Assembly: GCA_045634445.1 (NCBI GenBank) | Contig: JAZRAG010000078.1 | Coordinates: 36 to 64,035, forward strand | From: Candidatus Spyradenecus sp. | GTDB taxonomy: Bacteria > Verrucomicrobiota > Kiritimatiellia > RFP12 > DVOR01 | Reading direction: 5' to 3' | Length of the DNA stretch: 64,000 nt | Shown: positions 1-64,000 of the stretch, piece by piece | Numbering within the stretch: the first letter of the stretch is position 1 | Layout of the letters: each line of letters starts with the position of its first letter | Translations under genes and position numbers: made by a program | The notes under the pieces: generated by a model | What the model was told of the DNA's origin: nothing | The model's input: the letters and a program-made list of their open reading frames with translations, nothing else | Databases searched by the model: none

Positions 1-156
1 AATAATTGGTTTGCAATCACTTATTTAAATAATTTTATCCCCAAAACTCTTTTTAGTACAATGCATCTTCAAATGTACTATTACGCAAACCCCAAAAACG
101 CATTCCTAATATGCATTTTCCCAAAAATCTATAGTACAAAACTCGTTAAACTGATA
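1..156 (+). repeat. Direct repeat A, copy 1 (may extend beyond the window start)
   Basis: 1..156 matches 1036..1191 with one mismatch (CGCAAAC vs CGTAAAC). Confidence 0.95.
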
Positions 157-172
157 ATCTAAATATGACAAG

Positions 173-913
173 TCATTGAATTGCTTCAGTGATTAGACGA
201 CATGTATACTTTTTCTTTAAAATCGTTTTTAATAAAAATTTAAGAAAGTCAAAATTAAATACTTTAAACAATTCAACTGTTGTTTCAAATTTCTTATTTG
301 ATAATGATGTAATTATTATTTTTCTACCGTAAAAATTTGCATTAACATCTTCCCAATGGAAAAACTTCTTTTCTGGTGAGATAATTTTCCAACGAGAGAG
401 AACAATCCCATGATTAAAAAGTTCAACAGGGCCAAACTTAACACCTTCGCCATTCGCTAATTTATCAAGCATTTTAGCAACAATATGTGGTCCAACGACC
501 TTAAGAAATGTATGAATAAAACCTACATAAGTTGATTCTCTAGCCATCCCACCTAAACATAATACATTTTTCTCCTTACCTTCAGGTGTTTCTATTTTCA
601 TAACAATAGAGTAATTTGTTGGCGTAGGAATTTGATTGATTATTTCTTGTTTAGCCCAATACGAAAATCCTGTAATAATATTAATTGGAAATCGTTTATT
701 ACCAATCGTTACTGCATAGTTAGTAATTTCCATAGAACGATTAACGAGAATCCCTCGTGAAATGGATAAATAAGAGATTTCTTTACCTTGTGGTATTGTA
801 GATTGATGGCTGACTTTTCGTGCATTATTTTGAGAAGGCTGAATAGTGCTACCACAATTAGAGCAGAAGCGTGCACTCTCATTAACTTGTGTACCACAAT
901 GCGAACAGAACAT
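173..913 (-). CDS. Zinc-ribbon domain protein (CxxC..CxxC N-terminus) with uncharacterised C-terminal domain
   Basis: 246-aa ORF starting MFCSHCG...FCSNCG. Confidence 0.8.
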   Translation of the reverse strand: MFCSHCGTQVNESARFCSNCGSTIQPSQNNARKVSHQSTIPQGKEISYLSISRGILVNRSMEITNYAVTIGNKRFPINIITGFSYWAKQEIINQIPTPTNYSIVMKIETPEGKEKNVLCLGGMARESTYVGFIHTFLKVVGPHIVAKMLDKLANGEGVKFGPVELFNHGIVLSRWKIISPEKKFFHWEDVNANFYGRKIIITSLSNKKFETTVELFKVFNFDFLKFLLKTILKKKYTCRLITEAIQ

Positions 914-1035
914 AAACTTACTCCACTATAAATCAATAACAACACGAATATATCACATTAGCATCATAATGTCTAATTGCCGTTAGTTACATTTATCAAT
1001 CTTTCAATCAATTGTACTACTGATTTACTGTCCTA

Positions 1036-1191
1036 AATAATTGGTTTGCAATCACTTATTTAAATAATTTTATCCCCAAAACTCTTTTTAGTACAATGCA
1101 TCTTCAAATGTACTATTACGTAAACCCCAAAAACGCATTCCTAATATGCATTTTCCCAAAAATCTATAGTACAAAACTCGTTAAACTGATA
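1036..1191 (+). repeat. Direct repeat A, copy 2
   Basis: Near-identical to 1..156; contains AGTAC/GTACT motifs at 1090, 1110, 1168. Confidence 0.95.
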
Positions 1192-1218
1192 TAAGCAGTC
1201 CCAAAATGAAACTAAAGA

Positions 1219-1500
1219 TTTCATTTCTTCAATACTTTGTACTATATTTGCCCAGCCGGAACTTATTCATTTACAATAACTTATCTTGAATATTTTATGG
1301 CGGGCGATTTTAGGCTTAAAATCAGTACAATCTGTACTATCCGTGCAAAATTTAAACAGTACATTTTTTTGGGGGCCAACACTTTGAAGGGGAAATTTCC
1401 TCTCGGGAAGAAATCTTAAATAGTACAATTTTTAGGCGGGGACTTTTTAGCCCTGTATAGAAAATTCTAGAAAATAGTACGATGCCCTGAAGACGTGAAA
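1219..1500 (+). repeat. Imperfect direct repeat B, copy 1 (left flank of defence island)
   Basis: Aligns with 18626..18908; all six AGTAC/GTACT motifs are conserved. Confidence 0.9.
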
Positions 1501-1557
1501 GGTACCATATTGATAAGGAAAATGGTACCATATTCTGTTGGTAAATGGTACCATATT
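1501..1557 (+). repeat. Three GGTACCATATT direct repeats with 23-bp period (iteron or protein-binding-site like)
   Basis: Copies start at 1501, 1524 and 1547. Confidence 0.85.
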
Positions 1558-2308
1558 CTTCAGCAATATTAGCATTTTTCAATTTGAAGAAGGCTATGAT
1601 TCCATTTTCAATATTAGCCTTTTTGATTTAAAAAATGGGTGTAGCGCTTCGCGAAGGAGTTTTAGAAACCACAGAATACAGAAGGATATGCGCCCGAGCA
1701 CAACGTGCTGGGAAATACACAGAAAAGGGGCTACAGGTGGGGATTAACGCTAAGAACACAAGGAGAAGCGTCGAGCTTTTCGTAACACAAGGGCTTTGCC
1801 CACGAAAAGCCAACGCATCTGCGAAGCATGTAAAGGGCTGCAGGTGGGGGGAGTGGCTGCGCCACGGAGCAATTAAATGATGCACTATCCCTTTTATCGC
1901 TTCTAAGGAAAGCGCGCATCACCCCATGGCTTAACGCATCTGCGAAGAACGGACTCCCCAAAGTCCAAAACCGCATATGTGCGAGCGGCGAAATGTGTTC
2001 ACGAAGCAGACGGAAAATCAACCACAGATTAAGCGAATAGGGTCGCATGCGGAATTAAACCACATATGAAACGAATTGATAGAAATAGGACTACAAGAGG
2101 TGTAACTGCAACTTGCCATCAGGAGTTGCCAGTATACTTTCCGACGACATCACGTCCGTAGCAGGTAAACTCCCAATTGCCTTTTCCACATTGGCCAAGG
2201 CGGCATTCTGCGTCAAGCTCGCCTCAGCAATGATTGCCCTACCGTAAGCGACTCTGATACGGCTACCTGTGTTGCGGTTCATAGTGAGCCAACAGAGTTT
2301 CAAAAAAA

Positions 2309-5024
2309 TTACGGATTCCCATAAAAACTCCCGGCAGTCTTTCGTTCTCCGAATATAAAATTGGCGATTTTTTCATACTCGTTACTGTCGTTCGTAACAA
2401 GCCTCAGCAGAGGAATATTGTTTTTGGCAAAAATGCTGTTTTTCAATTGATCCCGTTTGGATTGCCTGGTTCCGGATTTATGAAAATTGTAACCATCCAC
2501 CTCTATCCCGAAACAAGGAGTTTTGCCAAATTTTTCGTAAATCAGGAAATCAATATGAGTATTGGCATTACTCAAATACACTGCTTCCTCTTCTGACAAT
2601 CTCGGATTACTCCGGAATATCTCCCGCAAAGGGATGTGCATCCGGAAACAATAACGTCGGTCAACATCATTTGCCTGAAGAATCCCGGATAAGACTTGAT
2701 ATATAATTTCCTCTGCTGGGGAATCAAAAAATAAGTGTTTATACTGATCGCAGTTTAAATGTTGCTGATATTCATCGTAAAGCATATCAAACACCGAAGT
2801 GATATTCCCTTGCGTAAACGCACTCTTGTCTAAATCATAATAACGGATATAATTTACTAAATCCCCGATGCAATTATCCCATTGCTGGTTTGAGGATGAT
2901 ACCACCAGATGAAATTCTTTTTTCGCCCGGGAAACGGCAACATTGATCAATTGCTCATCGGCAGTAAAATCGGATATTTGATTATCCACGGTTGACATAA
3001 TGATCACATCTTTTTCACGCCCTTGAAATTTGTGGACGGTGTGACCGCCAAGTCGTTCTGCCTGTTCCCGGAAAGGCGAACATAAGCCAATAGAGTCTGC
3101 GGGATAATGGTGATTTTGCACCAAATCATTGACCAAATTATCAATCTCCTGGCATTGCCGTAAGTTAAAATGTCCACGGGCATGATTGCCGGGAGCGGTA
3201 AAAAGCACTTTCAATGCCGGATTATTGCTCCATTGCGAATGGATCACCAGGTTATTGTCATAAAATTTCTGATTGCAAAAGCCAATAATCAACGGATCAC
3301 AGCGGTAATGTTCGCAAAGGGTAGTATTGGGGATTGCCGGAAGTGCCTGCTGCAATGAACTTAAAATACTTTGCCCAGCGTGATATTTATATTCATCGGC
3401 AATGTTGCACGAAGAATTCAATCCTGTCAATTTCAACTCATCTTCGGCAGTAATAACACACGGCAGTTGTTTATCATCCCCCACAATGACAACATTTTTT
3501 GCACAGGCAATCGCCACTGCTCCGGTACAGAGATCAACCTGTGAAGCCTCATCCATAATCAGCAAATCAAAACCGCCTCCCGGCATAAAATGATTTATCA
3601 TAAAGGTTGTTGATAACAACACCGGATATTCAGACAAAAAATCTTCATTCCGTAAATCCGATTTATAAAACTTTCTCCGTTCTTTATGGCAGACAGAATA
3701 TTTTTTGCGTAATTTCACCTTTAATAATTGCCATGACAACAAATTGAGAGTTTTGTGCTTATTTTCAAAATCAGCATTGGCGAGAGCTTTTTCAAGTTCG
3801 GCAACTTCGCTCTGTAATTCTGAAGATTTTTTCTGATAATACAGTTTTTTCAGGGCAACTGAAATTGTTTCAAGCGGTTGATTCCAAAATGTAAAATTCC
3901 AATGACGGCAAAATAATACTTGCCAGAGTTTGAACCAAAACGATAATTGTTTCTGCTTAATGCTGTGCATATTGCACTTGCTGAAAAGCAACATTAACTT
4001 TTCAGAAGATATTGCACAAGGCAATTGTGGTACATTCGGATAGCATTGCGTAAATTTTTCAGCTTCAATATCCCATTCGTGAAGTTGTGAAAGTTTTCTT
4101 TTCAACTCATTTTGTTTTTCAAAAAGAGTTTTCAATTCCCGGTGTAACGCATATAACCGTTGCTCATCATGCAAAGTAAAATCAATATTTTCATTGAGCC
4201 ACAACGGATAGTTAGGTTGGTTTTCTAAAAAATTCTCCTGATTGGCTTTGTTGCCGAGCAATGCAACCATAAAATCCAAGCCATTGGCGGCAGACAGTTT
4301 TTCCACAACATTCTGTATGGCGGAATTGTTGTTGGAAACGATTGCAACCCGTTGCCCATTAACAACTGCATTGACTAAAATGTTCAAAATAGTTTGAGTT
4401 TTACCAGTTCCCGGCGGTCCCTGAATCAAACTTAATGAGTTGGAAAAGGTTTGTTCAACAGCATTTAACTGGCTTTCATTGCATTGAAACGGGAAAATAT
4501 TTTTTTATCCGAGGAGCAGATTCTGGTAATACTCCGGAAAGATAAGTATACAGCGGAGAATTTACCGGAATATCTTTGATTTTTTCCAATGCATCAGCAA
4601 TAATGGTATTCGCTGGAGCATCCGGATCTTCAGACGGCAAATTCTTAACCATTTTTGCAACATTATGCAAGTAGTCAAGTACATCCGGCACACGGGTTTT
4701 CAGAATTTCAAAATCGCCGTGATGCAATTCCGTTTTTCTTTGCTTAGCGAAAAAGAGTTTCAAAAAGCTCCCGAATAAAACCTTTTTCTCTGCATTGAGT
4801 TCAATGCGACCATTGATTGCAATGTCGTTTTCTATGAGCGCAGGTTTTTCTGAAAAAATGATGTTTTTTCTGGCGTATGCAAAAGTTTTTTCGCTGTTAC
4901 GAAAAGAAATATCGACAAAATCGCCTCGGGATTTTATAGATTCCACATCTCCTGTCAAATCCTTAAATCCCTGTCGCTTGTCAACAATTAAAAACTTCTG
5001 CTCATCCATTTTCTGCGTAATCAA
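2309..5024 (-). pseudogene. SF1 (DNA2/NAM7-like) helicase with C-terminal DUF2726/Vsr-like nuclease domain, split by a frameshift at an A7 run
   Basis: ORFs 4476..5024 and 2309..4429 join through the alternative frame NIFPFQCNESQLNAVEQTFSNSLSLIQGPPGTGKT. Motifs GPPGTGKT, MDEASQ, EHYRC, TVHKFQGREKD, NVAVSRAK; C-terminal HIDF...IEVDG..FH. Could be an assembly error. Confidence 0.8.
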
Positions 5025-5055
5025 CTTTATTTATTCAGCATCAAATTTCTATTCT

Positions 5056-5803
5056 TCACAAAAACAGATGATTCTCCTTGCGCCCGCCCAGTTTGGGAGC
5101 CATTTTTTCGGTGGCGGCTTGCATGAGAGCCGGATCGAGGTCGCGGGCGTTTTTGGGGCAAATGTATTGGCAACGCATACAACTGATACAACGATCTTTA
5201 TCGGTTTTGCGGGGATCAGTTTTGTCGATCGCGCCCACCGGACAACGGAAGCACAAATTCCGCATTTATCGCAAGCATCATTGGATTCGGGCTTGAAAGG
5301 AATGTTGGTAAGTTCCTTGTATGAGCCATGACTTCCGGCAAGGTTCAACTCTCCGAAAACGCCGCTGTCAAGTTTTTCGGTGATTTTTCGGGCAAATTCC
5401 GCAAGCTCCAGTGCATCTTCTTTATCTGGACGACCGGCAGCAAACTGCCAGAAAATGGAGTGTTCAGCAACAGCAGCGACCGCCGCCACACAAATAAATC
5501 CGCAACTTTCAAGAGTATCCTGCAATTCGGTCAAAGTATCATTCCACTCCCGATTGCCATAAACACAATTCAAGACCACTTTCGCCCCATTACCAGAAAT
5601 CTTGAGCCGCTCAATGGCAACCTGCGGAACCCTCCCGGCAAACGTCGGAACAGAAATCAAACAAACATCCTCCGCTTGCAAAGCCATTTTTCAATATCGC
5701 AGCAAACATCCACCTCGCAAACCTCTCCACCGAGATTGCGCACCAGAATATCCGCCACCTTCTTCGTACCGACCGTCGGACTGAAACAAATGTTATAAAG
5801 CAT
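5056..5803 (-). pseudogene. Flavodoxin-like/4Fe-4S ferredoxin fusion (EFR1-like), two single-base frameshifts
   Basis: Starts MLYNICFSPTVGTKKVA; fragments carry CDKCGICAS, CPVGAI and CISCMRCQYICP. Frameshifts at the T5 run 5687-5691 and near 5244. Confidence 0.8.
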
Positions 5804-5827
5804 TGTTTTCTCACGCTATCTGCAAAA

Positions 5828-7831
5828 TCAAATTTTTAATATGTCAAGCATTTTTGCTTGATGATTTTTTATTTCTTCAAAAGTCCATGTCTGCTTATCG
5901 TGACATATTTGCATCATAATCATAAATTTTAAAGAGGCAACACTGACTTGTTTGACTTTACCAGAACTATCTAAATAATGGTCTAATTTTGTTTTCGGAC
6001 TCCAGTTAGAGCCAGAGCTGTTAATATCACTACCAATCATCGCATAATTACCCAAACAATTAATCTCTATTTGAGTTGGATTGCCATTTTTTCCGTCTGC
6101 GTTTGCTTGGGGGAAGTAATGTTCTAAACTACGCCGGGTGCGTGAAAAATAAAATTTTTGAAAAACAGGTAAATCAAAATCACTGCAACCTAAAGAATCA
6201 AAAAAATTATTTCTCTCAATTGATCCTTTTTCTACTTTTTTTCCACGTAGTTCATCAGCATATTTCTGCCAAATTTTGTAATCAAGATAATTAAATACAA
6301 ATAACGGAATTCCGGCAGATCTGTCGCCTATACCTGAGCCATAAATATTTTCAAATTCATTAACATTGTTTTGACAAGAAAGATTCAAATTATCATTATC
6401 TAAAATTTCATTATCAAAACTACCAGGGAGAGGTACATTGATTTCATTAAGATTATCATCTTTCAAGTAAATATCATTAAAATATTTACAAGCTAACTGC
6501 TCTAAAAATACAACATATTCTTTATAGGATTGCTTATCTGGTGTGTACCAGGCAAATAAATACAACAAAACGTATAACAAATAATTCTTTCGCTGACGAG
6601 CTGTAAATGATACTTCAAACATAGAAAGCAGTTGCAGAGCTTTATCTTGCCAATACTCATCTGTTATTAAATTTTTGGGGTATTGTCGAGCATTTTCTCC
6701 GTTTTGCCACAATTGAAGTTTCCATGGATTGTTTTCCATTGTGTCATCTTCACAGGAGTGATGCACGATAAAATTATCAAGAAAGAATTTTGCCTTGAGC
6801 AGGTTATAACAGAAATCTTTCACAAATTCTGTAGACAAACTGATTTTATCAAATTCATTAATCAATTCTTTATCATCTAAATTAAAATCATTAGGCTTGA
6901 AATCTTGCTTGTGATTTCGTATAAGAGTTAATTTCAAGACGATTAAAAGAAAATTGGAAAAATCAATAATTGGTTGGAAAAAATCTTTTTTATCCTCACT
7001 TGTTTTGTTCTGCTGCAGATTTGTTTCAAAATTCAACAAATTCTCGATTTGTTCGGTGTCAAAACAATCACAAAAATCCGGGAATTCATCAAACCTCTGG
7101 ATACAAAATTGCCGAAATTCTTGTCCCCAAAGTTCAGTTTTTGAAATTTTCTGTTGAATATAAACATTCATCTCGCTGCAGCATTCCCAAACTGTATTGA
7201 ATTTGCTTCCGAGCGTTCTATCATTTTTCAATGTTGCAAGCAATCGTGCTTTTATAATTTCATGTTTCTCTAACTGTTCACCACGAGAATTCATTATTTC
7301 AAAGTAGTGATTCAAGTCTATATCACGCGGTACTTTATAGTGAATAATATGCACATTGTTCAAAAAATACTTCTTGAAGCTTTCCAACTGTTCGTTAGAG
7401 ATTATTTCTTTAATTGCATTTTCAGCAAAACGATACCCATTAATAAGCCCCTGATCCTGTTCCTGAATAGCACACTTGGGGAGAGCTTTTAATGTATTGT
7501 CAGATTTTTCCCGAGCACGATAGGTTAAAGGATTGGAAATAGGAATTTTCAAAGCCTTCAAAATAAGGTTAATGGTGGTTAATCGCTGTTGTCCATCAAT
7601 AATTTCAAAGATATTATCACCTTTATAAAAGGATACAAGTGTACCTATATAATAAATACTTTTTTCATCTTTATTGAATGCATCAAACACATCTTGGATT
7701 AATGCGAAAACTTCATCCTTTTCCCACGCATAGTTACGCTGATATATTGGAATTTCCCAATAAGCATTTTCGCCATTATACAACTGTTCAATGGAGATTT
7801 CCTGCAAAGGGATCTTGTTATTATTCATCAC
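5828..7831 (-). CDS. DUF262 + DUF1524 (HNH) GmrSD-like restriction endonuclease
   Basis: IPIYQRNYAW, IIDGQQRLTT, FEIMNSRG; C-terminal SLEHYFPQ...LGNY...N HNH-like motif. Confidence 0.85.
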   Translation of the reverse strand: MMNNNKIPLQEISIEQLYNGENAYWEIPIYQRNYAWEKDEVFALIQDVFDAFNKDEKSIYYIGTLVSFYKGDNIFEIIDGQQRLTTINLILKALKIPISNPLTYRAREKSDNTLKALPKCAIQEQDQGLINGYRFAENAIKEIISNEQLESFKKYFLNNVHIIHYKVPRDIDLNHYFEIMNSRGEQLEKHEIIKARLLATLKNDRTLGSKFNTVWECCSEMNVYIQQKISKTELWGQEFRQFCIQRFDEFPDFCDCFDTEQIENLLNFETNLQQNKTSEDKKDFFQPIIDFSNFLLIVLKLTLIRNHKQDFKPNDFNLDDKELINEFDKISLSTEFVKDFCYNLLKAKFFLDNFIVHHSCEDDTMENNPWKLQLWQNGENARQYPKNLITDEYWQDKALQLLSMFEVSFTARQRKNYLLYVLLYLFAWYTPDKQSYKEYVVFLEQLACKYFNDIYLKDDNLNEINVPLPGSFDNEILDNDNLNLSCQNNVNEFENIYGSGIGDRSAGIPLFVFNYLDYKIWQKYADELRGKKVEKGSIERNNFFDSLGCSDFDLPVFQKFYFSRTRRSLEHYFPQANADGKNGNPTQIEINCLGNYAMIGSDINSSGSNWSPKTKLDHYLDSSGKVKQVSVASLKFMIMMQICHDKQTWTFEEIKNHQAKMLDILKI

Positions 7832-9294
7832 TTATTATCTCCGTATAAAAAGTTAAAACGTTCAAAAAATGTCAAATAATTTTGCGGAACTCCGGCAATT
7901 ATCTCTCCCCAATCGCGTTCTTGATTTTTGGCAATCATTGAAATCGGTGAAATTTTATCCGCCAGTTGTCCGAATAATCCCACAGGAGAGTCTGCTTCGG
8001 CGATTAGCTTATAAATATTGAATGAATTCACTATTTTTCCATTGCCCATGATGTAATTTTGAGCTGTTGGCCATCCTACATTATAATATTGTGCTCGCAT
8101 TGAGTAAGCCCAAATAAATGCTTGAATAACAAACTGGTTCAGCATTTCCAAATCTTTTTCATCAGGCTTTTCTGGACAAAATCGATCAACATAGAGTAAA
8201 ATTGCCGTATCAAATAGCAGACGAGTAATTCTGTTGCCCGTCCCATTCTTATACCTATGTAGATCAAGTGTCTTTACAATTTCGTTATCATTAATGTAAT
8301 ATCCGGAATATTTATCATTATTTTGAATATCCTGCAAAATATTAAAATAGTGCTTTGCGTAATCAAAGAAAGGCTTTCCAGCAATAATTGGAGTATCAAT
8401 TTGAAATGGTTTCAGATTGTGCATTCCTGATACAAACGGCATGGATGAATTATTAATCATATCTGCATATGCAAATGCCCCCTTATAAAATTGCGCATAC
8501 GAAAAATTATCTGCTCTGGTTATGCCTTTGAATTTTTGGATATTTTGCTCATTCAAATCCCACGCTTTATTTCCTTTAACCCATTCTTTCAAGCGGTAAA
8601 GGTAGTCACTAAAGAGAGAAGATAATGTTTTTTGATCCATATCTTCCCACTGTTTAACAGTTTTTTCTGTTATTTCAGCATCCAGATCATTCATTTCACG
8701 CAAATGATACGCTTTCAATAGATCGTGCGGATAAAGTTTTTTACCTCGAGCATTTTGCGAATCAAAAAATTGAAACGCTTCTGATAAATTATCTGTAATA
8801 ACTACAATTATTTCGCAATTATTTTTTATGTACTCTAAAAGATCTGCACGCTCTTTATCATCACGGATATTTTTAACACGTCGAAGCAATGCATGAAAAT
8901 TTATCGGTACATTGCGAATATTGTGCTGATTCTTTGCTAAAGGCTGCTTCAAAAATCTCAACTTCTCTGTCAAACCGTCATCAAGCGCTTTCAATAAAAG
9001 GGTAAATGTTATGATTCTTTGTTGACCATCAACGATGTTATACGTTTCGCGTTTTTCATGCAGAATCAAGGTTCCGACACGATAAACTTCTTTGTTTGTA
9101 TTTTTTGCTTCTATAATATCATCAAACAATTGCAAGGTGCTTTTCGCACTCCATTTATACGGTCGTTGATAATCAGGAATACGTAATTCTACATTATCTA
9201 TAGGCTGCCCGCTTGAGTTGATTGTGATTCGGTTATTAAGTAACAAATCTCCAATTTTTGCGATTGCCAAAGTTAATTTCATATTTTCACTCAT
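7828..9294 (-). CDS. DUF262 (GmrS/ParB-like) domain protein
   Basis: IPDYQRPYKW, IVDGQQRIIT, FFDSQNARGK; 4-bp ATGA overlap with the downstream gene. Confidence 0.85.
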   Translation of the reverse strand: MSENMKLTLAIAKIGDLLLNNRITINSSGQPIDNVELRIPDYQRPYKWSAKSTLQLFDDIIEAKNTNKEVYRVGTLILHEKRETYNIVDGQQRIITFTLLLKALDDGLTEKLRFLKQPLAKNQHNIRNVPINFHALLRRVKNIRDDKERADLLEYIKNNCEIIVVITDNLSEAFQFFDSQNARGKKLYPHDLLKAYHLREMNDLDAEITEKTVKQWEDMDQKTLSSLFSDYLYRLKEWVKGNKAWDLNEQNIQKFKGITRADNFSYAQFYKGAFAYADMINNSSMPFVSGMHNLKPFQIDTPIIAGKPFFDYAKHYFNILQDIQNNDKYSGYYINDNEIVKTLDLHRYKNGTGNRITRLLFDTAILLYVDRFCPEKPDEKDLEMLNQFVIQAFIWAYSMRAQYYNVGWPTAQNYIMGNGKIVNSFNIYKLIAEADSPVGLFGQLADKISPISMIAKNQERDWGEIIAGVPQNYLTFFERFNFLYGDNK

Positions 9295-9760
9295 GGATCA
9301 AATCTCCATTTTGATTTACTATATTCAAGCCCTGACCGGAGATGCCGTAGGCTTGGGGGATGTTTTCGTTTTGGAAGACGGCGAGGTATTTGGTCATGTT
9401 GGGAGCGAGTTTCCCGGAAAGCATTTCATCTAAAGTCATCCACTTGACGTTGCCTTCAACGGAACCGGTCAGTTCTCCGGAAAAGGTACTGGTTTTGAAA
9501 AGAAAAACAAAATATTGCGACTGTTTTATGGGATTATACCATTGAATATATCCACAATTCTGCAAGTTGGAAACGGTCAGTCCCGTTTCCTCCTGAACTT
9601 CGCGGATAATGGAAGCCACGACCGTTTCCCCCGGTTCAACATGTCCCCCGGGAAAAGTCAACCCCGGCCACGGATTCGACGGCTTGGGCAAGCGTTCCTG
9701 CACCAGAACGCGCCCATCCGCATCCGTTATCATGCACATATTACAAAGTTCAGTTTCCAT
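9287..9760 (-). CDS. NUDIX hydrolase (MutT-like)
   Basis: Nudix box GGHVEPGETVVASIIREVQEETGL. Confidence 0.9.
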   Translation of the reverse strand: METELCNMCMITDADGRVLVQERLPKPSNPWPGLTFPGGHVEPGETVVASIIREVQEETGLTVSNLQNCGYIQWYNPIKQSQYFVFLFKTSTFSGELTGSVEGNVKWMTLDEMLSGKLAPNMTKYLAVFQNENIPQAYGISGQGLNIVNQNGDLIHE

Positions 9761-9802
9761 TTATGACAAAAGTCCTAAAATTTCTTTTCTGCTTTTTTGA
9801 AA

Positions 9803-11662
9803 TCATCCAATGTTCTTGTCTTTAGTAACTTGTTTTATAATCTTAACATCTTCAGAAGTCAAATCATATTGCTGAATCAACCATTTTTCAAATTCAGCGC
9901 AAGATTTCTCTATAACAACGTTTAACTCTTCTTGAGAAATTCGTGGAATCCCCAATTTTTTTATATAATTATGGGCAAGAGAATAATGATTAGTTCCGTA
10001 CGGTTTGCTTGTTGATAAAATATAAAACCAAAAGATACATGTCTCCATAATTTTTTTCAAAAAAAGTAAACTATTTGTATCTTTTGCCATTGCAGCCATG
10101 CCATTATAAAATAACATGTCATTATCATCACAGTAGACGGGGACGAATGCTTCTGTGGCAATGTGCGGAAAAAATAACTTCCCTTGATTAAAAACAAATC
10201 CTTGATTGCGTCCAAACGCATACCAATAAGTATATGTTTTTTTCCCTTTGTCTCTTGTTCTTAAAATTGCTTTTTTGCTCTCCAAATATTTGTATGCATA
10301 TGGATAATTTTTTTTAAAAAAATCCTCTGCCAAAAGTTTTTTTGTTTCAATATCATATGGGAATATAACATACTGTATATTTTCTGAAAAACTTTTCTCT
10401 GATGATATCTTGTTGGAATTTACAATTTTTGTGCAAACATTTTTTTCAATCTTATATTCAACACTATCTGACTGCAAGAAATAAAATGTCTTATTTTCTC
10501 TAACTGGCGAAAAGATATAAACATCGTTTTTCAATGTCGCAATACCGCTGGATGTGTCGTAAATATTTCCCAGCGGTTCTCCTGTATTTTCAATTTTTTT
10601 AATAATATCTACACTTGTTAAATTCCATCCATTGGAATTATCCAATAATTGCCTAGCAACAGGTGTCAGCATTATTTCCGAAAAGCATATTTTACTTTTC
10701 ATTCTAAAATAGTTAATAAAATCAGATGATTTTTTCTTAACAATACAGATACAAGTATAAGTAGATTTACTTTTAAAAACAGGAATGCTACCAAAATCTA
10801 AAATTTCCAAATGTAATTCCCCTGAATTCAAAAAATGACGTAGATTCCGCCCATTCACACTTTTAAAAAAAGTGTTCATCGTGATAAATCCAAGAACTCC
10901 ATTGGGGGCAAGCATTTCTACACCAATTTCAAAAAATGGTATATATAGATCTGGGTGTCCGACATTGCATGTTTTAAATTTTTTAAGCAATTTCAATGTC
11001 TCATCATTGAGATGGCGTGAGCAAACATACGGGGGATTACCTACAATAACATCAAACTTATCTTTACCGCAATGTTGCCTCCAATCAAAAGACAGAGCGT
11101 TCCCTGTAAAAATGTTAAATTCGAAAGAATCTGCATCTTCACCGGCAAGAACGGCGGCCAAGGTTAATAATATTTTTGATCTTTCGACGGCATATTTCTC
11201 AATGTCAACGCCATAAATTTGATTTTTATAGATATCTCTATAATTAATATGTAAATTATTATGTAAAAAATTTGCAGCAGTCAGTAAAAATCCTGCACAA
11301 CCACAAGCTAAATCACAGATACTGGGCAAAGTGTTTTGCTCTAAATTTATACTATTTTTTACAATATATTCTCGTATTGCTTCTGGAGTGTAAACTGCTC
11401 CGTTAACAATTTTGTCTGCAGGTGAAATGATGAATTCAAAAACCTCAATCAAATCTTCCAAACTTTTAATCTTGATTTTTTTATTGAGCAACATGAAAAG
11501 AGAAAAGTCTGAATCATCTTTTTTTATACTCAAGGAGTTTATTAGTTTGTTTTTGGAGCATTTGACATTGTTTTGTATTAAAAACACAGAGACAACAAGA
11601 CGATTGATCTCATCTGTTTTTTGAGTATATTTTGTCAAAAATTTCAACTCGTTTTTATTCAT
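9803..11662 (-). CDS. N6-adenine DNA methyltransferase (Eco57I/TaqI-like, gamma class)
   Basis: VYTP, motif I DLACGCAGFL, motif IV VIVGNPPY, C-terminal TRD-like region. Confidence 0.9.
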   Translation of the reverse strand: MNKNELKFLTKYTQKTDEINRLVVSVFLIQNNVKCSKNKLINSLSIKKDDSDFSLFMLLNKKIKIKSLEDLIEVFEFIISPADKIVNGAVYTPEAIREYIVKNSINLEQNTLPSICDLACGCAGFLLTAANFLHNNLHINYRDIYKNQIYGVDIEKYAVERSKILLTLAAVLAGEDADSFEFNIFTGNALSFDWRQHCGKDKFDVIVGNPPYVCSRHLNDETLKLLKKFKTCNVGHPDLYIPFFEIGVEMLAPNGVLGFITMNTFFKSVNGRNLRHFLNSGELHLEILDFGSIPVFKSKSTYTCICIVKKKSSDFINYFRMKSKICFSEIMLTPVARQLLDNSNGWNLTSVDIIKKIENTGEPLGNIYDTSSGIATLKNDVYIFSPVRENKTFYFLQSDSVEYKIEKNVCTKIVNSNKISSEKSFSENIQYVIFPYDIETKKLLAEDFFKKNYPYAYKYLESKKAILRTRDKGKKTYTYWYAFGRNQGFVFNQGKLFFPHIATEAFVPVYCDDNDMLFYNGMAAMAKDTNSLLFLKKIMETCIFWFYILSTSKPYGTNHYSLAHNYIKKLGIPRISQEELNVVIEKSCAEFEKWLIQQYDLTSEDVKIIKQVTKDKNIG

Positions 11663-11670
11663 ATGTCACC

Positions 11671-12360
11671 TCACACGAACATTGGAAACAATTTGTTCCT
11701 ATTGAATACTTCATGCGAGGATTCTGCTGAAAATCCATTAAAATATGGTTCCCAAAACATATCTTGCGAAAACTTAATTATAGTCTTGTAATCATTGTCA
11801 TTGAATATGGTTTCGAACTTTGGATAACATTTTCTTTCACAAAAATTGTGAAAAATAAAATGTAGGCATAAAAACGGATCCATAGGGGGATATGCTATCC
11901 GTGGAGCCTTAAACAATAATATTTCACCAGAATTCTTATCTTTTATGCCTCGTCCACCACAATGCATGTGATAATAGGGATGTGCCAAATTCTTTTTTGC
12001 TGAAGAATCATCTTGATCAAAATGCCAACAATAATGGCAATTACTACATGAGCCGCCAAAGGCAAGAATATTTATTTCATGTTTTCTTATCGCATTTAAC
12101 TTGTTAAACCTATCCACAACAAATGAAACATTTGCATTTATTGCAAGAGAAACACTACCCCCGTAATTAAAGCATAACGCTGCTTGTTCTTTTAAATTAA
12201 CAACAAGATTAGTAATTTCTGCATTAATACAATCTTGTTTTCGAACAAATTGAATGCGTTGTACAATGTCTGCACAATCAACAACGGAACAAGCATGTCT
12301 TTTTAGTATGCCTTGCATTTGTGCTTTATAAGTATTAAGTATGGTTATTACTGCTTGCAT
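11671..12360 (-). CDS. Uncharacterised protein with WHFD...HPYYHMH...PRIAYPPMD motif
   Basis: 229-aa ORF overlapping the response regulator gene and 8 bp from the MTase gene. Confidence 0.75.
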   Translation of the reverse strand: MQAVITILNTYKAQMQGILKRHACSVVDCADIVQRIQFVRKQDCINAEITNLVVNLKEQAALCFNYGGSVSLAINANVSFVVDRFNKLNAIRKHEINILAFGGSCSNCHYCWHFDQDDSSAKKNLAHPYYHMHCGGRGIKDKNSGEILLFKAPRIAYPPMDPFLCLHFIFHNFCERKCYPKFETIFNDNDYKTIIKFSQDMFWEPYFNGFSAESSHEVFNRNKLFPMFV

Positions 12361-13421
12361 TTAGCGTCCTTTTCTAACTGACGAAAACGTTGTTTTGCCT
12401 CTTTTGTTGCATACTTTTTGTATTTATCACTACCTTGCAAAATAGCCTCAAAAGAAATATATTCTTGTTCTTGCCATGGATAAAGATTACTTTGTAACAA
12501 CTCAAAGCCTTCAAGAGGATCCAATGCTTTCAACGTTGTCTGACAAATTGTCCAAAATCTACAACTTTGGGCATACGCAGGCAAGCTAATTGCATGCATT
12601 TTTTTTAATCCAGTTTTTTGAATAATCGCTTGAACTCTTTCTTCCGCAGTCAATTGCCTTAAAAATGTTTTACTAATATTCTTATCCCACCATAACTCAA
12701 CGCCCTGCGCCCACCAACGCGGATACATAGTACTAAAGACTCCATTGTATTGGTAGGAAGATAATAAATTTTTGAGAGCCTCCCAATCTGCAGAATTTTT
12801 TGAAACACCTAATCTTGCAGCCAAAACGTCCTCTCCAATTAAAATGCCAATCGGTTTAACAATCTGGTACAATACAAAAATTGCATTTTCATGCAAACTT
12901 GAAGAGTGTTCTGGTAATAAAAAAGTATTTTCTACAATGTCTGGTAAATGGATACCTTTGGGCACAGCAAGAATTTCACATAACTTGTGATGACGTTTAA
13001 TAAAATCATAGGCTTGAATGATATCTAACAGCATGCAGTTGTAGTAGTCCGGATTTTTGAGGTATTTTTCTTTTATGATAGAGTAGTCAAACAATTTACA
13101 AGAAGACATTTGCTTATAAAAGCTTGTTATTTTGCTTTCTGACGAAATAAGAATAATCGGAACATCATAAAATGACATAACACCGGGGGTGCGTAATGCT
13201 TGAGCTAAAGCGGGGGCATCATAACAATTATTTCCATTTGTCAAACGAAAATCAATAACAACTAATGAATAATTACCATTTTTCACCATTGTTGGCATTT
13301 CAGCAAAAGAATGTGGTTTTTCAAAGGAAACATTAAATTTTGTCTCCCGCTTTAATTGATTTGCTATAGTTGTAGCATTACAATCATCTATCAATAAAAT
13401 ATTATAAGTCATATTTTTCAT
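12348..13421 (-). CDS. Response regulator receiver domain with unknown ~230-aa C-terminal domain
   Basis: ILLIDD acidic pocket, VVIDFRL phosphoacceptor, IILISS, conserved Lys (SIIKEK). Confidence 0.85.
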   Translation of the reverse strand: MKNMTYNILLIDDCNATTIANQLKRETKFNVSFEKPHSFAEMPTMVKNGNYSLVVIDFRLTNGNNCYDAPALAQALRTPGVMSFYDVPIILISSESKITSFYKQMSSCKLFDYSIIKEKYLKNPDYYNCMLLDIIQAYDFIKRHHKLCEILAVPKGIHLPDIVENTFLLPEHSSSLHENAIFVLYQIVKPIGILIGEDVLAARLGVSKNSADWEALKNLLSSYQYNGVFSTMYPRWWAQGVELWWDKNISKTFLRQLTAEERVQAIIQKTGLKKMHAISLPAYAQSCRFWTICQTTLKALDPLEGFELLQSNLYPWQEQEYISFEAILQGSDKYKKYATKEAKQRFRQLEKDAKCKQ

Positions 13422-15765
13422 AATCCTTATCTGTTGCTTGCGGGAATTCTATACGAAAACATGTGGAAAAACCTTCTGGCGGAGATACGAGTTCTATTGA
13501 TCCACGATAACTGTCAACAATATCTTTGACTATCTTCAAACCCAAGCCACAACCGTGCATATCATTTTGCGAGAATTCACTGTATGCCTTGGGTGCAGTC
13601 GTAGTGAAAAATTCTTCAAAAATATGAGGTGCATCTTCTTCTGAAATACCATCACCAGTATCAGAAAACTCAAAAAATACTTTTTCATTTTCTCGTCCAC
13701 AAGAAAATATGATTTTTCCAGGGACTCCAGTGCGCTTTATTGCTTTTACAGAATTGCTAAACAAATTGAATAGTATCGCAGCTAATTCTGATGGATGCAT
13801 TGGTTTTGTGAACAAGCGATATTCATGTACATCTATTTCTGGCATTTCAATGTCATAATTTTTGGCTGTAGCAAGATGACTATTGCGGAAGCTATTTAAA
13901 TGTACAAAAATATCAAGAGGTTCAAGTTCTGTAATAAGACTATGGGAAACAGCTTCATCGAAAAAAGATGTATACGAATACAAAGCCGCAATATTTTCAG
14001 ACAGATTCTTTTCTGTCTTTAATACTACTTCTGCATCGGAAGCATTTTTACGCAACCCAACCAAATCGCAGGTTATGTAATCGACGCTATTTTTAATTTC
14101 ATGGGAAAACTGAGCCATTGACAATCCAATACTCGCCAATATACGCAAACGATTTCGTTCTGCCAAATATTTTTTTTGGAAAGCTTTTTTGGCATTTTCG
14201 GCATCTTTTAACGCGGTCTTTAAGGCTTTCTTTTTCTTTCTTTTACGCTTTTGGGCTTCTATGGAAACATCATTATCTTCTTCATCAAGCTCATCAATCA
14301 AACGAGCAATATTTTTTAGTTTTATCTCCAACGGCTCCCAACTTCCGTCATCATTTTTTTGCTGAGCTGCGGCCAGTTTTACTCCTCGAGAACGATTTAT
14401 TTGCAGTGTCGCTGAAATAATCAACTTAAAAAGCATATTTTTCAGTTGAATGAATGATTCCGTTTCCAGCAAGCCTTCACGGCTAGAGGTTTCACAGAAA
14501 ATATTTTGGGGATCCCTAATATCAACATAACCCCAATAGTTGTTGTTACCATGAGGAGGCAACAGAACTCTGTCTCTCACAGATTTATCTAATTTTAACC
14601 AGTCATCTCCAGGTTCGCCATATGGAAGCACTCTAAAGCCATTCCTGTAAAGTCGTATTCCTCCGTGCTTTTTTGTTTCTTCCTGCAACGCACGCAATTT
14701 ATTTGGTGGAACATGTTTTGCATCCAAAATGAAATAAAAAGCTTCAAATATCATTTCAGGAAGTTGTAAAAAGTGTTCTGGTATTGCTTCATTTTGCTCT
14801 GAAAAGTCAGATGATACCGTACCAGTCAAGTTTATATCAAATTTTTCACTATAAATACTATAATGAGCAATGCCTTTTTCATCTACATTACCCGTTATTT
14901 TTGCCAAAGCATAATCTGTTGCATTGAGTAAATCTGGTTTTACGAGTTTTTTCTCTCCAGCGTCAATTTTCAAAAAAGATACAGAAAAATAGTCCTTTGT
15001 TTCATCGGCATCTGCATTTTTTTCAATACAACCAGTATCTTTATCGAATTTTTGTGGAAATTCAGGCGGAGCAATACAGGGAGAAATGACATCTGTGATA
15101 TAGCGATATATTCTTTTTACTGAGGTCGTTGTCCATCTGTCGCGAAGGTTATTTATTATTAATTTGGTCCCTGTTTTTTTAGTCTCTGCATCAATTGATA
15201 TTTTATGCGAAACTAATGCTAATTCAGAAATCGAGTCATAATCATTCCAATCAATTTCCAACTTGAGAGCCTGTGGGGAATCGTCTGTTTTCGTAATAAT
15301 TGTTAAGTTTGTTCCTAAACGCTGAACAGCAAACCGTCCAATTCCTTTTTGACCGGCTCGTTTACGAAGAAATTTCTTAGAGAATGGATTATTTATTTTA
15401 TTGGCAGATGAAATACGCATAAATCCATTGATTAAATCAGCTCTCGACATCCCTTCGCCATTATCTTCTATAATTAAAGTTCCTCCCCCATTGTCTGCAT
15501 CAATGAAAGATAAGGTAACAACTCTTGCATCCGCATCGTAAGAGTTTTTTACAAGTTCTGCAACAGCTGTTTCTTGCCGAGAAACCAATTCTTGGCCCAG
15601 TCTTGTTATAAGTCCGGAGTCTACTGAAAAACGTGCATATTCTTGATCGCACAGTGCAATAGCTTGAGATAATTGCAATATAGCATTATAATCAGTAGGC
15701 GTCTTGCTTAACTCTTGTGCAAGTTCTTTTTTCAAGAAAGAGAGTTTATCTGCCTGCTCGCTCAT
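13402..15765 (-). CDS. GHKL (MORC/MutL-like) ATPase fused to a complete histidine kinase
   Basis: N-terminal ELVKNSYDADA, DNGEGM, GQKGIGRFA; C-terminal H-box FSHEIKN, N-box NLFSNSVKA, DTGDGI, FFTT, GLGL. Confidence 0.9.
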   Translation of the reverse strand: MSEQADKLSFLKKELAQELSKTPTDYNAILQLSQAIALCDQEYARFSVDSGLITRLGQELVSRQETAVAELVKNSYDADARVVTLSFIDADNGGGTLIIEDNGEGMSRADLINGFMRISSANKINNPFSKKFLRKRAGQKGIGRFAVQRLGTNLTIITKTDDSPQALKLEIDWNDYDSISELALVSHKISIDAETKKTGTKLIINNLRDRWTTTSVKRIYRYITDVISPCIAPPEFPQKFDKDTGCIEKNADADETKDYFSVSFLKIDAGEKKLVKPDLLNATDYALAKITGNVDEKGIAHYSIYSEKFDINLTGTVSSDFSEQNEAIPEHFLQLPEMIFEAFYFILDAKHVPPNKLRALQEETKKHGGIRLYRNGFRVLPYGEPGDDWLKLDKSVRDRVLLPPHGNNNYWGYVDIRDPQNIFCETSSREGLLETESFIQLKNMLFKLIISATLQINRSRGVKLAAAQQKNDDGSWEPLEIKLKNIARLIDELDEEDNDVSIEAQKRKRKKKKALKTALKDAENAKKAFQKKYLAERNRLRILASIGLSMAQFSHEIKNSVDYITCDLVGLRKNASDAEVVLKTEKNLSENIAALYSYTSFFDEAVSHSLITELEPLDIFVHLNSFRNSHLATAKNYDIEMPEIDVHEYRLFTKPMHPSELAAILFNLFSNSVKAIKRTGVPGKIIFSCGRENEKVFFEFSDTGDGISEEDAPHIFEEFFTTTAPKAYSEFSQNDMHGCGLGLKIVKDIVDSYRGSIELVSPPEGFSTCFRIEFPQATDKDYEKYDL

Positions 15766-15767
15766 AA

Positions 15768-15962
15768 TTATTCTCCTGCTCGTCCAGACTTAATCCACAT
15801 ATCCACTTCTGACAGTTTGAATTTTCAGAATTTGCCGATGCGGTGTCCAGGGAGATTTTTCTTTTCAAGGTACACATATATCGTCTCCCGGCGGACACCG
15901 AGATATTCTGCGATTTCTTTGATGAATAGCCATCTGTCTTCTATCAAATCAAGCTTTTTCAT
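15768..15962 (-). pseudogene. Excisionase-like (HTH_17/MerR-type) DNA-binding protein with in-frame TGA
   Basis: Manual translation MKKLDLIEDRWLFIKEIAEYLGVRRETIYVYLEKKNLPGHRIGKF*KFKLSEVDMWIKSGRAGE; TGA at 15825-15827 where this family usually has Trp. Confidence 0.8.
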
Positions 15963-16360
15963 TGCAATATTCCTGAAACGCCCAAACTTTCATTCTTTTG
16001 GAAATAGTGTCACCACATATCGTTCGGGATAATATATCAATATTATCGTGATTTTTCAAACAGAAATGCAAGAAAAAGTGTTAGTTTTATGCAGTTTTTG
16101 CTGGCTTTACTTCATTTTCAGGATGTGTCATGAGAATGGAATCATTCTTGTTGTTCCATATTGCTCAAATGCCTGTTGCAAGTGTTCCTGGTCGGAATCA
16201 CTGTCAGTTGCATCAGGATAATGCGAAACAGGAAGTTCCCGGCAAGAAAGAGTTCCAGCAGAATAAATATATTCTCCATACTCCAGACTGCCGCCTTCTT
16301 CATAACGAAGCAAAAAAGATTTTATGGGGGCAATTTCGTTGAGAAACTTTATCAGCGTAA

Positions 16361-17632
16361 TGTGTCAAATAAAAAGTGCACCAAAGATGTGGTAAATGGT
16401 TGAAGATGTGTGAGTTAAGTGTGTCATTGATATGTGCACCGAAGGAGATGCGTTCTATGGGGAAGGGACGGCATGCCGTCCCTTCCCCATAGAACGAGCA
16501 GAATGTTGCGTAGAAAAGAGGCGATTTAGCATTCTTTCACACTGTGCTCGAAGTTTTACAGCATAACATTTTGGAGGTGGCGGTAATGGGATTATTTGGG
16601 CAAGTCTTTGATAAGGTGTTAAAGGGTTGTCAATCTTACGTCTATAAGAAATCCATTTGGATGTAACTCGCCGTACTTTTGAAATTTGGCGTGTACATGG
16701 AATGCAAAGATTGTAGAGTAGACTCCATTGATCACACAATTCAGTAAGGGCTTGATATTGATTAAAATCGTCAAATCTTAAATCTCCAAAAAGGGTCCGT
16801 ATAATTGAGCCATTTTTCTGTTCAATTCGGTGATTGTCATTTTTATGATATGATAGGGACGTGAGCGTGTAAAAAGAACGTTGGGATAATAGGTTTTGAG
16901 AAACTCTAAAAGATGATGGTTAATGAATTCTCCACCATTATTTACATGGATGACATCGGGCGTGAATGGAAGACTTTCAAAAATGTGTTTTAACGCCTTA
17001 CATGTTGCCTCTAAGCCACGATTCCAAACAGGTGCACACATACTCCACTGCGTCTCAACTTCAGTAACGTGTAAGATCCAAAAGAAACTCTCGCGCATAT
17101 TGCCCCCGCAGAGTGCCACCGTGTCAACTTGAAGGACGAAAGTGCCCTTTTTCTCGTATAACGTTCCAGGTGCAGCAGGAATTCCTGCTGCAATCGTAGC
17201 GTTATTCCCGGAACGTTTATTAGCAGAACGCATCTGAAACTGGTGTGGCCTCAGAATACGTGCCATCGTTGAAGGACTCATCTGCAAAAGTTCACGAACG
17301 ACCTCTGGAGAGAAATAAACATTGGGACGCGCCTCTTGGTAGTCGGCAATTGCTTTTTCAATTATCGAATGCAAATACCGGCTACACATTTGCCCAAAAG
17401 CGAACCAAATTTTAACAAGACGATCACGTGCTTCTTTTGAATACGTCGGGGCACGATCACGGTGCTTTTTGTAGACACGGCTTCCACACAATAATCGAAT
17501 AACATATTTTCGTGAAAAACCTGTCATTGTAACAGCTTCATCAATCAATGCACTTCGCTCTGAACGGTGTTTTGCACGTGCATACCTCTGCTTCATTTTA
17601 GTCATGTATTCCCTCGTTGTTTTTGCTGTCAT
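16361..17632 (-). mobile_element. Degenerate IS with rve-type DDE transposase (frameshifted pseudogene)
   Basis: ORFs 16778..17632 and 16455..16739 are rejoined by removing the TGATA duplication at 16846-16855. LQVDTV and RIEQKN motifs; second Asp appears as N (HVNNGGEF). TGTGTCA-N7/8-GTGCACC repeats at 16361 and 16420 may mark an end. Confidence 0.75.
16451..16496. repeat. Perfect 46-bp spacerless palindrome
   Basis: CGTTCTATGGGGAAGGGACGGCA|TGCCGTCCCTTCCCCATAGAACG. Confidence 0.95.
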
Positions 17633-18597
17633 GGCGTAGCGGTTACTGCGACATAAGTTTTCTTTTTAAAGAAACATAATATCTCACGAATTAACCCATT
17701 AATCCTTGTCGGATCCTCATCATCCTTTGCCGTATTAACACTCGCATAATCTGCTTCGTCATCCAAAATTAACGTTGGGACACGTAGTGCATTAATCTCA
17801 TTTTGAGAACGCTTAAGCCACTTCTTTAAAGCTGTTAGTACTGTTACATTCCTCTTACAAACAACTACAACAGGAATGTTTCTCTCGAGATTTACATTTC
17901 GCAAATCTAATATTGATTTTCCAACATCGTTATCAAGTATAGTCAAAATTAGCGGCGTCCGGCCTTCATTTTCTGGCCTCTTACCTACGCCAAGAATCTT
18001 TGAGCTATCCGTTGATTGTGCACCAACAAAATCGTTTTCCAAGCGCTCCTGTGTTTGCTTTCTAAGAGCTTCAATAGTTCCTGTTAAAACAATGAAAAGT
18101 TTATATCCAACATCTGCAGCTTTATTCATTAACGCTGTAAAGTTTATTGTCTTACCAGACTGAACATCGCCAAGAATTAAACCTTTTTGATTAAATCCAT
18201 CTAACCCTGGATTTCCGAGAAGGTCCATGATTTTATCACTGGTCTCATCCAGTTTTGTTAACGGACTTTCTTTCGGATTAATTGGATTCACAAATCGGTC
18301 TGCACACTCTGTTTCCAGCTATTCTTTGAATCGATTCCAATAGAAGTGATTAAGCTGTGGTTTTCGTTCTGGATACCACGATTGCAGTCCCTGGTCTACA
18401 ATTGCTCGCCCAGACACCTGCTTTAAATCACACGACGTTTTAAGTTGCTTCTTTTGTATTTCAAAGGCTTCGTCTGAAATATCTTCAATAAGCTTCAACT
18501 TTTCTTTTACTTCTTCAACTATTTCATCAATATCCTTTTCAAAAAGAAAGTCAACACCCCTCTCTTGCATCCGCTTGTGCAACGATCTGCTAACCAT
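17629..18597 (-). pseudogene. Z1-domain helicase-like protein (MzaB-like), internal amber stop and C-terminal truncation
   Basis: GDVQSGKT, LILDDEADYAS, YVAVTATP. In-frame TAG at 18319-18321 separates the two ORFs; reading ends at the transposase start. Confidence 0.8.
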
Positions 18598-18625
18598 GAC
18601 AGCAACAAGCTCTATATCTCTTCTT

Positions 18626-18908
18626 TTTCATTTCTTCAATACTTTGTACTATATTCGCCCAGTCATAACTTATTCATTTACAATAACTTATCTTGAATAT
18701 TTTGTGGCGGGAAATTTTAAGCTTAAAATCAGTACAATTTGTACTATCCGTGCAAAATTTAAACAGTACAAAATCTTTCCGTGCAAATTAATTTAAGGGG
18801 AAATTTCCTCTCGGGAAGAAATCTTAAACAGTACAATTTTTGGTCGGGGACTTTTTAGCCCTGTTTAGAAAATCCTAGGAAATAGTACGAAGCCCTGAAG
18901 AAATGAAA
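18626..18908 (+). repeat. Imperfect direct repeat B, copy 2 (right flank of island)
   Basis: Aligns with 1219..1500. Confidence 0.9.
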
Positions 18909-19098
18909 ATAAAGAGTCGCAAATTGAGTCTAAAGAGGCTTAAATTTTGGGGATAATAACACTAAACACCAAGAATATCACACATCATAAAGCAATGCAC
19001 TCACAAGTCATATGCCTAAATATGTTTACTTTTACAAATTCAGACATTTAATTGACGTGTTGAGGATGTGAACCAGAAGGTTGTTTTAGAGGTTGTTT

Positions 19099-20094
19099 TT
19101 ACAGAAGATGCTTGAGGATTTGACGGGTGGCGGTGGTAAGGGGTAGGGAGGAGGGAGTGGCACACCAAGTGAGGGTGTCGGGGAGTGTAGGGATGGTTTT
19201 GGGAAGGCGGGCGGTATAAACGTGGAGAATTTGACGAAAGTGGGTAAAGGTTTGGCGATGGGTGTAGACCTGTTTGAAGGCGGTGATGGGAAAGGGAAGG
19301 GATGCTTTCGCGGGAAGTTCCCAAAAACCGTCTAAGAGTCGTTCGCCCGTGTGATGCGCAAGAAGTAGGTGGCTTTCGGTGTTTTGGAGGAAAAGAACCT
19401 CTCGTTCACGCAGCGGAAGGGCTTTCTTTGCAGGAATTGTGGGGTAGTCGCTTTGTGTGTTTGTTTGGGCGGCTTTACATTCTTTGCGAAGGGGGCAGGC
19501 TTCGCACTGAGGCGCGCGAGGGGTGCAAATAAGGGCGCCAAGCTCCATCATTGCTTGATTGAAGTCGCCAGGGATTTGCGTAGCGCGAATGAAAGGGCGT
19601 AGCCAATCGGCGAGGATGCGTCGATTGGGCTCCTTACTAAAGTCGTCAGAGAGAAGGTTACGTCGGGCAAAGACTCGTGCAACATTACCATCAACGACGG
19701 GTTCGGGTTCATTAAAGCAGATGCTCGCAATGGCAGCAGCAGTGTAGGGGCCGATGCCAGGGAGTGTTTTGAGTGCGGCTGCGGTATGTGGGAGGGTTGC
19801 GTTGTATTCTGCAACGAGTTTCTGCGCGGCTTTTCGGAGGTTACGCACACGTGTGTAATAGCCAAGGCCTTCCCATGCTTTGAGAAGGGGCTCGTCAGGC
19901 GCGTTAGCAAGGGCTTCAATGGAGGGAAAGGCCGCGAGAAAGCGCTCAAAGTAGGGGCGAACGGTGTTGACTTGGGTCTGTTGCAACATGATTTCGCTCA
20001 CCCAGACGGCATAAGGGTCTGGATGTCCGCGCCAGGGCATTTCGCGCTTTTCAGCGTGATACCACTGTAAGAGCCGTTCGCACCACGTTGTCAT
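19099..20094 (-). CDS. mutY: A/G-specific adenine glycosylase
   Basis: WVSEIMLQQTQV, WEGLGYY, LPGIGPYTA, VVDGNV, 4Fe-4S motif CTPRAPQCEACPLRKEC. Confidence 0.95.
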   Translation of the reverse strand: MTTWCERLLQWYHAEKREMPWRGHPDPYAVWVSEIMLQQTQVNTVRPYFERFLAAFPSIEALANAPDEPLLKAWEGLGYYTRVRNLRKAAQKLVAEYNATLPHTAAALKTLPGIGPYTAAAIASICFNEPEPVVDGNVARVFARRNLLSDDFSKEPNRRILADWLRPFIRATQIPGDFNQAMMELGALICTPRAPQCEACPLRKECKAAQTNTQSDYPTIPAKKALPLREREVLFLQNTESHLLLAHHTGERLLDGFWELPAKASLPFPITAFKQVYTHRQTFTHFRQILHVYTARLPKTIPTLPDTLTWCATPSSLPLTTATRQILKHLL

Positions 20095-20606
20095 TACCAG
20101 GTGCCATTGTGTACTTTGGAGGCGTCAAAGCGTGTGCGCGCTTCGGGGAATTCTGCGGGATGGCCGAGGGCGATCGCGCTCACAGGAATAATGTTCTCTG
20201 GGAGATTGAAGGCTTTCTTTACGGCTTCGATACGGTCGTCATTGGGGTGAATGCCCAACCACACGGCGCCGAGCCCTTGTGCGCTCAAAGCAAGGAGGAG
20301 GTTCTCAATCGCGGCAGAGACGTCTTGCAAGAGGTAGGAGAGTTCGCTACGATGAGCCTGGTTAATATCGCCACATACGATAATACCTGCAGCAGCACCA
20401 CGCAACATTTGGCCATAGGGAAGAGCGTCTGCGAGGGCGTCACGGCCAGCTTGTTCTTTTACCACAATGAAGTGCCAAGGGTCACAATGGCGTGCGCTAG
20501 GGGCGGCCATCGCGGCTTCAAGTGCGGTTTGAATCATTGCATCATCAACGGGCGCATCGGTGTATTTACGAACGCTACGACGGGAAAGAATCTCTGCAGG
20601 TGTCAT
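20094..20606 (-). CDS. Nitroreductase family protein
   Basis: RRSVRKY, APSA..PWHF, LGAVWLG; likely start MTPAEIL. Confidence 0.9.
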   Translation of the reverse strand: MTPAEILSRRSVRKYTDAPVDDAMIQTALEAAMAAPSARHCDPWHFIVVKEQAGRDALADALPYGQMLRGAAAGIIVCGDINQAHRSELSYLLQDVSAAIENLLLALSAQGLGAVWLGIHPNDDRIEAVKKAFNLPENIIPVSAIALGHPAEFPEARTRFDASKVHNGTW

Positions 20607-20692
20607 CTCATTAAACCTTTCAAAGAAAAGGGCGTTCCGCGGTTGTAACAATGCGGAACGCCTCTATTCATGCATTATTGCTAACGTTCCAC

Positions 20693-21709
20693 TTAGCCGA
20701 GCTGGCTGAGGAAGCGGATGTCGTTTTCGTAGAGGAAGCGGATGTCAGGAATGCCATACTTAATCATGGCGATACGTTCCACACCCATACCAAAGGCATA
20801 GCCGTAAACAGCGTCAGGATCGTAACCCACATGCTTGTAGACGCGAGGATCAACCATGCCTGCACCAGCAATTTCAATCCAGCCCGAATTCTTGCACACG
20901 CGGCAGCCCTTACCCTTACAGACGTGACAGGTGAAGTCCACTTCTACGCTAGGTTCGGTGAAGGGGAAGAAGTGCGGACGGAAGCGAACGCCGATATCTG
21001 GGCCCATCATTTCGCGAGCAAAGTAAGCGAGTGTACTCTTCAAGTCTGCCAAAGAGACGGGCTTAACATCTACGTAAAGACCTTCAATCTGGTGGAAGTT
21101 GGCCGAGTGGGTCGCATCTGTGGTGTCGCGGCGGTAGCAACGACCCGGATTGATAATACGCACTGGCGGCGGATTTTCCAACATCGTACGAATCTGCACA
21201 GGGCTCGTCTGCGTACGCAATACGGATTCAACGTTAAACCAGAAGGTGTCGCTAGGGTCCATCGAAGGATGGTGAGGAGCAGTATTGAGTGCCGTGAAGT
21301 TGTTGAACTTTGTTTCGATGTCCGGGCCATCAGCCACGGTGAAGCCCAAACGGTGGAAGATTTCTGCAGTTTCTTCAATCACGCGGCTCACAGGGTGAAT
21401 CACGCCTTCTGCATGCCAACGACCAGGAAGCGAGACATCAAAGCCTGCGACAGGCGTTTCATTTGCCTGAAGGGCTGCGGACTTTGCATTGAGCTGAGCT
21501 TCAAATTCACCACGCCAAGCACCGAGTTCTTTACCAAATGCGGGACGATCTTCTGGCGACACATCCTTCATCTGCTTCACAAGCGCGGGAAGAAGGCCAT
21601 TGCGCCCGAGGTATTTCACGCGTAATGCGTCAAGGGCTTCAAGGGACTGTGCGGCCTCAAGTGCGGCCAAAGAAGCGGTGTGCTCTTGCTGTAATTCCTG
21701 CAACGTCAT
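20693..21709 (-). CDS. pheS: Phenylalanine-tRNA ligase alpha subunit
   Basis: LRTQTSPVQIR, GRCYRRD, FHQIEGL, FFPFTEPS, AFGMGVERIAM. Confidence 0.98.
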   Translation of the reverse strand: MTLQELQQEHTASLAALEAAQSLEALDALRVKYLGRNGLLPALVKQMKDVSPEDRPAFGKELGAWRGEFEAQLNAKSAALQANETPVAGFDVSLPGRWHAEGVIHPVSRVIEETAEIFHRLGFTVADGPDIETKFNNFTALNTAPHHPSMDPSDTFWFNVESVLRTQTSPVQIRTMLENPPPVRIINPGRCYRRDTTDATHSANFHQIEGLYVDVKPVSLADLKSTLAYFAREMMGPDIGVRFRPHFFPFTEPSVEVDFTCHVCKGKGCRVCKNSGWIEIAGAGMVDPRVYKHVGYDPDAVYGYAFGMGVERIAMIKYGIPDIRFLYENDIRFLSQLG

Positions 21710-21862
21710 GGGACGAAATCCTTAAATATGAAAATAAACCTCGTTATTTTACCATAAAATCAACCACTTTGCGCATATGAAGACACACTTTGTGTGTAGA
21801 GAATTGCGTGATAATAGTCCTCTACATATGTGAGTATCTCTTCTGCAGATGAAAGAAGGCTT

Positions 21863-22822
21863 TTACGCTTGACCATCAAAGCGAGGGTCTCGCTGTGCGG
21901 CCGCTCGTGCAAGACAGATGGGGCCGCCATTGAGGGCGTTATAACGTTTGCTTGCTGCGAGGGTGGCGGGGAGGTCACAATTGAACTCGCGGATGTCGCC
22001 GAGGGGAAGTTCGTAGAAACCGCAGGGTTGGAGTTTCCCTGTGTGGCTTAAGAAGAGAAAGCCCGAGCCTGCCATGCATCCATTGAAGGGACTTTTAGGC
22101 GGCGTTTCACGAGTCGTTGCGATTGAAAGAATGCGAGGCTCGCAAGTGACGTGAATGGGTAATACGCCTTCGTCATCAAGTGCAAGGATTTCGTTAAGAG
22201 CTGTTTCTGTTTCGGCATCGGTGAGGCATTGTTCAGAGAGTGCGGACCCTCGACCAACGGGAACCAGGAAAAAGACGTCTAAACGAATGGCGCCTTGCTT
22301 TAAGGCGAAGTCGCGCATAGCACGAAGATTACCTAAGCCTGCACGTGTAAGGGTGTGATTAAGTTGGAAGGGAAGTCCCACCTCGCGAGCAGCCTGCATG
22401 GCATCAAGTGCCATTTGGAAGGCGCCAGGAACGCCTCGGAAGGCATCATGTGTGGCGGCATCTGGACCATCTACGCTGAGGGAAATCGCACGAATGCCTG
22501 CGGCTTTGAGTGCGGTGAGACGTTCGGCATTCGCAAAGCGTCCACAAGGCGCGAGTACGGAGGGAAAGCCGCGTTGGGTAGCATGACGTACTAATTGCTC
22601 TAAATCGTCGCGAAACATCGGTTCGCCACCAGTGAAAATAATCATCGGTGGACGAGCAGGTGGCTGAATGGCTTCTGCAAGGCTATCAATGACGCGAAGC
22701 GCTTCTGTGGTGGAGAGCTCATTGGTGTAACATTCATTGCGAGAAGCACCACGGCAGTGTTGGCAGGCCATTGGGCAACGGCGTGTAATTTCCCATGCAA
22801 GGACACGAAGGGGCTTAGTCAT
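21863..22822 (-). CDS. Radical SAM protein (NirJ/AhbD-like)
   Basis: WEITRRCPMACQHC CxxxCxxC motif, FTGGEP. Confidence 0.85.
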   Translation of the reverse strand: MTKPLRVLAWEITRRCPMACQHCRGASRNECYTNELSTTEALRVIDSLAEAIQPPARPPMIIFTGGEPMFRDDLEQLVRHATQRGFPSVLAPCGRFANAERLTALKAAGIRAISLSVDGPDAATHDAFRGVPGAFQMALDAMQAAREVGLPFQLNHTLTRAGLGNLRAMRDFALKQGAIRLDVFFLVPVGRGSALSEQCLTDAETETALNEILALDDEGVLPIHVTCEPRILSIATTRETPPKSPFNGCMAGSGFLFLSHTGKLQPCGFYELPLGDIREFNCDLPATLAASKRYNALNGGPICLARAAAQRDPRFDGQA

Positions 22823-23501
22823 GGCAATAGGCCTCAATAAGGGGTAAAAGGGTTGTGAGGTCAGTGAAGTCATTCACGACTGCATCTGCGCCTGCATCTC
22901 GCAATTCTGCAGCACTAATCCATCCTGTCGCAACTGCTAAACAAGGGAGCCCTGCTGCATGTGCTGCTTGAATATCTTTCGGTGTGTCGCCAATGAGGAG
23001 TCGTGCTTGAGCATCGCGTGCTTGAGCTCGCGTACATGCGATGCGCGCAAGTTCGTCGCGGTCAGGATGGTCGCTTGCGTACGCACCAAAAGAAAACCAT
23101 GAGGCAAGGCCTGCGTGAATGAGTTTACTCCATGCTGTGGTGCGAATGTTTCCCGTGACAACGCCAAGGACTTTGCCGCTGTCAGTGAGCGCTTGTAAGA
23201 AGGTCTGCACACCAGGGTAGATTAGAATCGCATTGGGCGTGCGTAATCGTGCATCAAGGCGTTGAGTTAATTCAATGAAGAAATGTTCTTCTTTTGCGGG
23301 GGTGGAAATTACCCCAAACTGCGTCGCGAGATCACGAATGATGCGCGTATCAGTAGCTCCAACGAAGGAGATGTCGCTAAAATCTGCAGTAACTCCGTAT
23401 GCCGCTTGAAAGGCTTCTTGAAAGGCGGGTCTTCCAAGCCCCTTTGCGTAGAGAAGCGTTCCGTCAATATCAAAGAGAATGGCTGACTTCATCGGAGACA
23501 T
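22815..23501 (-). CDS. HAD-family hydrolase/phosphatase
   Basis: LFDIDGTL, VTGN, IGDTPKD. Confidence 0.9.
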   Translation of the reverse strand: MSPMKSAILFDIDGTLLYAKGLGRPAFQEAFQAAYGVTADFSDISFVGATDTRIIRDLATQFGVISTPAKEEHFFIELTQRLDARLRTPNAILIYPGVQTFLQALTDSGKVLGVVTGNIRTTAWSKLIHAGLASWFSFGAYASDHPDRDELARIACTRAQARDAQARLLIGDTPKDIQAAHAAGLPCLAVATGWISAAELRDAGADAVVNDFTDLTTLLPLIEAYCHD

Positions 23502-24384
23502 TTAAAACCGTGATGAGATTTTCTAACCAGTCAACGGCATTGGTGAGGGAGTGGCTAGAACGTGGATTCTCTGCGAGCAGATAATAGGCGTCAGGGAATG
23601 CACGACGTACGGTATCATTGCGTACGATGCGTTCGCGTTGGGAGAGAAGGATAATCGGACGTACTAAAGGCGGTTTGCGTAAGGCCGCTTTTGGGGCACG
23701 GAGAGCCGAAAGAAAGGTGCGCGCGGGCACAATGGGTTGCACTCGATAGCTTGCGGTGGGGCAGCCTTTTGCATAACGATCAATGGGGAAACCTGTCGCG
23801 GCAAAGGGCCAGAGGAAAATCAATCGATGAAGGCCACAGAGGAAGGTTGCCATGCGATTCCCCATGTGCGGTTCAAGGAAGGGCGCACCGAGTACCAAAC
23901 GATCAACGGGCGTGTCTTGTGCCACGGTAATGGCTAATGCACCACCTAAGGAGTGCCCCCAGAGTTCAACGTGTTGCGCAGTGGTGCGAGCTTCCAGAAT
24001 GGCGGCACGGATGTGCGGAATCCATTCTTTCGCGGTGGCGGTGAGGCTAATCTCAGGAACAATAACGCGCCACCCTCGTGCTGCGAGTGTTTCACCTTGG
24101 CGACGCCAAGCTTCAGGAATGTCAGCAAAACCATGCACTAAGACTGCACACTTTTCTGCTGCGCGAGGTCCAAATTCTAAAGTGTGAACAGGGGTTAAAT
24201 TCGGTGTGCGGCGTTTACATTCAATATGAATGATGTAGACTACTTGAATGAGCGCCCACACGGCTAAACTCCAAATAGCCGCGATTGAACCCATGACTAT
24301 CCACCAGAGACCAAAGCTACAAGGTAAGAGTAGGCTTGGCCAAAGCACGCAGGGTGAAAAACGAGAGATGGGCATCTTTTCCAT
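23470..24384 (-). CDS. Alpha/beta hydrolase (esterase) with N-terminal membrane segment
   Basis: LVHGF, GHSLGG nucleophile elbow. Confidence 0.85.
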   Translation of the reverse strand: MEKMPISRFSPCVLWPSLLLPCSFGLWWIVMGSIAAIWSLAVWALIQVVYIIHIECKRRTPNLTPVHTLEFGPRAAEKCAVLVHGFADIPEAWRRQGETLAARGWRVIVPEISLTATAKEWIPHIRAAILEARTTAQHVELWGHSLGGALAITVAQDTPVDRLVLGAPFLEPHMGNRMATFLCGLHRLIFLWPFAATGFPIDRYAKGCPTASYRVQPIVPARTFLSALRAPKAALRKPPLVRPIILLSQRERIVRNDTVRRAFPDAYYLLAENPRSSHSLTNAVDWLENLITVLNVSDEVSHSL

Positions 24385-24402
24385 GGCAAACGCTTCAAGG
24401 GG

Positions 24403-25137
24403 TTAGAGAATTCCCGAGGTAGTGTCTGGGTCAAGTGTGGGACGCGTCATCTTTGGGCGTGCGCCAAAGAGTGCCGTACCGATGCGGACGTCGGTGGCGC
24501 CTTCTTCAATAGCCACCTCAAAGTCTCCTGTCATTCCCATTGAGAGGTGAGGAAGCGGAATGCCAAAACGTGCCTCCATCTCATCACGTAAGGTGCGCAA
24601 CCATGCGAAATAGGGGCGCGCATGCTCAGGATCAAGATCAAAAGGTGCCATTGTCATCAATCCTGTGAGCGTGAGCGCTTGATTGTGTGCTAAAATGTGC
24701 TCAATGGTTTGTGGCAGGGCTTCAGGCGTAAGGCCATATTTTGAAACTTCGCCAGAGACATTGACCTCTAAATAGAACTCAGGACGGGTGCCTGCTTGAA
24801 GAGAGGCTGTTTCGAGGGTATCAAAGAGCTTGATGCTGTCTACAGAATGGATTGTTTCGAAGAGACGAACAGCTTGTTTTGCTTTATTGCTCTGTAAGTG
24901 GCCAATTAATTGCCATCTTGCACACGAAGGCGAGAGCGGAATCTTCCATGCAGCTTCTTGAACTTTGTTCTCGCCAAAAATACCCATCCCCGCATCAACA
25001 GCGTCACGCACTACATCAGGGCCATGTGTTTTGGTTACTGCGATGAGTGTAACATCATCGGGCTGGCGTCCCGAGCGTTTGGCGGCTGCAGCAATGCGTT
25101 CTAAGATGCCATCGTAAATGGGAATAAGGTCATTCAT
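24403..25137 (-). CDS. yggS: PLP homeostasis protein
   Basis: IAVTKT, FGENKVQE, IGHLQSNK, LSMGMTGDF, VRIGTALFG. Confidence 0.95.
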   Translation of the reverse strand: MNDLIPIYDGILERIAAAAKRSGRQPDDVTLIAVTKTHGPDVVRDAVDAGMGIFGENKVQEAAWKIPLSPSCARWQLIGHLQSNKAKQAVRLFETIHSVDSIKLFDTLETASLQAGTRPEFYLEVNVSGEVSKYGLTPEALPQTIEHILAHNQALTLTGLMTMAPFDLDPEHARPYFAWLRTLRDEMEARFGIPLPHLSMGMTGDFEVAIEEGATDVRIGTALFGARPKMTRPTLDPDTTSGIL

Positions 25138-25147
25138 TACCAAGGTC

Positions 25148-25552
25148 TCACTTGAAGAAGTTGCGTAATGCGAGTGGCGGACGGCAGGGTTGGTGTGTGT
25201 CGGCAGTGATGAAGGCGAGGGTTGTTGTGCCATCAAGGATGGGCTCTCCTGCTTCATTGACCACTTCATAACGGAAGGTAATGCGCGAACGCACGGGCTC
25301 TTCTACATAGACGTGAATGATTAATACATCATCGTAGAAGGAGGAGCGGTGATAATTGAGATTGATGTTCACAATTGGCGTCATTACGCCAGCTGCTTCC
25401 ATATCAGCATAGGAACCATTACCCGTTGCGCGCAACGCTTCTCCGCGTGCTTCTTCAAGGTAGAGGAGGTAGTTGCCGTGCCAACAAACCCCCATCTTGT
25501 CGGTTTCGGCATAGCGCACGCGGACACGATGTTCGTAATGATACGGCAACAT
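25148..25552 (-). CDS. Acyl-CoA thioesterase (YbgC/FadM family)
   Basis: RVRYAETDKMGV..HGNY. Confidence 0.9.
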   Translation of the reverse strand: MLPYHYEHRVRVRYAETDKMGVCWHGNYLLYLEEARGEALRATGNGSYADMEAAGVMTPIVNINLNYHRSSFYDDVLIIHVYVEEPVRSRITFRYEVVNEAGEPILDGTTTLAFITADTHQPCRPPLALRNFFK

Positions 25553-25579
25553 ACCTTAATCCTCTCTTGAATTGATGGT

Positions 25580-28030
25580 TTACTTAGCCTTTGTCGAGGC
25601 GCGCTTCTTGGTGGCGGTCTTCTTTGCTGCAGGAGTGCGACGCGGTGCTGCGTCCTTAATTCCGTGTTTGGCGGCGAGGTCTGCATATGCAGGAATCTGT
25701 TCGCGATAACCACGAACGAGCTTCTTGAGCGCATCAAACTGACGATCCGTCAAGAAGTGCTTTTCTGCAAGCTGCAACTTCAAGCTATTGATGAATTCCT
25801 TATCATCGTAAGTACGCTTACCGTGCTTAACGGGAGGATTCCACTGCGAAACCGTTTCCAAGCTTGTGAGCAATTCCAAAGAAGGCGCTTCATTATTGGG
25901 GCGTTCTTCTGTGACGCTACCATTTGCAATCTTGCGCAGAATTTCCAACTGCTTAGCCGAGAGCGTACCCTTGGTATTGTACTGCTGCTTGAGTGATGTT
26001 ACAAAACGCGACTCCCAGTCATTCAAGGTCAAGGCGTCAACTTTATTGAAGAGACCTTGCACTTCGTCTGGATCAGGCGTAGTCGGCACAGGAAGATTGC
26101 CCGACTTCGGCAAATCAACGCGATAGGAGATGGCCATACGAATCAAGGTGGCCAACTGTGGCTTCGTCACGCTCTTTTCGTTGTAAGCAGCGCACATGTC
26201 ATTATAGTAGGACTCATCGCTCCAAATGACCTTGCCATTTTTGCCAACAGCAGGAGCCTTCCATTCGGTTACAGTGGAGAGTGCATCCAAAACCACCTTC
26301 ACGCGACTCAAATCTGCCGCCAACCACTCTGTGAGCTTCTTGTAGAAGGTGTCCACTTCGTCCACCCAATACATCTTACCTTCAGAGATATCGTCAAGCG
26401 CTTCTTCCATCAAACGGGTAAACTCAACGTTGACAAAGTCAGGCACTTCATTTAAAAGGTAATCCGTTGCCGTAATGCCCACTTCTGTGGGCGTTAAGAC
26501 GTGAGCCTTGCCGCTATTTACGTATTCACGATCCAAAAGGGTACGAATTGTTGCAGCGTATGTAGACGGACGGCCAATGCCCTTTTCTTCAAGTTCCCTC
26601 ACCAAAGAAGCTTCGTTGTAACGCGGTGGTGGTTGCGTTTCCTTACTGACGCAACGCCAATCCTTGCAAGTTACCACGTCGCCATTTGACAAATTCGGCA
26701 ACTGACGAACTTCGTCTTCTTCGCCTTCAGTACGCGAATTCGGCCATGCGGCTAAATAACCCTTGAAGACAGTCTTCGAACTTGTTGCAGAGAAACGATA
26801 CTCGCGACGCAAACCTGCTGCATTCTCGGGCTCAAAGTAAATGGTCGTACGTTCAATCGTTGCCGGTGCCATCTGGCTTGCCATAAAGCGACGCCAAATG
26901 AGTTCGTACAACTTCGCCTGGCGTGGGTCTGCGTTAGCATCTAACGCATTACGCGTGATGTCTGTGGGGCGAATAGGTTCGTGCGCCTTCTGTGCATTCT
27001 TCACCTTATTCTTGTAGAAGTTCGGTGTTTCAGGTACATAATTGGCACCAAAGATACGCGAGATTTCAGCGGCGGCTGCCTTGCGTTCTTCTTCATTAAT
27101 CTTCAAGCCGTCCGTACGCATGTAGGTGATAAAACCGTTTTCATAGAGACGCTGGGCCAATTGCATCGTTTGGTCTGGAGAATACCCCAAATGCGTTGCG
27201 GCGGCCTGCTGAAGCGTAGAGGTAATAAAGGGAGGCTGCGGACGCTTAGACTGTTCCTTACGTTCAATAGCCGTCACCACGGCATTACGACCGCGGAGAT
27301 CGTTCAAACACGCTTCTGCTTCAGTGAAAACAGGCAAACCATAAATTTCTTTGCCATCTACGGTGAACTTGGGCGTCTTACCATCTACAGAACAAAGCTG
27401 AGCTTCAAATTCTGCGCCCTTTTCCAAAAGTGCGCTCACCACATGGTACTGCGTTGGGCGGAAATCATTAATTGTGCGTTCGCGATCCACAATCAAGCGT
27501 AATGCTACAGACTGTACACGACCAGCACTCTTTGCACCCTGCACGGCATTATCAATCAACTTCGACAAGCGGAAGCCCGACAAGCGGTCAATCACGCGGC
27601 GAGCCTGCTGCGCATCCACGAGGTCCTTGTCAATTTCGGTCGGTTCTGCTAAAGCTGCCAAAACCGCCTTCTTCGTGATTTCATTATAGCGTACGCGATA
27701 GAACTTACGTTCGCCCGGGATATCCTTTAAAACTTCATAAAGGTGCCATGCGATACTTTCCCCTTCACGGTCAGGGTCGCTTGCTAAATAGATAACAGAA
27801 GCTTTCGCAGCGGCTTTACGCAATTCATCGACGATTTTCTTCTTATCTTTCGGGATTTCGTAATTGGGCGTAAAATTCTGCGAGATGTTCACGCCGAGCA
27901 CAAACTTCGGCAAGTCGCGAATGTGGCCTACAGATGCCATCACCGTAGTATTTGGTGCGACATAATCCGCAATCTTCTTCGCCTTCGCAGGAGATTCTAC
28001 AATAACTAATGAGGTTGGTTTATTGGCCAT
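25580..28030 (-). CDS. topA: DNA topoisomerase I with atypical C-terminal domain
   Basis: VIVESPAKA, ASDPDREGE, SAGRVQS, ITYMRTD, GIGRPSTY. Confidence 0.97.
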   Translation of the reverse strand: MANKPTSLVIVESPAKAKKIADYVAPNTTVMASVGHIRDLPKFVLGVNISQNFTPNYEIPKDKKKIVDELRKAAAKASVIYLASDPDREGESIAWHLYEVLKDIPGERKFYRVRYNEITKKAVLAALAEPTEIDKDLVDAQQARRVIDRLSGFRLSKLIDNAVQGAKSAGRVQSVALRLIVDRERTINDFRPTQYHVVSALLEKGAEFEAQLCSVDGKTPKFTVDGKEIYGLPVFTEAEACLNDLRGRNAVVTAIERKEQSKRPQPPFITSTLQQAAATHLGYSPDQTMQLAQRLYENGFITYMRTDGLKINEEERKAAAAEISRIFGANYVPETPNFYKNKVKNAQKAHEPIRPTDITRNALDANADPRQAKLYELIWRRFMASQMAPATIERTTIYFEPENAAGLRREYRFSATSSKTVFKGYLAAWPNSRTEGEEDEVRQLPNLSNGDVVTCKDWRCVSKETQPPPRYNEASLVRELEEKGIGRPSTYAATIRTLLDREYVNSGKAHVLTPTEVGITATDYLLNEVPDFVNVEFTRLMEEALDDISEGKMYWVDEVDTFYKKLTEWLAADLSRVKVVLDALSTVTEWKAPAVGKNGKVIWSDESYYNDMCAAYNEKSVTKPQLATLIRMAISYRVDLPKSGNLPVPTTPDPDEVQGLFNKVDALTLNDWESRFVTSLKQQYNTKGTLSAKQLEILRKIANGSVTEERPNNEAPSLELLTSLETVSQWNPPVKHGKRTYDDKEFINSLKLQLAEKHFLTDRQFDALKKLVRGYREQIPAYADLAAKHGIKDAAPRRTPAAKKTATKKRASTKAK

Positions 28031-28228
28031 GACAAGGTCATCCTTTCTTGAAATTCACTTAAAGAAATAACATTGATGAATGCCCTTTTGCAAGCATTTT
28101 TTATCAACGTCTCTCCTATACTATATATAGTATAAGTTTTTTGGGCCATTGGAGAGGAGATGGCGTTTTGCGAAAAACTGCGTCAAAAAGCCACCCAAGA
28201 AAGAGGATGGCTTAAATGACAGAGGTAT

Positions 28229-29314
28229 TTAATGACGGAGACGATTCCCAGATTCGGGGTCAAAGAGGCAAATCTTATCCACTCGCGGACACAAGAAGTG
28301 CGCTTCGCCATGACGTAAAAGCCAATCTGGCGGCGTGCGAGCCGTTACACGCGTGCCATCAATCGTAAAGTGAACGTACGCTTCCGCGCCCATTTGCTCC
28401 ACGATATCCACCTTCGCTGCTAACGCATTCGCAGTTGGTGCAGATTCAAGCGAGGCAATCAAATGTTCTGGGCGAATCCCCACGAGGACTTCCTTGCCAG
28501 CAGGGAGAGAGGGCATGGAGCCTAACTCGGGGTGTAACGTACCTGCCGCAGAATGAAGCGCGCCATCAGCCATCACTGTCATACGCAAGAAATTCATTGG
28601 AGGCGTACCAATGAATCCCGCCGAAAAACAGTTGTTTGGATCATTATAGAGCGAAACAGGGTCCGCAACTTGGCGAATGTTACCACGCTCCATAACAACA
28701 ATGCGGTCGCCTAACGTCATTGCCTCTGTTTGGTCATGGGTCACGTAGAGAATCGTTGCATTTAAACGTAAATGTAAACGGTGAATTTCTTCACGCATCT
28801 CCACGCGCATTTTCGCATCAAGATTTGAAAGCGGTTCGTCAAAGAGGAAGACCTTTGGCTGACGCACAATCGCGCGACCCAAAGCCACGCGCTGACGTTG
28901 TCCGCCACTAAGTTGTTTTGGAAGGCGCTTCAAATAATCTTGCAATCCCAAGACTTCAGCTGCTTCATCAATGCGTTGCGCGATTTCAGCCTTCGGGGTA
29001 TGACGCAATTTTAGGCCAAAAGCCATGTTCTCGCGCACCGTCATATGCGGATACAACGCATAATTCTGGAAGACCATCGCGATGTCACGATCTTTTGGCG
29101 GCAAATGATTAATCACGTGCCCATCAATCGCAATCGTTCCAGAGGTAATCTCTTCAAGCCCAGCCACCATACGTAGCGTTGTACTCTTGCCGCACCCTGA
29201 AGGGCCAACAAGGACTAAGAACTCGCGATCGCGAATGGCTAGGTCAAAATCTTCCACCGCTACCGCACCATTGGGGTAGACCTTGCGAACGTGAGAGAGC
29301 GTAACTGTTGACAT
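28229..29314 (-). CDS. Sugar ABC transporter ATP-binding protein (MalK/UgpC family)
   Basis: GPSGCGKST, LSGGQRQRVALGR, FLFDEPLSNLDA. Confidence 0.95.
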   Translation of the reverse strand: MSTVTLSHVRKVYPNGAVAVEDFDLAIRDREFLVLVGPSGCGKSTTLRMVAGLEEITSGTIAIDGHVINHLPPKDRDIAMVFQNYALYPHMTVRENMAFGLKLRHTPKAEIAQRIDEAAEVLGLQDYLKRLPKQLSGGQRQRVALGRAIVRQPKVFLFDEPLSNLDAKMRVEMREEIHRLHLRLNATILYVTHDQTEAMTLGDRIVVMERGNIRQVADPVSLYNDPNNCFSAGFIGTPPMNFLRMTVMADGALHSAAGTLHPELGSMPSLPAGKEVLVGIRPEHLIASLESAPTANALAAKVDIVEQMGAEAYVHFTIDGTRVTARTPPDWLLRHGEAHFLCPRVDKICLFDPESGNRLRH

Positions 29315-29387
29315 TGGCGTAAAAGAGAATTACCACACGCGAACCGCGAAACTACGCGGCCCACGTGTGAATCTGGATTCAAACACC

Positions 29388-29963
29388 TTACGAACCAGGA
29401 TGCACAAAGGGTTCATTTGCCTTGCACATCGGGCAGTCTGCGGGTTCCCACACCTGAGGTTCAATGTGGAGCAATGCATACGTCGGATAGTCAAACTTAG
29501 CCTTGCCACCCGAACGATCCACCAAAACCAATACTGCAGCCACTTCACCGCCTGCAGCCTTCACGATATCAATCGTTTCCTGTACGCGGCCACCACGTGT
29601 AATCACGTCTTCCGCCACGACATAGCGCTGACCAGGGATAATCTTGAAACGGCGCATCTGAAGCATGCCTTCAGCATTCTTTTCAGCGAAGATGCACTGC
29701 GTGCCAAGAGCCTTAGCCACTTCGTGACCCACCAAGATGCCGCCCAAAGCCGGCGAAATCACGCCGTCTACGGTACCGATGTCGGCTTCTTCCTTCATGC
29801 GACGCACCAATTCAGCGCAGAGCGTCTGTGCATGATGCGGCCAACGCAAAACTTCAGCGCACTGGAAATAACGATTGGAGTGCAACTTCGAACGCAATTC
29901 AAAGTGGCCTTCCAAAAGGGCTTTCGTATCCTTAAAAATCTGCAAAACATCATCGTCAGTCAT
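29388..29963 (-). CDS. pyrE: Orotate phosphoribosyltransferase
   Basis: GHFELRS, VVAEDVITRGG PRPP-binding motif. Confidence 0.93.
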   Translation of the reverse strand: MTDDDVLQIFKDTKALLEGHFELRSKLHSNRYFQCAEVLRWPHHAQTLCAELVRRMKEEADIGTVDGVISPALGGILVGHEVAKALGTQCIFAEKNAEGMLQMRRFKIIPGQRYVVAEDVITRGGRVQETIDIVKAAGGEVAAVLVLVDRSGGKAKFDYPTYALLHIEPQVWEPADCPMCKANEPFVHPGS

Positions 29964-30006
29964 GTGAATCACCTTTCAATAAATAAAAAAGTTAACTAAC
30001 CCCCTT

Positions 30007-30035
30007 AGTATACCACCACCCGACAAAACAAGCAA
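30007..30035 (-). promoter_or_regulatory. Sigma70-type promoter for pyrE
   Basis: TTGCTT-17 bp-TATACT on the minus strand. Confidence 0.6.
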
Positions 30036-30107
30036 GTCAGATTCATGCGTCAAACGACTATTCTTGTTCTAAAAAAGGCTTGCTTTAGAAGGCGTCTTTT
30101 GATACTA

Positions 30108-31658
30108 TTAATGCACTTTCGTATGGGGCGGTAGCTCAGTTGGTAGAGCACCACGTTCGCAACGTGGGTGTCGGCGGTTCGACTCCGCTTCGCTCCACCA
30201 TACAGGAAGAGATGATGAATGAGACGGGTTTTGCCCGTCTTTTTTTGTTTGGAAAGCCTGTAAATTCAGGCTTAGGGCAGACGTGAGGGAGTTGTTGCTG
30301 GAGTTAGAATACGGGGTGACGTGTTTATCCTTTGAAACGGACAAAAGGCCGAAAACGAGAGCCAGGAATGATTGGCGGGCTTGGGGTTGGAGATGTTGCA
30401 GTAAACCCGATGGAGACCTTAATTTTTCAAGGTTTTGCTGGTATTGCGTGATGGCTTTATTGATGCGATATTCCGCATTAATTGGAGAGTTAGACTTTTC
30501 CGTTATGGTTCGGCGGTATTCGGCCGCCTTTCGTTCGTAGGTGGCGTCGTCAATCTTGCCGTCCAGATAGGCATCTGTGAGCTTATCGAGGCGCGTTTGG
30601 GCTTGCGCAACTTCTTTTTCGGCAACGTTTTTTGCCGTGCGTTCGTGGGCGATGATTTCTTTCGCCTTTACCCTGAAAATCTCAATCGCCTTTCCAAGGG
30701 CTTGCATCAGAATTGGCAATTGGTCCAACAGTTCGCGGATTTGTTCGCCGATGATACGATTGCTGACGTTGATATGGTTGTGGCGGCACTTGTAATACAG
30801 GTGACCTTTCGAGCGGTAACCTACTAAGGGCGTGCCGCATTCAGCGCAGATGAGCAAGCCGTGGAATTCCGGAGGATCTGGCACGCGGTGTTGGACGCGC
30901 TTATTGGCCAGGATGACTTCGCGTTCCTCCGGCGTAATCATGCCAGGGAATGCAGCTGGAATTGGTTGGCCGCCTGTGATAGTGCCGCAGATGATACCGG
31001 CGTAAATGTGGCGAGATGGTATTGCGACCGCGCGCTTCGGTGGGATTCCCAGGGATTCACACGTGGCATAATATTGCGCCTTGGTAATGATGCCAGCCGC
31101 GAGAGACTTGAGGGCGTGCTGAAGGATGCGGCCTTTGTCGGTAATCTCAAGAATGGGTAGGCCATCGGGCGCTTTGGTGATTTTGAAGCCCATTGGCGCT
31201 TTGTAGCACCAGCCTCCGCGCATGGCGGTCTCTACCATGCCACGCTTGCAACGGTCTGCGCGTTGCTGATTGTCAAACTGTGCGACCGATAGCAGGAGCG
31301 TGGAGACGAGCTCGCCCACAGGGTCCTGCGTGATGTTTTCGGTGGCCGAAAGCACGTCTGTGCCGTGCTTCTTTAGGGTGGTGCGTAAAACGAGACCGTC
31401 TGAAGTATTGCGAGAGAGTCTATCAAGCTTCCAAACGACAAAGGCGGTCGGTTTTTCGCGTGCGCAAAACTCTAAAGCCTCTTTTAGTGCAGGGCGGTTT
31501 GCGGTTTTTGCCGAAACACCGGCGTCGGTAAACGTGCGAATGACAGAGAGGCCCTGCCGATGGGCAAAAGCCAGGCAATCATTCAGCTGCGAGTCAAGAG
31601 ATGTGCCCGTGACCTGCTCCTCTGATGATACGCGCGTGTATACTACTGCCGTCTTCAT
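30108..31658 (-). CDS. Large serine recombinase (integrase); lysogen form runs antisense through the tRNA
   Basis: YTRVSS catalytic motif, VWKLDRLSRN, recombinase domain, CAECG..YYKC zinc ribbon, coiled coil. Confidence 0.95.
   Translation of the reverse strand: MKTAVVYTRVSSEEQVTGTSLDSQLNDCLAFAHRQGLSVIRTFTDAGVSAKTANRPALKEALEFCAREKPTAFVVWKLDRLSRNTSDGLVLRTTLKKHGTDVLSATENITQDPVGELVSTLLLSVAQFDNQQRADRCKRGMVETAMRGGWCYKAPMGFKITKAPDGLPILEITDKGRILQHALKSLAAGIITKAQYYATCESLGIPPKRAVAIPSRHIYAGIICGTITGGQPIPAAFPGMITPEEREVILANKRVQHRVPDPPEFHGLLICAECGTPLVGYRSKGHLYYKCRHNHINVSNRIIGEQIRELLDQLPILMQALGKAIEIFRVKAKEIIAHERTAKNVAEKEVAQAQTRLDKLTDAYLDGKIDDATYERKAAEYRRTITEKSNSPINAEYRINKAITQYQQNLEKLRSPSGLLQHLQPQARQSFLALVFGLLSVSKDKHVTPYSNSSNNSLTSALSLNLQAFQTKKDGQNPSHSSSLPVWWSEAESNRRHPRCERGALPTELPPHTKVH
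30125..30200 (+). tRNA. tRNA-Ala(CGC)
   Basis: 76-nt cloverleaf; anticodon arm CCACG-TTCGCAA-CGTGG; G3:U70 identity pair; encoded CCA. Confidence 0.97.
30194..30202 (+). other. attL core TCCACCATA
   Basis: Identical 9-mer at 61737..61745; overlaps the tRNA 3' end. Confidence 0.85.
30222..30247 (+). terminator. Phage-supplied intrinsic terminator for the tRNA
   Basis: AGACGGG-TTTT-GCCCGTCT hairpin followed by a T-run. Confidence 0.8.
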
Positions 31659-32125
31659 TCGTGCAGCGCCTTAACAGTTTCACGTTTTTTGGGGATGAAT
31701 GTGGGGAAACATTTGTCGCAGACGATGCCTGAAATTTGCTTACCTTCGTAAAGTGCTGAGTGCGCATTCCTGCGAGGCTTCCATTTTTCGCAGACGCAAC
31801 AACAGAAGCGCGTGCCACCTGAAGCGAACGCGCGCTCAACGGAATACGCCTTGTTACTGGTCGCATCTTCTTCTTCTTCAACCATGTATGCGACGGTGGC
31901 AAAAGCTTCGGCCTCTCTTTGCGCTTTGCGTTCGCGCTTTTCGGCGATGACTCTTTTGCGATATTTCCGGTAACGACAAAGGACTGTCAACGTGAGCAAG
32001 GCAAAGACTGCCACGACAACGGCATCACCGGTCTTTTCACCCTTTGCGAACATTGCGACAGAACCTGCGGAGAATATCAGCAACAGAGTGGCCAGAAAAG
32101 TTTGAATGATGAACGATAAAATCAT
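31655..32125 (-). CDS. Two-TM membrane protein with C-terminal Cys-rich putative Zn finger
   Basis: Two hydrophobic segments; CCCVC...VCDKC. Confidence 0.7.
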   Translation of the reverse strand: MILSFIIQTFLATLLLIFSAGSVAMFAKGEKTGDAVVVAVFALLTLTVLCRYRKYRKRVIAEKRERKAQREAEAFATVAYMVEEEEDATSNKAYSVERAFASGGTRFCCCVCEKWKPRRNAHSALYEGKQISGIVCDKCFPTFIPKKRETVKALHE

Positions 32126-32231
32126 GGCAAGACTCCTTTTCCTCTTTTAACGGGTATAGTTTAGCATTTTTTGAGTGTGTAGGAATATACCGAAAAAGTG
32201 AAAAAAGGTTAAAAAAAGTATATTTTTTTAG

Positions 32232-32261
32232 TTGACATAGGTTTAACAAACCTGTTACAAT
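32232..32261 (+). promoter_or_regulatory. Rightward early promoter with embedded operator
   Basis: TTGACA-18 bp-TACAAT; palindrome AGGTTT-AAC-AAACCT in the spacer. Confidence 0.75.
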
Positions 32262-32290
32262 AGCGCCGTTTTCGAGAAAGGAGTACGAAA

Positions 32291-32512
32291 ATGGCTAACA
32301 TGCCGGACGTTAATAAGGTAATTCGGTCAGTTCAGATTCCGCTTGAACTGATGGCACGCCTTAGGAAGTTGGCAGAGGCACGTCAGATGACGGTGGGTCA
32401 GTTGATCAACTTTATTTTGCATGAGCAGCTGGACCACATTGCCCTGGATGAGAGTGACTACGAATGGATTAAAAACGAGGTGCGAAAGAATGAAGAAAAG
32501 CGAAAAGTTTGA
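32291..32512 (+). CDS. Ribbon-helix-helix DNA-binding protein (Arc/CopG-like)
   Basis: RSVQIPLELMARLRKLAEARQMTVGQLINFIL pattern. Confidence 0.7.
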   Translation: MANMPDVNKVIRSVQIPLELMARLRKLAEARQMTVGQLINFILHEQLDHIALDESDYEWIKNEVRKNEEKRKV

Positions 32513-32597
32513 TTTAACCCTTACCATGGAAGACGCGGCGAAGATTCGCCGCGTTGGTAAGGGAGAGGATGCTGATATTCTTTTTATTTTGTCCGAG

Positions 32598-32640
32598 GGT
32601 TTAACAAACCTTGAATTTAGCACTAAGGGTTTAACAAACC
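32598..32640 (+). promoter_or_regulatory. Two further operator copies GGTTTAACAAACC
   Basis: 32598..32610 and 32628..32640. Confidence 0.8.
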
Positions 32641-32716
32641 CGAAAGAACAGGTCGTTCGCATCTAAGTGACGCAAGGGTGCGTCACATGCCGAAACAGGA
32701 AGAAAGGAATAGAGTC

Positions 32717-32839
32717 ATGAAAGAGTTTTGTTTGTTGGTTTTGATGGTTTTCTGGTTGCCGGTGATTTTTCCGCTGGCGGTTGTTGGCGGTTGGATTTTC
32801 ACGGTTGACAAGCAGCGCGCAAAGCAGGAGATGCAGTAA
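32717..32839 (+). CDS. Small membrane protein (40 aa)
   Basis: Manual translation MKEFCLLVLMVFWLPVIFPLAVVGGWIFTVDKQRAKQEMQ; GGA upstream. Confidence 0.55.
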   Translation: MKEFCLLVLMVFWLPVIFPLAVVGGWIFTVDKQRAKQEMQ

Positions 32840-32957
32840 TAGCACTTTTCCCGCTGCACGTGCCCAGTAAAGTAAAAGCGTACAGTTGTTTCATCATCAG
32901 GCTCACGGGTGTGAGCCGCACGTGCAGCGGGGTTTATTTTTTGAAAGGAGCAGAAAA

Positions 32958-33257
32958 ATGGTCAACAACAATGCAGAAGCAGCAGAATGCGATGAACAGT
33001 TCATCGTCGGGATTGGCGTGCAGCTAAAAGGAACGAGCGCCTCCTTGGCGATTGTCAAGAAGGAATATACAAAAGAAGATAAGCGCACGGCGCTTGGTGA
33101 TTGGATTCGGCGCGACCTTCTGCAACGCATCGCGGATGTTGTCTTCACCATGTACGCGTCGCGCCTTCATGCGATGGCTGGTGGTGACACACGTGAAGCG
33201 AAGCTTGACTGGCTGGTCGAAGAAGTAGAAAAGCTTCAAAAGCGTGGGGAGAATTGA
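32958..33257 (+). CDS. Phage hypothetical protein
   Basis: ATG after AAGGAG within track ORF 32886..33257. Confidence 0.6.
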   Translation: MVNNNAEAAECDEQFIVGIGVQLKGTSASLAIVKKEYTKEDKRTALGDWIRRDLLQRIADVVFTMYASRLHAMAGGDTREAKLDWLVEEVEKLQKRGEN

Positions 33258-33709
33258 CGATGAGCAATGAAGAATCAACGATGACCGGTGAAGTGACGGG
33301 GTTTGTTCTACCCGGACTTTCACCCGATGCGTATATCACGGTTTTTGGTTGCGTCGAAGAGCTCCGCGCCTTCCCTGAGCGCATGCTTCTGCGCAATCGT
33401 GAGCTCACAGAGCATTTGGCATTTGCGCGAATTATGAAGTTGCGGAATCTCCTTCAGCAGGTGCGATGGATTGCGCATGGTCGCGGCATGATCGTCTTGG
33501 CGCTCGATAGCGACACATTGGAGACGTCGGAGGAACGTCTGGCGTTGGCCGATACCCTGCGCAGCGTGGCGAATGCGTTGGATGATTTCGAACCGTGCGT
33601 GCCGTGCACTTGGGGCATCGAACGTGAGGCGCTCAACGTGATGATGGATCAGCTCTTGCGTACTTACATGGCCACGGTGTCAGCAGATGAGATTGGGAAG
33701 AAGATATGA
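33254..33709 (+). CDS. Phage hypothetical protein
   Basis: Overlapping-operon context. Confidence 0.6.
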   Translation: MTMSNEESTMTGEVTGFVLPGLSPDAYITVFGCVEELRAFPERMLLRNRELTEHLAFARIMKLRNLLQQVRWIAHGRGMIVLALDSDTLETSEERLALADTLRSVANALDDFEPCVPCTWGIEREALNVMMDQLLRTYMATVSADEIGKKI

Positions 33710-33903
33710 AGATAAAAGAAGAGTATGTGATGCGGACAATTCGCTTTCCGGTATCGGTCTATGACCGATTGGAAGCGCTTCGGGCAGAGCGTTGCATGAC
33801 AGTGACATCGTTGGTTTTGGCGGCTTGCGTTAAAGAATACGGACGCGTAGAAATGGTGGCAACGGAAGCGGTTCGCCCGCGATTCCCGGAGGATGATGAA
33901 TGA
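33706..33903 (+). CDS. Ribbon-helix-helix protein
   Basis: RTIRFPVSVYDRLEALRAERCMTVTSLV. Confidence 0.65.
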   Translation: MKIKEEYVMRTIRFPVSVYDRLEALRAERCMTVTSLVLAACVKEYGRVEMVATEAVRPRFPEDDE

Positions 33904-34067
33904 TGCGTCTGCGTGATTGGGTGCGCGTTTGGTCGCGCCGTTGGTTCGGCGATAGCAGTCTTTGGGAGCTTCTCGCATGGGCCGTTCTACTCCTGTGGAG
34001 TTTCTTGTTGATTCTCGTGTGCGTCATTATCGCCTACGCGGTGATTTTCGCCCTGGTGAACATGTGA
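33900..34067 (+). CDS. Small membrane protein (55 aa)
   Basis: Manual translation; start and stop overlap the neighbouring genes on both sides; long hydrophobic stretch. Confidence 0.55.
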   Translation: MMRLRDWVRVWSRRWFGDSSLWELLAWAVLLLWSFLLILVCVIIAYAVIFALVNM

Positions 34068-34408
34068 TGAAGTATGGTCCGTTCCACATTCCGCTCAGGG
34101 TCAGGCGCGTACCTGCGCCGTATCGCAACACGTCGGAATATATCGACTGGTGTGCGACTCAATTCGGGGCTACGTGGAGCAACGGCGGCAAGCGTAGAAG
34201 CCTCACGCCGATGCGGACGGACTTTGAATGCCCGAAATGGCATGAGTGGTTTGTGGAGACCTATGATTGGTACGTTCTGACGGAATGCCCACGGTGGCAT
34301 AAGCTCAACTGCTTCACCACGAAAGTTGACGCTGTTGCATTCTGTGAGCGGTGGCGCGAACAAGAACGCGCCGATGAGATGGCCATGATTTTGGCAAGGA
34401 AGCGATAA
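34067..34408 (+). CDS. Phage hypothetical protein
   Basis: ATG overlaps the preceding TGA; 3' part of track ORF 33962..34408. Confidence 0.55.
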   Translation: MKYGPFHIPLRVRRVPAPYRNTSEYIDWCATQFGATWSNGGKRRSLTPMRTDFECPKWHEWFVETYDWYVLTECPRWHKLNCFTTKVDAVAFCERWREQERADEMAMILARKR

Positions 34409-34419
34409 GGAGTAGAAGG

Positions 34420-35085
34420 ATGAAAAAGTACAAGCTGACGGAAGAGACGATCAACTTTCGCGGGCATAAATTGCACCGCATTCGCGCTTTGCGCAATTTC
34501 AGCGACGTCAAAAAAGGAGATCTCGGCGGCTTCATCGAAAGCGAGAGCAATCTCGCTCACGAAGACGACTGCTGGGTCTACGGCGATGCGCGGGTCTACG
34601 GCAATGCGCAGGTTTTCTGCGATGCGCGGGTTGGGCACAATGCGACGGTCTACGGAGATGCGCTTGTCCGCGATCAGGCGCGGGTCAACGGCAATGCGGA
34701 GGTCGGCGGCAATGCGTGGGTCGGCGAAAATGCGCGTATCTTTGAGAATGCGTGGGTCCACGACAATACGTCTGTCGGCGGCAATGCGTATATCTTCGGC
34801 AATGCGTGTTTTTCCGGCTATGCGCGGGTCTTCAGCGATGCGCAGATCGAACGAACAAGCGAGTACGTTGTTTTCAAGAATTGGTGGAGCAGCGGTCGCT
34901 ACTTCACGTGGACGCGCTCAAATAACATGTGGTGCGTTGGCTGTTTCTGCGGAACAGGCGAACAACTAATCGCAAAAGCCTACAACGACAGTGAAGAATC
35001 GGGCCGCGAGTATGAGCGCGTGGTCAAGTATGTTGAAAGCATTCTTGCCGATGCAAGAACGAATAAAAAAGGCGGTGAGGAATGA
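34420..35085 (+). CDS. Phage hexapeptide-repeat (left-handed beta-helix-like) protein
   Basis: KYKLT..RIRAL..DLGGFIESE then (GNARVY)n repeats. Confidence 0.85.
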   Translation: MKKYKLTEETINFRGHKLHRIRALRNFSDVKKGDLGGFIESESNLAHEDDCWVYGDARVYGNAQVFCDARVGHNATVYGDALVRDQARVNGNAEVGGNAWVGENARIFENAWVHDNTSVGGNAYIFGNACFSGYARVFSDAQIERTSEYVVFKNWWSSGRYFTWTRSNNMWCVGCFCGTGEQLIAKAYNDSEESGREYERVVKYVESILADARTNKKGGEE

Positions 35086-35282
35086 GTATTGAAAGTTTAC
35101 AGGATGAATTGCTCCACGAAGAGGTTTTCATTTCTCAGAAAATCTACGAGATGCGGAGCAGTTTAGAAAATGAGACAAACCTCGGTAAATTGGCCCTGGG
35201 CATAAAGGAAGTCGCGCGTCTCGAAGGCTTGCAGGAAGGCATTGAAGTCGCAAGGCTGAAAATAAAAAAGCACATTGGGTGA
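35082..35282 (+). CDS. Phage hypothetical protein
   Basis: ATGA overlap with the upstream gene. Confidence 0.55.
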   Translation: MSIESLQDELLHEEVFISQKIYEMRSSLENETNLGKLALGIKEVARLEGLQEGIEVARLKIKKHIG

Positions 35283-35672
35283 AGGAATCAAATTGCTATT
35301 GGCTGACCGTTGGCCATGCTTGGGATGCAAACAACGGTAGAGCGAGCGAGACGATTAGCGACGGCCGCGCGAAAAACCTCAATTGCTCCCTGTTGCGGAG
35401 GGTAAAGCCTGACACGGGCCCGCTGAAGTGTAGACCAGGACAGCGCCTGTCGGAGGCGCTGAACGTCCACGGTAGTTACCTCGCTATCGGTCGCCAATGA
35501 GGGAGATCAGGAACAGAATCTGGCACGTGACGACGTGCTTTTAGCAAACCTGGGAGCAGATGGCCGTTATCTGCGATCGTAAAACGGCAACGGTGGATAA
35601 TTCGCACATGGGTCTGCGCCTCACCTATCACCGAAAAGGCGCAAATCTTTATCAAAGAAAGGAAACGAAGAA

Positions 35673-36737
35673 ATGGACATCAAAATGTCAGAACTGATTG
35701 AGGCTTTTTCTGCGCGGTTTAACTACGCACAGAAAAAGATTGGATTAAACGCAGGAAAGAAGTACGAGCAGCGTTGGATTGACTCGTGCGATCACGCGAG
35801 AAAAGTGCTCAACTGGTGCCATGAACACGACAAGCCAGACTTGCAGATCTGTCTTGTAGCAGAAGCAGCAGAGGCAAACCCAGTGGCCGTGACGCTTTAT
35901 CCCCCGGTGGAATCGCAAGACGAATTGGTGAAAGCCACGGCCGATTTGCCTTTTGAAGCAGCGTCTGAGGAAATCGCAGACGAAAATGAAGAAGTGGAAG
36001 AAGCAGATAGATCTGAAGAAGCAGAAGAAATGAAAGACGAAAAATCGTTGCCGTCAATTCCTTACGTCTATCTTCAACAAGAGTGTCGGGAGATCTTAAC
36101 TGAAGGATGCCCGGCGCACTTTATTTTTTCCAATAAGCTCCGCAAGGCTGCACTGGAAGCGATTGCAGACGCGCGCCGTGATCAGTGCGTGCCGTCCATG
36201 CACAAAGGCCTTCCCGTGGAACGATTGGCGGCTGCATTGATCGCCGCTGCATGCGTTGGTTTGTCGGCCTCTTCGAACGGCCACATGAAGGCAATCAATG
36301 CGGCAGGCTTTGAGCGTCTCTTCGATGACGGCCCGCACGATGAAGAGTTGGGCGCGATTAAGTGCATGCGTGACGGTGAGAGTGTTCGTTTGAGCATTAC
36401 ACGTGGCGCAATGTTTGACGCTTTTTTCGGTAAGGCGGCCGAATACTATGGCGTGGCCACTCTTGAGATGCGTCACAGAGTAGTGGAGAACGTGCAGGGG
36501 TTGCGTTGCCCGGAGACTTACCCGAACTATCTGCTGGCTGTAAAGCTGCCGTGCCTTGACTGTGGCGATCTTGACTCGGCGCACATCGCCATGCGCAGCA
36601 ATAGCCTGTCGATGCCGGTTGCCAAATGCCTCAACGATGAGTGCTTTGCAATGTGCAAGGTGCACGGCCCGCTCGAAGGGTTCGCAAAGCGTCGCATTGC
36701 ACAGGCGATTAAATTGAGCTACGAACGCCTGTTGTGA
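35673..36737 (+). CDS. Putative RecT/Red-beta-like single-strand annealing protein
   Basis: LAAALIAAACVGLS..., acidic linker, position in the replication module; by-eye resemblance only. Confidence 0.45.
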   Translation: MDIKMSELIEAFSARFNYAQKKIGLNAGKKYEQRWIDSCDHARKVLNWCHEHDKPDLQICLVAEAAEANPVAVTLYPPVESQDELVKATADLPFEAASEEIADENEEVEEADRSEEAEEMKDEKSLPSIPYVYLQQECREILTEGCPAHFIFSNKLRKAALEAIADARRDQCVPSMHKGLPVERLAAALIAAACVGLSASSNGHMKAINAAGFERLFDDGPHDEELGAIKCMRDGESVRLSITRGAMFDAFFGKAAEYYGVATLEMRHRVVENVQGLRCPETYPNYLLAVKLPCLDCGDLDSAHIAMRSNSLSMPVAKCLNDECFAMCKVHGPLEGFAKRRIAQAIKLSYERLL

Positions 36738-36819
36738 TGACTTAGCCCTGCGCCGTGCCAGGAAGGAACATTGCACGGCACCCCCTTTTCTTCAGCAATA
36801 AAAAACAAGGAAATAACCC

Positions 36820-37104
36820 ATGGAAGAACAAACAACAAAGCGTGAATGGAAGCCCGGCACGGGCGGCCTTTACCGAAACAGCTACAAGCCTGAAGGCGAT
36901 CACAAACAGCCAGCCATGCGCGGCACGATCTGCTTGCCAGACGGCAAGATCTATCGCATTGCCGCGTGGACGCGATTCAATTCCGTCAACGGGGACAAGT
37001 ATCTTTCGTTGCGCATCGAAGATGAAGCGACCTGGCAAAAGGCTCGTGAAGCTGCAAAGGCCGAACGTGCGCTTGCACAGGATGAAGAAGATTTGCCCTT
37101 CTAA
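36820..37104 (+). CDS. Small phage protein, possible ssDNA-binding OB fold
   Basis: P..RGTI..DG..YRIAAW...KYLSL, acidic DLPF tail typical of SSBs. Confidence 0.55.
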   Translation: MEEQTTKREWKPGTGGLYRNSYKPEGDHKQPAMRGTICLPDGKIYRIAAWTRFNSVNGDKYLSLRIEDEATWQKAREAAKAERALAQDEEDLPF

Positions 37105-37218
37105 GGCGTAGCATGGCAAGCGCATCTACAGAGGTAGAAGACACCTGCGCGTTCGTAGATGCGCTTGCTGACGCTTTGGCTGCTTTGTTGATTGAAGATC
37201 TAAAAGAAAGCTTAAACA

Positions 37219-39888
37219 ATGACGCTTGACGAATTAGTCGCTCAGCATTTCGCGGGCGAAAAACACCGCAAAGAAGGCCGTGGCCACTATATGGTGTGTT
37301 GCCCGATCCACGGTGACTCGAATCCCTCTATGAGCCTAACAGAGGGCGATAATGGCAAAATCCTGGTGAAATGTTTTGCGTGTGGTGCTGGTGCTCAGGA
37401 ATTGGCTGACCATTTAGGGTTGAGCATGTCAGACTTCATGGGGCCGAAGACGGAAAAGCCGTTGAGCGATTGGGAAGTCAAGGTCGGGCGCTTTGTGTGT
37501 CAGTACGATTATACGGACGAAGACGGGAACATCCTCTTTTCTAAAGAGCGCCGCGTCAAAACTGACGGATCTAAGACGTTTTTGCAGAAGATTCCCGCGC
37601 CTCCCGGAAGCGTTCACAAATGGAAATATGGAAGCGTCGTCAAGTACTTGGCTGAACGCAAGATGAAGCGTCCGCTTTATCGCCTGAAGGATCTGCTTTT
37701 CGCCGTGCGCACGGGTAAGCCTGTGTGGTTTGTTGAGGGCGAAAAGGACGTGGAGACGCTGCGTGATCTTGGCCTTGAAGCCACGACAACGGTTGACGGT
37801 GCCGGAGGGGGTTGGGAAGAGCATTATTCCGCTTGGTTCGATGGCGCGAAGGTTGTTTATATCGTCCCCGATAACGATAAGCCACCGGCGAATAAAAACG
37901 CAAAGGGTTGGCAAGGTCAGCAATTCGCCGTGGTTAAGCGTGCAGCACTGACTGAACGTGGTGTGAATTGTTTCGTGGTGGAGCTTCCAAGTGTGGTGCT
38001 TGGTAAGTCTGTTAAGGATATGACGGACTTCTTTGATGCCGGGGGAACTGTTGAGGAATTGGAAACACTTGCCCGTGCAGCAGAAGTGACAGAATGGCTT
38101 CCACCGTGGGCACGTTCTGACGCGCCAGAGATTCCTGATGCAGTTGATGCGGAATCGGTGACGAAAACGAGCGCAAAAAGCGAGAAGGTTTTACAGCGTT
38201 CGTGGAAGAATGAAGAGTTGCCGCTGGAGACGCGTCTACAGGCTTTTGCGGATTGGCTGAAGTACCGCATTGAAAAGCGTGACGATACAATCGCCTGGTG
38301 CGTCTCTCAGATTTTGCAGCTCGATTGGAAGGGTGTGCGCGAGATTGCGCGCTCGAAGCTCCTTGCGCAAACCGTGGTGGCGTGGTTGAATCACGTCGGG
38401 CGTTTGTACTATCACAGCGTGCATCGTGACTTTGCGACGGAGATGTTCTTTCTACACGCAGATAAAACGCTCTGCACGGTGGCCAGTGATTGGTTCTCAT
38501 CGTGGGTGTCGCGCCATACTGGCATTAACCGTGAAGATGCGAGATTCAAGAAGATCCGTGCGGCCATTCAGGATGAAGCGTTGCAGGGCGAATCGGCCGT
38601 TGGTGTGACGCCAGAGTACTTCTTCGCCCGGCGTGACGGGGCGATCTATATCAGTTGCGGGGTCGGCCAGATGGCAAAGGTAACCGGCGGCCGTGTTGAG
38701 ATGGTCGACAACGGGACCGATGGCGTACTGTTCAGTGTTGAAAAGGTCCTGAAGCCATGGAGGCTGACCAAAACGCCGCGCGATCCGTTTAGTACGTGCC
38801 AATTGTGGACAGGCATGGAAACGACTGCGCAGCAGAGGTTGTTGTTTAAGCTGTGGGCGTTGTGCCTTCCGCACATGTTAGAGGCGAAACCGCCAATCTC
38901 GATGAGCGGTGGCGCGGGCTCAGGCAAGACGGCCGTGGTGCGTGGTTTGTTCAGGTTATTCGGGCTTGAGCAACGTAATGTCTCCGTAGATCCGGGAGAC
39001 AAAGGCGAAAATGCGCTTTGGGTGCAGCTGCACGCGGGCGGCTTGCTGTTGCTGGATAACGTGGATATCGCGGTCAAGTGGTTTGCAAACAGTCTTGAAG
39101 CGGCGTCCACCGGCGCAACGAAAGAAGTAAAGCGCTTGTATACTGACGCGGAAATCGCGCAGCTTGTGCCGCGCGCTAACATCGCGATCACGTCTCTGCG
39201 GTCGCTGTTCGCCTCTTCCCAGGCGTTATCTGACCGCATGATACATATCCACCTCGAACGTGTCAGCGGCAAGGAAACAAAGGAATCGTCTCTCTATCAT
39301 GAGATTGAAGCTTGTCGTGACGATGCGATGACGTTCGTGGCGCAGACGATTGCGAAGGTGTTGGCCGATGATAGCCCGGCGCAGCACGTCAACCGTCGTC
39401 ACCCTGACTGGGGCGCAATTGCCGTCAAGACGGGTAGGGCGCTCGGGATTGAGGAGCAGGCCGTCAAGGCATTGCAGGCCGCCGAAATGGATAAGTACGT
39501 CTCAAATCTCAAGAGTGACGCATTCGGTGAAATGGTGATGCGGTTGGTACGTCAGCCGATGACGGTGGACGCAGCTCACTTTGCCGAATTGATTAAGCGT
39601 GAGTATGGCGAAGACTATTATCGCAGGGCAGGTTGGAACCCTGTGAAGGTCGGAAAGTCTATCGAACGCCTCTCGGAATCGCTAAAAATCTTGTATCAAT
39701 TGAGCAAGAAATTTTCACGTGGAAAAGCCATTTATTCGTTGGCTCCGTCGCAGATGATGTTGGATGAACTTCAAGATGACACCGACGCTTCCGCGCCTTC
39801 CAATTCTGAAGAGTCACCAACAAACTCTTCAAACTCAACCACTTACGCAGATTATGGTGAAGAAGATGACGTGTTCGAGATTCTTTGA
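37219..39888 (+). CDS. Primase-helicase (Zn finger + TOPRIM + P-loop NTPase)
   Basis: CPIHGD..C..C, FVEGEKD, VPDND, GGAGSGKT, LLLDN. Confidence 0.85.
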   Translation: MTLDELVAQHFAGEKHRKEGRGHYMVCCPIHGDSNPSMSLTEGDNGKILVKCFACGAGAQELADHLGLSMSDFMGPKTEKPLSDWEVKVGRFVCQYDYTDEDGNILFSKERRVKTDGSKTFLQKIPAPPGSVHKWKYGSVVKYLAERKMKRPLYRLKDLLFAVRTGKPVWFVEGEKDVETLRDLGLEATTTVDGAGGGWEEHYSAWFDGAKVVYIVPDNDKPPANKNAKGWQGQQFAVVKRAALTERGVNCFVVELPSVVLGKSVKDMTDFFDAGGTVEELETLARAAEVTEWLPPWARSDAPEIPDAVDAESVTKTSAKSEKVLQRSWKNEELPLETRLQAFADWLKYRIEKRDDTIAWCVSQILQLDWKGVREIARSKLLAQTVVAWLNHVGRLYYHSVHRDFATEMFFLHADKTLCTVASDWFSSWVSRHTGINREDARFKKIRAAIQDEALQGESAVGVTPEYFFARRDGAIYISCGVGQMAKVTGGRVEMVDNGTDGVLFSVEKVLKPWRLTKTPRDPFSTCQLWTGMETTAQQRLLFKLWALCLPHMLEAKPPISMSGGAGSGKTAVVRGLFRLFGLEQRNVSVDPGDKGENALWVQLHAGGLLLLDNVDIAVKWFANSLEAASTGATKEVKRLYTDAEIAQLVPRANIAITSLRSLFASSQALSDRMIHIHLERVSGKETKESSLYHEIEACRDDAMTFVAQTIAKVLADDSPAQHVNRRHPDWGAIAVKTGRALGIEEQAVKALQAAEMDKYVSNLKSDAFGEMVMRLVRQPMTVDAAHFAELIKREYGEDYYRRAGWNPVKVGKSIERLSESLKILYQLSKKFSRGKAIYSLAPSQMMLDELQDDTDASAPSNSEESPTNSSNSTTYADYGEEDDVFEIL

Positions 39889-39889
39889 C

Positions 39890-39997
39890 GTGGTGGGGGT
39901 TGTTGGGGTTAGAGGCCACTTTCGCAAACTTCCTACTTTTTTCAATTATTTTTTATTTTTTAAAAAGATAGGAAAACACCTCCACCACCTCCACCAC
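39890..39997. other. Putative phage replication origin
   Basis: Imperfect inverted 9-bp-periodic repeats (39890..39910, 39977..39997) around an AT-rich core, directly after the primase gene. Confidence 0.5.
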
Positions 39998-40059
39998 ATG
40001 GACGGCGGCCCTTTGGATCAGATTGGATGCAGCAGGTTCGTTCTGCCGGCCCCCCTGAG

Positions 40060-40070
40060 CGGGTCCTTTC
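40060..40070 (+). other. cosQ-like packaging signal CGGGTCCTTTC
   Basis: Matches the lambda cosQ context as I recall it; lies upstream of the terminase gene. Confidence 0.55.
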
Positions 40071-40150
40071 GCCCGTTCGTTCCACTCCTTACCCCGCTCG
40101 TCACACCACGGGAGTGTGAGTGACTAACGTTGTGAAGTGTTTTTGTTTGG

Positions 40151-40708
40151 GTGAAATTTATGTTGACGCAAAAATTGTTGCTAAAAAAAATCACGGGGAA
40201 AGAGGCGCGGCGGGTGGCGACGGCGGTGGCGTCGGCGGAGTTTGCCGGGGAGCTCCGGCGGCTGCGTCGTGCGGTTCGCCGTTCAATCGTTCAGGCGGGC
40301 TCGCACATTAAGCGAGAGCTTCCAGACGTGCGCCTGATGCGGTGCCGCATGGCGCTCGGTCTTGTGGTGCCTGCACGATTCGTCTGGAGCGGCATGGAAG
40401 GGCTTCGACTGTCTGACCGTGTAGGGCGGTGGTACTTCATCACTCCGACGGATCAGGGCGCAATCTACTTGCCTGATTGGTCTTTCGGGAATTGGTCGCT
40501 GACGCGCATGGGCGTGCAGATTGTTGACCGCTTTTGTGACAATTCCTTTTCACGAAATGCCACTGCGCTCCACGCGTCTCTAACTGCGCGCTCTAAAAGA
40601 TGGACGGCCATATACACGTCTCTGCCAGCCTCTGCCACGGTCGGTGATGCCGTGCGCCTTTACTCTGAAGATATAGTCACAGGATGCCTTGATCATGGAA
40701 TTTTCTGA
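40151..40708 (+). CDS. Phage hypothetical protein (terminase small-subunit position)
   Basis: Positional only. Confidence 0.5.
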   Translation: MKFMLTQKLLLKKITGKEARRVATAVASAEFAGELRRLRRAVRRSIVQAGSHIKRELPDVRLMRCRMALGLVVPARFVWSGMEGLRLSDRVGRWYFITPTDQGAIYLPDWSFGNWSLTRMGVQIVDRFCDNSFSRNATALHASLTARSKRWTAIYTSLPASATVGDAVRLYSEDIVTGCLDHGIF

Positions 40709-42968
40709 CTGTGCCCATTATCGCAAAATTCGCGCCACGCTTGACCGTGGCCGTCCGTTCACGGCCGATCAAGTCCGTGAGCTCCAACGCATTGCGCCGC
40801 CGGATCTGTCGCTTCTGCTTGCCCGGTCCGCTGACATTGCCCGTGCGCGCCTCGCTTCTGGTGGCAAGCTTACGGCCGCCTACCGTGAAGCGCTCGAACT
40901 AATAGACCCGTCCTATTCTGCACCGGCGGCCGCCTCTCCACGCTCCACGGCTGAACGCGTCCGCGATCATGTCGAACGGTCCAATGACATCGGCGCGCCG
41001 CCTCCATGCGTTAATCCTTCGCGTCGTGAATTGTGCCGCCTCGACCTCGTTGCCTTCGGCCAAATCTACTGCGCCAATCTCCTCGATCATCCTCCGTCTG
41101 AGAAGATGCAAGAATTTATCCGCGCCATGGCTGCAACAATTCTCACGGGCGGCAAACTCCATGTGCGCCTTCCTCGTGGCAAGGGGAAAACAACCTGGAC
41201 GAAAATCGCCATGCTCTGGTCGGCAGCTTTCGCACACCGGCGCTTTTTGGTCGTTATCTCTGCCACCGTCGCAGACGCTCAAAGCATCATCGCTGACTGC
41301 CTTGCGGTCCTTGATTCGTCCGAAGAATTCCTGGAGGACTTTCCTGAGATTGCTCATCCGTTTCACGCACTCGAAGGAATTGCACAACGGTGTGCCTCGC
41401 AACACATCTCCGGCGTTCGCACCGATATCGAAATCACCGGCGTGCGCATCACGCTGCCTACCGTCGCGGGCTCCAAGTCCTCAGGCATTACGCTTCGCGC
41501 ACGTGGCGTCAAGGGGTCGCTCCGTGGCCTCGTCGCTGGCCGTCAACGTCCTGACTTCGTCTTCCTTGATGACCCGCAAACCCGCAAAGATGCGTCGTCA
41601 GCTTCCGAGACGCAGAAGTTTATCTCTGTCGTCCGCGGTGATATTGACGGCCTCGCTGGCCACAATCGCGCAATGGCCACAATCATCGCCACCACGCCCG
41701 TCGCGCCCGGTGACGGTTCATCGCGCCTCGCTGACCAAGAAGAATTTCCAGACATTCGCACGATGACGGTGCCCCTGATTCTGTCCATGCCCAAGCGCCT
41801 CGACCTTTGGGATGAATTCGTCAATCGTTTCCGCGCCGATGCCATTGCCGGTGACCTTACGCACGCAGACTCCCGTGCATTCTACGTCGCCAATCGTGAG
41901 GCGATGGATGACGGTTGCGAAGTCCTCGACCCGCTTGACGGTGACCCGCTCACTGAAGAGTCGGCCATTCACCATGCCTTTGTCCGGCGCTGCACGCTCG
42001 GAGAGACCGCCTTCAACGCTGAATACCAGATGATTGTCGCACGCCCCGATGCGTCATTTGCGCTTGACCCGTCCTTTGTTGCCCGCCGCCTCAATGGATA
42101 CCCGCGTGCCACAATTCCGCTCCTCTGCGGTGAGTGCGTGGCCTTTTGCGACGTCAACCTTGAAGCAGGTCTCCGTTGGGGCATCCTCTCCGTCGGACGT
42201 CGCAACGTTGCCGCCCTCGTGGCCTATGGCCGTTATCCAGAAGTCGGGCGCCTCGCGCCAGAAAACGCCACCGAAACCGAAATCTCCTCCGCACTTGCAG
42301 CAGGACTGGCCGCCGTGACGCGTATCGTGGCGGCCACGCATCTGTCTTTCAACACACACCGCAAGATGCCGCAAGCCCTGGTCTTTGACGGCGGCTTCCA
42401 AACGCCTGTTGTCGCTGCCTACTGCGCCACCGCTCGTGCGCCTTTTAAGTTGGCTTGGGCAAAGGGTTTCGGCGGTTCCAATTATCGGCCCTCCGACAAA
42501 ATCGCACAACCCGGCGACCATGTTCACGCGTCAGCCTCCGAGAATGGTGTATTTCTTGCCGTTTGTGCAGACTACTGGCGTGAATACATGCAGCGCGCCT
42601 TGCTTGCAGAACCCCTCCAGCCTGGCTCGCTGTCCTTCTACGGCCATGACCCGATAGAGCACGCCCGCCTCGCGGACGAAATCGCAGCCGAAACGCTCGA
42701 AGAAAAACGCGCCATGCCAAACGGAAAGACGTCCTGGCGTTGGTCGGTCAACGGTCCAAACCACTACGGCGACGTTGTTTCCAGCTGTTTCGCCGTTGCG
42801 TCTTGGTATCGCCTTCTCGCGCCCGCCGAAACGCTTGTGTCTGACGCACTTCTGGAACAGGCTACCGCCGAATCGCCGCCAATTCCTGCGCCGCGCATGC
42901 TTCCGAGCTTCACCCAACGTCCTCAGCCGCGGTTCTGTTCCAAGTTCCGCGCTGCTCCACGCCGTTAA
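40689..42968 (+). CDS. Terminase large subunit (GpA-like)
   Basis: PRGKGKTT Walker A, FLDDPQ Walker B, FCDVN nuclease Asp, NHYGD C-terminal motif. Confidence 0.9.
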   Translation: MIMEFSDCAHYRKIRATLDRGRPFTADQVRELQRIAPPDLSLLLARSADIARARLASGGKLTAAYREALELIDPSYSAPAAASPRSTAERVRDHVERSNDIGAPPPCVNPSRRELCRLDLVAFGQIYCANLLDHPPSEKMQEFIRAMAATILTGGKLHVRLPRGKGKTTWTKIAMLWSAAFAHRRFLVVISATVADAQSIIADCLAVLDSSEEFLEDFPEIAHPFHALEGIAQRCASQHISGVRTDIEITGVRITLPTVAGSKSSGITLRARGVKGSLRGLVAGRQRPDFVFLDDPQTRKDASSASETQKFISVVRGDIDGLAGHNRAMATIIATTPVAPGDGSSRLADQEEFPDIRTMTVPLILSMPKRLDLWDEFVNRFRADAIAGDLTHADSRAFYVANREAMDDGCEVLDPLDGDPLTEESAIHHAFVRRCTLGETAFNAEYQMIVARPDASFALDPSFVARRLNGYPRATIPLLCGECVAFCDVNLEAGLRWGILSVGRRNVAALVAYGRYPEVGRLAPENATETEISSALAAGLAAVTRIVAATHLSFNTHRKMPQALVFDGGFQTPVVAAYCATARAPFKLAWAKGFGGSNYRPSDKIAQPGDHVHASASENGVFLAVCADYWREYMQRALLAEPLQPGSLSFYGHDPIEHARLADEIAAETLEEKRAMPNGKTSWRWSVNGPNHYGDVVSSCFAVASWYRLLAPAETLVSDALLEQATAESPPIPAPRMLPSFTQRPQPRFCSKFRAAPRR

Positions 42969-43144
42969 AATCGTCATCTTTTCGCCCTTTTTCAAGGGCG
43001 TTTTCTCTCGCGTGCGCGCGTTTGCGTGAAAAAAGTTTGCGAAATCAACCACTTATGCAGAGTCTGCATGTCATGTTTGACACACAGATTTCTTTTTGCG
43101 TTTTGCCTGTGCTTTAATGAAGGCGTTGAAAGGCAGAAACGCGC

Positions 43145-43429
43145 ATGTCCGAAAAAATCGTCTTCAAAAATCTCACCCCGTCTGAACGCCTCCAGGCGCT
43201 CGAAGCGGCGCGTCAACGTATGAACGCCATTGCTTCCGCGATTGACGCCATTGTCGGCGGTGCAGTCTCTGCCACGGTGTCCACCGCGGGCGGTTCGCGC
43301 TCTTACACCCGCGCTTCGCTCTCTGAGTTGCGTCAACTCTACGCCGCCTCTGTGCGTCAATACAAAAATCTGCGCAAGTCTCTCTCCGGTCAATCCGCAT
43401 TTCGTCGCCTCTGGGCACGCTGGTCTTAA
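43145..43429 (+). CDS. Head-tail joining protein (gpW-like)
   Basis: GGSRSYTRASLSELRQL; between terminase and portal. Confidence 0.7.
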   Translation: MSEKIVFKNLTPSERLQALEAARQRMNAIASAIDAIVGGAVSATVSTAGGSRSYTRASLSELRQLYAASVRQYKNLRKSLSGQSAFRRLWARWS

Positions 43430-43431
43430 CA

Positions 43432-45012
43432 ATGAAAAAGCGTCTATCAACTCTCATTGCTCCGTTCCGTCGCGTCAAGGCTCAGTATTCGGCCATTGAC
43501 CGCAACCGCGAATTGTTGGCTCGCACGTCTGTCGAGCATTATGGCGAAGATTACCAGCTGCGCAATGGCCGTCGTGGCTATCTGCTTGCCCTTATGCGCG
43601 ATAATTTTCGCAATGCGCCAGAAGCGCGTGCGATCTGCGAGCAGCGCGCCCTTAATATCGTCGGTGACGTGGGCGGCAAGCTCCAACTCGTGACGCAGGA
43701 TGACGCCTTCAACCGCGCCGCCAATCTCTATTTCTCCATGCGTGCCCGGCGTATTGAATTCTCCAACGGCCTCACGCTGAATGAGCTCTTGCGTCGCGTT
43801 CAGATTTCGCTCGATATCGGGGGCGATTTGGTTGTTGTGGCTGACGTTGCCACGGCTTCTGCTCCTGCGCCGTTCTGCAATTCTGGCAAGTTGCGCGTTT
43901 TTGACGCTGACGAAATTGGCAATCTACCAGCGGATCACTTTGAAGCGACGTATGGCAAAAAAGGCTACATCCAGCGCGACGGCCTCATCTACGACGCCTT
44001 CGGTCGTCATATCGGTGTAATCGTTTCCACCGCTGAACGTGGCAAAACGACATTTGCAGCAGATAAGGCGCTCGTGCTTTTTCAGGATCCCGATTCGCTT
44101 GACGTGCCGAATTGGGTTTACATTCAGCACGGTTGGCGCACCAATCAGGGCCGTGGTGTCTCTCCCTTTGCACCTGTTGCCGGTACGCTTCACAATGTGG
44201 AGTCGATTGCCACATCTGAGACTGCCGCGGCAAAGCTCAATGCGCAGATGCTCGGCGCGTACAAGCGCACCAGCGACTCCGCAGATGAGTCGCAATTGCC
44301 TGATGCATTGACCAAGCCTGTCATCGTTGATGAAAACGGCGTTGACCCGGCCACGGGCGAAGAGGTGGAAGCCGCAGAGGAAGAGGCAGACGAACAGGAA
44401 ATCTTTCCCGACGAATTTGCGCGTGCCTCCGGCGCATTCTTTGACGTGCTGCCCGATGGCTATGAAGCGCAGCTGTACGACACAAAGCGGCCGAATAACA
44501 ACGTCAAAGACTTCTTGCGCTTCCTCACGGGCCGTGCCGCTGCTGCTTTGGGGATGGGTGTTCAGTACGTGACGCTTGATCCGATGGCGTCGTACTCCGC
44601 TTTCCGTGGCGCGCAAGTGCTCGCACGTCCTGCTTTTAAGCATGCGCAAAAGACGCTCGAACGCAATCTCTGCGATTGGCTCGCCGCCGTCCTGATTGGC
44701 CAGGCGATTGAGAGCGGCTTTCTTCCTGCGCCAAAGTCTGACGAAGATTTCTGCGCCTGTCTCTACTGGACATGGCCCAAACAAGAGGAATGCAACGCCG
44801 TTGATGAGCAGAACGCGCTTCGCTTGAAGCTTCAAAACGGCACCGCTTCCTATCGTGAGGTGTTCGGCCCTTCGTGGCGTGAACGTCTTCGCGAAATCGG
44901 CGAAGAAGCCGCCGCCTGTCGTGCCGCTGGCTTACTCCATCCGATGACTGTCACTGTGGCGGGCGCGCCCGTCACCGAACCGCCTCCGTCTGAGGATGGC
45001 GATTCGAATTAA
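43432..45012 (+). CDS. Portal protein, lambda family
   Basis: QGRGVSPFAP, NYS-like ASYSAFRG, size and position. Confidence 0.88.
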   Translation: MKKRLSTLIAPFRRVKAQYSAIDRNRELLARTSVEHYGEDYQLRNGRRGYLLALMRDNFRNAPEARAICEQRALNIVGDVGGKLQLVTQDDAFNRAANLYFSMRARRIEFSNGLTLNELLRRVQISLDIGGDLVVVADVATASAPAPFCNSGKLRVFDADEIGNLPADHFEATYGKKGYIQRDGLIYDAFGRHIGVIVSTAERGKTTFAADKALVLFQDPDSLDVPNWVYIQHGWRTNQGRGVSPFAPVAGTLHNVESIATSETAAAKLNAQMLGAYKRTSDSADESQLPDALTKPVIVDENGVDPATGEEVEAAEEEADEQEIFPDEFARASGAFFDVLPDGYEAQLYDTKRPNNNVKDFLRFLTGRAAAALGMGVQYVTLDPMASYSAFRGAQVLARPAFKHAQKTLERNLCDWLAAVLIGQAIESGFLPAPKSDEDFCACLYWTWPKQEECNAVDEQNALRLKLQNGTASYREVFGPSWRERLREIGEEAAACRAAGLLHPMTVTVAGAPVTEPPPSEDGDSN

Positions 45013-45048
45013 CCCCTTTCTCTCACAGCTCAGTTACTCCTTAGTACG

Positions 45049-46227
45049 ATGACCAACACAATTAATATATCCGGAATGATTGCGCCCGCTGACCTCTTCG
45101 GCTTGCGTGATTTCCTTTCGCCTGGCTCTGCTACGTTTCCGCAAGACGTTGATGCAGCGCTTCAGAAATGCAGCACAGACGAAGATATCACGCTCCGCAT
45201 TGACAGCCCCGGCGGCTATTGTGACGCAGGGAATGCGATGATTATTGCTTTGCGCGATTGGGAGCGCACCAACGGCCGCAAGATCAACGTCGAAGTCGGT
45301 GCTCAGGCTGCATCGATGGCCGCTTGCATGATGTTCAGCTTCTCGGGCACGATTAAGGTGCACCGCAATTCGCTCGTAATGCTCCACGGTGCGCGCTTTG
45401 ATTCTTTCGGTGAAACGTGGGTCGCAGAGGCGCTCCGTGACGCTGCCGATTCGCTCGATGTGATCAACGATATCATGATTGACACGGTCGCCGAAAAGAC
45501 CGGCAAGTCGCGCGAAGAAGTTGCCGAATGGGTCCGCGGTTCGAAGGAGACTTTTTTCGGCGCTCGCAAACTGCTTGATAAACAATTGATTGACGGAGTG
45601 ATTGACGCAGCTCCGTCCGCAACGCCCGTCTCTCCCGTGGCGTTGAATGCGTTCTCGCGTCTGTCCGCATGCAAGCGTGACGGTGGCATACTCGCCGCCG
45701 TTGCATTTGCTTCGCTTAACAAGGAGGCCGTCATGGCTGATGATGATAAGAAGCCGGAGGAAGAGACTCCCGCGGAAACCACTCCAGCAGAGGAGACGCC
45801 TCCTGCTGAAGAGAAGCCCGCAGAAGATACTCCTCCCGCTGAAGAAAATCCTCCAGCAGAGGAAGAAAAACCCGCTGAGGAAGAAGAAAAGCCCGCAGAG
45901 GATGATGATAAGGCGCTCGCCGATACCATCGCGTCCGCTGTTCAGGAGGCTGTCACGGTTGCATTGGCTGACGCCAACGCTGAAATCGCCACCCTCAAGG
46001 CCAAGCTTGAAGCCGCAGAATTGCGTGCACAGAAGGCTGAAGGCACTTTGCGTGGTATCACCGCTGCGCGTGGCAAGCCGCTCCAACTCCCCACCGCGCC
46101 TGCCGTTTCTACTGCATCGAAAGATGTAAAGGCTGAATGGCAGAAGGCTGTCCGTGAGCATGGCTTGCAGGCCGCGATGAAGAAGTTCCCCGATCTTTTG
46201 GCCGCCGTGCGTTCGGCTGCTAAGTAA
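45049..46227 (+). CDS. ClpP/S49-type prohead protease with acidic PAEE-repeat scaffold
   Basis: IDSPGG, AASMA Ser motif, MLHG; (PAEE)n tract. Confidence 0.88.
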   Translation: MTNTINISGMIAPADLFGLRDFLSPGSATFPQDVDAALQKCSTDEDITLRIDSPGGYCDAGNAMIIALRDWERTNGRKINVEVGAQAASMAACMMFSFSGTIKVHRNSLVMLHGARFDSFGETWVAEALRDAADSLDVINDIMIDTVAEKTGKSREEVAEWVRGSKETFFGARKLLDKQLIDGVIDAAPSATPVSPVALNAFSRLSACKRDGGILAAVAFASLNKEAVMADDDKKPEEETPAETTPAEETPPAEEKPAEDTPPAEENPPAEEEKPAEEEEKPAEDDDKALADTIASAVQEAVTVALADANAEIATLKAKLEAAELRAQKAEGTLRGITAARGKPLQLPTAPAVSTASKDVKAEWQKAVREHGLQAAMKKFPDLLAAVRSAAK

Positions 46228-46264
46228 ACAAAACAACCCCAAAAACTCAAATAGGAGAAAACCT

Positions 46265-47206
46265 ATGCCGTTATCCACCGAGCGCACGCAGTTCGATGAA
46301 CTCAGCGCAATTGTTAATTCTGGCAACGTTCCCAGCTACGTAACGTTCCACCGCTATCTCCCGATGGTGTCCGTGACTGAACGCTCTGGCTCCATTGCTG
46401 TCATGCCTGTTGATGGTGCAGCTGTTGGCACCGAAAACAAGGAAGGTGCAGCTCGCACCGCCGAAATGCTCACTTCCAAGTCCGTCTCTTACGCACTCAC
46501 CGCGCGTGCTGCTAAGCGTACCGGCGTGCTCTTCGATGAAGAAGCACAGCTCGGCAACGATATTGACAATGTGATCGCACTCGGCGGTGGCCGTTGCGCT
46601 CGCGAATTTTTCCGCGGCGTCGAATCTGCATCGTGGACGCTTTTGGGCACCACCGCCAAGACGGTCGCACTCAAGGCTGGCACGATCCTCGCTCAAATCC
46701 AGGAAGCCGTTGACGCGGTCACCGTGTGTGGTGAACCTGTCCTCGTGATCACCCGCAAGGGTCTCCGCGCGCTTCGCTCCATTGCAGAAGTGAAAGAGCA
46801 TCTCACCACGGTTGCCAAGGTCATCGGCGATGACGGCGTGGTCAAGACCAAGCCTCAGGCCTTCGCTCAGGCCATCGCTGACCTCTGCGACGTGGCTGAA
46901 GTGATTGTCGTCGATGATACGATGGTTGCCTCCGGCGCAAACGCTTACTTTTTTGTGATGGGCCGCCGCCCTGAAGCAATGGGTGGCGATTCTCAGATTC
47001 GCGTGGCTAAGGCTAACCCCGTCGCCGCTGCGATCATCTTCCAACGCCCTGCTGAGGCTCCCGCAGATGACTTCCCCTTGGCTTCCATCTACGGCTACGC
47101 CGATAACAAGGATGAAGCAAACTACTTCGATGCTCAGGGCCGCTACCAGGGCGTGCTTTGCAATGGCGAAGGCGTCTACAAGGTGACCTTGCCCACGGCT
47201 TCTTAA
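46265..47206 (+). CDS. Major capsid protein (putative)
   Basis: Strong RBS, 313 aa, follows the protease, terminator-like hairpin after it. Confidence 0.7.
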   Translation: MPLSTERTQFDELSAIVNSGNVPSYVTFHRYLPMVSVTERSGSIAVMPVDGAAVGTENKEGAARTAEMLTSKSVSYALTARAAKRTGVLFDEEAQLGNDIDNVIALGGGRCAREFFRGVESASWTLLGTTAKTVALKAGTILAQIQEAVDAVTVCGEPVLVITRKGLRALRSIAEVKEHLTTVAKVIGDDGVVKTKPQAFAQAIADLCDVAEVIVVDDTMVASGANAYFFVMGRRPEAMGGDSQIRVAKANPVAAAIIFQRPAEAPADDFPLASIYGYADNKDEANYFDAQGRYQGVLCNGEGVYKVTLPTAS

Positions 47207-47243
47207 CCGTTTCCATAGTAGTACAGTTCCATCGGGTAGGTTT

Positions 47244-47292
47244 GCCCGCCGCCGCTCGATGGGATTCCTTTCGGCAAGGGCGGGCGTTTTTT
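47244..47292 (+). terminator. Intrinsic terminator after capsid gene
   Basis: GCCCGCC/GGCGGGC stem followed by GTTTTTT. Confidence 0.6.
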
Positions 47293-47305
47293 CGGAGGCT
47301 TTGGA

Positions 47306-47626
47306 ATGGCGATCACTTTTGACGCGCCTGGCGTTTGGCAAGACTTCTACGTGAATGAAGTCATTGCGCGTACCACGCGTGGTGAGACCGCATTCAAGGC
47401 CTCCGTGCTGCTTAATGCACGCGATACTGCACAGATGGGCAACCGCTACGGCGATTGCTATTCTGTCGTCTGCAACGCGTGCGGCCCTGGCGCATGGGGG
47501 CTCGTAACCGAACCCCGGCGCGGGGACATCCTCGAAGTCGATGGTCGTTTGAAGCTTTACGTCTTCCAGTGCTATCGCATTGATTCTTGCTTCCATATAC
47601 AGGCGATGTCGCGCAATGTCCACTAA
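47306..47626 (+). CDS. Head-tail connector/closure protein (putative)
   Basis: PRRGDILEVDGR..Y.V resembles gpFII-like proteins; position. Confidence 0.55.
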   Translation: MAITFDAPGVWQDFYVNEVIARTTRGETAFKASVLLNARDTAQMGNRYGDCYSVVCNACGPGAWGLVTEPRRGDILEVDGRLKLYVFQCYRIDSCFHIQAMSRNVH

Positions 47627-47948
47627 ACACCATTTTTTAACGCACACAGACCGCCTCGCAGTCGTTGTCCGCAATCGCACGGGCAATGCGGCGCTCATTC
47701 CGTCTGCGGATGTGATAGCCTCTGCTGCATTGCCTGATGGTCGTTTACGACTCATCGTTTACCCTGATGCCGTTCCGCATCAGATGCCCGTTTCTGAATG
47801 GTGGCGCGTGATTATCGTATCGCGTGAACAGGCACTGAAGGTGGCACAGGTCACGCAAAACGCCGATGGCTCTGTGGTCGTCCTTGCTGACGCGACGCCG
47901 ATTTTCACGGCTGAAAAGGAGGCGATTCACCGTGTCCTCATCCGCTGA
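47616..47948 (+). CDS. Phage hypothetical protein
   Basis: Overlapping-operon context. Confidence 0.5.
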   Translation: MSTKHHFLTHTDRLAVVVRNRTGNAALIPSADVIASAALPDGRLRLIVYPDAVPHQMPVSEWWRVIIVSREQALKVAQVTQNADGSVVVLADATPIFTAEKEAIHRVLIR

Positions 47949-48492
47949 TTTCACGATTGTATGGGACAAAGAGGATTTGCGCGCGATTGAACGTATCGCG
48001 AAGGCAGAGCCTCAGGCCGTCTATCGTGGCTGGATCGCCATGACCACCCACACCGCAAACAAGCTGCGCAAGGTGATCCGCACCGGCGGTGGCCGTGACG
48101 GCGTTGACGCTTTTCCTCCGAAAGACACAACAATTTTTCGCCCGTGTGAAAATTGGGGTGGTCGTCTGGGTGGCAACTCGCTCAAAAAAACAATCGCCTA
48201 CAAAGCTCGTGGCACGGTCTCGGTTGTTGGCTTCAGTCCTGACAGCAAGCAGGCTTCTGCGTTCGGCGAATCGTTTCAAACATTCCTCGGACGTGCATGG
48301 TCGCCTCGTGAACGCTACTTCATCCACCGTTTCCTTGGCAAGCGCACGATCGTGGTAAACGATAAAATTCGCCAACCCCGTCCCGTCATTGCAGGTTTCG
48401 CGGATCACCTGCGTGCGTGGTTCCCCGTTGAAACCCGCAAAACAATCGAAAAGCGCTATGCGCAAATCCTCAAAAAGAGGGCTTCCAAATGA
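47932..48492 (+). CDS. Tail completion protein (gp10/gpZ-like, putative)
   Basis: GTG start after AAGGAGG; basic protein; position. Confidence 0.5.
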   Translation: MSSSADFTIVWDKEDLRAIERIAKAEPQAVYRGWIAMTTHTANKLRKVIRTGGGRDGVDAFPPKDTTIFRPCENWGGRLGGNSLKKTIAYKARGTVSVVGFSPDSKQASAFGESFQTFLGRAWSPRERYFIHRFLGKRTIVVNDKIRQPRPVIAGFADHLRAWFPVETRKTIEKRYAQILKKRASK

Positions 48493-49028
48493 GCGCGCCT
48501 TTGTTGTCAGATTTTCTCGATACGCTCGTTGCTGAATTGGCAACGCCCGGCGGCACGGTTGACCGTGCGTGCCAGGCCGCCTTCGCCTGTTCGCCACTTG
48601 TTGTGCGTGGCTCGTGGTTTGGCGAAGATAAAGTGCTGTCTGAACGCAATGCGCCGTTTATCTGCGTGTACCCAACCGAAACGCCAGCTGAAGTGGAGCT
48701 TCACCGTGGCGCGGGTGCTGGTGCAGCGCCACGCGCCTTCGAATTGTCCGTGGTTGTGGGCGTGCGTATTGATTATCCCGTGGAGCCGCCGCCAGAGTTG
48801 GACGCGCATAATCCTTCACCGGTGATCTATCAGGCCGGTGGCGAATTGGCGGCTGAACAATTTGCGTACACTGTGATCAACGCCGCGTCCGAACGCTTCA
48901 GTGCTTGCGGCTATATTGCTTCTGAGTGCCGCCTGGATTATTCCGCAAGCCTTGCTTGGCCGCTCGTCGTCTATGATTTCTCTCTCTCTTTTGCCGCGTC
49001 GCGCCATCTTGCGTCGGGCATTTTATAA
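48489..49028 (+). CDS. Tail terminator (putative)
   Basis: Position and acidic composition. Confidence 0.45.
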   Translation: MSAPLLSDFLDTLVAELATPGGTVDRACQAAFACSPLVVRGSWFGEDKVLSERNAPFICVYPTETPAEVELHRGAGAGAAPRAFELSVVVGVRIDYPVEPPPELDAHNPSPVIYQAGGELAAEQFAYTVINAASERFSACGYIASECRLDYSASLAWPLVVYDFSLSFAASRHLASGIL

Positions 49029-49052
49029 ACACAGCAAAAAAGGACTCACAAA

Positions 49053-49481
49053 ATGCCCTTATCGGAAAACAATAAGCAACCCGTCGCCTACGTCGCCGTG
49101 CGTGCTCGCGTGACGATTGGCGCCACTTCTTACGATTGTCAGTCTATCGCCCCCGACACTTCTGACTCTCACGAAGCAATTAAAGTCGCCTGTGTCGGCG
49201 CGCGTTGGGAGATGTCGCTCCCCGGCGTGCTTGGCAAGACTGACCCCATCGAAGTGAAGATCTTGAAGACTGCAACGAAGCCGCAGTCTGGCACGCTCGC
49301 AGATTTGCGCATTGAGATTGACGAATCGCGCAACGGTGCCGCGGCTGTCACCGAATCGGTGACGATTCCCTGCGCTATCACTGCCGTCAAATCTGATTCT
49401 ATCGAATCTGATGGCAATCGTCTTTTGGCTTGGGCCGTCACCTTGCAGCCTACCAACATTGATCGCGGTCTCACCGCTTAA
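49053..49481 (+). CDS. Major tail tube protein (putative)
   Basis: RBS, beta-rich 142 aa, precedes the frameshifting chaperone gene. Confidence 0.55.
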   Translation: MPLSENNKQPVAYVAVRARVTIGATSYDCQSIAPDTSDSHEAIKVACVGARWEMSLPGVLGKTDPIEVKILKTATKPQSGTLADLRIEIDESRNGAAAVTESVTIPCAITAVKSDSIESDGNRLLAWAVTLQPTNIDRGLTA

Positions 49482-49493
49482 AGGAGCTTTACC

Positions 49494-49805
49494 ATGTCGC
49501 CCGCTTATGCCTCTCTAAAACCAACTCGCTCGAAATCGTGGAACGGTCTCCAGATTCATACCGCTGGCGTGTCGGCCACGCTCATGTCGCGAATGGTCCG
49601 CCTGAAGGACGCTTCGGCTGAGGCTGGCGTGGCGTTTTTGTGCGAATTCGCAGAATTGTGCCCGCGCTTCATCGGCATCTATGACGGAACGCCTGAAAAA
49701 ATGGGCGACTGCGAACCGCTTGACGCGTCGGACTTGCCCGTTGAACTCGTGCAGGAATTGATGCTCTTCGCCGCCGGTGTTGAGGATGGCGTCCCTTTAG
49801 CCTGA
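49494..49805 (+). CDS. Tail assembly chaperone (gpG-like)
   Basis: Ends in slippery heptamer C CCT TTA (49793-49799). Confidence 0.75.
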   Translation: MSPAYASLKPTRSKSWNGLQIHTAGVSATLMSRMVRLKDASAEAGVAFLCEFAELCPRFIGIYDGTPEKMGDCEPLDASDLPVELVQELMLFAAGVEDGVPLA

Positions 49806-50158
49806 GCGCCGCAGGTGGCATCGACCATCTCGCGGCGGTCGCTCAAGCGTTCGGCCTCTCACTTCCAGCCTCGGCCGATGGCATCGCGGCTCTGACGCCG
49901 TGGCTAGTGCTTCCGCAATGGCTTTCGGCCGCTTTGGCTGACCTTGTGGCGCTGCTGCACAATATCGTTGCATCGTCGGGTGACCAACCCGTCTACCGTG
50001 ATGAAGTGCTCGACTCTTGGGGCCTTGCCACGCTGGCCATTGAACGCCGTCGGGCGTTGGAGGCGGTTCGTAAGGCTGAACAGGTCTCGCCCGATTTGAT
50101 TTCTCTCTTTAACCGATTTAAAAAGGACTCGAAAAATGAAGAAGCCCACAACGAATGA
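49494..50158 (+). CDS. gpGT-like -1 frameshift product
   Basis: The -1 frame is open from 49793 and continuous with ORF 49907..50158. Confidence 0.7.
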
Positions 50159-50309
50159 ATTGATCGCTATCGTACTCGCTATCATCTCGCTCATCGCGTC
50201 GGTTGTAGTGGCCCTATCTGACGGATCTATCTCTGCCGATGAAGCGGCAAAGATTAAGGCCGACGGCGCAAAGGTCGTTGACACGGTAACAGAGGCAGTA
50301 CAGGACTGA
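50136..50309 (+). CDS. Small holin-like membrane protein (57 aa)
   Basis: Manual translation MKKPTTNELIAIVLAIISLIASVVVALSDG...; AAGGA RBS. Confidence 0.6.
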   Translation: MKKPTTNELIAIVLAIISLIASVVVALSDGSISADEAAKIKADGAKVVDTVTEAVQD

Positions 50310-50314
50310 CCGCA

Positions 50315-50629
50315 ATGCACAGTCCTGCCGCTCGCGCATCAGTGGAACGCGTCGCCTCTGGCGACCATTCTCTCGATGCTATCGCACAGCTCTTGATCTG
50401 CCTCAGCGAATGCTTTGAATCTCAGTCGCGCAAGATTGACGTGATCCAGGAAACGGTTCAGAAGCAGGTAAACTTGTACGATACGTGCCCGGCGCGTCAG
50501 CAGCCGTCTAAGCCTGAGGCGCAACACTCCATCAAGTCATGGATACCGATTCTTAAAATCGTCCTTGGGATCGTCTACGCACTTGTGCTTATTCTTGCAG
50601 CTGTCCTCGGTGTAAAGGTCGTCTTATGA
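50315..50629 (+). CDS. Membrane protein with C-terminal TM helix (lysis-associated, putative)
   Basis: Coiled-coil-like body, hydrophobic C-terminus. Confidence 0.55.
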   Translation: MHSPAARASVERVASGDHSLDAIAQLLICLSECFESQSRKIDVIQETVQKQVNLYDTCPARQQPSKPEAQHSIKSWIPILKIVLGIVYALVLILAAVLGVKVVL

Positions 50630-50937
50630 AATGGCTTGCCTTCATCTCTTCGTTAGCTTCACTCGCTCAGGCGTTCGTGGCGTGGTATCAAAATCGTGCC
50701 GCTGACCGTGCAGAGCGCGCCATTCTTGAAGGGGATGAGGATGTCGTCAACAAGGATTTCAACAGACTGCTCCGCTGCATTTTGTTGCTACTTGCCTTGT
50801 GGCTTGTAGCAGCAGGATGCAGTTCTACTCAACCGCCCGCCGAATTGCGCATGCGCCGCATGGAGTGTGACGGCGTGACGGGTTGGTTCGTTCCAGACGC
50901 GCAGATGCTTCGCATCCGTCAGGCGCTTGCGCGTTAG
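50626..50937 (+). CDS. Spanin-like protein with internal lipobox (putative)
   Basis: LLLLALWLVAAGC lipobox-like segment. Confidence 0.5.
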   Translation: MKWLAFISSLASLAQAFVAWYQNRAADRAERAILEGDEDVVNKDFNRLLRCILLLLALWLVAAGCSSTQPPAELRMRRMECDGVTGWFVPDAQMLRIRQALAR

Positions 50938-50986
50938 TTTCGGGGTTCGGGGCGTGCCCCGTCGTTTGTAGAAAGGATTTATCACC

Positions 50987-52453
50987 ATGGCCGCCGCCAC
51001 TTCTGTGCGCATGGAACTCCAGGGCAAGGACGCCACCAAAAAGGCGTTCGATTCTGTCGCTCAACGCGCGAAAACTTCTCAAGCCAAAATCGGTGCCGCG
51101 CTCAAGTTTGGCGCAATCGCCCTTGCTGTGGGTGCAGCTGCGAAAAAAATCGGTTCTTCGCTTGATCAACTCAACAAGCTCAACGATATCGCTCAACAAG
51201 CTGGCACGTCTGCAACGTGGCTTCAAAAGTTTACCGGCGCCATGGGTCAGGCTGGCATTAACGTCACGACCGAAGGCCTTGCCGCTTCTATGCAGAAGCT
51301 CAACGCGTCTCTTGTCAATACCGAAAAGCTGAAAGCGTTCGAAAAGCTCGGCGTGGATGTTTCGCATCTCCGTGGCTTGAAGCCTGAGGAGGCGTTTACC
51401 GTCTTTCTCGAAACGGTCTCCAAAATTCCCGATGAACAAGCTCGTCTACTCGTCCTTCAGAAGGGCATGGAAGAGCAGGGGTTACGCCTTGCGCCGTTAT
51501 TGCGCCAGGGCCCTGACGCGTTCCGTGAATCGCTTGCGACTGTCATGGACGCCATGCCTGCCGCATCGGAGTCGACCGTCACGCTCGCGACAAACGCAAA
51601 CAACGCCTTCGCGCTCGTGGGCCAGTCCTTTTCGGCCGTCTGGCAAAACTGTCTCGGCTCTGTCCTCACGTGGGCAGACGAATCCTTTGGCGGCGTGGAT
51701 AAGGCTATTATGGCAACCTGGGAGTATGTACGCTATTTTGCTGCAACTTTCGTTCACTGGTTCCAAACAATGGCCGAATCTGTGCAACAAATCGTCGGAG
51801 TCTTCGCTGGTGACTGGATGGATGGTCTGAAACTCATCGGCGTCCGCATTGCTCAATTGGTGAATCTAATCGCAGGCCCGCTCGTGAGTGCCGTGGCGCG
51901 TGTTGTCGGCCTCTTCGATGAAGATATGGAGCTGGCGATTGAGTCGTTTCGCATTGGAATTGACCAGACGTTGGCCGATTGGGAGTCTGGTATTCTCGAA
52001 AAGCACGGCATGCAGCCGCTCAAGTCGTTCGCTGACCGTATCACGGGGGAGTTCGCCGCAACGCAGGAGCGTATTGCGAAGAACAACAAGATGTTCGACG
52101 CGAAAGCAACGCTCTCCACGGGCAATGCCGTAACCGAATCGCTTCATGCGCTTCCAGAATTGGAAGAGAAAACGAAGAAGTCTGTCAAGAATGGCGTCAA
52201 GGAGGGTCTTGCAGCAGGTATTGAAGCGGGCTCTTACGATGCGCTCAAAGCGACTGCGCGTGCCGCAATGGATGGCGCGCATTTCGCTTCTGGCGGTTCG
52301 TCTTCCGGGTCGTCCTCCTCTTCAATGGGCAAGGTAGCTTCGGCATCTCGCGCCTCTGCTGACCGTCTGTCGGCCATTGAATCTATGATGCGTCAATTAC
52401 TCGAAGTGGTTCGCGGTGGCGCTTCTTCGCTCGCAGCCTTAGAAACATTTTAA
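50987..52453 (+). CDS. Tail tape measure protein (short, 488 aa)
   Basis: LQGKDATKKAFDSV N-terminus, Ala-rich helical repeats, position. Confidence 0.8.
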   Translation: MAAATSVRMELQGKDATKKAFDSVAQRAKTSQAKIGAALKFGAIALAVGAAAKKIGSSLDQLNKLNDIAQQAGTSATWLQKFTGAMGQAGINVTTEGLAASMQKLNASLVNTEKLKAFEKLGVDVSHLRGLKPEEAFTVFLETVSKIPDEQARLLVLQKGMEEQGLRLAPLLRQGPDAFRESLATVMDAMPAASESTVTLATNANNAFALVGQSFSAVWQNCLGSVLTWADESFGGVDKAIMATWEYVRYFAATFVHWFQTMAESVQQIVGVFAGDWMDGLKLIGVRIAQLVNLIAGPLVSAVARVVGLFDEDMELAIESFRIGIDQTLADWESGILEKHGMQPLKSFADRITGEFAATQERIAKNNKMFDAKATLSTGNAVTESLHALPELEEKTKKSVKNGVKEGLAAGIEAGSYDALKATARAAMDGAHFASGGSSSGSSSSSMGKVASASRASADRLSAIESMMRQLLEVVRGGASSLAALETF

Positions 52454-52469
52454 AAAAAGGAGTCAAAAA

Positions 52470-53144
52470 ATGTCTACGATTTATTGCCGCTTGTCCTACG
52501 GCTCTCTCTCGTTCCGTCCCGAAACGCTTGCCGTGCCTTCTGAGGTGACGTTTGAGGTGTCGGGCTTGCCACCTGGCCGTCAGTGTGATCTCATTATCGC
52601 GGAACCCCGCAAGCTCACGCCGCTTGCAGCTGCACAGATTACCGCGGCGGGCCGTTGCACGATTAATACGAATACGGACGCATTCCGCGCGCTGTTCTCC
52701 GGTGACCATTTCAACGCCAAAACCGTCCTCGTGCAGATTGGTACGCCGTCCGAATTGCTTGCGTCTGGCCTCGTGGTGGCGCGTTGGAATATGCTCGCGT
52801 CTGATGACGTGCCACCTGCGCCCGCGCCAAATACGCGTTGGCTCACTGATGCCGATTATCGTGACCTCGCATCGTCTATCGCTGGCGCTCAGTTGCAGGC
52901 TTCTGAAGATGCTGCCGCGCTCACCGTGCGGTTGGACGAACAGGCCAAATCCTTGAAGGAAAAGGCAGATGCCGCCACGCTCGCTTCTGTGACTGAGCGC
53001 GTCGCCACGCTCGAAAAGAAGCCCACCATCGATGACGCGATTCTGATGCGTGTGCGCGCATTCGACGCAAACACGGCAACGGTTGACGGTCTCTGGCAAC
53101 AGGTCGCTGACCTTTCCACGATTCTTTCTGCGTTGGTGAGGTAA
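52470..53144 (+). CDS. Phage tail-module protein
   Basis: Position; C-terminal coiled coil (ERVATLEK). Confidence 0.55.
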   Translation: MSTIYCRLSYGSLSFRPETLAVPSEVTFEVSGLPPGRQCDLIIAEPRKLTPLAAAQITAAGRCTINTNTDAFRALFSGDHFNAKTVLVQIGTPSELLASGLVVARWNMLASDDVPPAPAPNTRWLTDADYRDLASSIAGAQLQASEDAAALTVRLDEQAKSLKEKADAATLASVTERVATLEKKPTIDDAILMRVRAFDANTATVDGLWQQVADLSTILSALVR

Positions 53145-53147
53145 GCC

Positions 53148-54101
53148 ATGGCGGCCGTAGCTTATCCGTTGATTGCCGAAATAATCGGCCGAACCGCGTC
53201 ACTGACGCCGCGTGCAGAGTCGAACGCTGCGCGTCGTCAGTGGAAGGTGGTCTACGACGTCTCTCCAACATCTCTGCCTGACCCGCAGACGATTGCCGGG
53301 CTTCCGCGTTTGGGTGACGCGCACCCTGTCGTTCCCGGCGTATTCCTCAAGACGTGGGAAATCACAGAGGAAGAAGCCGGTGCATTCGTTCTAACTGCGT
53401 CCTATGCGCCGCCGGATGAAAAGGATGCCGGTAGCGGTGGCGATGAAGAGGATGAGACGGTTGAGGAAGTTGAGACGGCGCGCGGATGGGCTGGTGGTGA
53501 ATCGTCCAAGGACCTCACCGCCGATGCCGTGACGGGTGAGGCTGTCCTTCTTCCGACAGGTGAGCCGTTCGGGAGCGTTCCATCGGTCTCTGTCTCAACG
53601 ATGACATTCTCTGTCTCGCGTAAATGCGTTGATCTTGACACGGATGCGCTCGCCGCGAATTGCACGGTGAACGCACAGGTTGTCACGATTGACGGAATCA
53701 CTGTCGCAAAGCACTGCGGCCGTCTCACCGTCTCCACGAAGCGTATCTACGACTCGCTCGTTTACAAGTGGGAAATCACCTTTTCGGTCAATATCGTCTC
53801 GAATCCTGTTAAGCTCACGCCTGATGGCAATATGGAAGATATCGGGCACGATGTGGCACTCTTGCTGAGTGGCTTCCGCTTTTTCCGCACGATTGGTGAA
53901 GGGGGTGGTAACGCTGGTGATAAAGAATTGGTCAAAGCGACAGAAATTGATGAAGAGACTGGCGAAGAAAAACCAGCCTCTGCGCCGGTGTTGTTGACGC
54001 CAACGGGCGAAAAGCATACGCCAGCCGCCGCAGGTCAGGCGTATTACAAACGTTATTCTGCGATTAAGGAGGCAACATGGTCCGCTGCATGGTTCCGTTA
54101 A
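53148..54101 (+). CDS. Phage tail/baseplate-module protein
   Basis: GLPRLGDAHP motif; position. Confidence 0.55.
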   Translation: MAAVAYPLIAEIIGRTASLTPRAESNAARRQWKVVYDVSPTSLPDPQTIAGLPRLGDAHPVVPGVFLKTWEITEEEAGAFVLTASYAPPDEKDAGSGGDEEDETVEEVETARGWAGGESSKDLTADAVTGEAVLLPTGEPFGSVPSVSVSTMTFSVSRKCVDLDTDALAANCTVNAQVVTIDGITVAKHCGRLTVSTKRIYDSLVYKWEITFSVNIVSNPVKLTPDGNMEDIGHDVALLLSGFRFFRTIGEGGGNAGDKELVKATEIDEETGEEKPASAPVLLTPTGEKHTPAAAGQAYYKRYSAIKEATWSAAWFR

Positions 54102-57100
54102 TTCTCATCCTCTGCGCTTTCACGCTTCATGCAGAGTCTACGCGTTTCGGTGCGCTCGGTCGAAACGACACCGTCGTCACGAAAGAGTCTGATCCTATCG
54201 CTTCGGCCGCCATCGCGTCTGAGGCATCTGCGCGTCAGTCCGCTGTGACGGATCTAACGAATAAAATCAACGCCGAATCTGCCGCTCGCACGCAAGCTTT
54301 TTCGTCGGTTGAGGCGCAACTTGAGGCGCTAAACGTCAAAAAGCAGGACGCGGTCGTCTCGTTTTCGTCCGTCGATAACACGGGTGTGAACGTAGGAGAT
54401 TCGAACGCCACCGGCGCATTGGATCACATGTCCGGCATCTCGTGGATTAAAGGGTCGCTGTCTGCTTTCGGTCTTGGCGATAGGGCCGTTGAGCCGTCCG
54501 CAATCACGCTGTTCAGGCGTTCTGGCACAACGACCAATCAGAATGCGTCTCGCATCCTACGCCTTTTGCGTTGGAATGGATCCGCCTGGTACGTGGCGTA
54601 TCAGGCAGTGAGTCCTGTCGTTCACAATGATGTCACGATTAATGGTGGCCGCATTGAGCATCGCATGGAGTATATCGCAGGGTCTGCTCGCATTCCAGCA
54701 GATGAAACGATTGTCCTTTGCTACGCGCCCGCCAAATCGTCGCCCGTGACGGCTGTGCTTGATTTTGGCGCGAAGGTGATGGCAGCAACCGGCACGCGCT
54801 ATCTCGCAACGGGTCAATCGTCCACGCCTGCGTCTCCGTCTACCGCCGCAGGATGGGCTCAGATCTTGGCGATGGAATTAACGGTGACGGAATACAAGGA
54901 TGCAATCGCTGTACTTGCTTCACGCGTTGAAGCGATCGCCGCCTCTGCCGAATCCGCACAGAGCGTGGCCGAATCTGCGTCTGTCTCCGCTTCTGACGCT
55001 GTTGCAACTGCCGATTCAGCTAAAGCGTCTGCGTCTACAGCCTCTCTTGCCGCGGACGGGGCACGTGTAATCGCACAGTCTGCCGTCTCAACTGCTCAAT
55101 CGGCACGGGCAACGGCCGAAAGCGCACTGGCAAAGGCTTCCTCTGTTGAAAAGACCGCCAATGCCGCCGCCACCGCTTCTGACGTGGCCGTTCTGTCTGA
55201 ACGTGTGACTGCACTTGAGGGTCGTCCGTCTGGTGACTCGGGCCTTTCGGAGCGTATCGCAAAGGTTGAAGCTTCCATCTCTACAGTATCGGAGACCGCC
55301 ACGGCCGCTTCTGCTGCTGCTGCTTCTGCTTCTACCGTTGCAGAATCGGCCAAAACAACCGCCACAGCCGCTTCCGCAACCGCCGAATCGGCCAAAACAT
55401 CCGCTTCCACCGCTCAGGCGTTGGCCGAAAGTGCCGCTTCTGCCGCCGAAAAAGCGCAATCGGCCGCCTCTGAAGCGTCCACCACCGCATCTGCCGCATT
55501 GTCGAAAGTTTCCACCGTTGAAAAGACGGCCAATGCCGCCGCCACGGCTGCCGCTGTAGCAACCCTTTCTGACCGCGTGACGTCTCTCGAAAATCGCCCG
55601 TCTGGCGGTGTGTCCGACGCAGATCTTGCCGCCGAAACTTCCGCACGAAAGGCGGCTGACGCTGACCTGTCCGCACGCATTGAGTCTGTCGCTAACAATG
55701 CAGCAGGAAAGGCGACGGTCGCAACGCTTCAGGCGCAACTCTCCTCGCTTCAGTGGGATGTGTCTGACAATACCACTGCCATTTCTGCCGCTCAAAAGAC
55801 GGCTTCTGATGCCGCCGCAGGTGTTGCCACGGCTCAGTCTAAGGCGAATACTGCCGCATCTGACGCCGCTACGGCCTTGACGCGGGCGAATGCAGCAGAT
55901 GCTACCGCGTCTACGATTGGCGCACAGGTGGCAGAGATTCACGCAATCGCAGCTGAAGCAGAGACCGCTGTGAATTCTGTCACCGCGCTCGCCCAACAGG
56001 CCGCCACCGATGCTGAGGCCGCTTACCGTGCCACCAATTGGGTGACCAATGACGTCGCCACGATTAAAGCTGATTACAAGGAGTTGAGGAGTGGCGTCAT
56101 CGCGCGTGCGCGCACCGAGTGGTTCAGCTTCACAAATCAGAATAGCCATCTCGGATGGCCTGGCACAACCAATCGTAAATCCGAAATCTTCATCAACAAT
56201 TATACTTATGATGGCGCGTATATGACCGTCCAAACGGGCGATGGCTTGAAGCATTCGTCTGAACCGTGGGGTGAGGGTTATCGGCGCTATATCGAAGTGG
56301 ATTGGTCGTATGTGGATGACACGTCGTGGATCTACCGCAACGCTTGGACGTTGCAGGCTTCGCCCGCTGGCGTGACGCAGTCTGTCTCTAATGCCACCGT
56401 CTCCACGACGGATGAGTTCGGTCGTGTCATGTCTACCGCGACCGTGACCACTACCACCACGCAGGATGCCGCCGTTGAGGTGGTGATAGTTGACCCTCTT
56501 GGCGACCCTCCAATCATCACGTCGTGGTCAGGCTCGGAGGGGGCAACCATCTCTCAATTGGATGGCGCGATGGGTGCATCTGTCTCTGCAAGTGAGATGT
56601 CGCTCGTTGAGGTGTCTGCCTATGATTACCGTAGCAAGTCCACGCAGTCGGTCTTCGTTCCGATTCGTCAGTCGTCTTCTACAAGTGTTGAGCAGACAGT
56701 ATACGCCGCTGACGTGCCTGGCACCGCACGCGCAACCGCGAATGATGCCATCTTGACTGCACTGGCGCAACGTGATGCATCGTCCACCGTCGCATCGGGA
56801 GTGACCCCTGCGGTCGCGTCAAGTGATTTCATCTTCGCGCAGCCTGGCATTAGGCCCACCTTCGCCGCGCAGTCTCCGCTCGCAACGTCTTTCGTCAATT
56901 TCTCGCAGACGGACATCATTTGGCGTGTATCATGCGTTCCGGTCTCCCCGCATTACGCGGTCACCGCTTCGCATTGGTTCGATAGGAAAGATTGGTCATC
57001 GGTTGGCCCAATGTATGCGCCTTCCACCGGCAATGGCGAATATTTTTCAATCGCGGAGGGCGTTGACCTCTCCGCTTGGGCGCGCGCGAACGGGTACTCT

Positions 57101-57595
57101 GAATCGGAAATCAATGAGGCGCGTATAGCAGACCTCTATGTCTATCGTGTCACAAGTAGTTATGCCGCAGGTCCAGAGGCGTTCGAGGATGGAATCATCC
57201 CATACGTCATGGATCGGTCAGCGTTGGATTACTATTACGGTGGCTCGCTTGAGGGCGTCGCGTGCTATGCGTTGACGCAGAATCTATGTCTTTCGTATTC
57301 CGCGTTTTCGTCGCCCTATGGCGACCGTTGGTCTCCCTTCGGTCGTGAGTATGATCCGAAGGTGGTCCGCGCCGATATCCTCGGTGGATTGGCCAATTGT
57401 GCCCGTATCTATGGCGGCGACAGCGGCCGCCCCATCTGCATGGTTCACGATAACAAGCCTGTGGTGGTATCGGTCTTCTCCACGCGTGAGAAGGGCCCTT
57501 CGCTGACCTGTGGCGCGCAGATTCTTGACGCTTTTATTCAGCAACACTCCGGCGGCACAGAATCCCTCAAACGAATCTCTGCCCCCACCGAATAA
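54077..57595 (+). CDS. Tail fibre-like protein: signal peptide, Ala-rich coiled-coil stalk, C-terminal trypsin-like serine protease domain
   Basis: AAGGAGG RBS; MVRCMVPLILILCAFTLHA; internal repeat at a 372-bp offset; TASH/ADL/GDSGRP. Confidence 0.75.
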   Translation: MVRCMVPLILILCAFTLHAESTRFGALGRNDTVVTKESDPIASAAIASEASARQSAVTDLTNKINAESAARTQAFSSVEAQLEALNVKKQDAVVSFSSVDNTGVNVGDSNATGALDHMSGISWIKGSLSAFGLGDRAVEPSAITLFRRSGTTTNQNASRILRLLRWNGSAWYVAYQAVSPVVHNDVTINGGRIEHRMEYIAGSARIPADETIVLCYAPAKSSPVTAVLDFGAKVMAATGTRYLATGQSSTPASPSTAAGWAQILAMELTVTEYKDAIAVLASRVEAIAASAESAQSVAESASVSASDAVATADSAKASASTASLAADGARVIAQSAVSTAQSARATAESALAKASSVEKTANAAATASDVAVLSERVTALEGRPSGDSGLSERIAKVEASISTVSETATAASAAAASASTVAESAKTTATAASATAESAKTSASTAQALAESAASAAEKAQSAASEASTTASAALSKVSTVEKTANAAATAAAVATLSDRVTSLENRPSGGVSDADLAAETSARKAADADLSARIESVANNAAGKATVATLQAQLSSLQWDVSDNTTAISAAQKTASDAAAGVATAQSKANTAASDAATALTRANAADATASTIGAQVAEIHAIAAEAETAVNSVTALAQQAATDAEAAYRATNWVTNDVATIKADYKELRSGVIARARTEWFSFTNQNSHLGWPGTTNRKSEIFINNYTYDGAYMTVQTGDGLKHSSEPWGEGYRRYIEVDWSYVDDTSWIYRNAWTLQASPAGVTQSVSNATVSTTDEFGRVMSTATVTTTTTQDAAVEVVIVDPLGDPPIITSWSGSEGATISQLDGAMGASVSASEMSLVEVSAYDYRSKSTQSVFVPIRQSSSTSVEQTVYAADVPGTARATANDAILTALAQRDASSTVASGVTPAVASSDFIFAQPGIRPTFAAQSPLATSFVNFSQTDIIWRVSCVPVSPHYAVTASHWFDRKDWSSVGPMYAPSTGNGEYFSIAEGVDLSAWARANGYSESEINEARIADLYVYRVTSSYAAGPEAFEDGIIPYVMDRSALDYYYGGSLEGVACYALTQNLCLSYSAFSSPYGDRWSPFGREYDPKVVRADILGGLANCARIYGGDSGRPICMVHDNKPVVVSVFSTREKGPSLTCGAQILDAFIQQHSGGTESLKRISAPTE

Positions 57596-57610
57596 GGAAG
57601 GACATGCTCC

Positions 57611-58768
57611 ATGAAAAAAGTACTCGTTTGCGTTTTACTCCTAAGCGTTGGCGCGCTTCACGCGAAGGCGCTTTTGCGCGAAACTTCTCCGCTTCAAAAT
57701 CGCGTCCAAGCTGTTCCTGATAAGGAGCTCGTTTTCGCGCGTGGCGCTGAGGGCACCGTCTCCGCTTATATCGGGCTCGACGGTGGCACAGCCCAGGTGA
57801 TTGACCCTTCTGCCATTCGCGTGACGCGTACAACGCCCTTTGATGTTGCAGAAATCTTCGTGGATGATATCGATGCAACAGCGATAGTCGAGGTCGCGGG
57901 CAAGGGTATCGCTTACAAGGGACCGCTCACCATCACCAATATCCACAAAGAGGCCATCGGTCGCATTGAGTCTGAACAGTACCAACTCGGTGGCGCTTCG
58001 GTGCCCGCGACGAATGAGATGTCGGTCTCCATTAATGGGTTCACGGCGACCGTCAATATCACCGGTGCTGGTCCTGGTCTCTTTCTCAAGGTCTATCCCG
58101 CTGCGCCCGACACCTCTGTGGATCTGACGCAGAATGACGTCGTGCTGACGGACTCTGTCGGTCAGGTGCGCTTTTCGCAGCTGCGTCAAAACATGATCGA
58201 ACGCACCAACGGCAATCTCGGTCAAGACTGGGCGAAATTTCCTGCTACTTCATCCGTAGACCTTGCGGATAATATCCTTCTTTTTGGCCGCGATTCCGGC
58301 TCTGCATTGCAAGGCAGTGCAGGCCAGATTGCAATCTATGCGGGCGCGCAACCTGCTATCGTAGCCGAAACTAAAGGCGATGGAGGCGGTGCAACGTCTG
58401 GTACAATTCTCGTAAACGATTTATCCCTTGGGCCTGATACGGTCACGCTCTCTGTCGTGGCTGCCGGCATTCCTGTGGAGGCGCTCACGCTTCAGTATTC
58501 TCCCACGCTCACAGACGCTACGTGGCTGGCTGTCGCAGGGACGAATATCACCGCCAATGCTGACGGCTCCCTTACAGTCACCGCGCCGCGCTCAACGTCT
58601 AATAAGGCGGGTTTTTGGCGCTTGATTGCGGATGATACCGTTTCCACCGTTGTGACGGTCAACGGCGACCTGAGCGTCCTCGGTGGTATCATCATGCAGT
58701 CGCCCAATGGCACGAAATGGCGCATCACCGTCACCGATGACGGTACGCTTTCCGTCACGGGAGTCTAA
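57611..58768 (+). CDS. Signal-peptide-bearing beta-rich tail-module protein
   Basis: MKKVLVCVLLLSVGALHA; C-terminal SPNGTKWRITVTDDGTL motif. Confidence 0.7.
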   Translation: MKKVLVCVLLLSVGALHAKALLRETSPLQNRVQAVPDKELVFARGAEGTVSAYIGLDGGTAQVIDPSAIRVTRTTPFDVAEIFVDDIDATAIVEVAGKGIAYKGPLTITNIHKEAIGRIESEQYQLGGASVPATNEMSVSINGFTATVNITGAGPGLFLKVYPAAPDTSVDLTQNDVVLTDSVGQVRFSQLRQNMIERTNGNLGQDWAKFPATSSVDLADNILLFGRDSGSALQGSAGQIAIYAGAQPAIVAETKGDGGGATSGTILVNDLSLGPDTVTLSVVAAGIPVEALTLQYSPTLTDATWLAVAGTNITANADGSLTVTAPRSTSNKAGFWRLIADDTVSTVVTVNGDLSVLGGIIMQSPNGTKWRITVTDDGTLSVTGV

Positions 58769-58770
58769 CG

Positions 58771-59154
58771 ATGTCAATGCCTGATAATTACGAGACGCTC
58801 TGCCGCCGCTTGGCAAACATTTGCAATGCGCCCGTGTATGTGCTCAAGCGTGAATTTGCGCGCGAGGCAAACAAGCGCCACGTGCGCCCAATTCTCGTTG
58901 CACGTGAGCGTCTCCATTGCCTCGCGCGCTGGTCTTTCCAACGCATCACCAATGCCGTCTGCCGTGACGGTGGCACGCTTCGCCACCTGCCGCACGAGGC
59001 CGTCGTACCCCTTGCGCGCGCCATGAAAAAGGCTGCGCTCCGTGGCGGCGATGTGCAGCAGTATTATAGAGAGTACTGCGAAGAGGCTCAGTTGGAATAC
59101 GGGCTGAGGCTCGATCAAGAGGAAGGAGTTGTCAATGGCGCTTCTAACATCTAA
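58771..59154 (+). CDS. Phage hypothetical protein
   Basis: Operon context. Confidence 0.55.
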   Translation: MSMPDNYETLCRRLANICNAPVYVLKREFAREANKRHVRPILVARERLHCLARWSFQRITNAVCRDGGTLRHLPHEAVVPLARAMKKAALRGGDVQQYYREYCEEAQLEYGLRLDQEEGVVNGASNI

Positions 59155-59848
59155 AGCAACCGCGCATCAAATCCTCTCGCTCCTTCAAAAGGGTACGCGC
59201 ATCCCTTCTCGTCAGGCTTTCACGCCTCAAACGAGCGCAAACTCAAAACTGCATCCGTGGAAGGTCCGCTATTCAACGTTGCGCAAGGCGTATATCGTCT
59301 ATATTCCAGCGGGCGCGGTCGCGGGCGTAGATTTGAATCTGACGGAACTCACAAAGGATACGACGCTCACCGATTGGTACGTTGTTGACGTCTCCGCTCT
59401 TGAAGATCCAACAAAACTCGTGCTTTATCTTTACGGCGATAAAGTGTCCTTCACCGCGCCTGACCCGCATGAAGCTGACGCGGAAAAGCCGTCCTTCACG
59501 TGCCTCATTGCGGAGATTACCGATATCTCTGGAACGCCGCCCGGTAAGATCGTGGTAAAGCAGATTGTGACGTCTACAATCTCGCTCGGCGGTGGGAGCG
59601 TTGCCTTCTACGCCCCAGGGCCGCTAAAGGTGGAAACCGTTGACGGTAGCACGTACATCGTCCAACGCTGGACGCTCGTCAATGGCACTACCATCACAGA
59701 AGTGGACGACCAGGGAATTCCTGACGACGACCGCACACCGCGCTTCCCCGCGGGTCTCAATGCGGACAAGGTCTACGCCGCCAAATTCCCGCTCGTGCCG
59801 CACGTGAACGACCACGCAGATGGTGTGGTCGTGGAAAAGGACGCTTAA
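59129..59848 (+). CDS. Phage tail-module hypothetical protein
   Basis: LHPWKVRY motif; RBS AAGGAG. Confidence 0.55.
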   Translation: MSMALLTSKATAHQILSLLQKGTRIPSRQAFTPQTSANSKLHPWKVRYSTLRKAYIVYIPAGAVAGVDLNLTELTKDTTLTDWYVVDVSALEDPTKLVLYLYGDKVSFTAPDPHEADAEKPSFTCLIAEITDISGTPPGKIVVKQIVTSTISLGGGSVAFYAPGPLKVETVDGSTYIVQRWTLVNGTTITEVDDQGIPDDDRTPRFPAGLNADKVYAAKFPLVPHVNDHADGVVVEKDA

Positions 59849-59851
59849 CCT

Positions 59852-60901
59852 ATGCCTCGCACCATCTTTCGTGTGCCGCCAAAAACCCCGTTGTCGCTCG
59901 TTACCGCGCAACGGGGTGACGAGCTTCGTCTGGTGTCGGGTGCAACCACCAAGCCCTCCGTCCTGCGGTCGGGCTATGTACCCTTGGCAATGGTCGTGAA
60001 CCACGACATGACGCGCGATATTGCAAATGGCAATCCCGCGAACCGCACCGACTTCTCCCAGGGAATCTTTGAGGACGAAACCTTTGAAGATTATGAAGAA
60101 ACGCGCAACACGAACGCGCCGAGATTTCTGCGTTACTTCATCGGCGTCTCTGAAGGCAACGTCATAGTGCCCGACGATGTCACCTATGGCGACAGCAAGT
60201 ATGTCGCGCTCCTGCGAGCGAACAAGGCGAAAGCCAAACAATGCCTCCTCACCGCCTTGAATGCCGCTCCAGCAACCTTTGACCCAACAGCCTATCTGTT
60301 CCAAGACGAACCCTGCGACCCCTTCGCCTATTTGCGCGAAGCATCCTTCACTCAGCCGGTCGCAACGGAGAGTGTCTCCTACAGCGACTCCGTCTCCGCA
60401 CGCCGATGGTCCGCGGAACTGTCGCACGTCATCGGCCCGATGCGCGGCATCCTCTTCCCTGGCGCAACGTCAGGCGCGTGCGTGAAAGCAACTGTGGACA
60501 TCACCGAAGCGAGCCTCCGCCTTCAGTATGATTATCAGAATACCGGCGGTGTCTCACTCGCGCCAGAATTAATCCTGTTAACTTTTGGCCATCCCTTTGA
60601 CGGCCAATGGCCACGCGCACAAATGCCAGCCACAGCCCACGCCACGCTCCCCTTGGGAACGATACCCTTCAACGGAGCAGAAGGCACCTTTGACGCAGAG
60701 CCCACCGCCATCGAAGTAGAATTCACCGTCCCCGCCTCACGCTTCATCGTGCCCATCATCAAATGGACACCAACCGTCGCCTCCATCCTCTCCTCCTACT
60801 GCCCCGAAATCACCGGCCCCGACGGCGTCCCCTACAACGCATACCTCAGTCTCACCAGCGAAGCCACCATCACCCTCTCCGACACCGATATCAGAAAATA
60901 A
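59852..60901 (+). CDS. Phage hypothetical protein (last gene of late operon)
   Basis: 349-aa ORF 3 bp after the preceding stop. Confidence 0.6.
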   Translation: MPRTIFRVPPKTPLSLVTAQRGDELRLVSGATTKPSVLRSGYVPLAMVVNHDMTRDIANGNPANRTDFSQGIFEDETFEDYEETRNTNAPRFLRYFIGVSEGNVIVPDDVTYGDSKYVALLRANKAKAKQCLLTALNAAPATFDPTAYLFQDEPCDPFAYLREASFTQPVATESVSYSDSVSARRWSAELSHVIGPMRGILFPGATSGACVKATVDITEASLRLQYDYQNTGGVSLAPELILLTFGHPFDGQWPRAQMPATAHATLPLGTIPFNGAEGTFDAEPTAIEVEFTVPASRFIVPIIKWTPTVASILSSYCPEITGPDGVPYNAYLSLTSEATITLSDTDIRK

Positions 60902-60998
60902 GAAGCCCAGCGCCTTACGCAACGCTGGGCAGTGCGGAAAAACCGAATCGCACAATCAAAAAAATAGCATAAAAAAATAAAAAAGTCAAAAATAGTGC

Positions 60999-61027
60999 TT
61001 GCGTATGCTTAATATAAATGCTATAAT
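60999..61027 (+). promoter_or_regulatory. Sigma70 promoter for the right-end operon
   Basis: TTGCGT-17 bp-TATAAT with extended TG. Confidence 0.75.
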
Positions 61028-61087
61028 ATGGGCAGTTTTTGAGAGGTTGTTCGAAATTCGCGAACACTCAAAAATGAGGAAAAACCG

Positions 61088-61246
61088 ATGAACCTCAAGG
61101 ATAAAAAGGCGCAGATGAACGAATCTTACGCAATCGTCATCCGTCAGCTCACGATTCTTGCGTTTCTCTGCACGGATGAACCTGAAAGCGCAGAAGATAA
61201 GCAACTCCTGCGAAAGGTTATCCGAGCACTGAATGCTCTAAAGTGA
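61088..61246 (+). CDS. Small hypothetical protein (52 aa)
   Basis: Manual translation MNLKDKKAQMNESYAIVIRQLTILAFLCTDEPESAEDKQLLRKVIRALNALK; GAGGA RBS. Confidence 0.65.
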   Translation: MNLKDKKAQMNESYAIVIRQLTILAFLCTDEPESAEDKQLLRKVIRALNALK

Positions 61247-61303
61247 GAAAAAACACACGCGCCTTCGGGCGCGGGCCTTCCCAAAGGTTCAAAAGGAGGT
61301 CTT

Positions 61304-61612
61304 ATGGATACAAAGACACGCGCACAAATTGCTGCTGCTGCAAGGTGGGGCAATCGCACCACAAAAAACAAAGATGTGATTTACGTCACGGAAAAACTTG
61401 CAAAGGCTCTCAAGGCTGGCGCAAAAGAACGCAAACAAGCGATCGGCGACCTTTTAGAGGAAATGCTTGAATCGGCCAACATCCTTGCAAACATGGCTGA
61501 CAAACTGGGCCCAGAAGATGCCGTCACGGCGGAAATGTTGAGAGAGACGAAACGCAACGCCGAAAAGTTCAAAACAATTGCAGACGCCTGTTTCACCGTC
61601 CCCGCCGAATAA
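61304..61612 (+). CDS. Possible RHH-like DNA-binding protein
   Basis: AAGGAGG RBS; KDVIYVTEKLAKALKAGAKERKQAIGDLLEEML. Confidence 0.6.
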   Translation: MDTKTRAQIAAAARWGNRTTKNKDVIYVTEKLAKALKAGAKERKQAIGDLLEEMLESANILANMADKLGPEDAVTAEMLRETKRNAEKFKTIADACFTVPAE

Positions 61613-61614
61613 CC

Positions 61615-61648
61615 AAAAAAAGCGACCGAAAACCTCGGCCGCTTTTTT
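61615..61648. terminator. Bidirectional intrinsic terminator
   Basis: AAAAAAGCGACCGA-AAACC-TCGGCCGCTTTTTT. Confidence 0.8.
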
Positions 61649-61736
61649 CATGCACACTCCAAAAGTGCTACAATCTTCCCCATGATATTTACCGCTGCCT
61701 CCACATCCTCCAAAGTTAGACCTTTGGCCACATTGG

Positions 61737-61745
61737 TCCACCATA
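61737..61745 (+). other. attR core TCCACCATA
   Basis: Identical to 30194..30202; followed by a hairpin that would be the native tRNA terminator. Confidence 0.85.
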
Positions 61746-61746
61746 T

Positions 61747-61791
61747 GAAAAAAGACGTCAAGACCGAGTTCACTAGGTTTTGGCGTTTTTT
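61747..61791 (+). terminator. Displaced native terminator of tRNA-Ala
   Basis: AAAAAAGACGTCAAGACC...GGTTTTGGCGTTTTTT. Confidence 0.65.
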
Positions 61792-61881
61792 CGTTTTTAA
61801 ATTTCCAATTTCTCATAGGCTCACTTGCGAAACTCTCCCGTGATGTGACTTGAAAATAACGAATAAGCGAATCTCTAAAAC

Positions 61882-61914
61882 AAAAAAGCACCGTCCTTTC
61901 GGGCGGTCCTTTTT
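61882..61914 (-). terminator. rpsA terminator
   Basis: GGACCGCCC-GAAA-GGACGGTGC followed by a T-run on the minus strand. Confidence 0.75.
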
Positions 61915-61939
61915 GTGTGAGCCCCTGAGGAGCGAACAC

Positions 61940-63679
61940 TTAGTTCTGGCCGGGCTGCCATTCTTCGGAGGAAGCGAATGCTTCTTCGAAAGCGTTGGCG
62001 AATGCGCCGAGCTGAGAAGCTGCGCCGGTGTCGCTGTCTGCTTCAGCGGTGAGGCGAGCGACTTCGGTTTCATCCATGGTCACAGCCTTGATCGAGAGAC
62101 CGATGCGGCGTTCGTCGCGGTCAATCTTCACGATGCGAGCTTCAACTTCCTGACCCACCTTGAGAGCGTCGCGCACCTTTTCGATGTGCTGGTCAGAGAT
62201 CTGGGAGATGTGGACGAGGCCATCAACGCCGTCTTCGAGTTCGATGAATGCACCGAAGGAAGCGATCTTGGAGACCTTACCCTTAACGATCTGGCCGATC
62301 TGGTAGGTAGAAGCGATGGAGTTCCAGGGGTCAGTCTGAGCCTGCTTGAGGCCGAGGCTGATGCGCTGGTTGGCGGTGTCGATTTCGAGCACGATTGCTT
62401 CAACGGGCTGACCCTTCTGGAGCACTTCGGAAGGATGATTGATCTTACGCGTCCAAGACATGTCGGAAACGTGGATCATGCCGTCAATGCCTTCTTCCAT
62501 TTCGACGAATGCGCCGTAAGTGGTGAAGTTGCGGACCTTACCGGTGATGCGAGAGCCGACAGGATAACGATCCTGGACGGTGTCCCAAGGATTAGCTTCG
62601 GTCTGGCGGATGCCGAGAGCGATCTTCTGATTGGTGGAGTCGATGTTGAGCACCACGACGTCAACTTCGTCACCGATGTTGAGCACGTCGGAAGCGCGAG
62701 CAATGCGCTTGGTCCAGCTGAATTCAGAAACGTGGACGAGGCCTTCGATGCCGGGTTCGAGTTCAACGAACGCACCATAGGGAGCGAGGTTGACAACCTT
62801 ACCGTGCAAGCGGGAGCCGACAGGGTAACGGGTTTCGATAGCATCCCAAGGATTGGTCTGAGCCTGCTTGAGGCCGAGGGAGACGCGTTCGCGTTCCAAA
62901 TCCACATCGAGAATCATCACATCGAGTTCCTGGCCGACCTTGAGGAGTTCGGACGGGTGCTTGATGCGGCCCCAGCTCATATCGGTGATGTGCAAGAGAC
63001 CATCCATACCGTCGAGGTCGACGAATGCGCCGAAGTCGGTGATGTTCTTGACCTTACCGTGGACGATCTGGTCCTTAGCGAGGGTTTCGAGGAGCGCGTG
63101 CTTCTTTTCTGCCATCTGGCTCTCAAGGAGCTCACGACGGGAGACGATGATGTTGCGGCGTTCATCGGAAATCTTGATGATGGTGAAGTCCTGAGCTTCG
63201 TCGGAGATGTAGATGTCCAAGTCGCGGGAAGGATTCACGTCCACCTGAGAACCTGGGAGGAATGCATCCACACCGTCGACAGCGACGATCAAGCCACCGC
63301 GGACCTTGCTCTTGATTACGCCAGAAACCGTATCGCCTTCCTTGTACTTGGCGAGAATAGCTTCCCAGCGGATCTTTTCATCGGCCTGGCGCTTAGAGAC
63401 CACGACCATGCCGTTTTCACCTTCGAGGTCGATCAACAACACGTCGAATTCATCGTTGATATTGACTGCATCGATGTTGTCGAACTCATTGGCGGGCACA
63501 GAGCCAGCGGACTTACAACCGATGTCCACGAGCACTTCATTACCACGCTTGCCAGTGACCTTACCCTTGACGATGGTACCGACTGCAGGCACGCTGTTCT
63601 GCGTGTTCAATGCAGCAATCAATTCATCATAGAGACCACCGGTCTTAGCGACCGCCTTCTGAGGTTTGCGAATAGCCAT
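61940..63679 (-). CDS. rpsA: 30S ribosomal protein S1
   Basis: Six S1 repeats (FGAFVDL..DGLLHITDMSW etc.). Confidence 0.98.
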   Translation of the reverse strand: MAIRKPQKAVAKTGGLYDELIAALNTQNSVPAVGTIVKGKVTGKRGNEVLVDIGCKSAGSVPANEFDNIDAVNINDEFDVLLIDLEGENGMVVVSKRQADEKIRWEAILAKYKEGDTVSGVIKSKVRGGLIVAVDGVDAFLPGSQVDVNPSRDLDIYISDEAQDFTIIKISDERRNIIVSRRELLESQMAEKKHALLETLAKDQIVHGKVKNITDFGAFVDLDGMDGLLHITDMSWGRIKHPSELLKVGQELDVMILDVDLERERVSLGLKQAQTNPWDAIETRYPVGSRLHGKVVNLAPYGAFVELEPGIEGLVHVSEFSWTKRIARASDVLNIGDEVDVVVLNIDSTNQKIALGIRQTEANPWDTVQDRYPVGSRITGKVRNFTTYGAFVEMEEGIDGMIHVSDMSWTRKINHPSEVLQKGQPVEAIVLEIDTANQRISLGLKQAQTDPWNSIASTYQIGQIVKGKVSKIASFGAFIELEDGVDGLVHISQISDQHIEKVRDALKVGQEVEARIVKIDRDERRIGLSIKAVTMDETEVARLTAEADSDTGAASQLGAFANAFEEAFASSEEWQPGQN

Positions 63680-63809
63680 TTGGCTTTTCTTTCTGTTTAA
63701 CGGGCGCGCTCCGCTTCACCAAATCACGCATGATTACACTGGCTTAGAGGGGGTTAAAACGCCCGGTTGTTAATGACAAAACTTCTCCCACGCAGGAGAA
63801 GAAGCGCAT

Positions 63810-63839
63810 AGTATACCATTTTACGCGCGCGAAAGGCAA
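63810..63839 (-). promoter_or_regulatory. Probable rpsA promoter
   Basis: TTGCCT-18 bp-TATACT on the minus strand. Confidence 0.55.
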
Positions 63840-64000
63840 GCGAATTTGCCCAATGTTCTTGTGGCTGAAAAGTGCACAATGTATTTGCGCAGGTAAAAAG
63901 GTGAAGTCAAAGAAGATAGTTCAACAGTCAAGGAAAATGAAGGGAGACATCTCTACGCCCCCCGGGGGGCGGCGCGGAAAAATGAAAAATGTCAGTATTC

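Follow-up and report, generated by a model that had tools for sequence, protein, structure and literature searches.

The repeats described below have counterparts in several known systems. The Correia elements of Neisseria are MITEs, and IS26 is an autonomous element of 820 bp that encodes Tnp26, has 14-bp termini and generates an 8-bp duplication. The Kiritimatiellae, to which the present locus belongs, are abundant gut bacteria that have barely been studied, and their mobile DNA is, to our knowledge, essentially undescribed. In Acinetobacter, a 439-bp MITE pair flanks an integron (PMC3934969). The window analysed here, that is, the whole stretch of 64,000 nucleotides from Candidatus Spyradenecus sp., carries at one end two kinds of repeat, A and B, which are best read as belonging to a superfamily of miniature elements without coding capacity (~200-290 bp) abundant in ruminant-gut Kiritimatiellae.

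As with the Correia elements and the Acinetobacter pair, these repeats are short, non-coding, high-copy and intergenic, show inverted termini of ~26-27 nt and a target duplication, fall into subfamilies with internal deletions and are able to bracket cargo. They differ from those MITEs in forming a new sequence family of the Kiritimatiellae, in the internal reiteration of the terminal motif, in same-family neighbours that are always direct and in duplications that surround whole arrays, and no parent insertion sequence was found in the window or at 15 loci. With the IS26/IS6 pseudo-compound transposons they share directly oriented copies with common cargo segments, one duplication outside the array (6-8 bp here), an architecture in which new units would be added beside a resident copy, and a cargo of accessory genes, whereas the elements here are of 200-290 bp and non-coding (no IS6-family DDE transposase), with termini unrelated in sequence to those of IS26.

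Integron attC sites and their CALIN clusters (attC without integrase) are likewise imperfect palindromic repeats between co-oriented cassettes, with defence cargo and no adjacent integrase. In contrast, the present elements have neither R''/R' GTTRRRY boxes nor IntI, end in TTTCAy... and ...rTGAAA, are conserved in their whole sequence and not in structure alone, and show variable target duplications and many solo copies in core DNA. Finally, the lambda-type attP likewise packs a short motif, repeated in both orientations, into ~250 bp of AT-rich DNA, but the elements here are present as hundreds of dispersed copies with inverted-repeat termini, have neither an integrase linked to them nor a constant core in common with the target, and contain no strict IHF site. 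As far as we have checked, the MITE type and the IS26-like array architecture are each known and it is their combination that is new: a non-coding family that reiterates its terminal motif, keeps strictly to direct orientation, has its duplications around arrays and brackets defence genes, all in a phylum that is unstudied. No description of elements of such kind in Kiritimatiellae was found in the literature searched.

Two pairs of related elements

The GC content of the window is 31-44% from position 1 to ~18,908 and 50-60% from 19,000 on. The elements lie in the low-GC part and at its boundary:

1..156, + strand: element A, copy 1 (A1); right 156 bp only, the rest cut off by the contig end; AGTAC motifs at 55, 75 and 133; 99% identical to 1036-1191
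994..1191, + strand: element A, copy 2 (A2); 198 bp, extent taken from the inverted termini; motifs at 1014, 1090, 1110 and 1168
1219..1500, + strand: element B, copy 1 (B1); 282 bp; 27-nt imperfect terminal inverted repeats; motifs at 1239, 1324, 1334, 1358, 1422 and 1476
18626..18908, + strand: element B, copy 2 (B2); 283 bp, where the low-GC island meets the 50-60% GC core; motifs at 18646, 18731, 18741, 18765, 18830 and 18884

The end of the source contig (64,083 bp) falls within A1, which indicates that the assembly broke in repeat A. An earlier note on this DNA had drawn attention to a dense array of ten AGTAC/GTACT motifs within ~470 bp, and the ten positions, listed above for A2 and B1, are all exact AGTAC or GTACT. 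Their density is far above that of shuffled controls, with ten motifs observed in 1012-1500 against a mean of 0.57 and a maximum of 5 in 5000 dinucleotide-preserving shuffles, and with 20 per kb in the array against 0.55 per kb elsewhere in the low-GC island. The motif has the extended form (A/T)(T/C)AGTACA(A/T)T, and B contains the internal palindrome AGTACAATyTGTACT. The recurrence of 1219-1500 at 18626-18908 was borne out as well (89% identity, all six motifs kept in the second copy), repeat A is real (1-156 against 1036-1191), and the spacer that had seemed to be replaced is one of three subfamily variants in alignment columns ~146-170, each of them present in more than one genome.

The terminal motif is reiterated inside B, and A2 and B1 adjoin, so that the AGTAC array is simply two adjacent members of one superfamily. 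In place of the single composite site that had been proposed, there are two separate elements, 27 bp apart, which are related through the same family architecture and each of which brackets a cargo block in direct orientation. A2 has the inverted termini TATCAATCTTTCAATCAATTGTACTA and TAGTACAAAACTCGTTAAACTGATA and holds no ORF of 60 aa or more, and its left ~90 nt align with B and with a further family, C, through the common boxes TCA..TTCAAT..TGTACT and CAATmACTTAT. Among the other loci (numbered L001 onwards), family C directly follows B in L011 and L012, a fourth family (D/E) is present in L003, L006/L010 and L011, and analogous termini occur in A, C and D, the hallmark common to the superfamily being a GTACTA-containing terminus. 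The elements often abut other members, as in A2-B1, in B-C at three places with different linkers, and in D against B.

In the model that follows from the earlier note, the array would be an attP-like site for a tyrosine integrase, with arm-type AGTAC motifs and IHF sites, so that cassettes would be excised and integrated site-specifically as in integrons or integrative islands. The repeated, oriented motifs, the internal palindrome and the co-oriented repeats around variable cargo speak for such a site, yet the supposed IHF-like words do not: the strict consensus WATCAANNNNTTR is absent from A and B, which contain one-mismatch versions only, and its nine matches in the window all lie elsewhere. 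Moreover, the ends of the elements differ from the R'/R'' boxes of integrons (GTTRRRY), core DNA has solo copies spread through it, no integrase was found in the cargo or recurring beside the elements at the 15 loci, and the window gave no Phage_integrase match. Contrary to the statement that no recombinase is visible in the window, a large serine recombinase (30108-31658) and a degenerate IS481-like transposase (16455-17632) are both there, and neither appears to be connected to the repeats; the former, the sole recombinase of the window, lies 11 kb away and belongs to a probable prophage.

Structure and copies of element B

The copies of B start with TTTCAyTTCTTCAATACTTTGTACTAT and stop with ATAGTACGAAgggccGAAGAArTGAAA (right end also given as ATAGTACGAA..GAAGAArTGAAA). 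The inner part of these inverted termini is the motif ATAGTACAA, ATAGTAC(A/G)A, which recurs three or four further times within the element, the internal copies being nearly invariant. In an alignment of 20 full copies with their flanks, the ends of B are sharp and the flanks outside them unrelated, while a second alignment, of 19 copies, is the one from which internal variants, termini and fold were read. B is non-coding, with a longest ORF of 60 aa and no conserved ORF in any copy.

An exact 28-mer of B was found at 15 sites on 13 contigs, which belong to four MAGs of Kiritimatiellae, namely Ca. Spyradenecus and its relatives in the gut of cattle, buffalo and sheep. These MAGs hold 20 further copies of the element, and each of them, although fragmented, has between two and six copies assembled. 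In metagenome (Logan) contigs from rumen and gut, B reaches 100-300 times the depth of the core flanks, a depth that sums several species; values of 200-1700 stand against ~6 in the adjacent core, with steps exactly at 18626 and 18908, and B1 behaves likewise. The survey of 15 element-bearing loci in five genomes includes solo copies of B in core-GC DNA (L001, L004, L005, L006=L010, L007 and L014) as well as pairs or triplets around low-GC cargo (the window, L002, L003, L008, L011, L012 and L013). Both elements are short and non-coding (282-283 bp for B, 198 bp for A) and have inverted termini, as MITEs do, and B has the duplications and the many copies of MITEs as well. Neither the window nor the 15 loci yielded an autonomous element or a transposase whose termini match, no protein family recurs beside the elements at those loci, and BLAST of A plus B against plasmid and phage collections gave no match. 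Two candidates were discarded: L015, the only return of a metagenome-contig scan with a degenerate superfamily pattern, is a chance match, and a 20-mer common to nine phage contigs in a viral-contig scan is not the element, the other viral scan being empty.

The terminal repeats of B can also be looked at as a closing stem of 27 bp, with a T.G wobble conserved in 17 of the 19 copies, and fold z-scores of -3.1 and -3.9 were obtained; in B2 the inverted repeats enclose 229 bp immediately upstream of the first cargo gene. These traits would be in keeping with a functional host element, such as a structured non-coding RNA gene, an inverton, or a promoter or terminator module, to which we concede a very small likelihood. 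Against an RNA gene, the covariation term is -0.26 kcal/mol, with compensatory change in 2 of 65 pairs, which is essentially no covariation, no Rfam match was obtained at E up to 1, and both strands fold equally via the terminal stem. The inverton was rejected too, as the internal orientation relative to the asymmetric termini is the same in all 19 copies and neither orientation variants nor strand-switch joints were seen in contigs. The promoter or terminator module was discarded likewise: sites resembling promoters or terminators are not in excess, and the neighbouring genes face toward or away from B without preference.

Cargo

The cargo blocks of the window, and the gene that follows B2, are as follows:

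173..913, - strand: A1-A2 cargo; a single 246-aa ORFan with an N-terminal zinc ribbon (Pfam Zn_Ribbon_1, E 5.5e-09)
1501..18625, - strand: B1-B2 cargo; a 17.1-kb low-GC defence island with all genes on the minus strand (GC profile, Pfam, NCBIfam, PADLOC)
2309-4429, - strand: Mokosh-like SF1 helicase with DUF2726, N-terminally truncated
5828-7831 and 7828-9294, - strand: two GmrSD-type proteins
within the defence island, - strand: NUDIX protein
9803-11662, - strand: type II methyltransferase
13402-15765, - strand: BbrUII/HgiDII-like GHKL ATPase
16455-17632, - strand: degenerate IS481-like transposase, frameshifted
17629-18291, - strand: MzaC-like fragment (N-terminal part), from a gene split by the IS481-like element
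within the B1-B2 cargo, - strand: 92-aa ORF
19099-20094: mutY-like gene, whose 3' end is 190 bp from B2

The large cargo is a defence island, as the earlier note had it, and in other genomes the same B repeat brackets different cargo, namely restriction-modification genes, methyltransferases and unknowns. In other loci the cargo includes IceA-type endonucleases, N6/N4 and C5 methyltransferases, a SAM methyltransferase, a HEAT-repeat protein and a secreted protein. One 0.76-kb gene of the window (212 aa, weak EFR1 ferredoxin-like match; 5051-5807) has a counterpart of 91% DNA identity at 3234-3992 of L013, a B-flanked region from a sheep-gut MAG. The single A-flanked ORFan has no homologue but itself among 5.8 billion proteins; homologue searches gave no near-identical proteins from other strains for this ORFan or the MzaC fragment, and none of three window proteins looked up in public assemblies had an exact match there. 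At the mutY site, relatives with a MutY of 76% identity have neither the island nor the elements, and in a relative at 61% the B array is on the upstream side of the gene instead of at its 3' end.

Some genes of the island are disrupted. The helicase ORF (2309-4429, - strand) has a TTG start and its AAA_11 profile match begins at profile position 21, which, together with the adjacent 182-aa ORF (4476-5024, - strand), suggests a disrupted or truncated Mokosh-like gene. The MzaC-like gene, of the MZA anti-phage system and with a Z1 domain, is split by a degenerate insertion sequence. The rve-domain ORF near B2 was considered as the transposase of B and rejected, since it is this same IS481-like element, with termini unrelated to those of B; its insertion sequence is multi-copy in metagenomes (15-37x against 5-9x). 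Upstream of the GHKL ATPase gene, at 15780-15960 (- strand), a small HTH_17/excisionase-like frame with an in-frame stop (MKKLDLIEDRWLFIKEIAEYLGV...) was read by eye.

Target-site duplications

Duplications were sought by setting the end of the left flank against the start of the right flank, either around a solo copy or around the outermost copies of an array:

L008, pair: CAGTGCGG, 8/8
L011, pair: CAATACGG, 8/8
L002, pair: CAAGCAC, 7/7
L003, three-copy array: CTTAATA, 7/7
L005, solo copy: CAATAGG, 7/7
L012, pair: TTAAGT, 6/6
1212..1218 of the window, left of B1: CTAAAGA, within a 21-nt-period tandem unit
18909..18915 of the window, right of B2: ATAAAGA (6/7 against CTAAAGA), followed by 21-nt-period units starting TAAAGAG

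Among 402 mismatched flank pairs, a match of 7/7 was never seen and one of 6/7 occurred in 0.5%, so that P(6 or more of 7) = 0.005. Single copies within arrays reach at most 4/7, which, set against the matches at the outer ends, indicates that the duplication surrounds the whole array. In the window, the flanks are similar at 22 of 28 positions and the target is a short tandem array with units starting TAAAGAG or TAAGCAG; the apparent 28-bp flank duplication was discarded for this reason, its length being one 21-nt period plus the 7 bp of a duplication inside the tandem repeat. No target duplication was found at four solo copies (L001, L004, L010 and L014). As a separate observation, the solo B of L007 (4088-4474) lies between the two halves of a 52-bp direct duplication (48/52 identical), for which a simple target duplication is inadequate.

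The duplicated sequences vary by locus, with a size of 6-8 bp, and as such they accord with transposition through staggered cuts (DDE-type), as opposed to recombination at a fixed core. For the attP reading, the differing junctions listed above (TAAAGA in the window) mean that there is no constant crossover core, so the model is effectively refuted and has next to no likelihood left; dispersal at high copy number, terminal inverted repeats, locus-specific duplications and the lack of a recurrent recombinase at the 15 loci are not what a tyrosine-integrase mechanism would leave. The idea of cassette stacking fared better: arrays of up to three copies (L003) make the term a fair one, although the tyrosine-integrase mechanism attached to it is unsupported.

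Orientation and divergence of paired copies

Neighbours of the same family are in direct orientation in all ten pairs (eight B-B, one A-A and one D-D), which would have P ~0.001 if orientation were random. A bias related to the replication strand was considered as the cause but is not borne out, because B and the genes around it run the same way in three loci and opposite ways in four. Within arrays, the copies of B are 85-89% identical, against a mean of 88% both across loci and across genomes, so that array mates are as diverged as unrelated copies and do not look like fresh duplicates, an argument against replicative duplication for B that may be biased by the fact that MAG assembly favours diverged copies. 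B is also mosaic, with 350 of 630 informative site pairs failing the four-gamete test and a PHI-like permutation P of 0.03.

Breaks between strains fall at the edges of B2. In runs X5 and X7, the end of the cargo (99.5% identical over 1 kb) enters different sequence exactly at 18625|18626, and in runs X1, X2 and X4 the core flank leaves the window sequence exactly at 18908|18909; in X1, the core flank at 18909 adjoins the right terminus of an A-like element, not B2. In run X24, one metagenome contig joins the right end of B (1501) to ~4 nt before its left end (1215), a joint that could stem from two B copies in head-to-tail tandem or, with lower likelihood, from the closure of a circle. The assembled contigs showed no circular intermediate made of an element plus cargo.

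Two transpositional explanations have to be weighed against these data. A classical composite transposon, in which two copies of B flank donor cargo and the outermost ends move B-cargo-B as a unit, would account for the duplications outside the arrays (perfect in at least five of seven) and for the divergence of the paired copies, and MITE-flanked composites are documented (PMC3934969). We nonetheless hold it unlikely, since inverted termini work in either orientation and yet all ten same-family pairs are direct, an identical composite at a second site was not seen, and the three-copy array of L003 has a single outer duplication. Replicative copy-in transposition from a circular donor, which gives a cointegrate as in the IS6/IS26 and Tn3 families, predicts what was observed, direct copies and a duplication around the array, and A1 and A2 are 99% identical, as expected for copies from a single event; the B copies of an array, however, are no closer to each other than unrelated copies, and for the system as a whole this route is quite improbable.

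Proposed route of cargo capture

The explanation that we consider probable is that the elements are MITE-like and that a resident solo copy serves as a landing pad for element-plus-cargo units, in the style of IS26 pseudo-compound structures, thereby bracketing defence genes. The direct pairs, the outer duplication, the diverged mates, the mosaicism, the foreign cargo and the strain breaks at B2 all argue for such a two-step course. It would start with the insertion of a solo element, often within short tandem arrays, giving a target duplication of 6-8 bp. A DNA unit with a same-family copy plus cargo would then recombine into the resident copy, through either a RecA-dependent Campbell-type or double-crossover exchange or a conservative end-targeted reaction as in IS26 translocatable units. 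The product would be element-cargo-element in direct orientation, with the original duplication outermost, and repeated rounds would stack more cargo. In the window, the outcome would be the 17.1-kb island between B1 and B2 beside mutY, and the single ORFan between A1 and A2.

The mobility enzyme of the elements is a predicted one, and the motif copies would most likely be binding sites for a DDE-type transposase encoded elsewhere and acting in trans. A further reading, which we put forward only tentatively, is that the elements do more than offer passive homology: a trans transposase recognising ATAGTACAA in families A to D would join circular element-plus-cargo units beside resident elements in a conservative, end-targeted way, as a counterpart, built on MITEs, of the translocatable units of IS26. 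On the other hand, the 99% identity of A1 and A2 counts against the landing pad for this pair, being a better fit to a recent replicative event, from which the A pair, whose outer flank is beyond the contig end, may indeed come.

The direct pairs with an outer scar suggest that defence genes could be exchanged without a linked integrase, as any repeat-bounded DNA could enter any resident copy. If the process were enzyme-driven, the translocatable-unit mechanism of IS26 type would reach beyond autonomous elements and into a new phylum, and if the trans-transposase reading were true, the elements would be a dedicated platform for the capture and stacking of defence genes across rumen Kiritimatiellae species. 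In any case, it is precisely at defence islands that these repeats interrupt metagenome assemblies, so that the defence content of MAGs is probably underestimated.

Tandem arrays and other repeats

Directly after B1, Tandem Repeats Finder and a repeat search detected a short tandem array:

1495..1569: three tandem 23-nt units, each with the palindrome ATGGTACCAT

In other metagenome copies the 23-nt array extends further left (loose ends at 1501), and analogous 22-nt arrays lie beside B in L005, L007, L008, L011 and L002. Arrays with a period of 21-23 nt, which also include 18910-18950, have a small palindrome per unit, with GTTTGA..TCAAAC types elsewhere. Such short tandem arrays seem to be preferred insertion targets of the elements, and may have a role of their own as candidate protein-binding iterons.

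Next to it, the region 1640-2100 is GC-rich and non-coding, with repeats 107-121 nt apart (AAGGGGCTrCAGGTGGGG at 1725 and 1832; AACGCATCTGCGAAG at 1812 and 1933) and small GC hairpins. It gave no Rfam match and is absent from the 28 loci compared, and its depth of 100-750x in rumen metagenome contigs points to another high-copy repeat family.

Finally, the right half of the window, from 30108 to ~64000, is probably a prophage region. Its serine recombinase (30108-31658, - strand) has Resolvase and Zn_ribbon_recom domains, and the phage-like genes comprise a DnaG-type zinc-finger protein (37219-39888), a lambda-family portal (43432-45012) and many ORFans. The 3' end of the recombinase gene overlaps tRNA-Ala(CGC) at 30125-30200 (+ strand), and the prophage is probably integrated at this tRNA-Ala.

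What the first reader, a model, noticed from the sequence alone, without database searches (positions are those of the whole stretch)
9803..15962. Two-component signalling wired into a restriction-modification-like operon (HTH - GHKL/HK - RR - unknown - N6 MTase)
Seen: tightly coupled genes. A MORC/MutL-type GHKL ATPase is fused to a full histidine kinase (H, N, G1, F, G2 boxes intact). It is followed by a receiver with intact phosphoacceptor plus an unknown output domain, a 229-aa unknown, and an adenine MTase with no obvious cognate REase. This core is intact while the island edges are pseudogenised. Known: MORC/MutL ATPases, some fused to kinases, were described bioinformatically in R-M neighbourhoods. 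I do not know of an experimental mechanism for this gene set. Inference: a phosphorelay-gated antiphage system in which the GHKL module senses unmethylated or foreign DNA and activates an effector through the receiver.
Basis: partly seen in the sequence, partly recalled or inferred. Interest (0 to 1): 0.8.

Follow-up and report, generated by a model that had tools for sequence, protein, structure and literature searches.

The report
Kinase-gated restriction-modification defence cassette
This is a real, widely conserved four-gene cassette (MutL-like ATPase fused to a histidine kinase, a receiver protein, an orphan 229-aa protein, a DNA adenine methylase) and a new variant of the recently validated 'Ambrosia' phage-defence family, with an unknown protein where Ambrosia has its HNH nuclease.

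Summary
They overlap or nearly abut, and their catalytic motifs are intact. One exception: the small HTH gene has a TGG>TGA nonsense codon that three close relatives lack.

The four core genes (kinase, receiver, 229-aa 'G3', methylase) occur in the same order in all 61 fetched loci that are long enough to show them. These come from Bacteroidota, Aliivibrio, a Bacilli MAG, a plasmid and metagenomes. No other gene is conserved beside them. All four are under purifying selection.

The idea is not new. Kinase-fused paraMORC ATPases with receiver partners next to R-M genes were described in 2021. A five-gene relative, Ambrosia, was shown in a 2025 preprint to protect against phage, and that protection needs the GHKL Asn, the receiver Asp, the methylase and the HNH nuclease. 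The window kinase is homologous to Ambrosia AbrB (28% identity, E 1e-37). Plasmid relatives have kinase, receiver, HNH, methylase in the window's order, so G3 sits in the nuclease slot.

G3 and the receiver's ~210-aa C-terminal domain match nothing in Pfam, PADLOC or the PDB (fold search for G3, sequence only for the C-terminal domain).

Verdict: a new variant of a known kind. The effector is probably G3, and its mechanism is unproven.

The parts
16028..16059 (-). Promoter-like site (TTGAAA 16059-16054, 17 nt spacer, TATATT 16036-16031). A perfect 8-bp inverted repeat GATAATAT-N4-ATATTATC (16028-16047) overlaps the -10. This is a likely operator and promoter for the cassette.
   Evidence: Consensus scan and inverted-repeat search. 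The ~95 bp upstream of the HTH start are almost invariant in the window, L022, L024 and L026, while sequence further upstream diverges. Function is inferred, not shown.
15768..15962 (-). HTH_17 (excisionase/MerR-type) regulator gene. It is a 64-codon frame interrupted by TGA at codon 46 (15825-15827). It is an accessory part, not a core part.
   Evidence: Pfam HTH_17 E 1.5e-7. NCBIfam MAD1 scores 46.5 bits, below its cut-off of 80. L022, L024 and L026 have TGG here and an intact 64-aa ORF. Translation was checked. An upstream HTH is present in only some family loci, and there it is XRE-type.
13402..15765 (-). paraMORC-type GHKL ATPase fused through a coiled coil to a histidine-kinase core (787 aa). 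Homologue of Ambrosia AbrB.
   Evidence: Pfam. Motif conservation in 20 orthologues. BLASTP against AbrB residues 12-398 gives 28% identity, E 1e-37. dN/dS is 0.08.
15232..15573 (-). N-terminal GHKL (HATPase_c_3) ATP-binding domain, residues 65-178. N74 corresponds to AbrB N40.
   Evidence: The AbrB N40A mutant is listed in the preprint supplement.
14095..14112 (-). H box (QFSHEI). The predicted phospho-accepting His555 is at 14101-14103.
   Evidence: F553, H555 and E556 are invariant in 20 orthologues. Coordinates were checked. No Pfam HisKA or HEF_HK hit.
13435..13794 (-). Kinase catalytic (HATPase_c) domain, residues 658-777, carrying the N, G1, F and G2 boxes.
12348..13421 (-). Receiver protein (357 aa). 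It has a CheY-fold REC domain (residues ~1-145; Asp57 codon at 13251-13253) and a family-specific C-terminal domain.
   Evidence: D13, D57, S93 and K117 are invariant. AlphaFold pLDDT 90 and Foldseek hits to CheY. Weak sequence hits to REC domains only. dN/dS is 0.08-0.15.
12351..12989 (-). C-terminal domain of the receiver protein (residues 145-357), of unknown fold class. It is rich in Trp and Arg and carries a conserved GxLIGEDVLAARLGV motif. It contains a helix-strand-helix-helix stretch that may be a winged helix.
   Evidence: 699 / 540 / 374 representative proteins at E <= 1e-3 / 1e-10 / 1e-30 among 1.84 billion. All listed hits are ~350-390 aa or fragments. No PDB sequence hit. No Pfam hit in 43 members scanned. 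No match to the C-termini of other receiver variants.
11671..12360 (-). G3, an orphan 229-aa protein and the putative effector. Its conserved core is at 11845-12024 (H113-x-D115, H127-P-x-Y130-H131, P153-R154, H157, D161, N172).
   Evidence: Invariant residues in 42 members. AlphaFold pLDDT 79.5. No fold match in the PDB or BFVD, best E 0.2. No consistent sequence match in the PDB, Pfam, PADLOC or PHROGs. It occupies the position of the HNH gene in L083 and L084. dN/dS is 0.17-0.19.
9803..11662 (-). Gamma-class N6-adenine DNA methyltransferase with its own target-recognition domain (619 aa). NPPY is at 11027-11038.
   Evidence: Pfam Eco57I E 1e-31 and N6_Mtase E 7e-20. PADLOC MTase_II E 4.5e-94 over the full length. 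PDB relatives CamA (E 9e-25), M.BseCI and M.TaqI. N209-P-P-Y212 is invariant. Related to AbrA, E 7e-7.

Best explanation
The region encodes a self-contained four-gene anti-phage cassette of the Ambrosia class, a two-component system built into a restriction-modification-like operon.

**Proposed order of events:**
1. The MutL/MORC-like GHKL-plus-transducer half of the kinase acts as an ATP-driven sensor of infection or of foreign DNA. This step is inferred.
2. That signal passes through the coiled coil and changes autophosphorylation at His555. The phosphoryl group then moves to Asp57 of the overlapping receiver gene's product. The motifs are shown. The chemistry is inferred, but mutants of the homologous Ambrosia support it.
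3. The phosphorylated receiver uses its novel C-terminal domain to switch on the effector. It could do this by raising transcription of the whole operon from the palindrome-bearing promoter, or by binding G3 directly. This step is inferred.
4. G3 sits where relatives carry an HNH or metallo-beta-lactamase-fold hydrolase gene. I take it to be the effector, most likely a metal-dependent nuclease or other DNA-damaging hydrolase that uses its invariant His/Asp cluster. This rests on position and conservation only.
5. The sequence-specific N6-adenine methylase supplies the epigenetic mark that decides which DNA is attacked. I rate protection of host DNA as somewhat more likely than marking DNA for attack, about 60:40.

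The upstream HTH is an optional controller. It is inactivated in this copy.
For: **The cassette is a unit.**
- Strict four-gene synteny in 61 loci from several phyla, a plasmid and a viral contig, with no other conserved neighbour.
- Overlapping ORFs.
- dN/dS of 0.08-0.19 for all four genes.
- Both ATPase sites, the H box, the receiver D-D-S-K set and NPPY are invariant.

**It is related to Ambrosia.**
- The kinase is homologous to AbrB: 28% identity, E 1e-37.
- The methylase is related to AbrA, E 7e-7.
- The kinase HMM hits the kinases of HNH-type operons at E 1e-59 to 1e-64.
- The receiver HMM hits their short receivers at E 1e-5 to 1e-7 (hhalign probability 64-88%).
- The L083 HNH is homologous to AbrD, E 3e-15.

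**G3 sits in an effector slot.**
- L083 and L084 have the order kinase, receiver, HNH, N6 methylase.
- L029 has HTH, methylase, kinase, receiver, HNH.
- L085 has a metallo-beta-lactamase-fold hydrolase after the receiver.

**Experiment on the relative.** Ambrosia protects P. aeruginosa against phage. Mutations in each functional domain, including AbrC D60A, are reported to abolish defence, and the AbrB N40A and AbrD H60A constructs are listed in the supplement. Expression is induced on infection.

**Context.**
- Flanks are typical defence islands or mobile elements: GmrSD-like genes, McrBC, AbiE, pAgo, integrases.
- A GHKL-regulated nuclease, VcSduA (paraMORC3), is a proven defence protein.
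Against: - There is no experiment on this subfamily.
- G3 has no detectable similarity to any nuclease or to any known fold. Its role rests on position and on a conserved His/Asp pattern only. It could instead be a phosphatase, adaptor or sensor.
- The receiver's C-terminal domain could not be searched by fold on its own. REC hits swamped the whole-chain search.
- Similarity between the window receiver family and AbrC itself is not significant: probability 3.6%.
- The kinase and receiver match neither Pfam HEF_HK nor Response_reg_2.
- In Ambrosia the methylase did not protect phage. The role of methylation is therefore open.
- All four genes appear to be co-transcribed, so selective induction of the effector is not obvious.
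- In this window the HTH is broken, so regulation of this copy may be abnormal.
- The promoter and terminator scans are not above chance.
Confidence: 0.55

Rival explanations
1. This is a conventional Type II-like restriction-modification system whose expression is merely regulated by a two-component system. G3 would be a new restriction endonuclease that cuts unmethylated target sites, and the methylase would protect the host. The kinase and receiver (plus the HTH) would act only as transcriptional controllers, like C proteins, timing nuclease against methylase.
For: The methylase is a complete stand-alone sequence-specific enzyme of the CamA / M.BseCI / M.TaqI type. Small HTH genes of C-protein type precede some cassettes. 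A palindrome overlaps the -10. The 2021 study proposed regulatory control of R-M by such pairs.
Against: The kinase and receiver are strictly conserved and as constrained as the enzymes, whereas the HTH is dispensable. A MutL-like ATPase half is an odd sensor for a simple timing circuit. Nuclease and methylase lie downstream on the same overlapping transcript, so a timing role is hard to see. In Ambrosia, phage grown on the methylase were still restricted.
Confidence: 0.2
2. The cassette follows a 'mark and cut' logic, as proposed for Ambrosia. It would be silent until infection. The phosphorelay then induces it, the methylase modifies DNA in the infected cell, and G3 is a modification-dependent (Type IV-like) enzyme that attacks DNA carrying that mark.
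For: Ambrosia's authors report infection-induced expression. They classify its HNH as Type IV-like. Methylation did not protect phage. G3 has many invariant aromatic residues (W45, Y47, W112, Y130, F173, W203, Y206) that could form a methyl-base pocket. That last point is speculation.
Against: G3 is unrelated to the HNH proteins and matches no known methyl-base reader. A basal level of a translationally coupled methylase would mark host DNA and make the system self-toxic. No host toxicity was seen even in Ambrosia.
Confidence: 0.15
3. The cassette is not an immune system. It would be a selfish or epigenetic module in which the kinase and receiver adjust adenine methylation (gene regulation or addiction), and G3 is a signalling accessory such as a phosphatase or adaptor.
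For: G3 has no nuclease signature. Its His-rich motifs could suit a phospho-His or phospho-Asp phosphatase. Orphan adenine methylases such as CamA, the closest solved relative, are regulatory. CamA's role is from my own knowledge.
Against: Homologous operons carry bona fide nucleases in the G3 slot, and one of them is a proven defence system. Copies sit in defence islands and mobile elements and are often disrupted, as costly defence genes are.
Confidence: 0.07

Closest known systems
Ambrosia (AbrR-AbrA-AbrB-AbrC-AbrD), P. aeruginosa; bioRxiv 10.1101/2025.09.30.679545
   Same: - An N6-adenine methylase, a protein with an N-terminal HATPase_c_3 and a C-terminal kinase HATPase_c, a receiver protein with a phospho-acceptor Asp, and a small HTH, all in one operon.
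- The window kinase aligns with AbrB over the whole available 400 aa: 28% identity, E 1e-37, with N74 matching the mutated N40.
- The methylases are related, E 7e-7.
- Relatives that carry an AbrD-like HNH have the window's gene order.
   Different: - There is no HNH. The orphan G3 fills that slot.
- The receiver is 357 aa with a novel ~210-aa C-terminal domain, against 209 aa in AbrC. Similarity to AbrC is not significant.
- The methylase is 619 aa with a large target-recognition domain, against 448 aa, and lies last rather than first.
- The HTH is HTH_17, not XRE, and is broken here.
- The host range is mainly Bacteroidota, whereas Ambrosia is reported in Gammaproteobacteria.
- There is no experimental evidence for this variant.
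HEF_HK / Response_reg_2 'two-component-like' pairs linked to R-M systems (Bellieny-Rabelo et al. 2021, PMC8011034)
   Same: - The architecture HATPase_c_3 + DHp-like H box + HATPase_c.
- A soluble kinase, with an adjacent divergent receiver protein that has no known output domain.
- R-M genes and HNH or Vsr nucleases close by.
   Different: - That work was purely bioinformatic and centred on C5-cytosine methylases and Proteobacteria.
- Neither PF19191 nor PF19192 matches the window proteins or their family.
- G3 and the receiver's C-terminal domain are not described there.
paraMORC3 / GHKL-Shedu (VcSduA), PMC12137116; paraMORC families of Iyer et al. 2008, PMC2292703
   Same: A MutL/MORC-like GHKL ATPase controls a defence effector. 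In VcSduA both the ATPase site and the nuclease site are required. These ATPases are associated with R-M genes.
   Different: There the ATPase is fused directly to a PD-(D/E)xK nuclease, with no kinase core, no receiver and no methylase.
MADS (mad1-8), Maestri et al., bioRxiv 10.1101/2023.03.30.534895
   Same: A methylase-associated multi-gene defence system with an HTH (MAD1), an Eco57I-like methylase (MAD2) and a kinase-annotated component. The window HTH hits the MAD1 model (E 3e-12), and the methylase hits mad2 (E 1e-20).
   Different: MADS has eight genes over ~22 kb. MAD6-8 are mandatory for detection, and nothing here matches them. The MAD1 hit is below its cut-off, and generic methylase models fit the methylase far better.
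Detocs (DtcABC), a defensive two-component system (Rousset et al. 2023; recalled from memory, not read here)
   Same: The concept is the same: a His-Asp phosphorelay that gates an anti-phage effector carried on or beside a receiver protein.
   Different: The proteins differ (TPR sensor kinase, buffer receiver, PNP ATP-nucleosidase effector), and Detocs has no methylase and no GHKL/MORC module. The PADLOC scan of the window proteins returned only restriction-enzyme, MzaB and methylase models, none named Detocs. Whether that library holds Detocs models was not checked.
BbrUII/HgiDII-family Type II restriction enzymes (NCBIfam NF050001)
   Same: The N-terminal ~180 aa GHKL domain is similar: E 2e-22, model positions 3-180 of 659. 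PADLOC REase_II PDLC03419 also hits.
   Different: The score of 79 bits is far below the 550-bit cut-off. The remainder of those enzymes is not matched. They have no kinase core.

Membership tests
Ambrosia | Protein with an N-terminal HATPase_c_3 and a C-terminal kinase HATPase_c, homologous to AbrB | tested here: met
   Pfam. BLASTP against AbrB residues 12-398 gives 28% identity, E 1e-37. AbrB's own Pfam content comes from the preprint's Table S1.
Ambrosia | Receiver protein with a phospho-acceptor Asp (AbrC D60) | tested here: met
   D57 is invariant, and the fold is CheY-like. Direct similarity to AbrC is not significant. The link runs through the short receivers of L084 and L029.
Ambrosia | Winged-helix output on the receiver protein | tested here: inconclusive
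   The model shows a helix-strand-helix-helix stretch at residues 176-219. There is no fold or sequence match to a wHTH.
Ambrosia | N6-adenine methyltransferase (AbrA) | tested here: met
   Pfam Eco57I and N6_Mtase, with NPPY. BLASTP against AbrA gives E 7e-7.
Ambrosia | HNH endonuclease (AbrD) | tested here: not met
   No HNH is found anywhere in the cassette. G3 has no HNH hit in 42 members scanned and no similarity to AbrD or to the L029 and L083 HNH proteins.
Ambrosia | HipB-like XRE regulator (AbrR) | tested here: not met
   The window has an HTH_17-type gene with a premature stop. XRE-type HTHs precede only some family members.
Ambrosia | Anti-phage phenotype that depends on each domain | not testable with these tools
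   This needs cloning and plaque assays.
HEF_HK / Response_reg_2 TCS-like pair (PMC8011034) | Match to Pfam PF19191 (HEF_HK) in the kinase | tested here: not met
   No hit at E <= 10 in the window kinase or in four orthologues. Caveat: the C. jejuni and Deinococcus relatives do not hit it either, so I had no positive control for the model.
HEF_HK / Response_reg_2 TCS-like pair (PMC8011034) | Match to Pfam PF19192 (Response_reg_2) in the receiver protein | tested here: not met
   No hit in 33 family members at E <= 1 or in 10 more distant members.
HEF_HK / Response_reg_2 TCS-like pair (PMC8011034) | HATPase_c_3 + H box + HATPase_c kinase next to a divergent receiver gene, with R-M genes nearby | tested here: met
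Canonical two-component system | H, N, G1, F and G2 boxes in the kinase, and the D-D-T/S-K set in the receiver | tested here: met
   H555; N667/N671; D702xGxG; F716/F719; G738xGxG. D13, D57, S93, K117.
Canonical two-component system | Autophosphorylation and His-to-Asp phosphotransfer | not testable with these tools
   This is a biochemical assay.
MADS | MAD6, MAD7 and MAD8 present (mandatory in the authors' detection model) | tested here: not met
   PADLOC gave only a mad2 hit, to the methylase. No other mad model hit any of 10 island proteins. The model rules come from the preprint.
MADS | MAD1 HTH above the NCBIfam cut-off | tested here: not met
   46.5 bits against a cut-off of 80.
Classical Type II R-M system | A methyltransferase plus a recognisable cognate restriction endonuclease | tested here: not met
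   The methylase is present: PADLOC MTase_II E 4.5e-94. No protein of the cassette matches a nuclease family.
BbrUII/HgiDII restriction enzymes | Full-length match above the NCBIfam cut-off of 550 bits | tested here: not met
   79 bits, over the N-terminal GHKL domain only.

The most novel reading that the evidence does not exclude
G3 is the founding member of a new fold of DNA-targeting effector, a nuclease or glycosylase built on an H-x-D / H-P-x-Y-H / R...H...D...N site. It would be switched on after translation, by direct contact with the phosphorylated receiver through that protein's novel C-terminal domain. This would be the first restriction-type enzyme whose activity, not only its expression, is gated by a His-Asp phosphorelay that starts at a MutL/MORC-like DNA clamp.
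Probability: 0.3. Interest if true: 0.75.

Novelty: new variant of a known kind. Interest (0 to 1): 0.55.

Why it matters
Two-component signalling inside restriction-modification-like operons has only just been shown to work as immunity (Ambrosia, a 2025 preprint). How it senses infection and tells self from non-self is not known.

This cassette is a compact natural variant that keeps the kinase and methylase and swaps the effector.
- The receiver's C-terminal domain family has at least 374 clusters at 50% identity.
- The cassette is found in Riemerella, Flavobacterium, Tenacibaculum, Bacteroides and Aliivibrio.

Comparing it with Ambrosia can separate what belongs to the signalling core from what belongs to the effector. 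It also offers two uncharacterised protein modules for biochemistry: G3, which has no fold match, and the receiver's output domain.

If G3 is a nuclease it would add a new enzyme family to the R-M toolbox. If the MORC-like half senses DNA state, the system is a tractable bacterial model for how MORC ATPases couple DNA binding to a signalling output.

Tried and rejected
- **MADS lead.** It came from the HTH hit to NCBIfam MAD1 and the methylase hit to mad2. I rejected it: the hit is below cut-off, MAD6-8 are absent, and the sizes are 6 kb against 22 kb.
- **Pfam HEF_HK / Response_reg_2 membership.** No hits were found, and relatives gave no positive control.
- **G3 function by similarity.** All of these were negative or inconsistent:
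  - Pfam, NCBIfam, PADLOC and PHROGs on up to 42 members
  - PDB sequence profile
  - Foldseek against the PDB and BFVD, best E ~0.2 with p32 and Whirly-like hits of no weight
  - hhalign against three HNH proteins
- **By-eye motif comparisons for G3.** I compared it with PD-(D/E)xK, HNH, GIY-YIG, HKD, HD, 2H and 2OG-oxygenase motifs. None was convincing.
- **Receiver C-terminal domain.** The PDB profile search was negative.
- **Phage carriage.** Only 1 of 2.9 million viral contigs carries the cassette.
- **Host identity.** It could not be determined.
- **Promoter and terminator scans.** They were not above the shuffled expectation.

Full report
**1. What is in the sequence**

The first 19 kb of the window are a low-GC island, 30-44% against 50-60% elsewhere. 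Five minus-strand ORFs lie at the reported coordinates:

| Gene | Coordinates | Length |
|---|---|---|
| HTH | 15962-15825 | 45 aa as read |
| kinase | 15765-13402 | 787 aa |
| receiver protein | 13421-12348 | 357 aa |
| G3 | 12360-11671 | 229 aa |
| methylase | 11662-9803 | 619 aa |

The kinase and receiver genes overlap by 20 nt. The receiver and G3 genes overlap by 13 nt. G3 and the methylase gene are 8 nt apart.

*Kinase.* It carries HATPase_c_3 at residues 65-178 and a kinase HATPase_c at 658-777. Its N-terminal part is closest to MutL among solved proteins. In 20 orthologues the following are invariant:
- the Bergerat motifs of the N-terminal ATPase
- a strongly conserved GGIxLYRNGFRVLPY...DW...ETSSREG block, which I read as the transducer region
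- H555-E556
- the N, G1, F and G2 boxes

*Receiver protein.* D13, D57, S93 and K117 are invariant in 33 family members. The AlphaFold model is confident (pLDDT 90), and its N-terminal domain matches CheY.

*Methylase.* It is a gamma-class N6-adenine enzyme with NPPY and its own target-recognition domain. It is nearest to CamA, M.BseCI and M.TaqI.

*G3.* It has no hit in Pfam, NCBIfam or PADLOC.

*One correction to the observation.* The HTH gene is a 64-codon frame broken at codon 46 by TGA (15825-15827). The three closest relatives have TGG there and an intact ORF.

**2. It is a conserved unit**

The receiver protein and G3 each define a family.
- The word-indexed search found 46 and 42 clusters respectively.
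- An exhaustive profile search with the receiver's C-terminal domain found 699 representative proteins at E <= 1e-3, 540 at 1e-10 and 374 at 1e-30, among 1.84 billion. The listed hits share one architecture.

I fetched loci from four sources:
- isolate genomes and MAGs
- contigs that encode homologues
- a Hymenobacter plasmid
- 50 metagenome contigs of the more distant clade, and one viral contig

All 61 loci long enough to show them have kinase, receiver, G3 and methylase in that order. None has another gene in place of G3. No flanking gene is conserved. In Riemerella the four genes sit alone between housekeeping genes. A small HTH precedes only some copies and is of a different family there.

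Against two close relatives, dN/dS is 0.08-0.19 for all four genes.

Flanks are typical of defence islands or mobile elements:
- GmrSD-like genes here and in L004
- McrBC in L022
- AbiE-like pairs, integrases, ArdC
- a pAgo on the Hymenobacter plasmid

Several copies are disrupted.

**3. What is already known**

- Iyer et al. 2008 defined paraMORC GHKL ATPases in R-M operons. They do not mention kinase fusions or receivers.
- Bellieny-Rabelo et al. 2021 described HATPase_c_3 + 'HEF_HK' + HATPase_c proteins paired with 'Response_reg_2' proteins near R-M genes, mostly C5 methylases, with HNH or Vsr nucleases. The work was purely computational.
- A September 2025 preprint validated 'Ambrosia' in P. 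aeruginosa. Its genes are an XRE regulator AbrR, an N6 methylase AbrA, a HATPase/kinase AbrB, a receiver AbrC and an HNH AbrD.
  - The authors report that mutating any functional domain abolishes protection, and they state this explicitly for AbrC D60A.
  - Expression rises on infection.
  - Methylation by AbrA does not protect phage.
  - The authors propose transcriptional gating.
  - The supplement lists the mutants, including AbrB N40A in the N-terminal GHKL, and gives sequences.

**4. How the window relates to these systems**

| Comparison | Result |
|---|---|
| Window kinase 46-435 vs AbrB 12-398 | 28% identity, E 1e-37; N74 aligns with N40 |
| Methylase vs AbrA | E 7e-7 |
| Kinase vs plasmids (tblastn) | full-length relatives at ~25% identity |

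The annotated neighbourhoods of those plasmid relatives are the key result:

| Locus | Organism | Gene order |
|---|---|---|
| L083 | Bacteroides finegoldii | kinase, 209-aa receiver, HNH, N6 methylase |
| L084 | Bacillus | kinase, 215-aa receiver, HNH, N6 methylase |
| L029 | Deinococcus | HTH, Eco57I methylase, kinase, receiver, HNH |
| L028 | C. jejuni | kinase, 340-aa receiver, dcm |
| L085 | Pseudanabaena | kinase, small protein, MBL-fold hydrolase |

Further points:
- The L083 HNH is homologous to AbrD, E 3e-15.
- Family HMMs hit the kinases of these operons at E 1e-47 to 1e-68, and the short receivers at E 1e-5 to 1e-7.
- hhalign supports homology of the REC domains, with probability 64-88%.
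- The receiver's C-terminal domain matches nothing in those receivers. G3 matches none of the HNH proteins.
- Neither Pfam HEF_HK nor Response_reg_2 detects the family. I had no positive control for those models.

The cassette is therefore a member of the broader paraMORC-kinase / receiver / methylase class and a relative of Ambrosia. It differs in having a different gene in the effector slot and a different receiver output.

**5. The two unknown modules**

*G3.* The model is of moderate confidence (pLDDT 79.5). It shows N-terminal helices, a six-stranded antiparallel sheet and C-terminal helices.
- Foldseek finds nothing in the PDB or BFVD, best E about 0.2.
- Profile searches of PDB sequences, Pfam, PADLOC and PHROGs give no consistent hit.
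- The N-terminal half is variable.
- The C-terminal half carries invariant H113, D115, H127, P128, Y130, H131, P153, R154, P159, N172 and F173, and near-invariant H157 and D161.
- That pattern looks like a metal or catalytic site. I could not assign it to a known nuclease motif.

*Receiver C-terminal domain.* It has few invariant acidic or His residues. It has many Trp, Arg and Gly residues and a GxLIGEDVLAARLGV motif inside a helix-strand-helix-helix stretch. It looks like a binding domain, possibly a winged helix, rather than an enzyme.

**6. Regulation**

- A promoter-like site (TTGAAA, 17 nt, TATATT; 16059-16031) lies upstream of the HTH.
- A perfect palindrome GATAATAT-N4-ATATTATC (16028-16047) overlaps its -10.
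- The ~95 bp before the HTH start are nearly invariant among four relatives that differ by 5-11% in the genes.
- This is a plausible operator for the HTH protein or the receiver. It is inference only, and the scan as a whole is not above chance.

**7. Most likely mechanism, and how sure**

I propose that the MutL/MORC-like half of the kinase senses infection or foreign DNA, and that the signal then passes through His555 and Asp57 to the receiver. The receiver's C-terminal domain switches on G3 as the effector, either by auto-inducing the whole operon or by direct contact. The methylase supplies the mark that separates self from target.

| Step | Status |
|---|---|
| Gene set, motifs, synteny, selection, homology to AbrB | shown here |
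| Need for the receiver Asp and for each functional domain (GHKL, methylase, HNH constructs listed) | reported in the homologue only |
| The sensed signal, G3's activity, the route from receiver to G3, the sense of methylation | inferred |

I give 0.55 to the overall statement: an Ambrosia-class defence system working through the phosphorelay, with G3 as effector.

The rivals are:
- classical R-M merely regulated by the two-component pair (0.2)
- Ambrosia-style 'mark and cut' (0.15)
- a non-immune epigenetic or selfish module with G3 as a signalling accessory (0.07)

In this particular genome the HTH is broken and the island is decaying. The four core genes are nevertheless intact and 95% identical over 6.3 kb to an independent copy.

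**8. Novelty and verdict**

The class has been described (2021) and a relative validated (2025), so it is not categorically new. Three things are new:
- a strictly conserved and fairly large subfamily that is absent from PADLOC-DB 2.0 (2023) and unmatched in Pfam, and that I did not find in the searchable literature
- an orphan-fold protein in the nuclease slot
- a novel receiver output domain

I rate it a new variant of a known kind, with interest 0.55.

Noticed in passing
window 16028-16059 (minus strand): A perfect 8-bp inverted repeat GATAATAT-N4-ATATTATC overlaps the -10 of a promoter-like site upstream of the HTH. The ~95 bp before the HTH start are almost invariant in the window, L022, L024 and L026, while sequence further upstream diverges. 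It is a likely operator.
   Followed up: partly
window 9803-15765 compared with L022: Divergence is mosaic. Kinase codons 1-533 (sensor half) and methylase codons ~33-366 differ by 4-14%. The kinase DHp/CA, the receiver, G3 and the methylase C-terminus differ by 0-3% (dS 0.24-0.26 against 0.02-0.05). The recombination breakpoints fall at domain borders. The sensor half and the methylase catalytic part may be exchanged together.
   Followed up: partly
L001, L018, L020, L044, L067, L071; 90% cluster of the window kinase: Cassette genes are disrupted in several genomes: split kinase, split receiver with an insertion, truncated G3, split methylase. The kinase cluster holds many 238-267-aa fragments seen on up to 22 contigs. 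This suggests frequent inactivation, as expected for a costly system.
   Followed up: no
window 5828-9760 (minus strand): Three overlapping genes: a NUDIX hydrolase (9760-9287), a DUF262/GmrSD_N + DUF7834 protein (9294-7828) and a GmrSD_N + GmrSD_C protein (7831-5828). The PADLOC hits are PDC-S07 and HEC-06. This looks like a two-protein GmrSD-type modification-dependent restriction set, comparable to GrwAB/TgvAB in PMC12137116, with a NUDIX partner.
   Followed up: no
[not shown]
   Followed up: no
window 2309-5024 (minus strand): A 706-aa helicase-like ORF starts inside its P-loop (MIQGPPGTGKT). A separate 182-aa ORF lies just upstream. This is probably a frameshifted or truncated helicase-nuclease defence gene.
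   Followed up: no
L022 6858-9505; L027 1-4955; L004 13751-15890: The same cassette lies beside different defence genes in other genomes: McrBC (L022), a pAgo/Piwi protein plus a large methyltransferase on a Hymenobacter plasmid (L027), and GmrSD_N plus a RelA_SpoT protein (L004). It moves as a unit between defence islands.
   Followed up: partly
L085 (Pseudanabaena plasmid), L086 (Clavibacter), L087 (B. thuringiensis), L028 (C. jejuni plasmids): These are further uncharacterised variants of the paraMORC-kinase module. Partners include an MBL-fold hydrolase with no methylase, a 630-aa unknown protein plus a methyltransferase, a 374-aa plus a 193-aa unknown, and a 340-aa receiver with dcm only. 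The effector slot appears highly modular.
   Followed up: no

What the first reader, a model, noticed from the sequence alone, without database searches (positions are those of the whole stretch)
30108..30260. attP lies inside the integrase gene: integration swaps the recombinase C-terminus
Seen: in the prophage the ORF crosses attL and ends ...PVWW-SEAESNRRHPRCERGALPTELPPHTKVH*, which is the antisense of tRNA-Ala. Joining the ends at TCCACCATA gives ...PVWW-TNVAKGLTLEDVEAAVNIMGKIVALLECA*, using 61737 down to 61648. That stop abuts the bidirectional terminator at 61615-61648, and the tail looks like a real amphipathic helix. Known: Mx8 integrase and the BPs repressor are altered by integration at an intragenic attP. 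Inference: a serine-integrase version of this switch, in which the two forms differ in activity, stability or directionality. No separate RDF is recognisable.
Basis: partly seen in the sequence, partly recalled or inferred. Interest (0 to 1): 0.8.

Follow-up and report, generated by a model that had tools for sequence, protein, structure and literature searches.

The report
Serine integrase gene spanning its attP
A prophage sits in a tRNA-Ala gene, and its serine integrase gene runs across the phage attachment site, so integration replaces the enzyme's conserved C-terminal helix with a peptide read from the antisense strand of the tRNA; the same layout recurs in a large, apparently undescribed group of tRNA-targeting serine integrases.

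Summary

**Anatomy in the window**
- A 31.5-kb tailed prophage (30203-61736) lies at the 3' end of tRNA-Ala(CGC).
- It is flanked by the 9-bp core TCCACCATA, at 30194-30202 and 61737-61745.
- The large serine recombinase ORF (30108-31658, minus strand) crosses attL and ends in antisense tRNA.

**Independent junctions**
- One public contig (L001) carries the intact attP. It encodes the predicted 517-aa free form, 87% identical, ending ...LWWTNVAKSLTLENVEAAVNIMGKIVALLECA.
- Another contig (L008) carries the empty attB.

**Clade-wide pattern**
- In 59 of 80 related genomic loci, from several phyla, the integrase ORF ends antisense inside a tRNA gene.
- About two thirds of the closest database representatives are this integrated isoform.
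- Free forms instead carry a Trp-anchored amphipathic helix. AlphaFold2 models it with pLDDT 67-83, against about 50 for the prophage tail. Free forms also often end in Ala-Ala.
- The disordered linker before the core encodes, on the opposite strand, a terminator for the restored tRNA.

**What is not shown**
Any functional difference between the isoforms is inferred, not shown. No recombination directionality factor (RDF) was identified.

**Novelty**
New variant of a known kind. Mx8 and SSV integrases and the BPs repressor are the precedents, and none involves a serine integrase.

The parts
30125..30200 (+). Host tRNA-Ala(CGC). Its last 7 nt (TCCACCA) fall inside the 9-bp core, so the gene is intact after integration.
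   Evidence: ARAGORN. The tRNA is identical in the empty-site contig L008.
30194..30202 (.). attL core TCCACCATA, the region of identity that contains the crossover.
   Evidence: The L001 alignments to the two prophage ends overlap on exactly these 9 bp.
30108..31658 (-). Prophage-form large serine recombinase gene, 516 aa.
   Evidence: ORF list. Pfam Resolvase E=1e-32. AlphaFold2 plus Foldseek match to full-length serine integrase structures 9y66, 9dxh, 9iu2, 9rah and 4kis.
30108..30194 (-). Prophage-specific tail: codons 489-516 (SEAESNRRHPRCERGALPTELPPHTKVH) plus the stop, read antisense through the tRNA.
   Evidence: Translation. AlphaFold2 pLDDT 47-52.
30203..30260 (-). Phage-side arm of attL and a disordered Ser/Asn/Pro-rich linker of Int (residues about 465-486).
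   Evidence: AlphaFold2 pLDDT <50 for residues 465-488 of P0002.
30221..30248 (+). Phage-supplied intrinsic terminator for the tRNA. It is encoded antisense inside the int coding sequence (peptide TKKDGQNPS).
   Evidence: Terminator scan. Fold -13.6 to -15.2 kcal/mol. A comparable hairpin plus T-run follows 47 of 67 tRNAs of related loci, most of them tRNAs overlapped by int.
30203..61736 (.). Prophage body, about 31.5 kb, of a tailed phage.
   Evidence: PHROGs hits to primase, large terminase, portal, head protease, tape measure and an Arc-like repressor. Boundaries set by L001 and L008.
61648..61736 (-). Free-form tail segment: codons 489-517 (TNVAKGLTLEDVEAAVNIMGKIVALLECA) plus stop. In the prophage it is separated from int by 31.5 kb.
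   Evidence: It is contiguous with int in L001/P0002. Helix in AlphaFold2.
61737..61745 (.). attR core TCCACCATA.
61615..61648 (.). Bidirectional terminator. It ends free-form int on the minus strand and the 102-aa gene 61304-61612 on the plus strand.
   Evidence: Fold -20.9 and -15.0 kcal/mol, z about -5.6. The equivalent hairpin in L001 has a perfect stem.
61750..61800 (+). Native terminator of tRNA-Ala, displaced to attR by the insertion.
   Evidence: Fold -20.2 kcal/mol, z -4.1. It lies directly after the tRNA in the empty site L008.

Best explanation
**Shown: anatomy**
- A temperate tailed phage integrated into the 3' end of tRNA-Ala(CGC) using a large serine recombinase (LSR). Its attP lies inside the 3' end of its own gene.
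- The circular phage encodes a 517-aa Int. It comprises the LSR core (catalytic, recombinase and zinc-ribbon domains plus coiled coil, to about residue 450), a disordered linker, and a C-terminal Trp-anchored amphipathic helix.
- The linker's DNA carries attP and, on the other strand, a terminator for the tRNA.
- Crossover within TCCACCATA removes the helix and fuses 28 residues of antisense tRNA.
- It follows that only the free form can carry out attP x attB, and only the prophage form is available for attL x attR.

**Inferred: function**
- The helix is a regulatory module of the integration-competent isoform. It most likely docks on the enzyme or on a partner to tune synapsis or directionality.
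- In part of the clade the tail also ends in an ssrA-like Ala-Ala, which would make the free form short-lived.
- Losing the helix on integration leaves a differently regulated isoform that excises with an RDF not yet identified.
- The swap also changes the 3' end of the int mRNA. The free form ends at a strong terminator. The prophage form runs head-on into the tRNA gene.
For: **Anatomy**
- attL and attR are in the window.
- attP is contiguous in L001 and encodes P0002.
- The empty attB is in L008.
- The prophage has phage structural and replication genes.
- LSR fold: Pfam, AlphaFold2 mean pLDDT 88.5, Foldseek E about 1e-13 to full-length serine integrase complexes.

**Clade-wide layout**
- In 59 of 80 related loci from species-representative genomes the int ORF ends antisense in a tRNA gene. 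The tRNAs are Ala, His, Val, Glu, Pro, Met, Arg, Leu, Asp and Ser.
- About 100 of the 146 fetched sequences among the 150 best-scoring 50%-identity cluster representatives (all E<1e-141) have antisense-tRNA tails.
- General LSRs from viral contigs rarely do, about 3 of 60.

**The tail is functional coding sequence**
- 5 synonymous against 2 non-synonymous changes, binomial p=0.013.
- pLDDT 67-83 for the free tail against 47-52 for the prophage tail.
- Motif W-x-x-h-x-x-x-h in 28 of 68 free forms against 1 of 140 integrated forms, p=6e-15.
- Free tails are more amphipathic than their own shuffles, mean z 1.35.
- Ala-Ala end in 16 of 68 free forms against 1 of 140 integrated forms, p=6e-8. This is not explained by terminator stems.

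**RNA level**
- Terminators.

**Precedents**
- Mx8 (PMC6070905) and BPs (PMC4557955).
Against: - No experiment bears on either isoform.
- The window phage ends ...ALLECA, and its nearest relatives end VGV, LVV, AVG and AAG, not Ala-Ala. The degron reading is therefore weak for this particular phage.
- Only about 40% of free forms match the strict helix motif, and tail lengths vary from 14 to more than 40 aa.
- AlphaFold2 confidence for a lone helix does not show that it docks. No PAE or coordinates were available.
- All catalytic and DNA-binding domains lie upstream of the swap, so both isoforms could be equally active.
- Free and integrated forms were classed partly by peptide pattern and by hand.
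- The tail lies in a DNA block that is 92% identical between the window and L001, against 81% for int. Part of its conservation may therefore reflect block history or constraints from the attP arm.
Confidence: 0.6

Rival explanations
1. Neutral overlap. attP sits in the 3' end of int only because tight linkage and compaction are favoured. Both tails are dispensable appendages and the isoforms behave alike.
For: - The LSR core ends by about residue 450, and the segment around the core is predicted disordered.
- Prophage tails are whatever the antisense tRNA happens to encode.
- Free tails vary in length and sequence, and many end in polar residues.
Against: - Free-form tails share a Trp-anchored amphipathic helix across phyla: 28 of 68 against 1 of 140.
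- Synonymous changes exceed non-synonymous ones in the tail.
- The helix is modelled confidently.
- Ala-Ala ends are enriched.
- The layout is kept in a clade spanning at least five phyla.
Confidence: 0.2
2. The swap acts mainly by proteolysis, as with the BPs repressor. The free-form tail is a C-terminal degron (ssrA-like or non-polar end), so Int is short-lived before integration. The prophage isoform lacks the degron and is stable.
For: - 16 of 68 free forms end in Ala-Ala against 1 of 140 integrated forms.
- The last two residues are small or non-polar in 28 of 68 free forms against 9 of 140 integrated forms.
- The terminal Ala codons are not part of hairpins.
- In BPs the viral-form repressor carries an ssrA-like tag that integration removes, and BPs Int also has a C-terminal proteolysis signal (PMC4557955).
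Against: - This phage ends in ECA, and its near relatives end in V or G.
- Most free forms in the unbiased sample do not end in Ala: 27 of 34.
- A degron needs only a few residues and would not need a conserved helix of about 25 residues.
Confidence: 0.25
3. The relevant change is in the RNA. It resembles lambda sib retroregulation, or transcriptional interference. Integration swaps the 3' end of the int mRNA, from a strong terminator right after the stop codon to a read-through transcript that collides with tRNA transcription and meets the tRNA terminator head-on.
For: - The free-form stop abuts a -20.9 kcal/mol terminator.
- In the prophage no terminator follows int, and the tRNA and its phage-supplied terminator lie convergent inside the ORF.
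- The antisense terminator is widespread in the clade, found at 47 of 67 tRNA-adjacent segments of related loci.
Against: - It does not explain the protein-level conservation of the free tail.
- The antisense terminator has a simpler purpose, which is to end tRNA transcription.
- It is absent from the Patescibacteria loci, which still keep the overlap.
- It does not exclude the protein-level switch.
Confidence: 0.15

Closest known systems
Myxococcus phage Mx8 integrase (intP/intX)
   Same: attP lies within the int coding sequence. Integration creates a recombinant gene with a new 3' end. The enzyme stays active but has altered properties (PMC6070905; cited in PMC4383910).
   Different: - Mx8 Int is a tyrosine recombinase; this one is a large serine recombinase.
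- To my knowledge the Mx8 swap replaces a much longer C-terminal segment.
- No conserved clade-wide tail motif has been described for Mx8.
Integration-dependent immunity of mycobacteriophage BPs (clusters G, I, N, P)
   Same: An intragenic attP means that integration removes a C-terminal extension. The viral-form extension carries an ssrA-like degradation tag. BPs Int is also controlled by C-terminal proteolysis (PMC4557955).
   Different: - In BPs the gene that is cut is the repressor, not the integrase.
- The BPs integrase is a tyrosine recombinase.
- Here only a subset of the clade ends in Ala-Ala, and the window phage ends in ECA.
SSV-type integrases of archaeal viruses
   Same: The recombination site lies inside the integrase ORF, and the targets are tRNA genes (PMC7253208 abstract; PMC4383910).
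   Different: - SSV-type integration splits the tyrosine recombinase gene into two parts.
- Here all catalytic and DNA-binding domains stay in one ORF, and only the last 29 residues change.
Characterised serine integrases (PhiC31, Bxb1, A118/LI, TP901-1, SPbeta)
   Same: Same fold and domain order (Foldseek). Short att sites with a small identity core. No recognisable RDF.
   Different: - To my knowledge these have attP outside the int ORF and target protein-coding or intergenic sites.
[quoted passage not shown]
- I found only one predicted exception, Paracoccus phage Pami6 (PMC6536676).
Lambda sib retroregulation
   Same: An element 3' of int lies beyond attP and is detached by integration, so the free and prophage states express int differently. 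This comparison rests on my own knowledge.
   Different: - sib is a non-coding RNase III site that acts on the mRNA.
- Here the detached segment is coding sequence plus a terminator.

Membership tests
Large serine recombinase (serine integrase) | N-terminal resolvase-type catalytic domain with the catalytic Ser and conserved Arg/Asp residues | tested here: met
   PF00239 at residues 4-150, E=1.1e-32. Y7, R9, S11, D79, R80 and R83 are invariant in alignment A1.
Large serine recombinase (serine integrase) | Recombinase domain followed by a zinc-ribbon domain with an embedded coiled coil | tested here: met
   - Zn_ribbon_recom scores 25.0 bits against a cut-off of 25.3, so it is marginal. PF07508 is not hit in this protein but is hit in homologues.
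- The AlphaFold2 model has long helices at 315-412.
- Foldseek E about 1e-13 to full-length integrases 9y66, 9dxh, 9iu2 and 9rah, and a match to 4kis.
Large serine recombinase (serine integrase) | Simple att sites with a short identity core; excision needs an RDF | tested here: inconclusive
   The core is 9 bp, and no clear dyad symmetry was found. Minimal site size, the crossover dinucleotide and RDF dependence cannot be tested with these tools. No conserved partner gene was found.
Intragenic-attP integrase isoform switch (Mx8 type) | attP inside the int ORF; integration gives an otherwise intact int with a new 3' end | tested here: met
   L001/P0002 compared with the window ORF.
Intragenic-attP integrase isoform switch (Mx8 type) | The two isoforms differ in recombination properties | not testable with these tools
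   Only indirect evidence: the free-form tail is conserved.
Intragenic-attP integrase isoform switch (Mx8 type) | Tyrosine recombinase | tested here: not met
   The enzyme is a serine recombinase. It is therefore an analogue of Mx8 Int, not a member of that family.
Integration-dependent immunity (BPs type) | attP inside the repressor gene | tested here: not met
   attP lies in int. The Arc-like repressor candidate at 32291-32512 is untouched.
Integration-dependent immunity (BPs type) | The viral-form C-terminus is an ssrA-like degron that integration removes | tested here: inconclusive
   The window tail ends in LLECA. Across the clade 16 of 68 free forms end in Ala-Ala against 1 of 140 integrated forms. 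No degradation data exist.
SSV-type integrases | Integration splits int into two separate fragments | tested here: not met
   A 516-aa ORF with all domains persists in the prophage.
tRNA-gene-targeting integrative elements | The element supplies the displaced 3' part of the tRNA, so the gene stays intact | tested here: met
   The tRNA is identical in the occupied site (window) and the empty site (L008). The element also supplies a terminator.

The most novel reading that the evidence does not exclude
The C-terminal swap is itself the directionality switch of this clade. The free form, with the helix, can only integrate. The prophage form, without it, is competent for attL x attR, either with no separate RDF or with the helix acting in cis at the coiled-coil base where RDFs bind. 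Substrate state and enzyme isoform would then be hard-wired together.
Probability: 0.15. Interest if true: 0.9.

Novelty: new variant of a known kind. Interest (0 to 1): 0.72.

Why it matters
1. It extends intragenic attP and integration-dependent isoforms from tyrosine integrases and one repressor family to serine integrases. Here the two isoforms map one-to-one onto the two reaction directions, which makes directionality control directly testable.

2. It documents a large, multi-phylum clade of serine integrases that target tRNA genes. The Islander paper of 2014 stated that serine-family integrases were not known to do this (PMC4383910). The clade may also widen the choice of natural, conserved attB sites.

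3. It has a practical consequence. About two thirds of the database sequences of this clade are the prophage isoform, whose annotated C-terminus is antisense tRNA. Screens that take integrase ORFs from integrated prophages would test the wrong isoform for integration.

4. It is a clear case of dual coding. One DNA stretch encodes a protein linker, the attP site and, on the other strand, a tRNA terminator.

Tried and rejected
- **Dyad symmetry.** A scan of attP and attB around the core gave nothing above noise.
- **Upstream ORF as a conserved RDF.** The ORF at 31655-32125, which overlaps the int start, has no blastp similarity (E<=1e-3) to any upstream ORF in L001 or eight other relatives and no PHROG hit.
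- **Empty site through ribosomal protein S1.** That exact protein is not on record. The look-up through the neighbouring phosphoribosyltransferase worked. Of the eight places returned, only L008 has the tRNA. L004, L006 and L009 did not align to the predicted attB, and the remaining four were not compared.
- **Simple terminator scan.** It missed the hairpin at 61615-61648. Folding confirmed the hairpin.
- **Terminal Ala codons as part of GC-rich terminator stems.** Rejected, except possibly in L110.
- **Misassembly or frameshifted pseudogene.** Rejected, because the free form exists as an independent contig and the layout is clade-wide.
- **Literature.** Ten searches found no description of a serine integrase with an intragenic attP. 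The TIGER paper (PMC7192596), which might report serine integrases at tRNA genes, is not in the held library, so prior mention there cannot be excluded.
- **Known phages.** The nearest phage records are at most 28% identical to this integrase.
Full report
**1. Observation**

ARAGORN finds a single tRNA in the window, tRNA-Ala(CGC), at 30125-30200 on the + strand. On the minus strand an ORF runs from 31658 to 30108 and encodes 516 aa. It has a Resolvase catalytic domain at residues 4-150 (E=1.1e-32) and a marginal Zn_ribbon_recom match at 265-295. Its last 28 residues, SEAESNRRHPRCERGALPTELPPHTKVH, are read antisense through the tRNA.

The 9-mer TCCACCATA occurs only at 30194-30202 and 61737-61745. 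That repeat is weak evidence on its own: the chance expectation is 0.27, and 2 of 100 shuffles give two copies. Joining the ends at the core keeps the frame. It yields a 517-aa ORF ending PVWW-TNVAKGLTLEDVEAAVNIMGKIVALLECA, with its stop at 61648-61650. The stop touches a hairpin at 61615-61648 flanked by A and U runs. The hairpin folds at -20.9 kcal/mol on the int strand and -15.0 on the other.

**2. Independent proof of the junctions**

A protein search returned P0002. It is 517 aa, 87% identical over 100% of the joined query, and ends ...LPLWWTNVAKSLTLENVEAAVNIMGKIVALLECA. Its contig is L001, a 25-kb Logan assembly of ERR9717577. L001 aligns to window 31663->30194 and then, without a break, to 61745->60878. 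The two alignments overlap on exactly the 9-bp core. This is attP.

A contig carrying the exact phosphoribosyltransferase encoded next to the tRNA is L008 (JGI 3300041678). It has the same tRNA-Ala followed directly by the window's right flank and the end of the S1 gene, about 99% identical over 446 nt. This is the empty attB.

The interval 30203-61736 encodes a primase, large terminase, portal, head protease, tape measure and an Arc-like repressor.

**3. The enzyme**

AlphaFold2 on P0002 with a 74-sequence alignment gives mean pLDDT 88.5. The model has these parts:
- catalytic domain and long helix, residues 1-146
- recombinase domain, 158-257
- zinc ribbon, 269-312 and 416-449
- coiled coil, 315-412
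- a segment with pLDDT <50, residues 465-488
- a C-terminal helix, 487-516, with pLDDT 67-83

Foldseek matches full-length serine integrase complexes 9y66, 9dxd and 9dxh, Bxb1 (9iu2), PhiC31 (9rah) and the LI integrase (4kis). The same prediction for the prophage form gives pLDDT 47-52 for its tail.

**4. It is a clade-wide design**

Among the 78 first-round homologues, many end in peptides such as GFEP, GLEP, GIEP, RVEL, DSNP or IRTR. These are the three reading frames of an antisense tRNA T-arm.

In 80 related loci from species-representative genomes, the integrase ORF ends antisense inside a tRNA called by ARAGORN in 59. The tRNAs are Ala, His, Val, Glu, Pro, Met, Arg, Leu, Asp and Ser. The hosts are Kiritimatiellota, Lentisphaerota, Patescibacteria, Flavobacteriaceae, Chitinophagaceae and some Proteobacteria. 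The closest relatives of the window's integrase are in Kiritimatiellota and Lentisphaerota MAGs. That is the only hint, and a weak one, to the host.

A profile search of 1.84 billion cluster representatives found 50,171 proteins at E<=1e-30, a number that includes serine integrases in general. All 150 best-scoring representatives have E<1e-141. Of the 146 fetched, about two thirds carry antisense-tRNA tails and about one quarter carry free-form tails.

A control set of general large serine recombinases from viral contigs almost never shows either feature.

**5. The free-form tail is real coding sequence with a conserved shape**

- Between the window and L001 the 87-nt tail has 5 synonymous and 2 non-synonymous differences. 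The binomial p is 0.013 against a 75% non-synonymous expectation.
- I pooled hand-curated sets of 68 free forms and 140 integrated forms. The motif W-x-x-h-x-x-x-h occurs in 28 free forms against 1 integrated form (p=6e-15).
- The window's tail has this motif (WTNVAKGL). Its Trp is encoded by TGG, the antisense of the tRNA's CCA.
- Free tails are more amphipathic than their own shuffles (mean z 1.35) and than integrated tails (p=0.007).
- Free forms end in Ala-Ala in 16 cases against 1 (p=6e-8), and in Ala in 25 cases against 12. These Ala codons are not part of terminator stems.
- In the unbiased subsample only 5 of 34 free forms end in Ala-Ala. The window phage ends in ECA and its nearest relatives in V or G. 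An ssrA-like end is therefore a feature of part of the clade, not of all of it.

Caveats: the classing rests partly on peptide patterns and on my curation, and the tail lies in a DNA block that is more conserved than int (92% against 81%).

**6. A second layer: dual coding**

Directly after the tRNA in attL lies a hairpin at 30221-30241 followed by a T-run. It sits inside int, antisense, where the protein reads TKKDGQNPS. The tRNA's own terminator is left behind at attR (61750-61800, -20.2 kcal/mol), and it follows the tRNA directly in the empty site.

A hairpin plus T-run of this kind follows 47 of 67 tRNAs scanned in the related loci, most of them tRNAs overlapped by int. These include the Kiritimatiellota and Lentisphaerota relatives and nearly all Bacteroidota loci, but not the Patescibacteria loci. 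The disordered linker of Int is therefore a stretch whose DNA carries attP and a terminator for the restored tRNA.

**7. Mechanism**

Shown: integration swaps a conserved helix for an arbitrary peptide. It also swaps the 3' end of the int mRNA, from a strong terminator to convergent read-through into the tRNA. By construction only the free form can perform attP x attB, and only the prophage form is present for attL x attR.

Inferred: the helix is a regulatory module of the integrating isoform. I favour an effect on synapsis or directionality through docking. Proteolytic instability would be an added layer where the tail ends in Ala-Ala.

Rivals are a neutral overlap, a pure degron and a purely RNA-level effect.

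No RDF candidate emerged. The ORF that overlaps the int start has no detectable protein similarity (blastp, E<=1e-3) to any upstream ORF in L001 or eight other relatives.

**8. Comparison with what is known**

- Mx8 has attP inside the gene of a tyrosine integrase, and integration gives a new 3' end with altered properties (PMC6070905).
- BPs and its relatives have attP inside the repressor gene, and integration removes an ssrA-like tag. BPs Int also carries a C-terminal proteolysis signal (PMC4557955).
- SSV-type archaeal integrases are split by integration.
- The Islander paper notes that Mx8 and SSV integrases extend across attP. [quoted passage not shown]
- I found one predicted serine-recombinase phage at tRNA-Met, Paracoccus Pami6 (PMC6536676).
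- The large serine recombinase survey PMC10083194 does not mention tRNA at all.
- The TIGER paper could not be read.

I therefore rate this a new variant of a known kind: the same logic as Mx8 and BPs, in a different recombinase superfamily, with a tRNA target and a clade-wide conserved free-form tail.

**9. Verdict**

The functional consequence is plausible but untested. Interest 0.72.

Noticed in passing
window 1-19000: A low-GC block (0.30-0.43, against 0.50-0.60 elsewhere). It encodes an SF1 helicase with DUF2726, two GmrSD-type (type IV restriction) proteins, an Eco57I/MmeI-type methylase, a protein with two HATPase domains and an rve transposase. It looks like a horizontally acquired defence island.
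   Followed up: partly
window 30221-30248 (+) and 61750-61800 (+): The phage supplies a new intrinsic terminator for tRNA-Ala from inside the int coding sequence, antisense. The tRNA's native terminator is stranded at attR. Comparable antisense terminators follow 47 of 67 tRNAs scanned in related loci, but are absent in the Patescibacteria loci.
   Followed up: yes
database proteins P0003-P0224; loci L010-L089: About two thirds of the public sequences of this integrase clade are the prophage isoform, whose annotated C-terminus is antisense tRNA (GFEP, GIEP, RIEL, DSNP and similar). This is an annotation hazard for mining integrases.
   Followed up: yes
L030-L078 (Flagellimonas, Maribacter, Allomuricauda and other Flavobacteriaceae): Single genomes carry several copies of these integrases at different tRNA-Arg genes; for example, Flagellimonas pelagia strain 72 has at least five loci. 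L058 in that genome has a free-form tail (…NSNQLIEDLKLLADILAA) within a chromosome contig. That could mean a tandem or excised copy.
   Followed up: no
L154 (IMG/VR UViG_2814123040_000001): This free-form integrase has a tail that contains an antisense T-arm peptide (GIEPTT) and still ends in a helix and AAA. In this lineage attP seems to carry a longer copy of the tRNA 3' part, and the crossover lies deeper in the tRNA.
   Followed up: no
L002-L007, L009: Contigs encoding the identical 191-aa phosphoribosyltransferase (window 29388-29963) have no tRNA-Ala beside it. In L004 the S1 gene sits next to it with a different intergenic region. An identical protein appears in different contexts, and I have no explanation for this.
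   Followed up: partly
window 31655-32125 (-): A 156-aa ORF overlaps the int start codon by 4 nt. By eye, its translation has a hydrophobic N-terminal stretch and a Cys-rich C-terminal part. It has no PHROG hit and no blastp similarity to any upstream ORF in L001, whose region upstream of int also shows no nucleotide match to the window.
   Followed up: partly

Follow-up and report, generated by a model that had tools for sequence, protein, structure and literature searches.

Can two neighbouring late genes of a tailed prophage encode exported proteins, given that the structural proteins of tailed phages normally assemble in the cytoplasm and lack signal peptides? An earlier note, made from sequence alone, pointed to two adjacent genes with apparent Sec-type signal peptides in a 64,000-nt stretch of DNA from Candidatus Spyradenecus sp. 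(GCA_045634445.1, JAZRAG010000078.1; hereafter the window). It proposed that the products are exported, fold in the periplasm and are added to virions at release, or act on the envelope for lysis, or are lysogenic surface factors, possibly by an undescribed assembly or exit route. We found both ORFs, geneA (54077-57595, + strand, 1172 aa) and geneB (57611-58768, + strand, 385 aa), each starting with a Sec-type signal peptide, and the observation is thus confirmed. The interpretation was supported only in part: the signals are real, evolutionarily conserved features of late, structural-operon genes and geneA looks like a fibre, but no result shows that either protein is a virion component or that a new assembly or exit route exists.

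The start sites were inspected because downstream true starts had been named as a finding that would overturn the observation. geneA is preceded by AAGGAGG at 54066-72, 4 nt before the ATG at 54077, and geneB by AAGGAAGGA at 57594-602, 8 nt before the ATG at 57611; in both genes the next in-frame Met that is not inside the hydrophobic segment lies more than 100 codons downstream. The N-terminus of geneA is MVRCMVPLILILCAFTLHA∧ES (∧, likely cleavage point; signal residues 1-19, 54077-54133, + strand) and that of geneB is MKKVLVCVLLLSVGALHAKA∧LL (residues 1-20, 57611-57670, + strand). Each has a basic n-region, a hydrophobic core of 12-14 residues and small residues at -1/-3, and neither has a lipobox or a twin-arginine motif, which disfavours lipoprotein and Tat signals. 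For comparison with chance we used a crude hydrophobicity and -3/-1 test written for this analysis; SignalP was not run. The best 9-residue Kyte-Doolittle mean was 3.04 for geneA and 3.28 for geneB, starting at residue 5 in both, whereas among 49 other window proteins only two membrane proteins reached 3.0. A lax version of the test flagged 9 of the 49 other proteins.

A survey of relatives, which had also been proposed in advance as a check, showed that the signals are conserved. geneB relatives formed 60 clusters at E<=1e-3, and all 54 full-length family members (16-79% identity) passed the lax test, although the signal sequence itself drifts. A conserved mature start, (L/I)LR(E/Q)TS / xxPxTS, directly follows the signal, and by register with the homologues geneB is more likely cleaved at AKA∧LL (residues 20/21) than at LHA∧KA (residue 18), the site given in the note. 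The LHA motif that the note found in both proteins occurs only in the closest relatives and is not a family feature. For geneA, seven relatives were aligned, and the N-terminal signal is conserved in the related proteins P0002-P0006, including the 36%-identical P0006 (MFRFAFLSLLLLTVACVHA∧DS). Relatives in the related loci L004, L006-L009 and L011 instead have an internal N-in/C-out hydrophobic segment, 55-195 residues from the N-terminus in several of them, with basic residues before it, acidic residues after it, and an AxA-like site following it, an alternative signal-anchor that the note had missed.

The pair sits in the tightly packed late operon of a ~31-kb temperate siphovirus-like prophage (30.1-61.7 kb), and a 31,157-bp circularly permuted contig of the same phage was found. 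Related prophages occur in Kiritimatiellae MAGs. Terminase, portal, prohead protease and capsid-position genes lie further upstream, and the tail genes immediately upstream (50987-54101, + strand) are a tape-measure-like gene (50987-52453; PHROG tape-measure families at E 3.5e-14), a 224-aa gene (52470-53144) and a 317-aa gene (53148-54101) that geneA overlaps by 25 nt. The gaps on either side of geneB are 2-15 nt. Downstream (58771-60930, + strand) follow the genes of a variable cassette, of 127 aa (58771-59154), 239 aa (59129/59135-59848) and 349 aa (59852-60901), and a terminator-like hairpin at 60905-60930; homologues of these genes follow geneB in L001, L006-L009 and L015-L017 but are only 29-47% identical. 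The G+C content of the pair is 56-58%, as in the rest of the late operon, and no promoter or terminator around the genes exceeded the shuffled expectation. Lysis-like membrane-protein genes at 50136-50937 (+ strand) are linked to the pair in all backbones, with homologues lying next to geneA/geneB in L004 and L006-L009; they encode a 57-aa single-TM protein, a 104-aa tail-anchored protein and a 103-aa o-spanin-like ORF (50626-50937) with lipobox LVAAGC and a 38-aa mature part.

We next asked what the two proteins are. No Pfam, PHROG, NCBIfam, PADLOC or PDB sequence match was found for geneA. The coiled-coil stalk claimed in the note is supported: an Ala/Ser/Thr-rich segmented region of about residues 276-655 (54902-56041, + strand; 33% Ala) showed autocorrelation of hydrophobic residues over residues 280-660 with z 6.4 at lag 7 and z 5.0 at lag 14. 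Local heptad power was high at residues 274-340, 400-470 and 547-650, and runs of invariant Ala are spaced 3-4-3-4. An AlphaFold2 model of residues 690-1172 suggested Ig-like beta-sandwich domains at about residues 703-879 (56183-56713, + strand), with a Foldseek match to the Ig-like C-terminal domain of the lambda tail tube protein gpV (2l04, probability 0.99). It also suggested, at about residues 940-1172 (56894-57592, + strand), a chymotrypsin-fold (PA clan) serine-protease-like domain that the note had missed. The top Foldseek hits of the latter were the plasminogen protease domain, TMPRSS2, PRSS57, PR3, chymotrypsin and SplA (probability 0.96-1.00, E 2e-4 to 5e-2), although the model of this region has only moderate confidence (pLDDT 72, from 8 sequences) and no Pfam peptidase match, Trypsin and Trypsin_2 included, was obtained at E<=0.1. 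The triad His966 (56972-56974), Asp1019 (57131-57133) and Ser1116 (57422-57424), in chymotrypsin order and spacing and with a GGDSG motif, is invariant in the 7-8 close relatives. In a wider alignment of 10 sequences the His and the D-S of GDSG are invariant and Asp1019 is kept in 9, one sequence having Asn, while the most divergent relatives have GDSS or YDSS in place of GDSG.

For geneB, AlphaFold2 gave an all-beta model (pLDDT 84) of about three beta-sandwich domains with only generic Ig-like fold matches, and no known family was identified. The tail motif SPNGTKWRITVTDDGTL reported in the note is conserved within the family but could not be tied to any named tail protein; the only links are PHROG matches at E 0.005-0.04 to families of unknown function and a 46-residue structural match to an uncharacterised cyanophage protein. 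A C-terminal beta-hairpin module (58682-58765, + strand; GGIIMQSPNGTKWRITVTDDGTLSVTGV) is conserved across the family, with weak matches to PHROG 25009/574 and the 46-residue structural match at 35% identity. The note's disulfide rationale for periplasmic folding is weak. Its statement that the larger protein has several Cys is true, since mature geneA has 7, but only C1063 is invariant, and mature geneB has none.

Comparison of loci revealed tail-fibre-like mosaicism. geneA residues 1-600 are 84-98% identical to P0002, P0003 and P0005, whereas residues 600-1172 are 14-68% identical. In L001 the tape-measure, 224-aa and 317-aa genes are 88-97% identical, but geneB and the three downstream genes are only 29-47% identical. 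geneB diverges together with the swapped part of geneA, being 75-79% identical where the geneA mid-region is about 40% identical and 42% where it is about 20%, on two comparisons only. The two genes also form a conserved adjacent pair, not noticed in the note, across very different phage backbones: a lambda-type portal with a ClpP-type protease, a lambda-type portal with an S49 protease, an SU10-type portal and an LPD3-bearing element, in hosts with G+C from 33 to 66%. In the L008/L009 type, however, the pair follows the terminase and small membrane-protein genes rather than recognisable tail genes.

Based on these results, our preferred reading, which is tentative and rated slightly below even, is that geneA and geneB form a host-surface-targeting fibre-protease and its partner. 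The host is probably a Kiritimatiellae (PVC) bacterium with two membranes. In this view, geneA is a long fibre with a short N-terminal region, a beta domain, the segmented coiled coil of about 380 residues, Ig-like domains and the protease at its tip. Bacteria almost always make S1-type proteases outside the cytoplasm, a point not tested here, and the phage would export the fibre and its partner through the Sec translocon during late infection, perhaps because such a protease cannot be made safely in the cytoplasm. In the periplasm they would fold out of reach of cytoplasmic and virion proteins, and holin/spanin-type lysis would then release them to act, free or docked on tails, on the surface of the next host cell as a host-range determinant, binding it and probably cleaving a surface protein. 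Part of this phage's host-contact machinery thus seems to be made outside the cytoplasm. No tailed phage is known to export a tail fibre, and literature searches found none. The genes, their operon context, the signal features and their family-wide conservation, the predicted folds with the catalytic triad, the pairing and the mosaic pattern rest directly on the analysis, whereas actual export and cleavage, protease activity, an extracellular target and any attachment to the virion are inferred, as no virion, proteomic or export experiment exists. We consider export itself likely, action on the next host's surface after lysis possible but slightly less likely than not, and physical joining of the virion unlikely. 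In relatives with a 55-195-residue N-terminal domain before the hydrophobic segment, signal-peptidase cleavage would separate that domain from the fibre, and without cleavage the fibre would stay membrane-anchored; neither outcome fits simple virion attachment. In addition, no homology to any named tail-fibre family was found, and the 239-aa and 349-aa downstream proteins could be the real receptor-binding proteins.

The main alternative, which we consider unlikely but not negligible, is that the exported pair acts on the producing cell's own envelope and is not a host-recognition organelle. The protease would cut peptidoglycan peptides or proteins that tether the outer membrane to the wall, replacing the missing endolysin or assisting the spanins, or it would destroy the phage receptor, so that progeny are not lost on debris and superinfection is blocked, with geneB as its periplasmic partner or inhibitor. 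Pfam, PHROG and NCBIfam searches found no canonical endolysin in the window prophage or in any related locus, and holin-like, tail-anchored and o-spanin-like small genes lie within a few genes of the pair in three different gene orders. The internal anchors of the L004, L006 and L011 relatives are 44-56% Gly/Ala/Ser/Thr, as in signal-anchor-release domains, and Sec- or SAR-exported endolysins are an established precedent. A variable enzymatic C-terminus followed by a co-varying signal-bearing protein also resembles periplasmic toxin-immunity pairs and T4 gp5/Spackle. On the other hand, a protein of more than 1000 residues with about 380 residues of coiled coil plus Ig-like domains is far longer than the periplasm is wide, an architecture typical of adsorption fibres and not of lysins, and the N-conserved, C-swapped mosaic is the classic tail-fibre pattern. 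In the window the pair is separated from the lysis-like genes by the tape-measure gene and two tail genes, there is no evidence of muralytic specificity, and geneB is large and has family-wide invariant residues (Asp181, Arg192 and Trp207), unlike typical immunity proteins. Of the options in the note, action on the envelope for lysis and addition to virions at release both remain open.

The third option, a lysogenic surface factor, is disfavoured. Signal-bearing genes near tail-fibre genes are a recognised moron pattern, as for lom and bor in lambda or cor and llp next to tail genes, and such genes could give the host a secreted protease or adhesin. In L001-L003 a prophage remnant that lost its head and replication genes still keeps the whole tail-to-end block intact in at least three samples, but it also keeps the tape-measure and other tail genes and does not single out these two. 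The absence of a promoter or terminator of their own, the uniform G+C, the overlapping or abutting reading frames, the same neighbours in very different phages and a mosaic breakpoint inside geneA make this reading very unlikely. It is about equally improbable that the hydrophobic segments are fusogenic elements of virion tail-tip proteins, hidden inside the tail until infection as in T5 pb2, although the overall plan of geneA resembles pb2, the segment is internal in several relatives and the genes lie among tail genes. The 54 geneB relatives keep the complete tripartite design of basic start, hydrophobic core and small -3/-1 residues while the sequence drifts freely, as signal peptides and not structural helices evolve; the charge distribution around every geneA segment follows the positive-inside rule for N-in/C-out insertion; such N-termini would be captured by the Sec/SRP machinery of any two-membrane host; and a separate tape-measure protein exists. 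Least likely of all, with nothing found in its favour, is an annotation artefact with true starts downstream, in which the apparent signal peptides would be untranslated or belong to another frame, given the strong ribosome-binding sites at the right distance, the lack of a nearby alternative start, conservation of the signals as protein, with conservative substitutions, down to 36% identity for geneA and 16% for geneB, and the strongly conserved mature N-terminus immediately after the signal.

Among known systems, the fibre and downstream assembly/adhesin gene cassettes of tailed phages (lambda stf-tfa, P2 H-G, T4 gp37-gp38) share the position at the distal end of the late operon after the tape-measure and tip genes, a fibrous, repeat-rich protein with Ig-like domains, a conserved N-terminal and exchanged C-terminal part, and a downstream gene that diverges with the exchanged part. 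Here, however, both proteins carry Sec export signals, the predicted tip is a chymotrypsin-fold protease, and no sequence or profile similarity to any named fibre or chaperone family was found. Sec-exported and SAR endolysins (Oenococcus phage fOg44 Lys44, P1 Lyz, phage 21 R) are likewise late hydrolases delivered to the periplasm before lysis by an N-terminal signal peptide or a weakly hydrophobic anchor, but they are 150-450-aa muramidases or amidases, whereas geneA has no muralytic domain and a fibre-like mosaic pattern. Secreted bacterial S1 proteases such as staphylococcal SplA and alpha-lytic protease share the double beta-barrel fold, the His-Asp-Ser order and spacing with a GDSG motif, and an export signal, but the domain in geneA is fused to the end of a coiled-coil fibre encoded in a phage structural operon. 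T5 pb2, a straight fibre/tape measure, is also a protein of about 1200 aa with a long coiled coil, a hydrophobic segment and a C-terminal peptidase domain, but its fusogenic segments are not N-terminal signal peptides, its peptidase is a metallopeptidase, and geneB has no counterpart there. Finally, spanins (Rz/Rz1) and periplasmic exclusion or immunity proteins (T4 Spackle; T5 Llp, Cor) are targeted to the envelope by a signal anchor, signal peptide or lipobox, and they share with the geneA family a type II topology with a periplasmic coiled coil in some relatives and signal-bearing genes next to tail genes; those proteins are small (40-150 aa), whereas geneA of the window has a cleavable signal rather than an anchor, the window already has an o-spanin-like lipoprotein, and geneA and geneB are not separate transcription units.

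We examined the sequence surrounding geneA, which codes for the predicted fibre-protease, and geneB, which codes for its predicted beta-sandwich partner. The two genes lie in a prophage of about 31 kb, extending from roughly 30.1 to 61.7 kb, with a G+C content of about 0.57. The prophage begins with a large serine recombinase gene (30108-31658, minus strand), which ends antisense over a tRNA-Ala(CGC) gene (30125-30200), the apparent integration site, although no long direct repeats were found at the prophage ends. This is followed by genes for a primase, a lambda-gpA-like large terminase, a lambda-family portal and a ClpP-type prohead protease, by small head-tail genes, by three small membrane-protein genes (50136-50937), by a tape-measure-like gene (50987-52453; PHROG E 3.5e-14), by genes of 224 and 317 aa, by geneA and geneB, and by three more genes of 127, 239 and 349 aa. 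A strong hairpin lies at 60905-60930, and rpsA follows on the other strand. An early-region gene (34420-35085) encodes a hexapeptide-repeat / YdcK beta-solenoid protein with a very strong match to PHROG 7964 (E 6e-79), a family of unknown function. Outside the prophage, a block of low G+C (0.32-0.41) at positions 1-18000 carries defence-type genes, namely a GmrSD restriction enzyme (5828-7831, minus strand), an SF1 helicase with DUF2726 (2309-4429, minus strand) and a double-HATPase protein (13402-15765, minus strand), and looks like a horizontally acquired defence island next to host DNA with a G+C of 0.49-0.53.

A metagenomic contig of 31,157 bp (L015) carries the same gene set in circular permutation. 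In this contig, the end of the late operon is followed directly by the recombinase and the early genes, with no tRNA, indicating that an excised or free form of the phage also exists. Two related prophages lie in Kiritimatiellae MAGs from water-buffalo colon and sheep rectum. Host assignment is indirect, and a PVC-group host with two membranes is therefore an inference. It is consistent with the o-spanin-like lipoprotein gene in the lysis-like trio upstream of the tape-measure gene. This trio comprises a 57-aa single-TM protein, a 104-aa tail-anchored protein and a 103-aa ORF (50626-50937) with the lipobox LVAAGC and a 38-aa mature part, resembling an o-spanin, preceded in frame by a 45-residue amphipathic extension. 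In a relative integrated at tRNA-Ala(GGC) (locus L001, 6297-16983; also L002 and L003), about 19 kb has been lost, from inside the recombinase gene to inside the lipoprotein gene, which removes all replication and head genes, whereas every gene from the tape measure to the end of the operon is still intact in at least three samples. Since L001 and L002 carry the tail-to-end block without head genes, we considered that it might be a stand-alone tail module. However, the locus proved to be a prophage remnant with an internal deletion that joins a recombinase fragment to a truncated lipoprotein gene, and this idea was rejected. The remnant could reflect a recent deletion or a retained (domesticated) tail-end module.

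The earlier note had described Sec-type signal peptides at the start of both proteins, and this observation was confirmed, as both ORFs and both N-termini are as it described. GeneA has AAGGAGG 4 nt before its ATG and overlaps the upstream gene by 25 nt, and geneB has AAGGAAGGA 8 nt before its ATG. The geneA signal consists of a basic n-region MVR, the hydrophobic core CMVPLILILCAFTL and a c-region HA↓ES (↓ marks the putative cleavage site), and that of geneB of MKK, the core VLVCVLLLSVGAL and HAKA↓LL. The Cys residues within the signals (C4 and C13 of geneA, C7 of geneB) are preceded by L/V and not by G/A/S, and there is no RR motif, so that neither protein has a lipobox or a twin-arginine motif. 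A prepilin-type signal is also absent by inspection. We scored each protein by the best 9-residue mean Kyte-Doolittle hydropathy within its first 45 residues. GeneA and geneB scored 3.04 and 3.28, respectively, starting at residue 5, and only two obvious membrane proteins among the other 49 proteins of the window reached 3.0. These scores come from a crude test written for this analysis; no trained predictor such as SignalP 6 was applied, and neither export nor processing was assayed.

A survey of related prophages for conserved signals, which the note had proposed as a check, provided the decisive evidence. GeneA has only a handful of relatives in 5.8 billion proteins. Of these, P0002 to P0006 keep the N-terminal signal, including P0006 at 36% identity, which has MFRFAFLSLLLLTVACVHA↓DS, followed by the conserved ...GALGRNDTV..KESDP. 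GeneB belongs to a family of 60 clusters at 50% identity. Every one of the 54 full-length members, at 16-79% identity, begins with a basic residue, a hydrophobic core and small residues at -3/-1, whereas the same lax test flags 9 of 49 other proteins of the window (18%). Within the signal the sequence drifts freely, and directly after it comes a conserved mature start, (L/I)LR(E/Q)TS in close relatives and xxPxTS in distant ones. By that register, geneB of the window is more likely cut at AKA↓LL than at LHA↓KA, the site suggested in the note. The geneA relatives in loci L004, L006-L009 and L011 at first seemed to lack an export signal, but on inspection each was found to carry an internal hydrophobic segment 55-195 residues from the N-terminus, with basic residues before it, acidic residues after it and an AxA-like site. 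Examples are ...SALKG-TATLVAVAVSAMLMA↓ESLTGTEGE and ...ALKDFG-LCFVAVFALAASA↓TEWQD. An N-in/C-out export or anchor element is thus a family-wide property of geneA too.

In the more distant phages, the small gene that follows geneB also starts with a signal peptide (MTTAEALAISLLCLVSAFALA↓DD in L011, 11293-11646; MKRISAIVLAAILAASVPAYA↓AD in L010, 3549-3950), giving three signal-bearing proteins in a row, whereas the 127-aa gene at that position in the window has no signal. The extreme N-terminus of geneA in the L006-L009 type (residues 1-25, MKQAQETSDFYPTRRAGEAPPE) and the mature start of geneB (LLRETS..QNQVAAPPDGE) share an ETS...APP(D/E) pattern, which could be a common docking motif or a coincidence; its significance was not calculated. 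By eye, the 224-aa protein of the window (52470-53144) resembles the cytoplasmic N-terminal domain of the fused geneA forms in L004 and L011, and it ends ...LSTILSALVR, like their pre-membrane helix ...GILSALKG, which hinted at a split gene. However, Smith-Waterman scores against shuffled sequences gave z of only 1.0-1.7, which is not significant, and this idea was dropped.

In geneA, the signal is followed by a short conserved region, a beta-rich domain and an Ala/Ser/Thr-rich stalk of about 380 residues, in which hydrophobic positions repeat every seven residues. A global Fourier test for heptads was weak, but the autocorrelation test was clear (z 6.4 at lag 7 and z 5.0 at lag 14). There are three coiled-coil segments, broken at the ...EGRPSG and ...ENRPSGG motifs. 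A tandem-repeat search found no DNA repeat in geneA, and a 388-aa antisense ORF inside its Ala-rich part (55088-56254, minus strand) is most likely a by-product of the G+C-rich, repetitive alanine codons and not a gene. An AlphaFold2 model of residues 690-1172 shows Ig-like sandwiches followed by a two-barrel domain; the confidence of this model, built from eight sequences, is moderate (pLDDT 72, pTM 0.72). Foldseek matched the two-barrel domain to S1 proteases (plasminogen, TMPRSS2, PRSS57, PR3, chymotrypsin and SplA) with probability 0.96-1.00 and a TM-score of up to 0.54 on the target, and matched one sandwich to the Ig-like C-terminal domain of the lambda tail tube protein. His966 (PHYAVTASHW), Asp1019 (ADLYVY) and Ser1116 (GGDSGRP) stand in chymotrypsin order and spacing and are invariant in close relatives. 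In the wider alignment, H and DS are invariant in all 10 sequences and D is kept in 9 of 10; in the two most divergent relatives the motif reads GDSS or YDSS, and one has Asn for the Asp. The predicted domain therefore has the fold and the triad of a PA-clan (S1-like) protease, but belongs to no described family, as no Pfam or NCBIfam profile matched at E<=0.1 or 0.05 and a profile search of the PDB found no protease. GeneB, modelled from 50 sequences (pLDDT 84), is predicted to be all-beta, with about three sandwich domains, one helix and a conserved C-terminal hairpin. Fold searches with this model returned only generic Ig-like matches (antibodies) and uncharacterised phage proteins, from which no function follows.

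Searches of Pfam, PHROGs, NCBIfam and PADLOC with geneA, geneB and their neighbours gave nothing, except for the tape-measure hits of the upstream 488-aa gene and weak hits of geneB to PHROG families of unknown function. Sequence and profile searches of the PDB also gave nothing. No relatives were found in IMG/VR with patterns from the geneB family and the geneA C-terminal domain, and a tblastn search of 50,697 phage records (INPHARED, from GenBank), carried out for geneB only, gave no match. A metagenome scan added two loci of already known types. The family is rare. No description of exported tail fibres or of Kiritimatiellae phages of this type was found in literature searches.

In every locus where the upstream gene could be read, a geneA-type protein with the C-terminal protease-like domain sits directly upstream of a geneB-type protein (L013 keeps only its last 62 residues). 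The backbones differ widely: a lambda-type portal with ClpP-type protease (the window and L015), a lambda-type portal with S49 protease (L004), an SU10-type portal, where a PHROG 437 virion structural protein lies just upstream (L011), an element with a giant LPD3 protein (L006), loci in which the pair follows the terminase and small membrane-protein genes (L008 and L009), and contigs whose G+C ranges from 33 to 66% (L013, L014 and L010). In the window, the pair lies in the tail module as part of the late operon, with tightly spaced genes and the tape-measure gene three genes upstream. Between the window and its closest relatives, the tape-measure, 224-aa and 317-aa proteins are 88-97% identical. 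Residues 1-600 of geneA are 84-98% identical (about 90%), but identity falls to 14-68% from about residue 600, and geneB and the three following genes are only 29-47% identical. GeneB is 75-79% identical where the geneA mid-region is about 40% identical, and 42% identical where it is about 20%. A conserved proximal part, a swapped distal part and a co-varying downstream gene are the signature of host-range cassettes.

The note had offered three roles for the two proteins, namely addition to virions at release, action on the envelope for lysis, or a lysogenic surface factor, and our results support this interpretation only in part. The analysis itself establishes two late genes with conserved export signals, a fibre with a predicted protease tip, a co-varying beta-sandwich partner, and linkage to holin-like and spanin-like genes; the mechanism that follows is inferred from them. 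Bacterial chymotrypsin-fold proteases are almost always made outside the cytoplasm, and a phage using one as its fibre tip would need to keep it away from cytoplasmic and virion proteins. We therefore propose that the fibre and its partner are exported during late infection, fold in the periplasm and are set free by lysis. They would then act on the surface of the next host as a host-range determinant, either after docking on released tails or as free fibres. Post-lysis docking is physically plausible, since fibres or tailspikes can be added in vitro to fibreless particles of T4 and P22. We regard export as likely and the extracellular host-targeting role as a tentative reading. Attachment to the virion is doubtful. 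Neither a virion proteome nor a cultured host exists, and complexes were not modelled. In the boldest form of this proposal, which we also consider doubtful, tailed phages of PVC-group bacteria make their distal host-recognition fibre, tipped with an S1-type protease, and its partner in the periplasm by Sec export, and tails assembled in the cytoplasm acquire these fibres only when lysis merges the compartments, an extracytoplasmic step in tailed-phage morphogenesis that has not been described.

The main alternative, which we consider possible but not likely, is that the pair acts on the envelope of the producer cell, as a lysis helper, an endolysin substitute, or a factor for receptor destruction or exclusion. 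In agreement with this, no canonical endolysin was found in this prophage or in any of its relatives, the small membrane-protein genes travel with the pair in three different gene orders, and the internal anchors are rich in Gly/Ala/Ser/Thr, as in SAR domains. However, the very long fibre architecture and the mosaic pattern argue against it. It is unlikely that the hydrophobic segments are fusogenic elements of a virion protein, as in T5 pb2, given the complete tripartite signal design in 54 of 54 geneB relatives. A moron or lysogenic-conversion role is similarly unlikely: promoter- and terminator-like sites are not above shuffled expectation and none brackets the genes, their G+C (0.56-0.58) is that of the neighbouring genes, and the reading frames overlap or abut. 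A wrong start, which the note had named as a possible refutation, is very unlikely. The cytoplasmic N-terminal domains of 55-195 residues in some geneA relatives, which signal-peptidase cleavage would sever from the fibre, and the position of the pair after the terminase in L008 and L009 fit none of these explanations cleanly.

Textbook tailed-phage assembly is entirely cytoplasmic, and exported phage late proteins are known only as lysis proteins, exclusion proteins or morons. Here, an export signal is a conserved, family-wide property of a fibre-like protein with host-range-type mosaicism and of its partner. If the fibre ends up on virions, this would add a new compartment to phage morphogenesis, and it would also explain how a phage can carry a dangerous S1-type protease as a 'depolymerase'. 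If the pair instead acts on the envelope of the producer, it would be a new kind of lysis or exclusion factor, in phages that lack any recognisable endolysin. Either way, the finding defines two uncharacterised protein families in phages of a barely studied gut phylum.

The pair is not a demonstrable member of any described family. No homology to a described tail-fibre, tail-spike or chaperone family was detected in the searches, and no lysozyme, amidase, transglycosylase or cell-wall peptidase profile matched geneA or geneB, while the protease fold does not by itself show peptidoglycan specificity. With respect to i-spanins, which are small type II inner-membrane proteins with a periplasmic coiled coil that pair with an outer-membrane lipoprotein, the observations point both ways and do not settle the relationship: some geneA relatives have N-in/C-out anchors and a coiled coil, and an o-spanin-like gene exists at 50626-50937, but the window protein has a cleavable signal and the family is 5-8 times larger than known i-spanins. 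The pair would be categorically new only if export followed by virion incorporation were shown. As it stands, it works most like a tail-fibre-plus-chaperone host-range cassette, and it shares the export logic of Sec/SAR endolysins.
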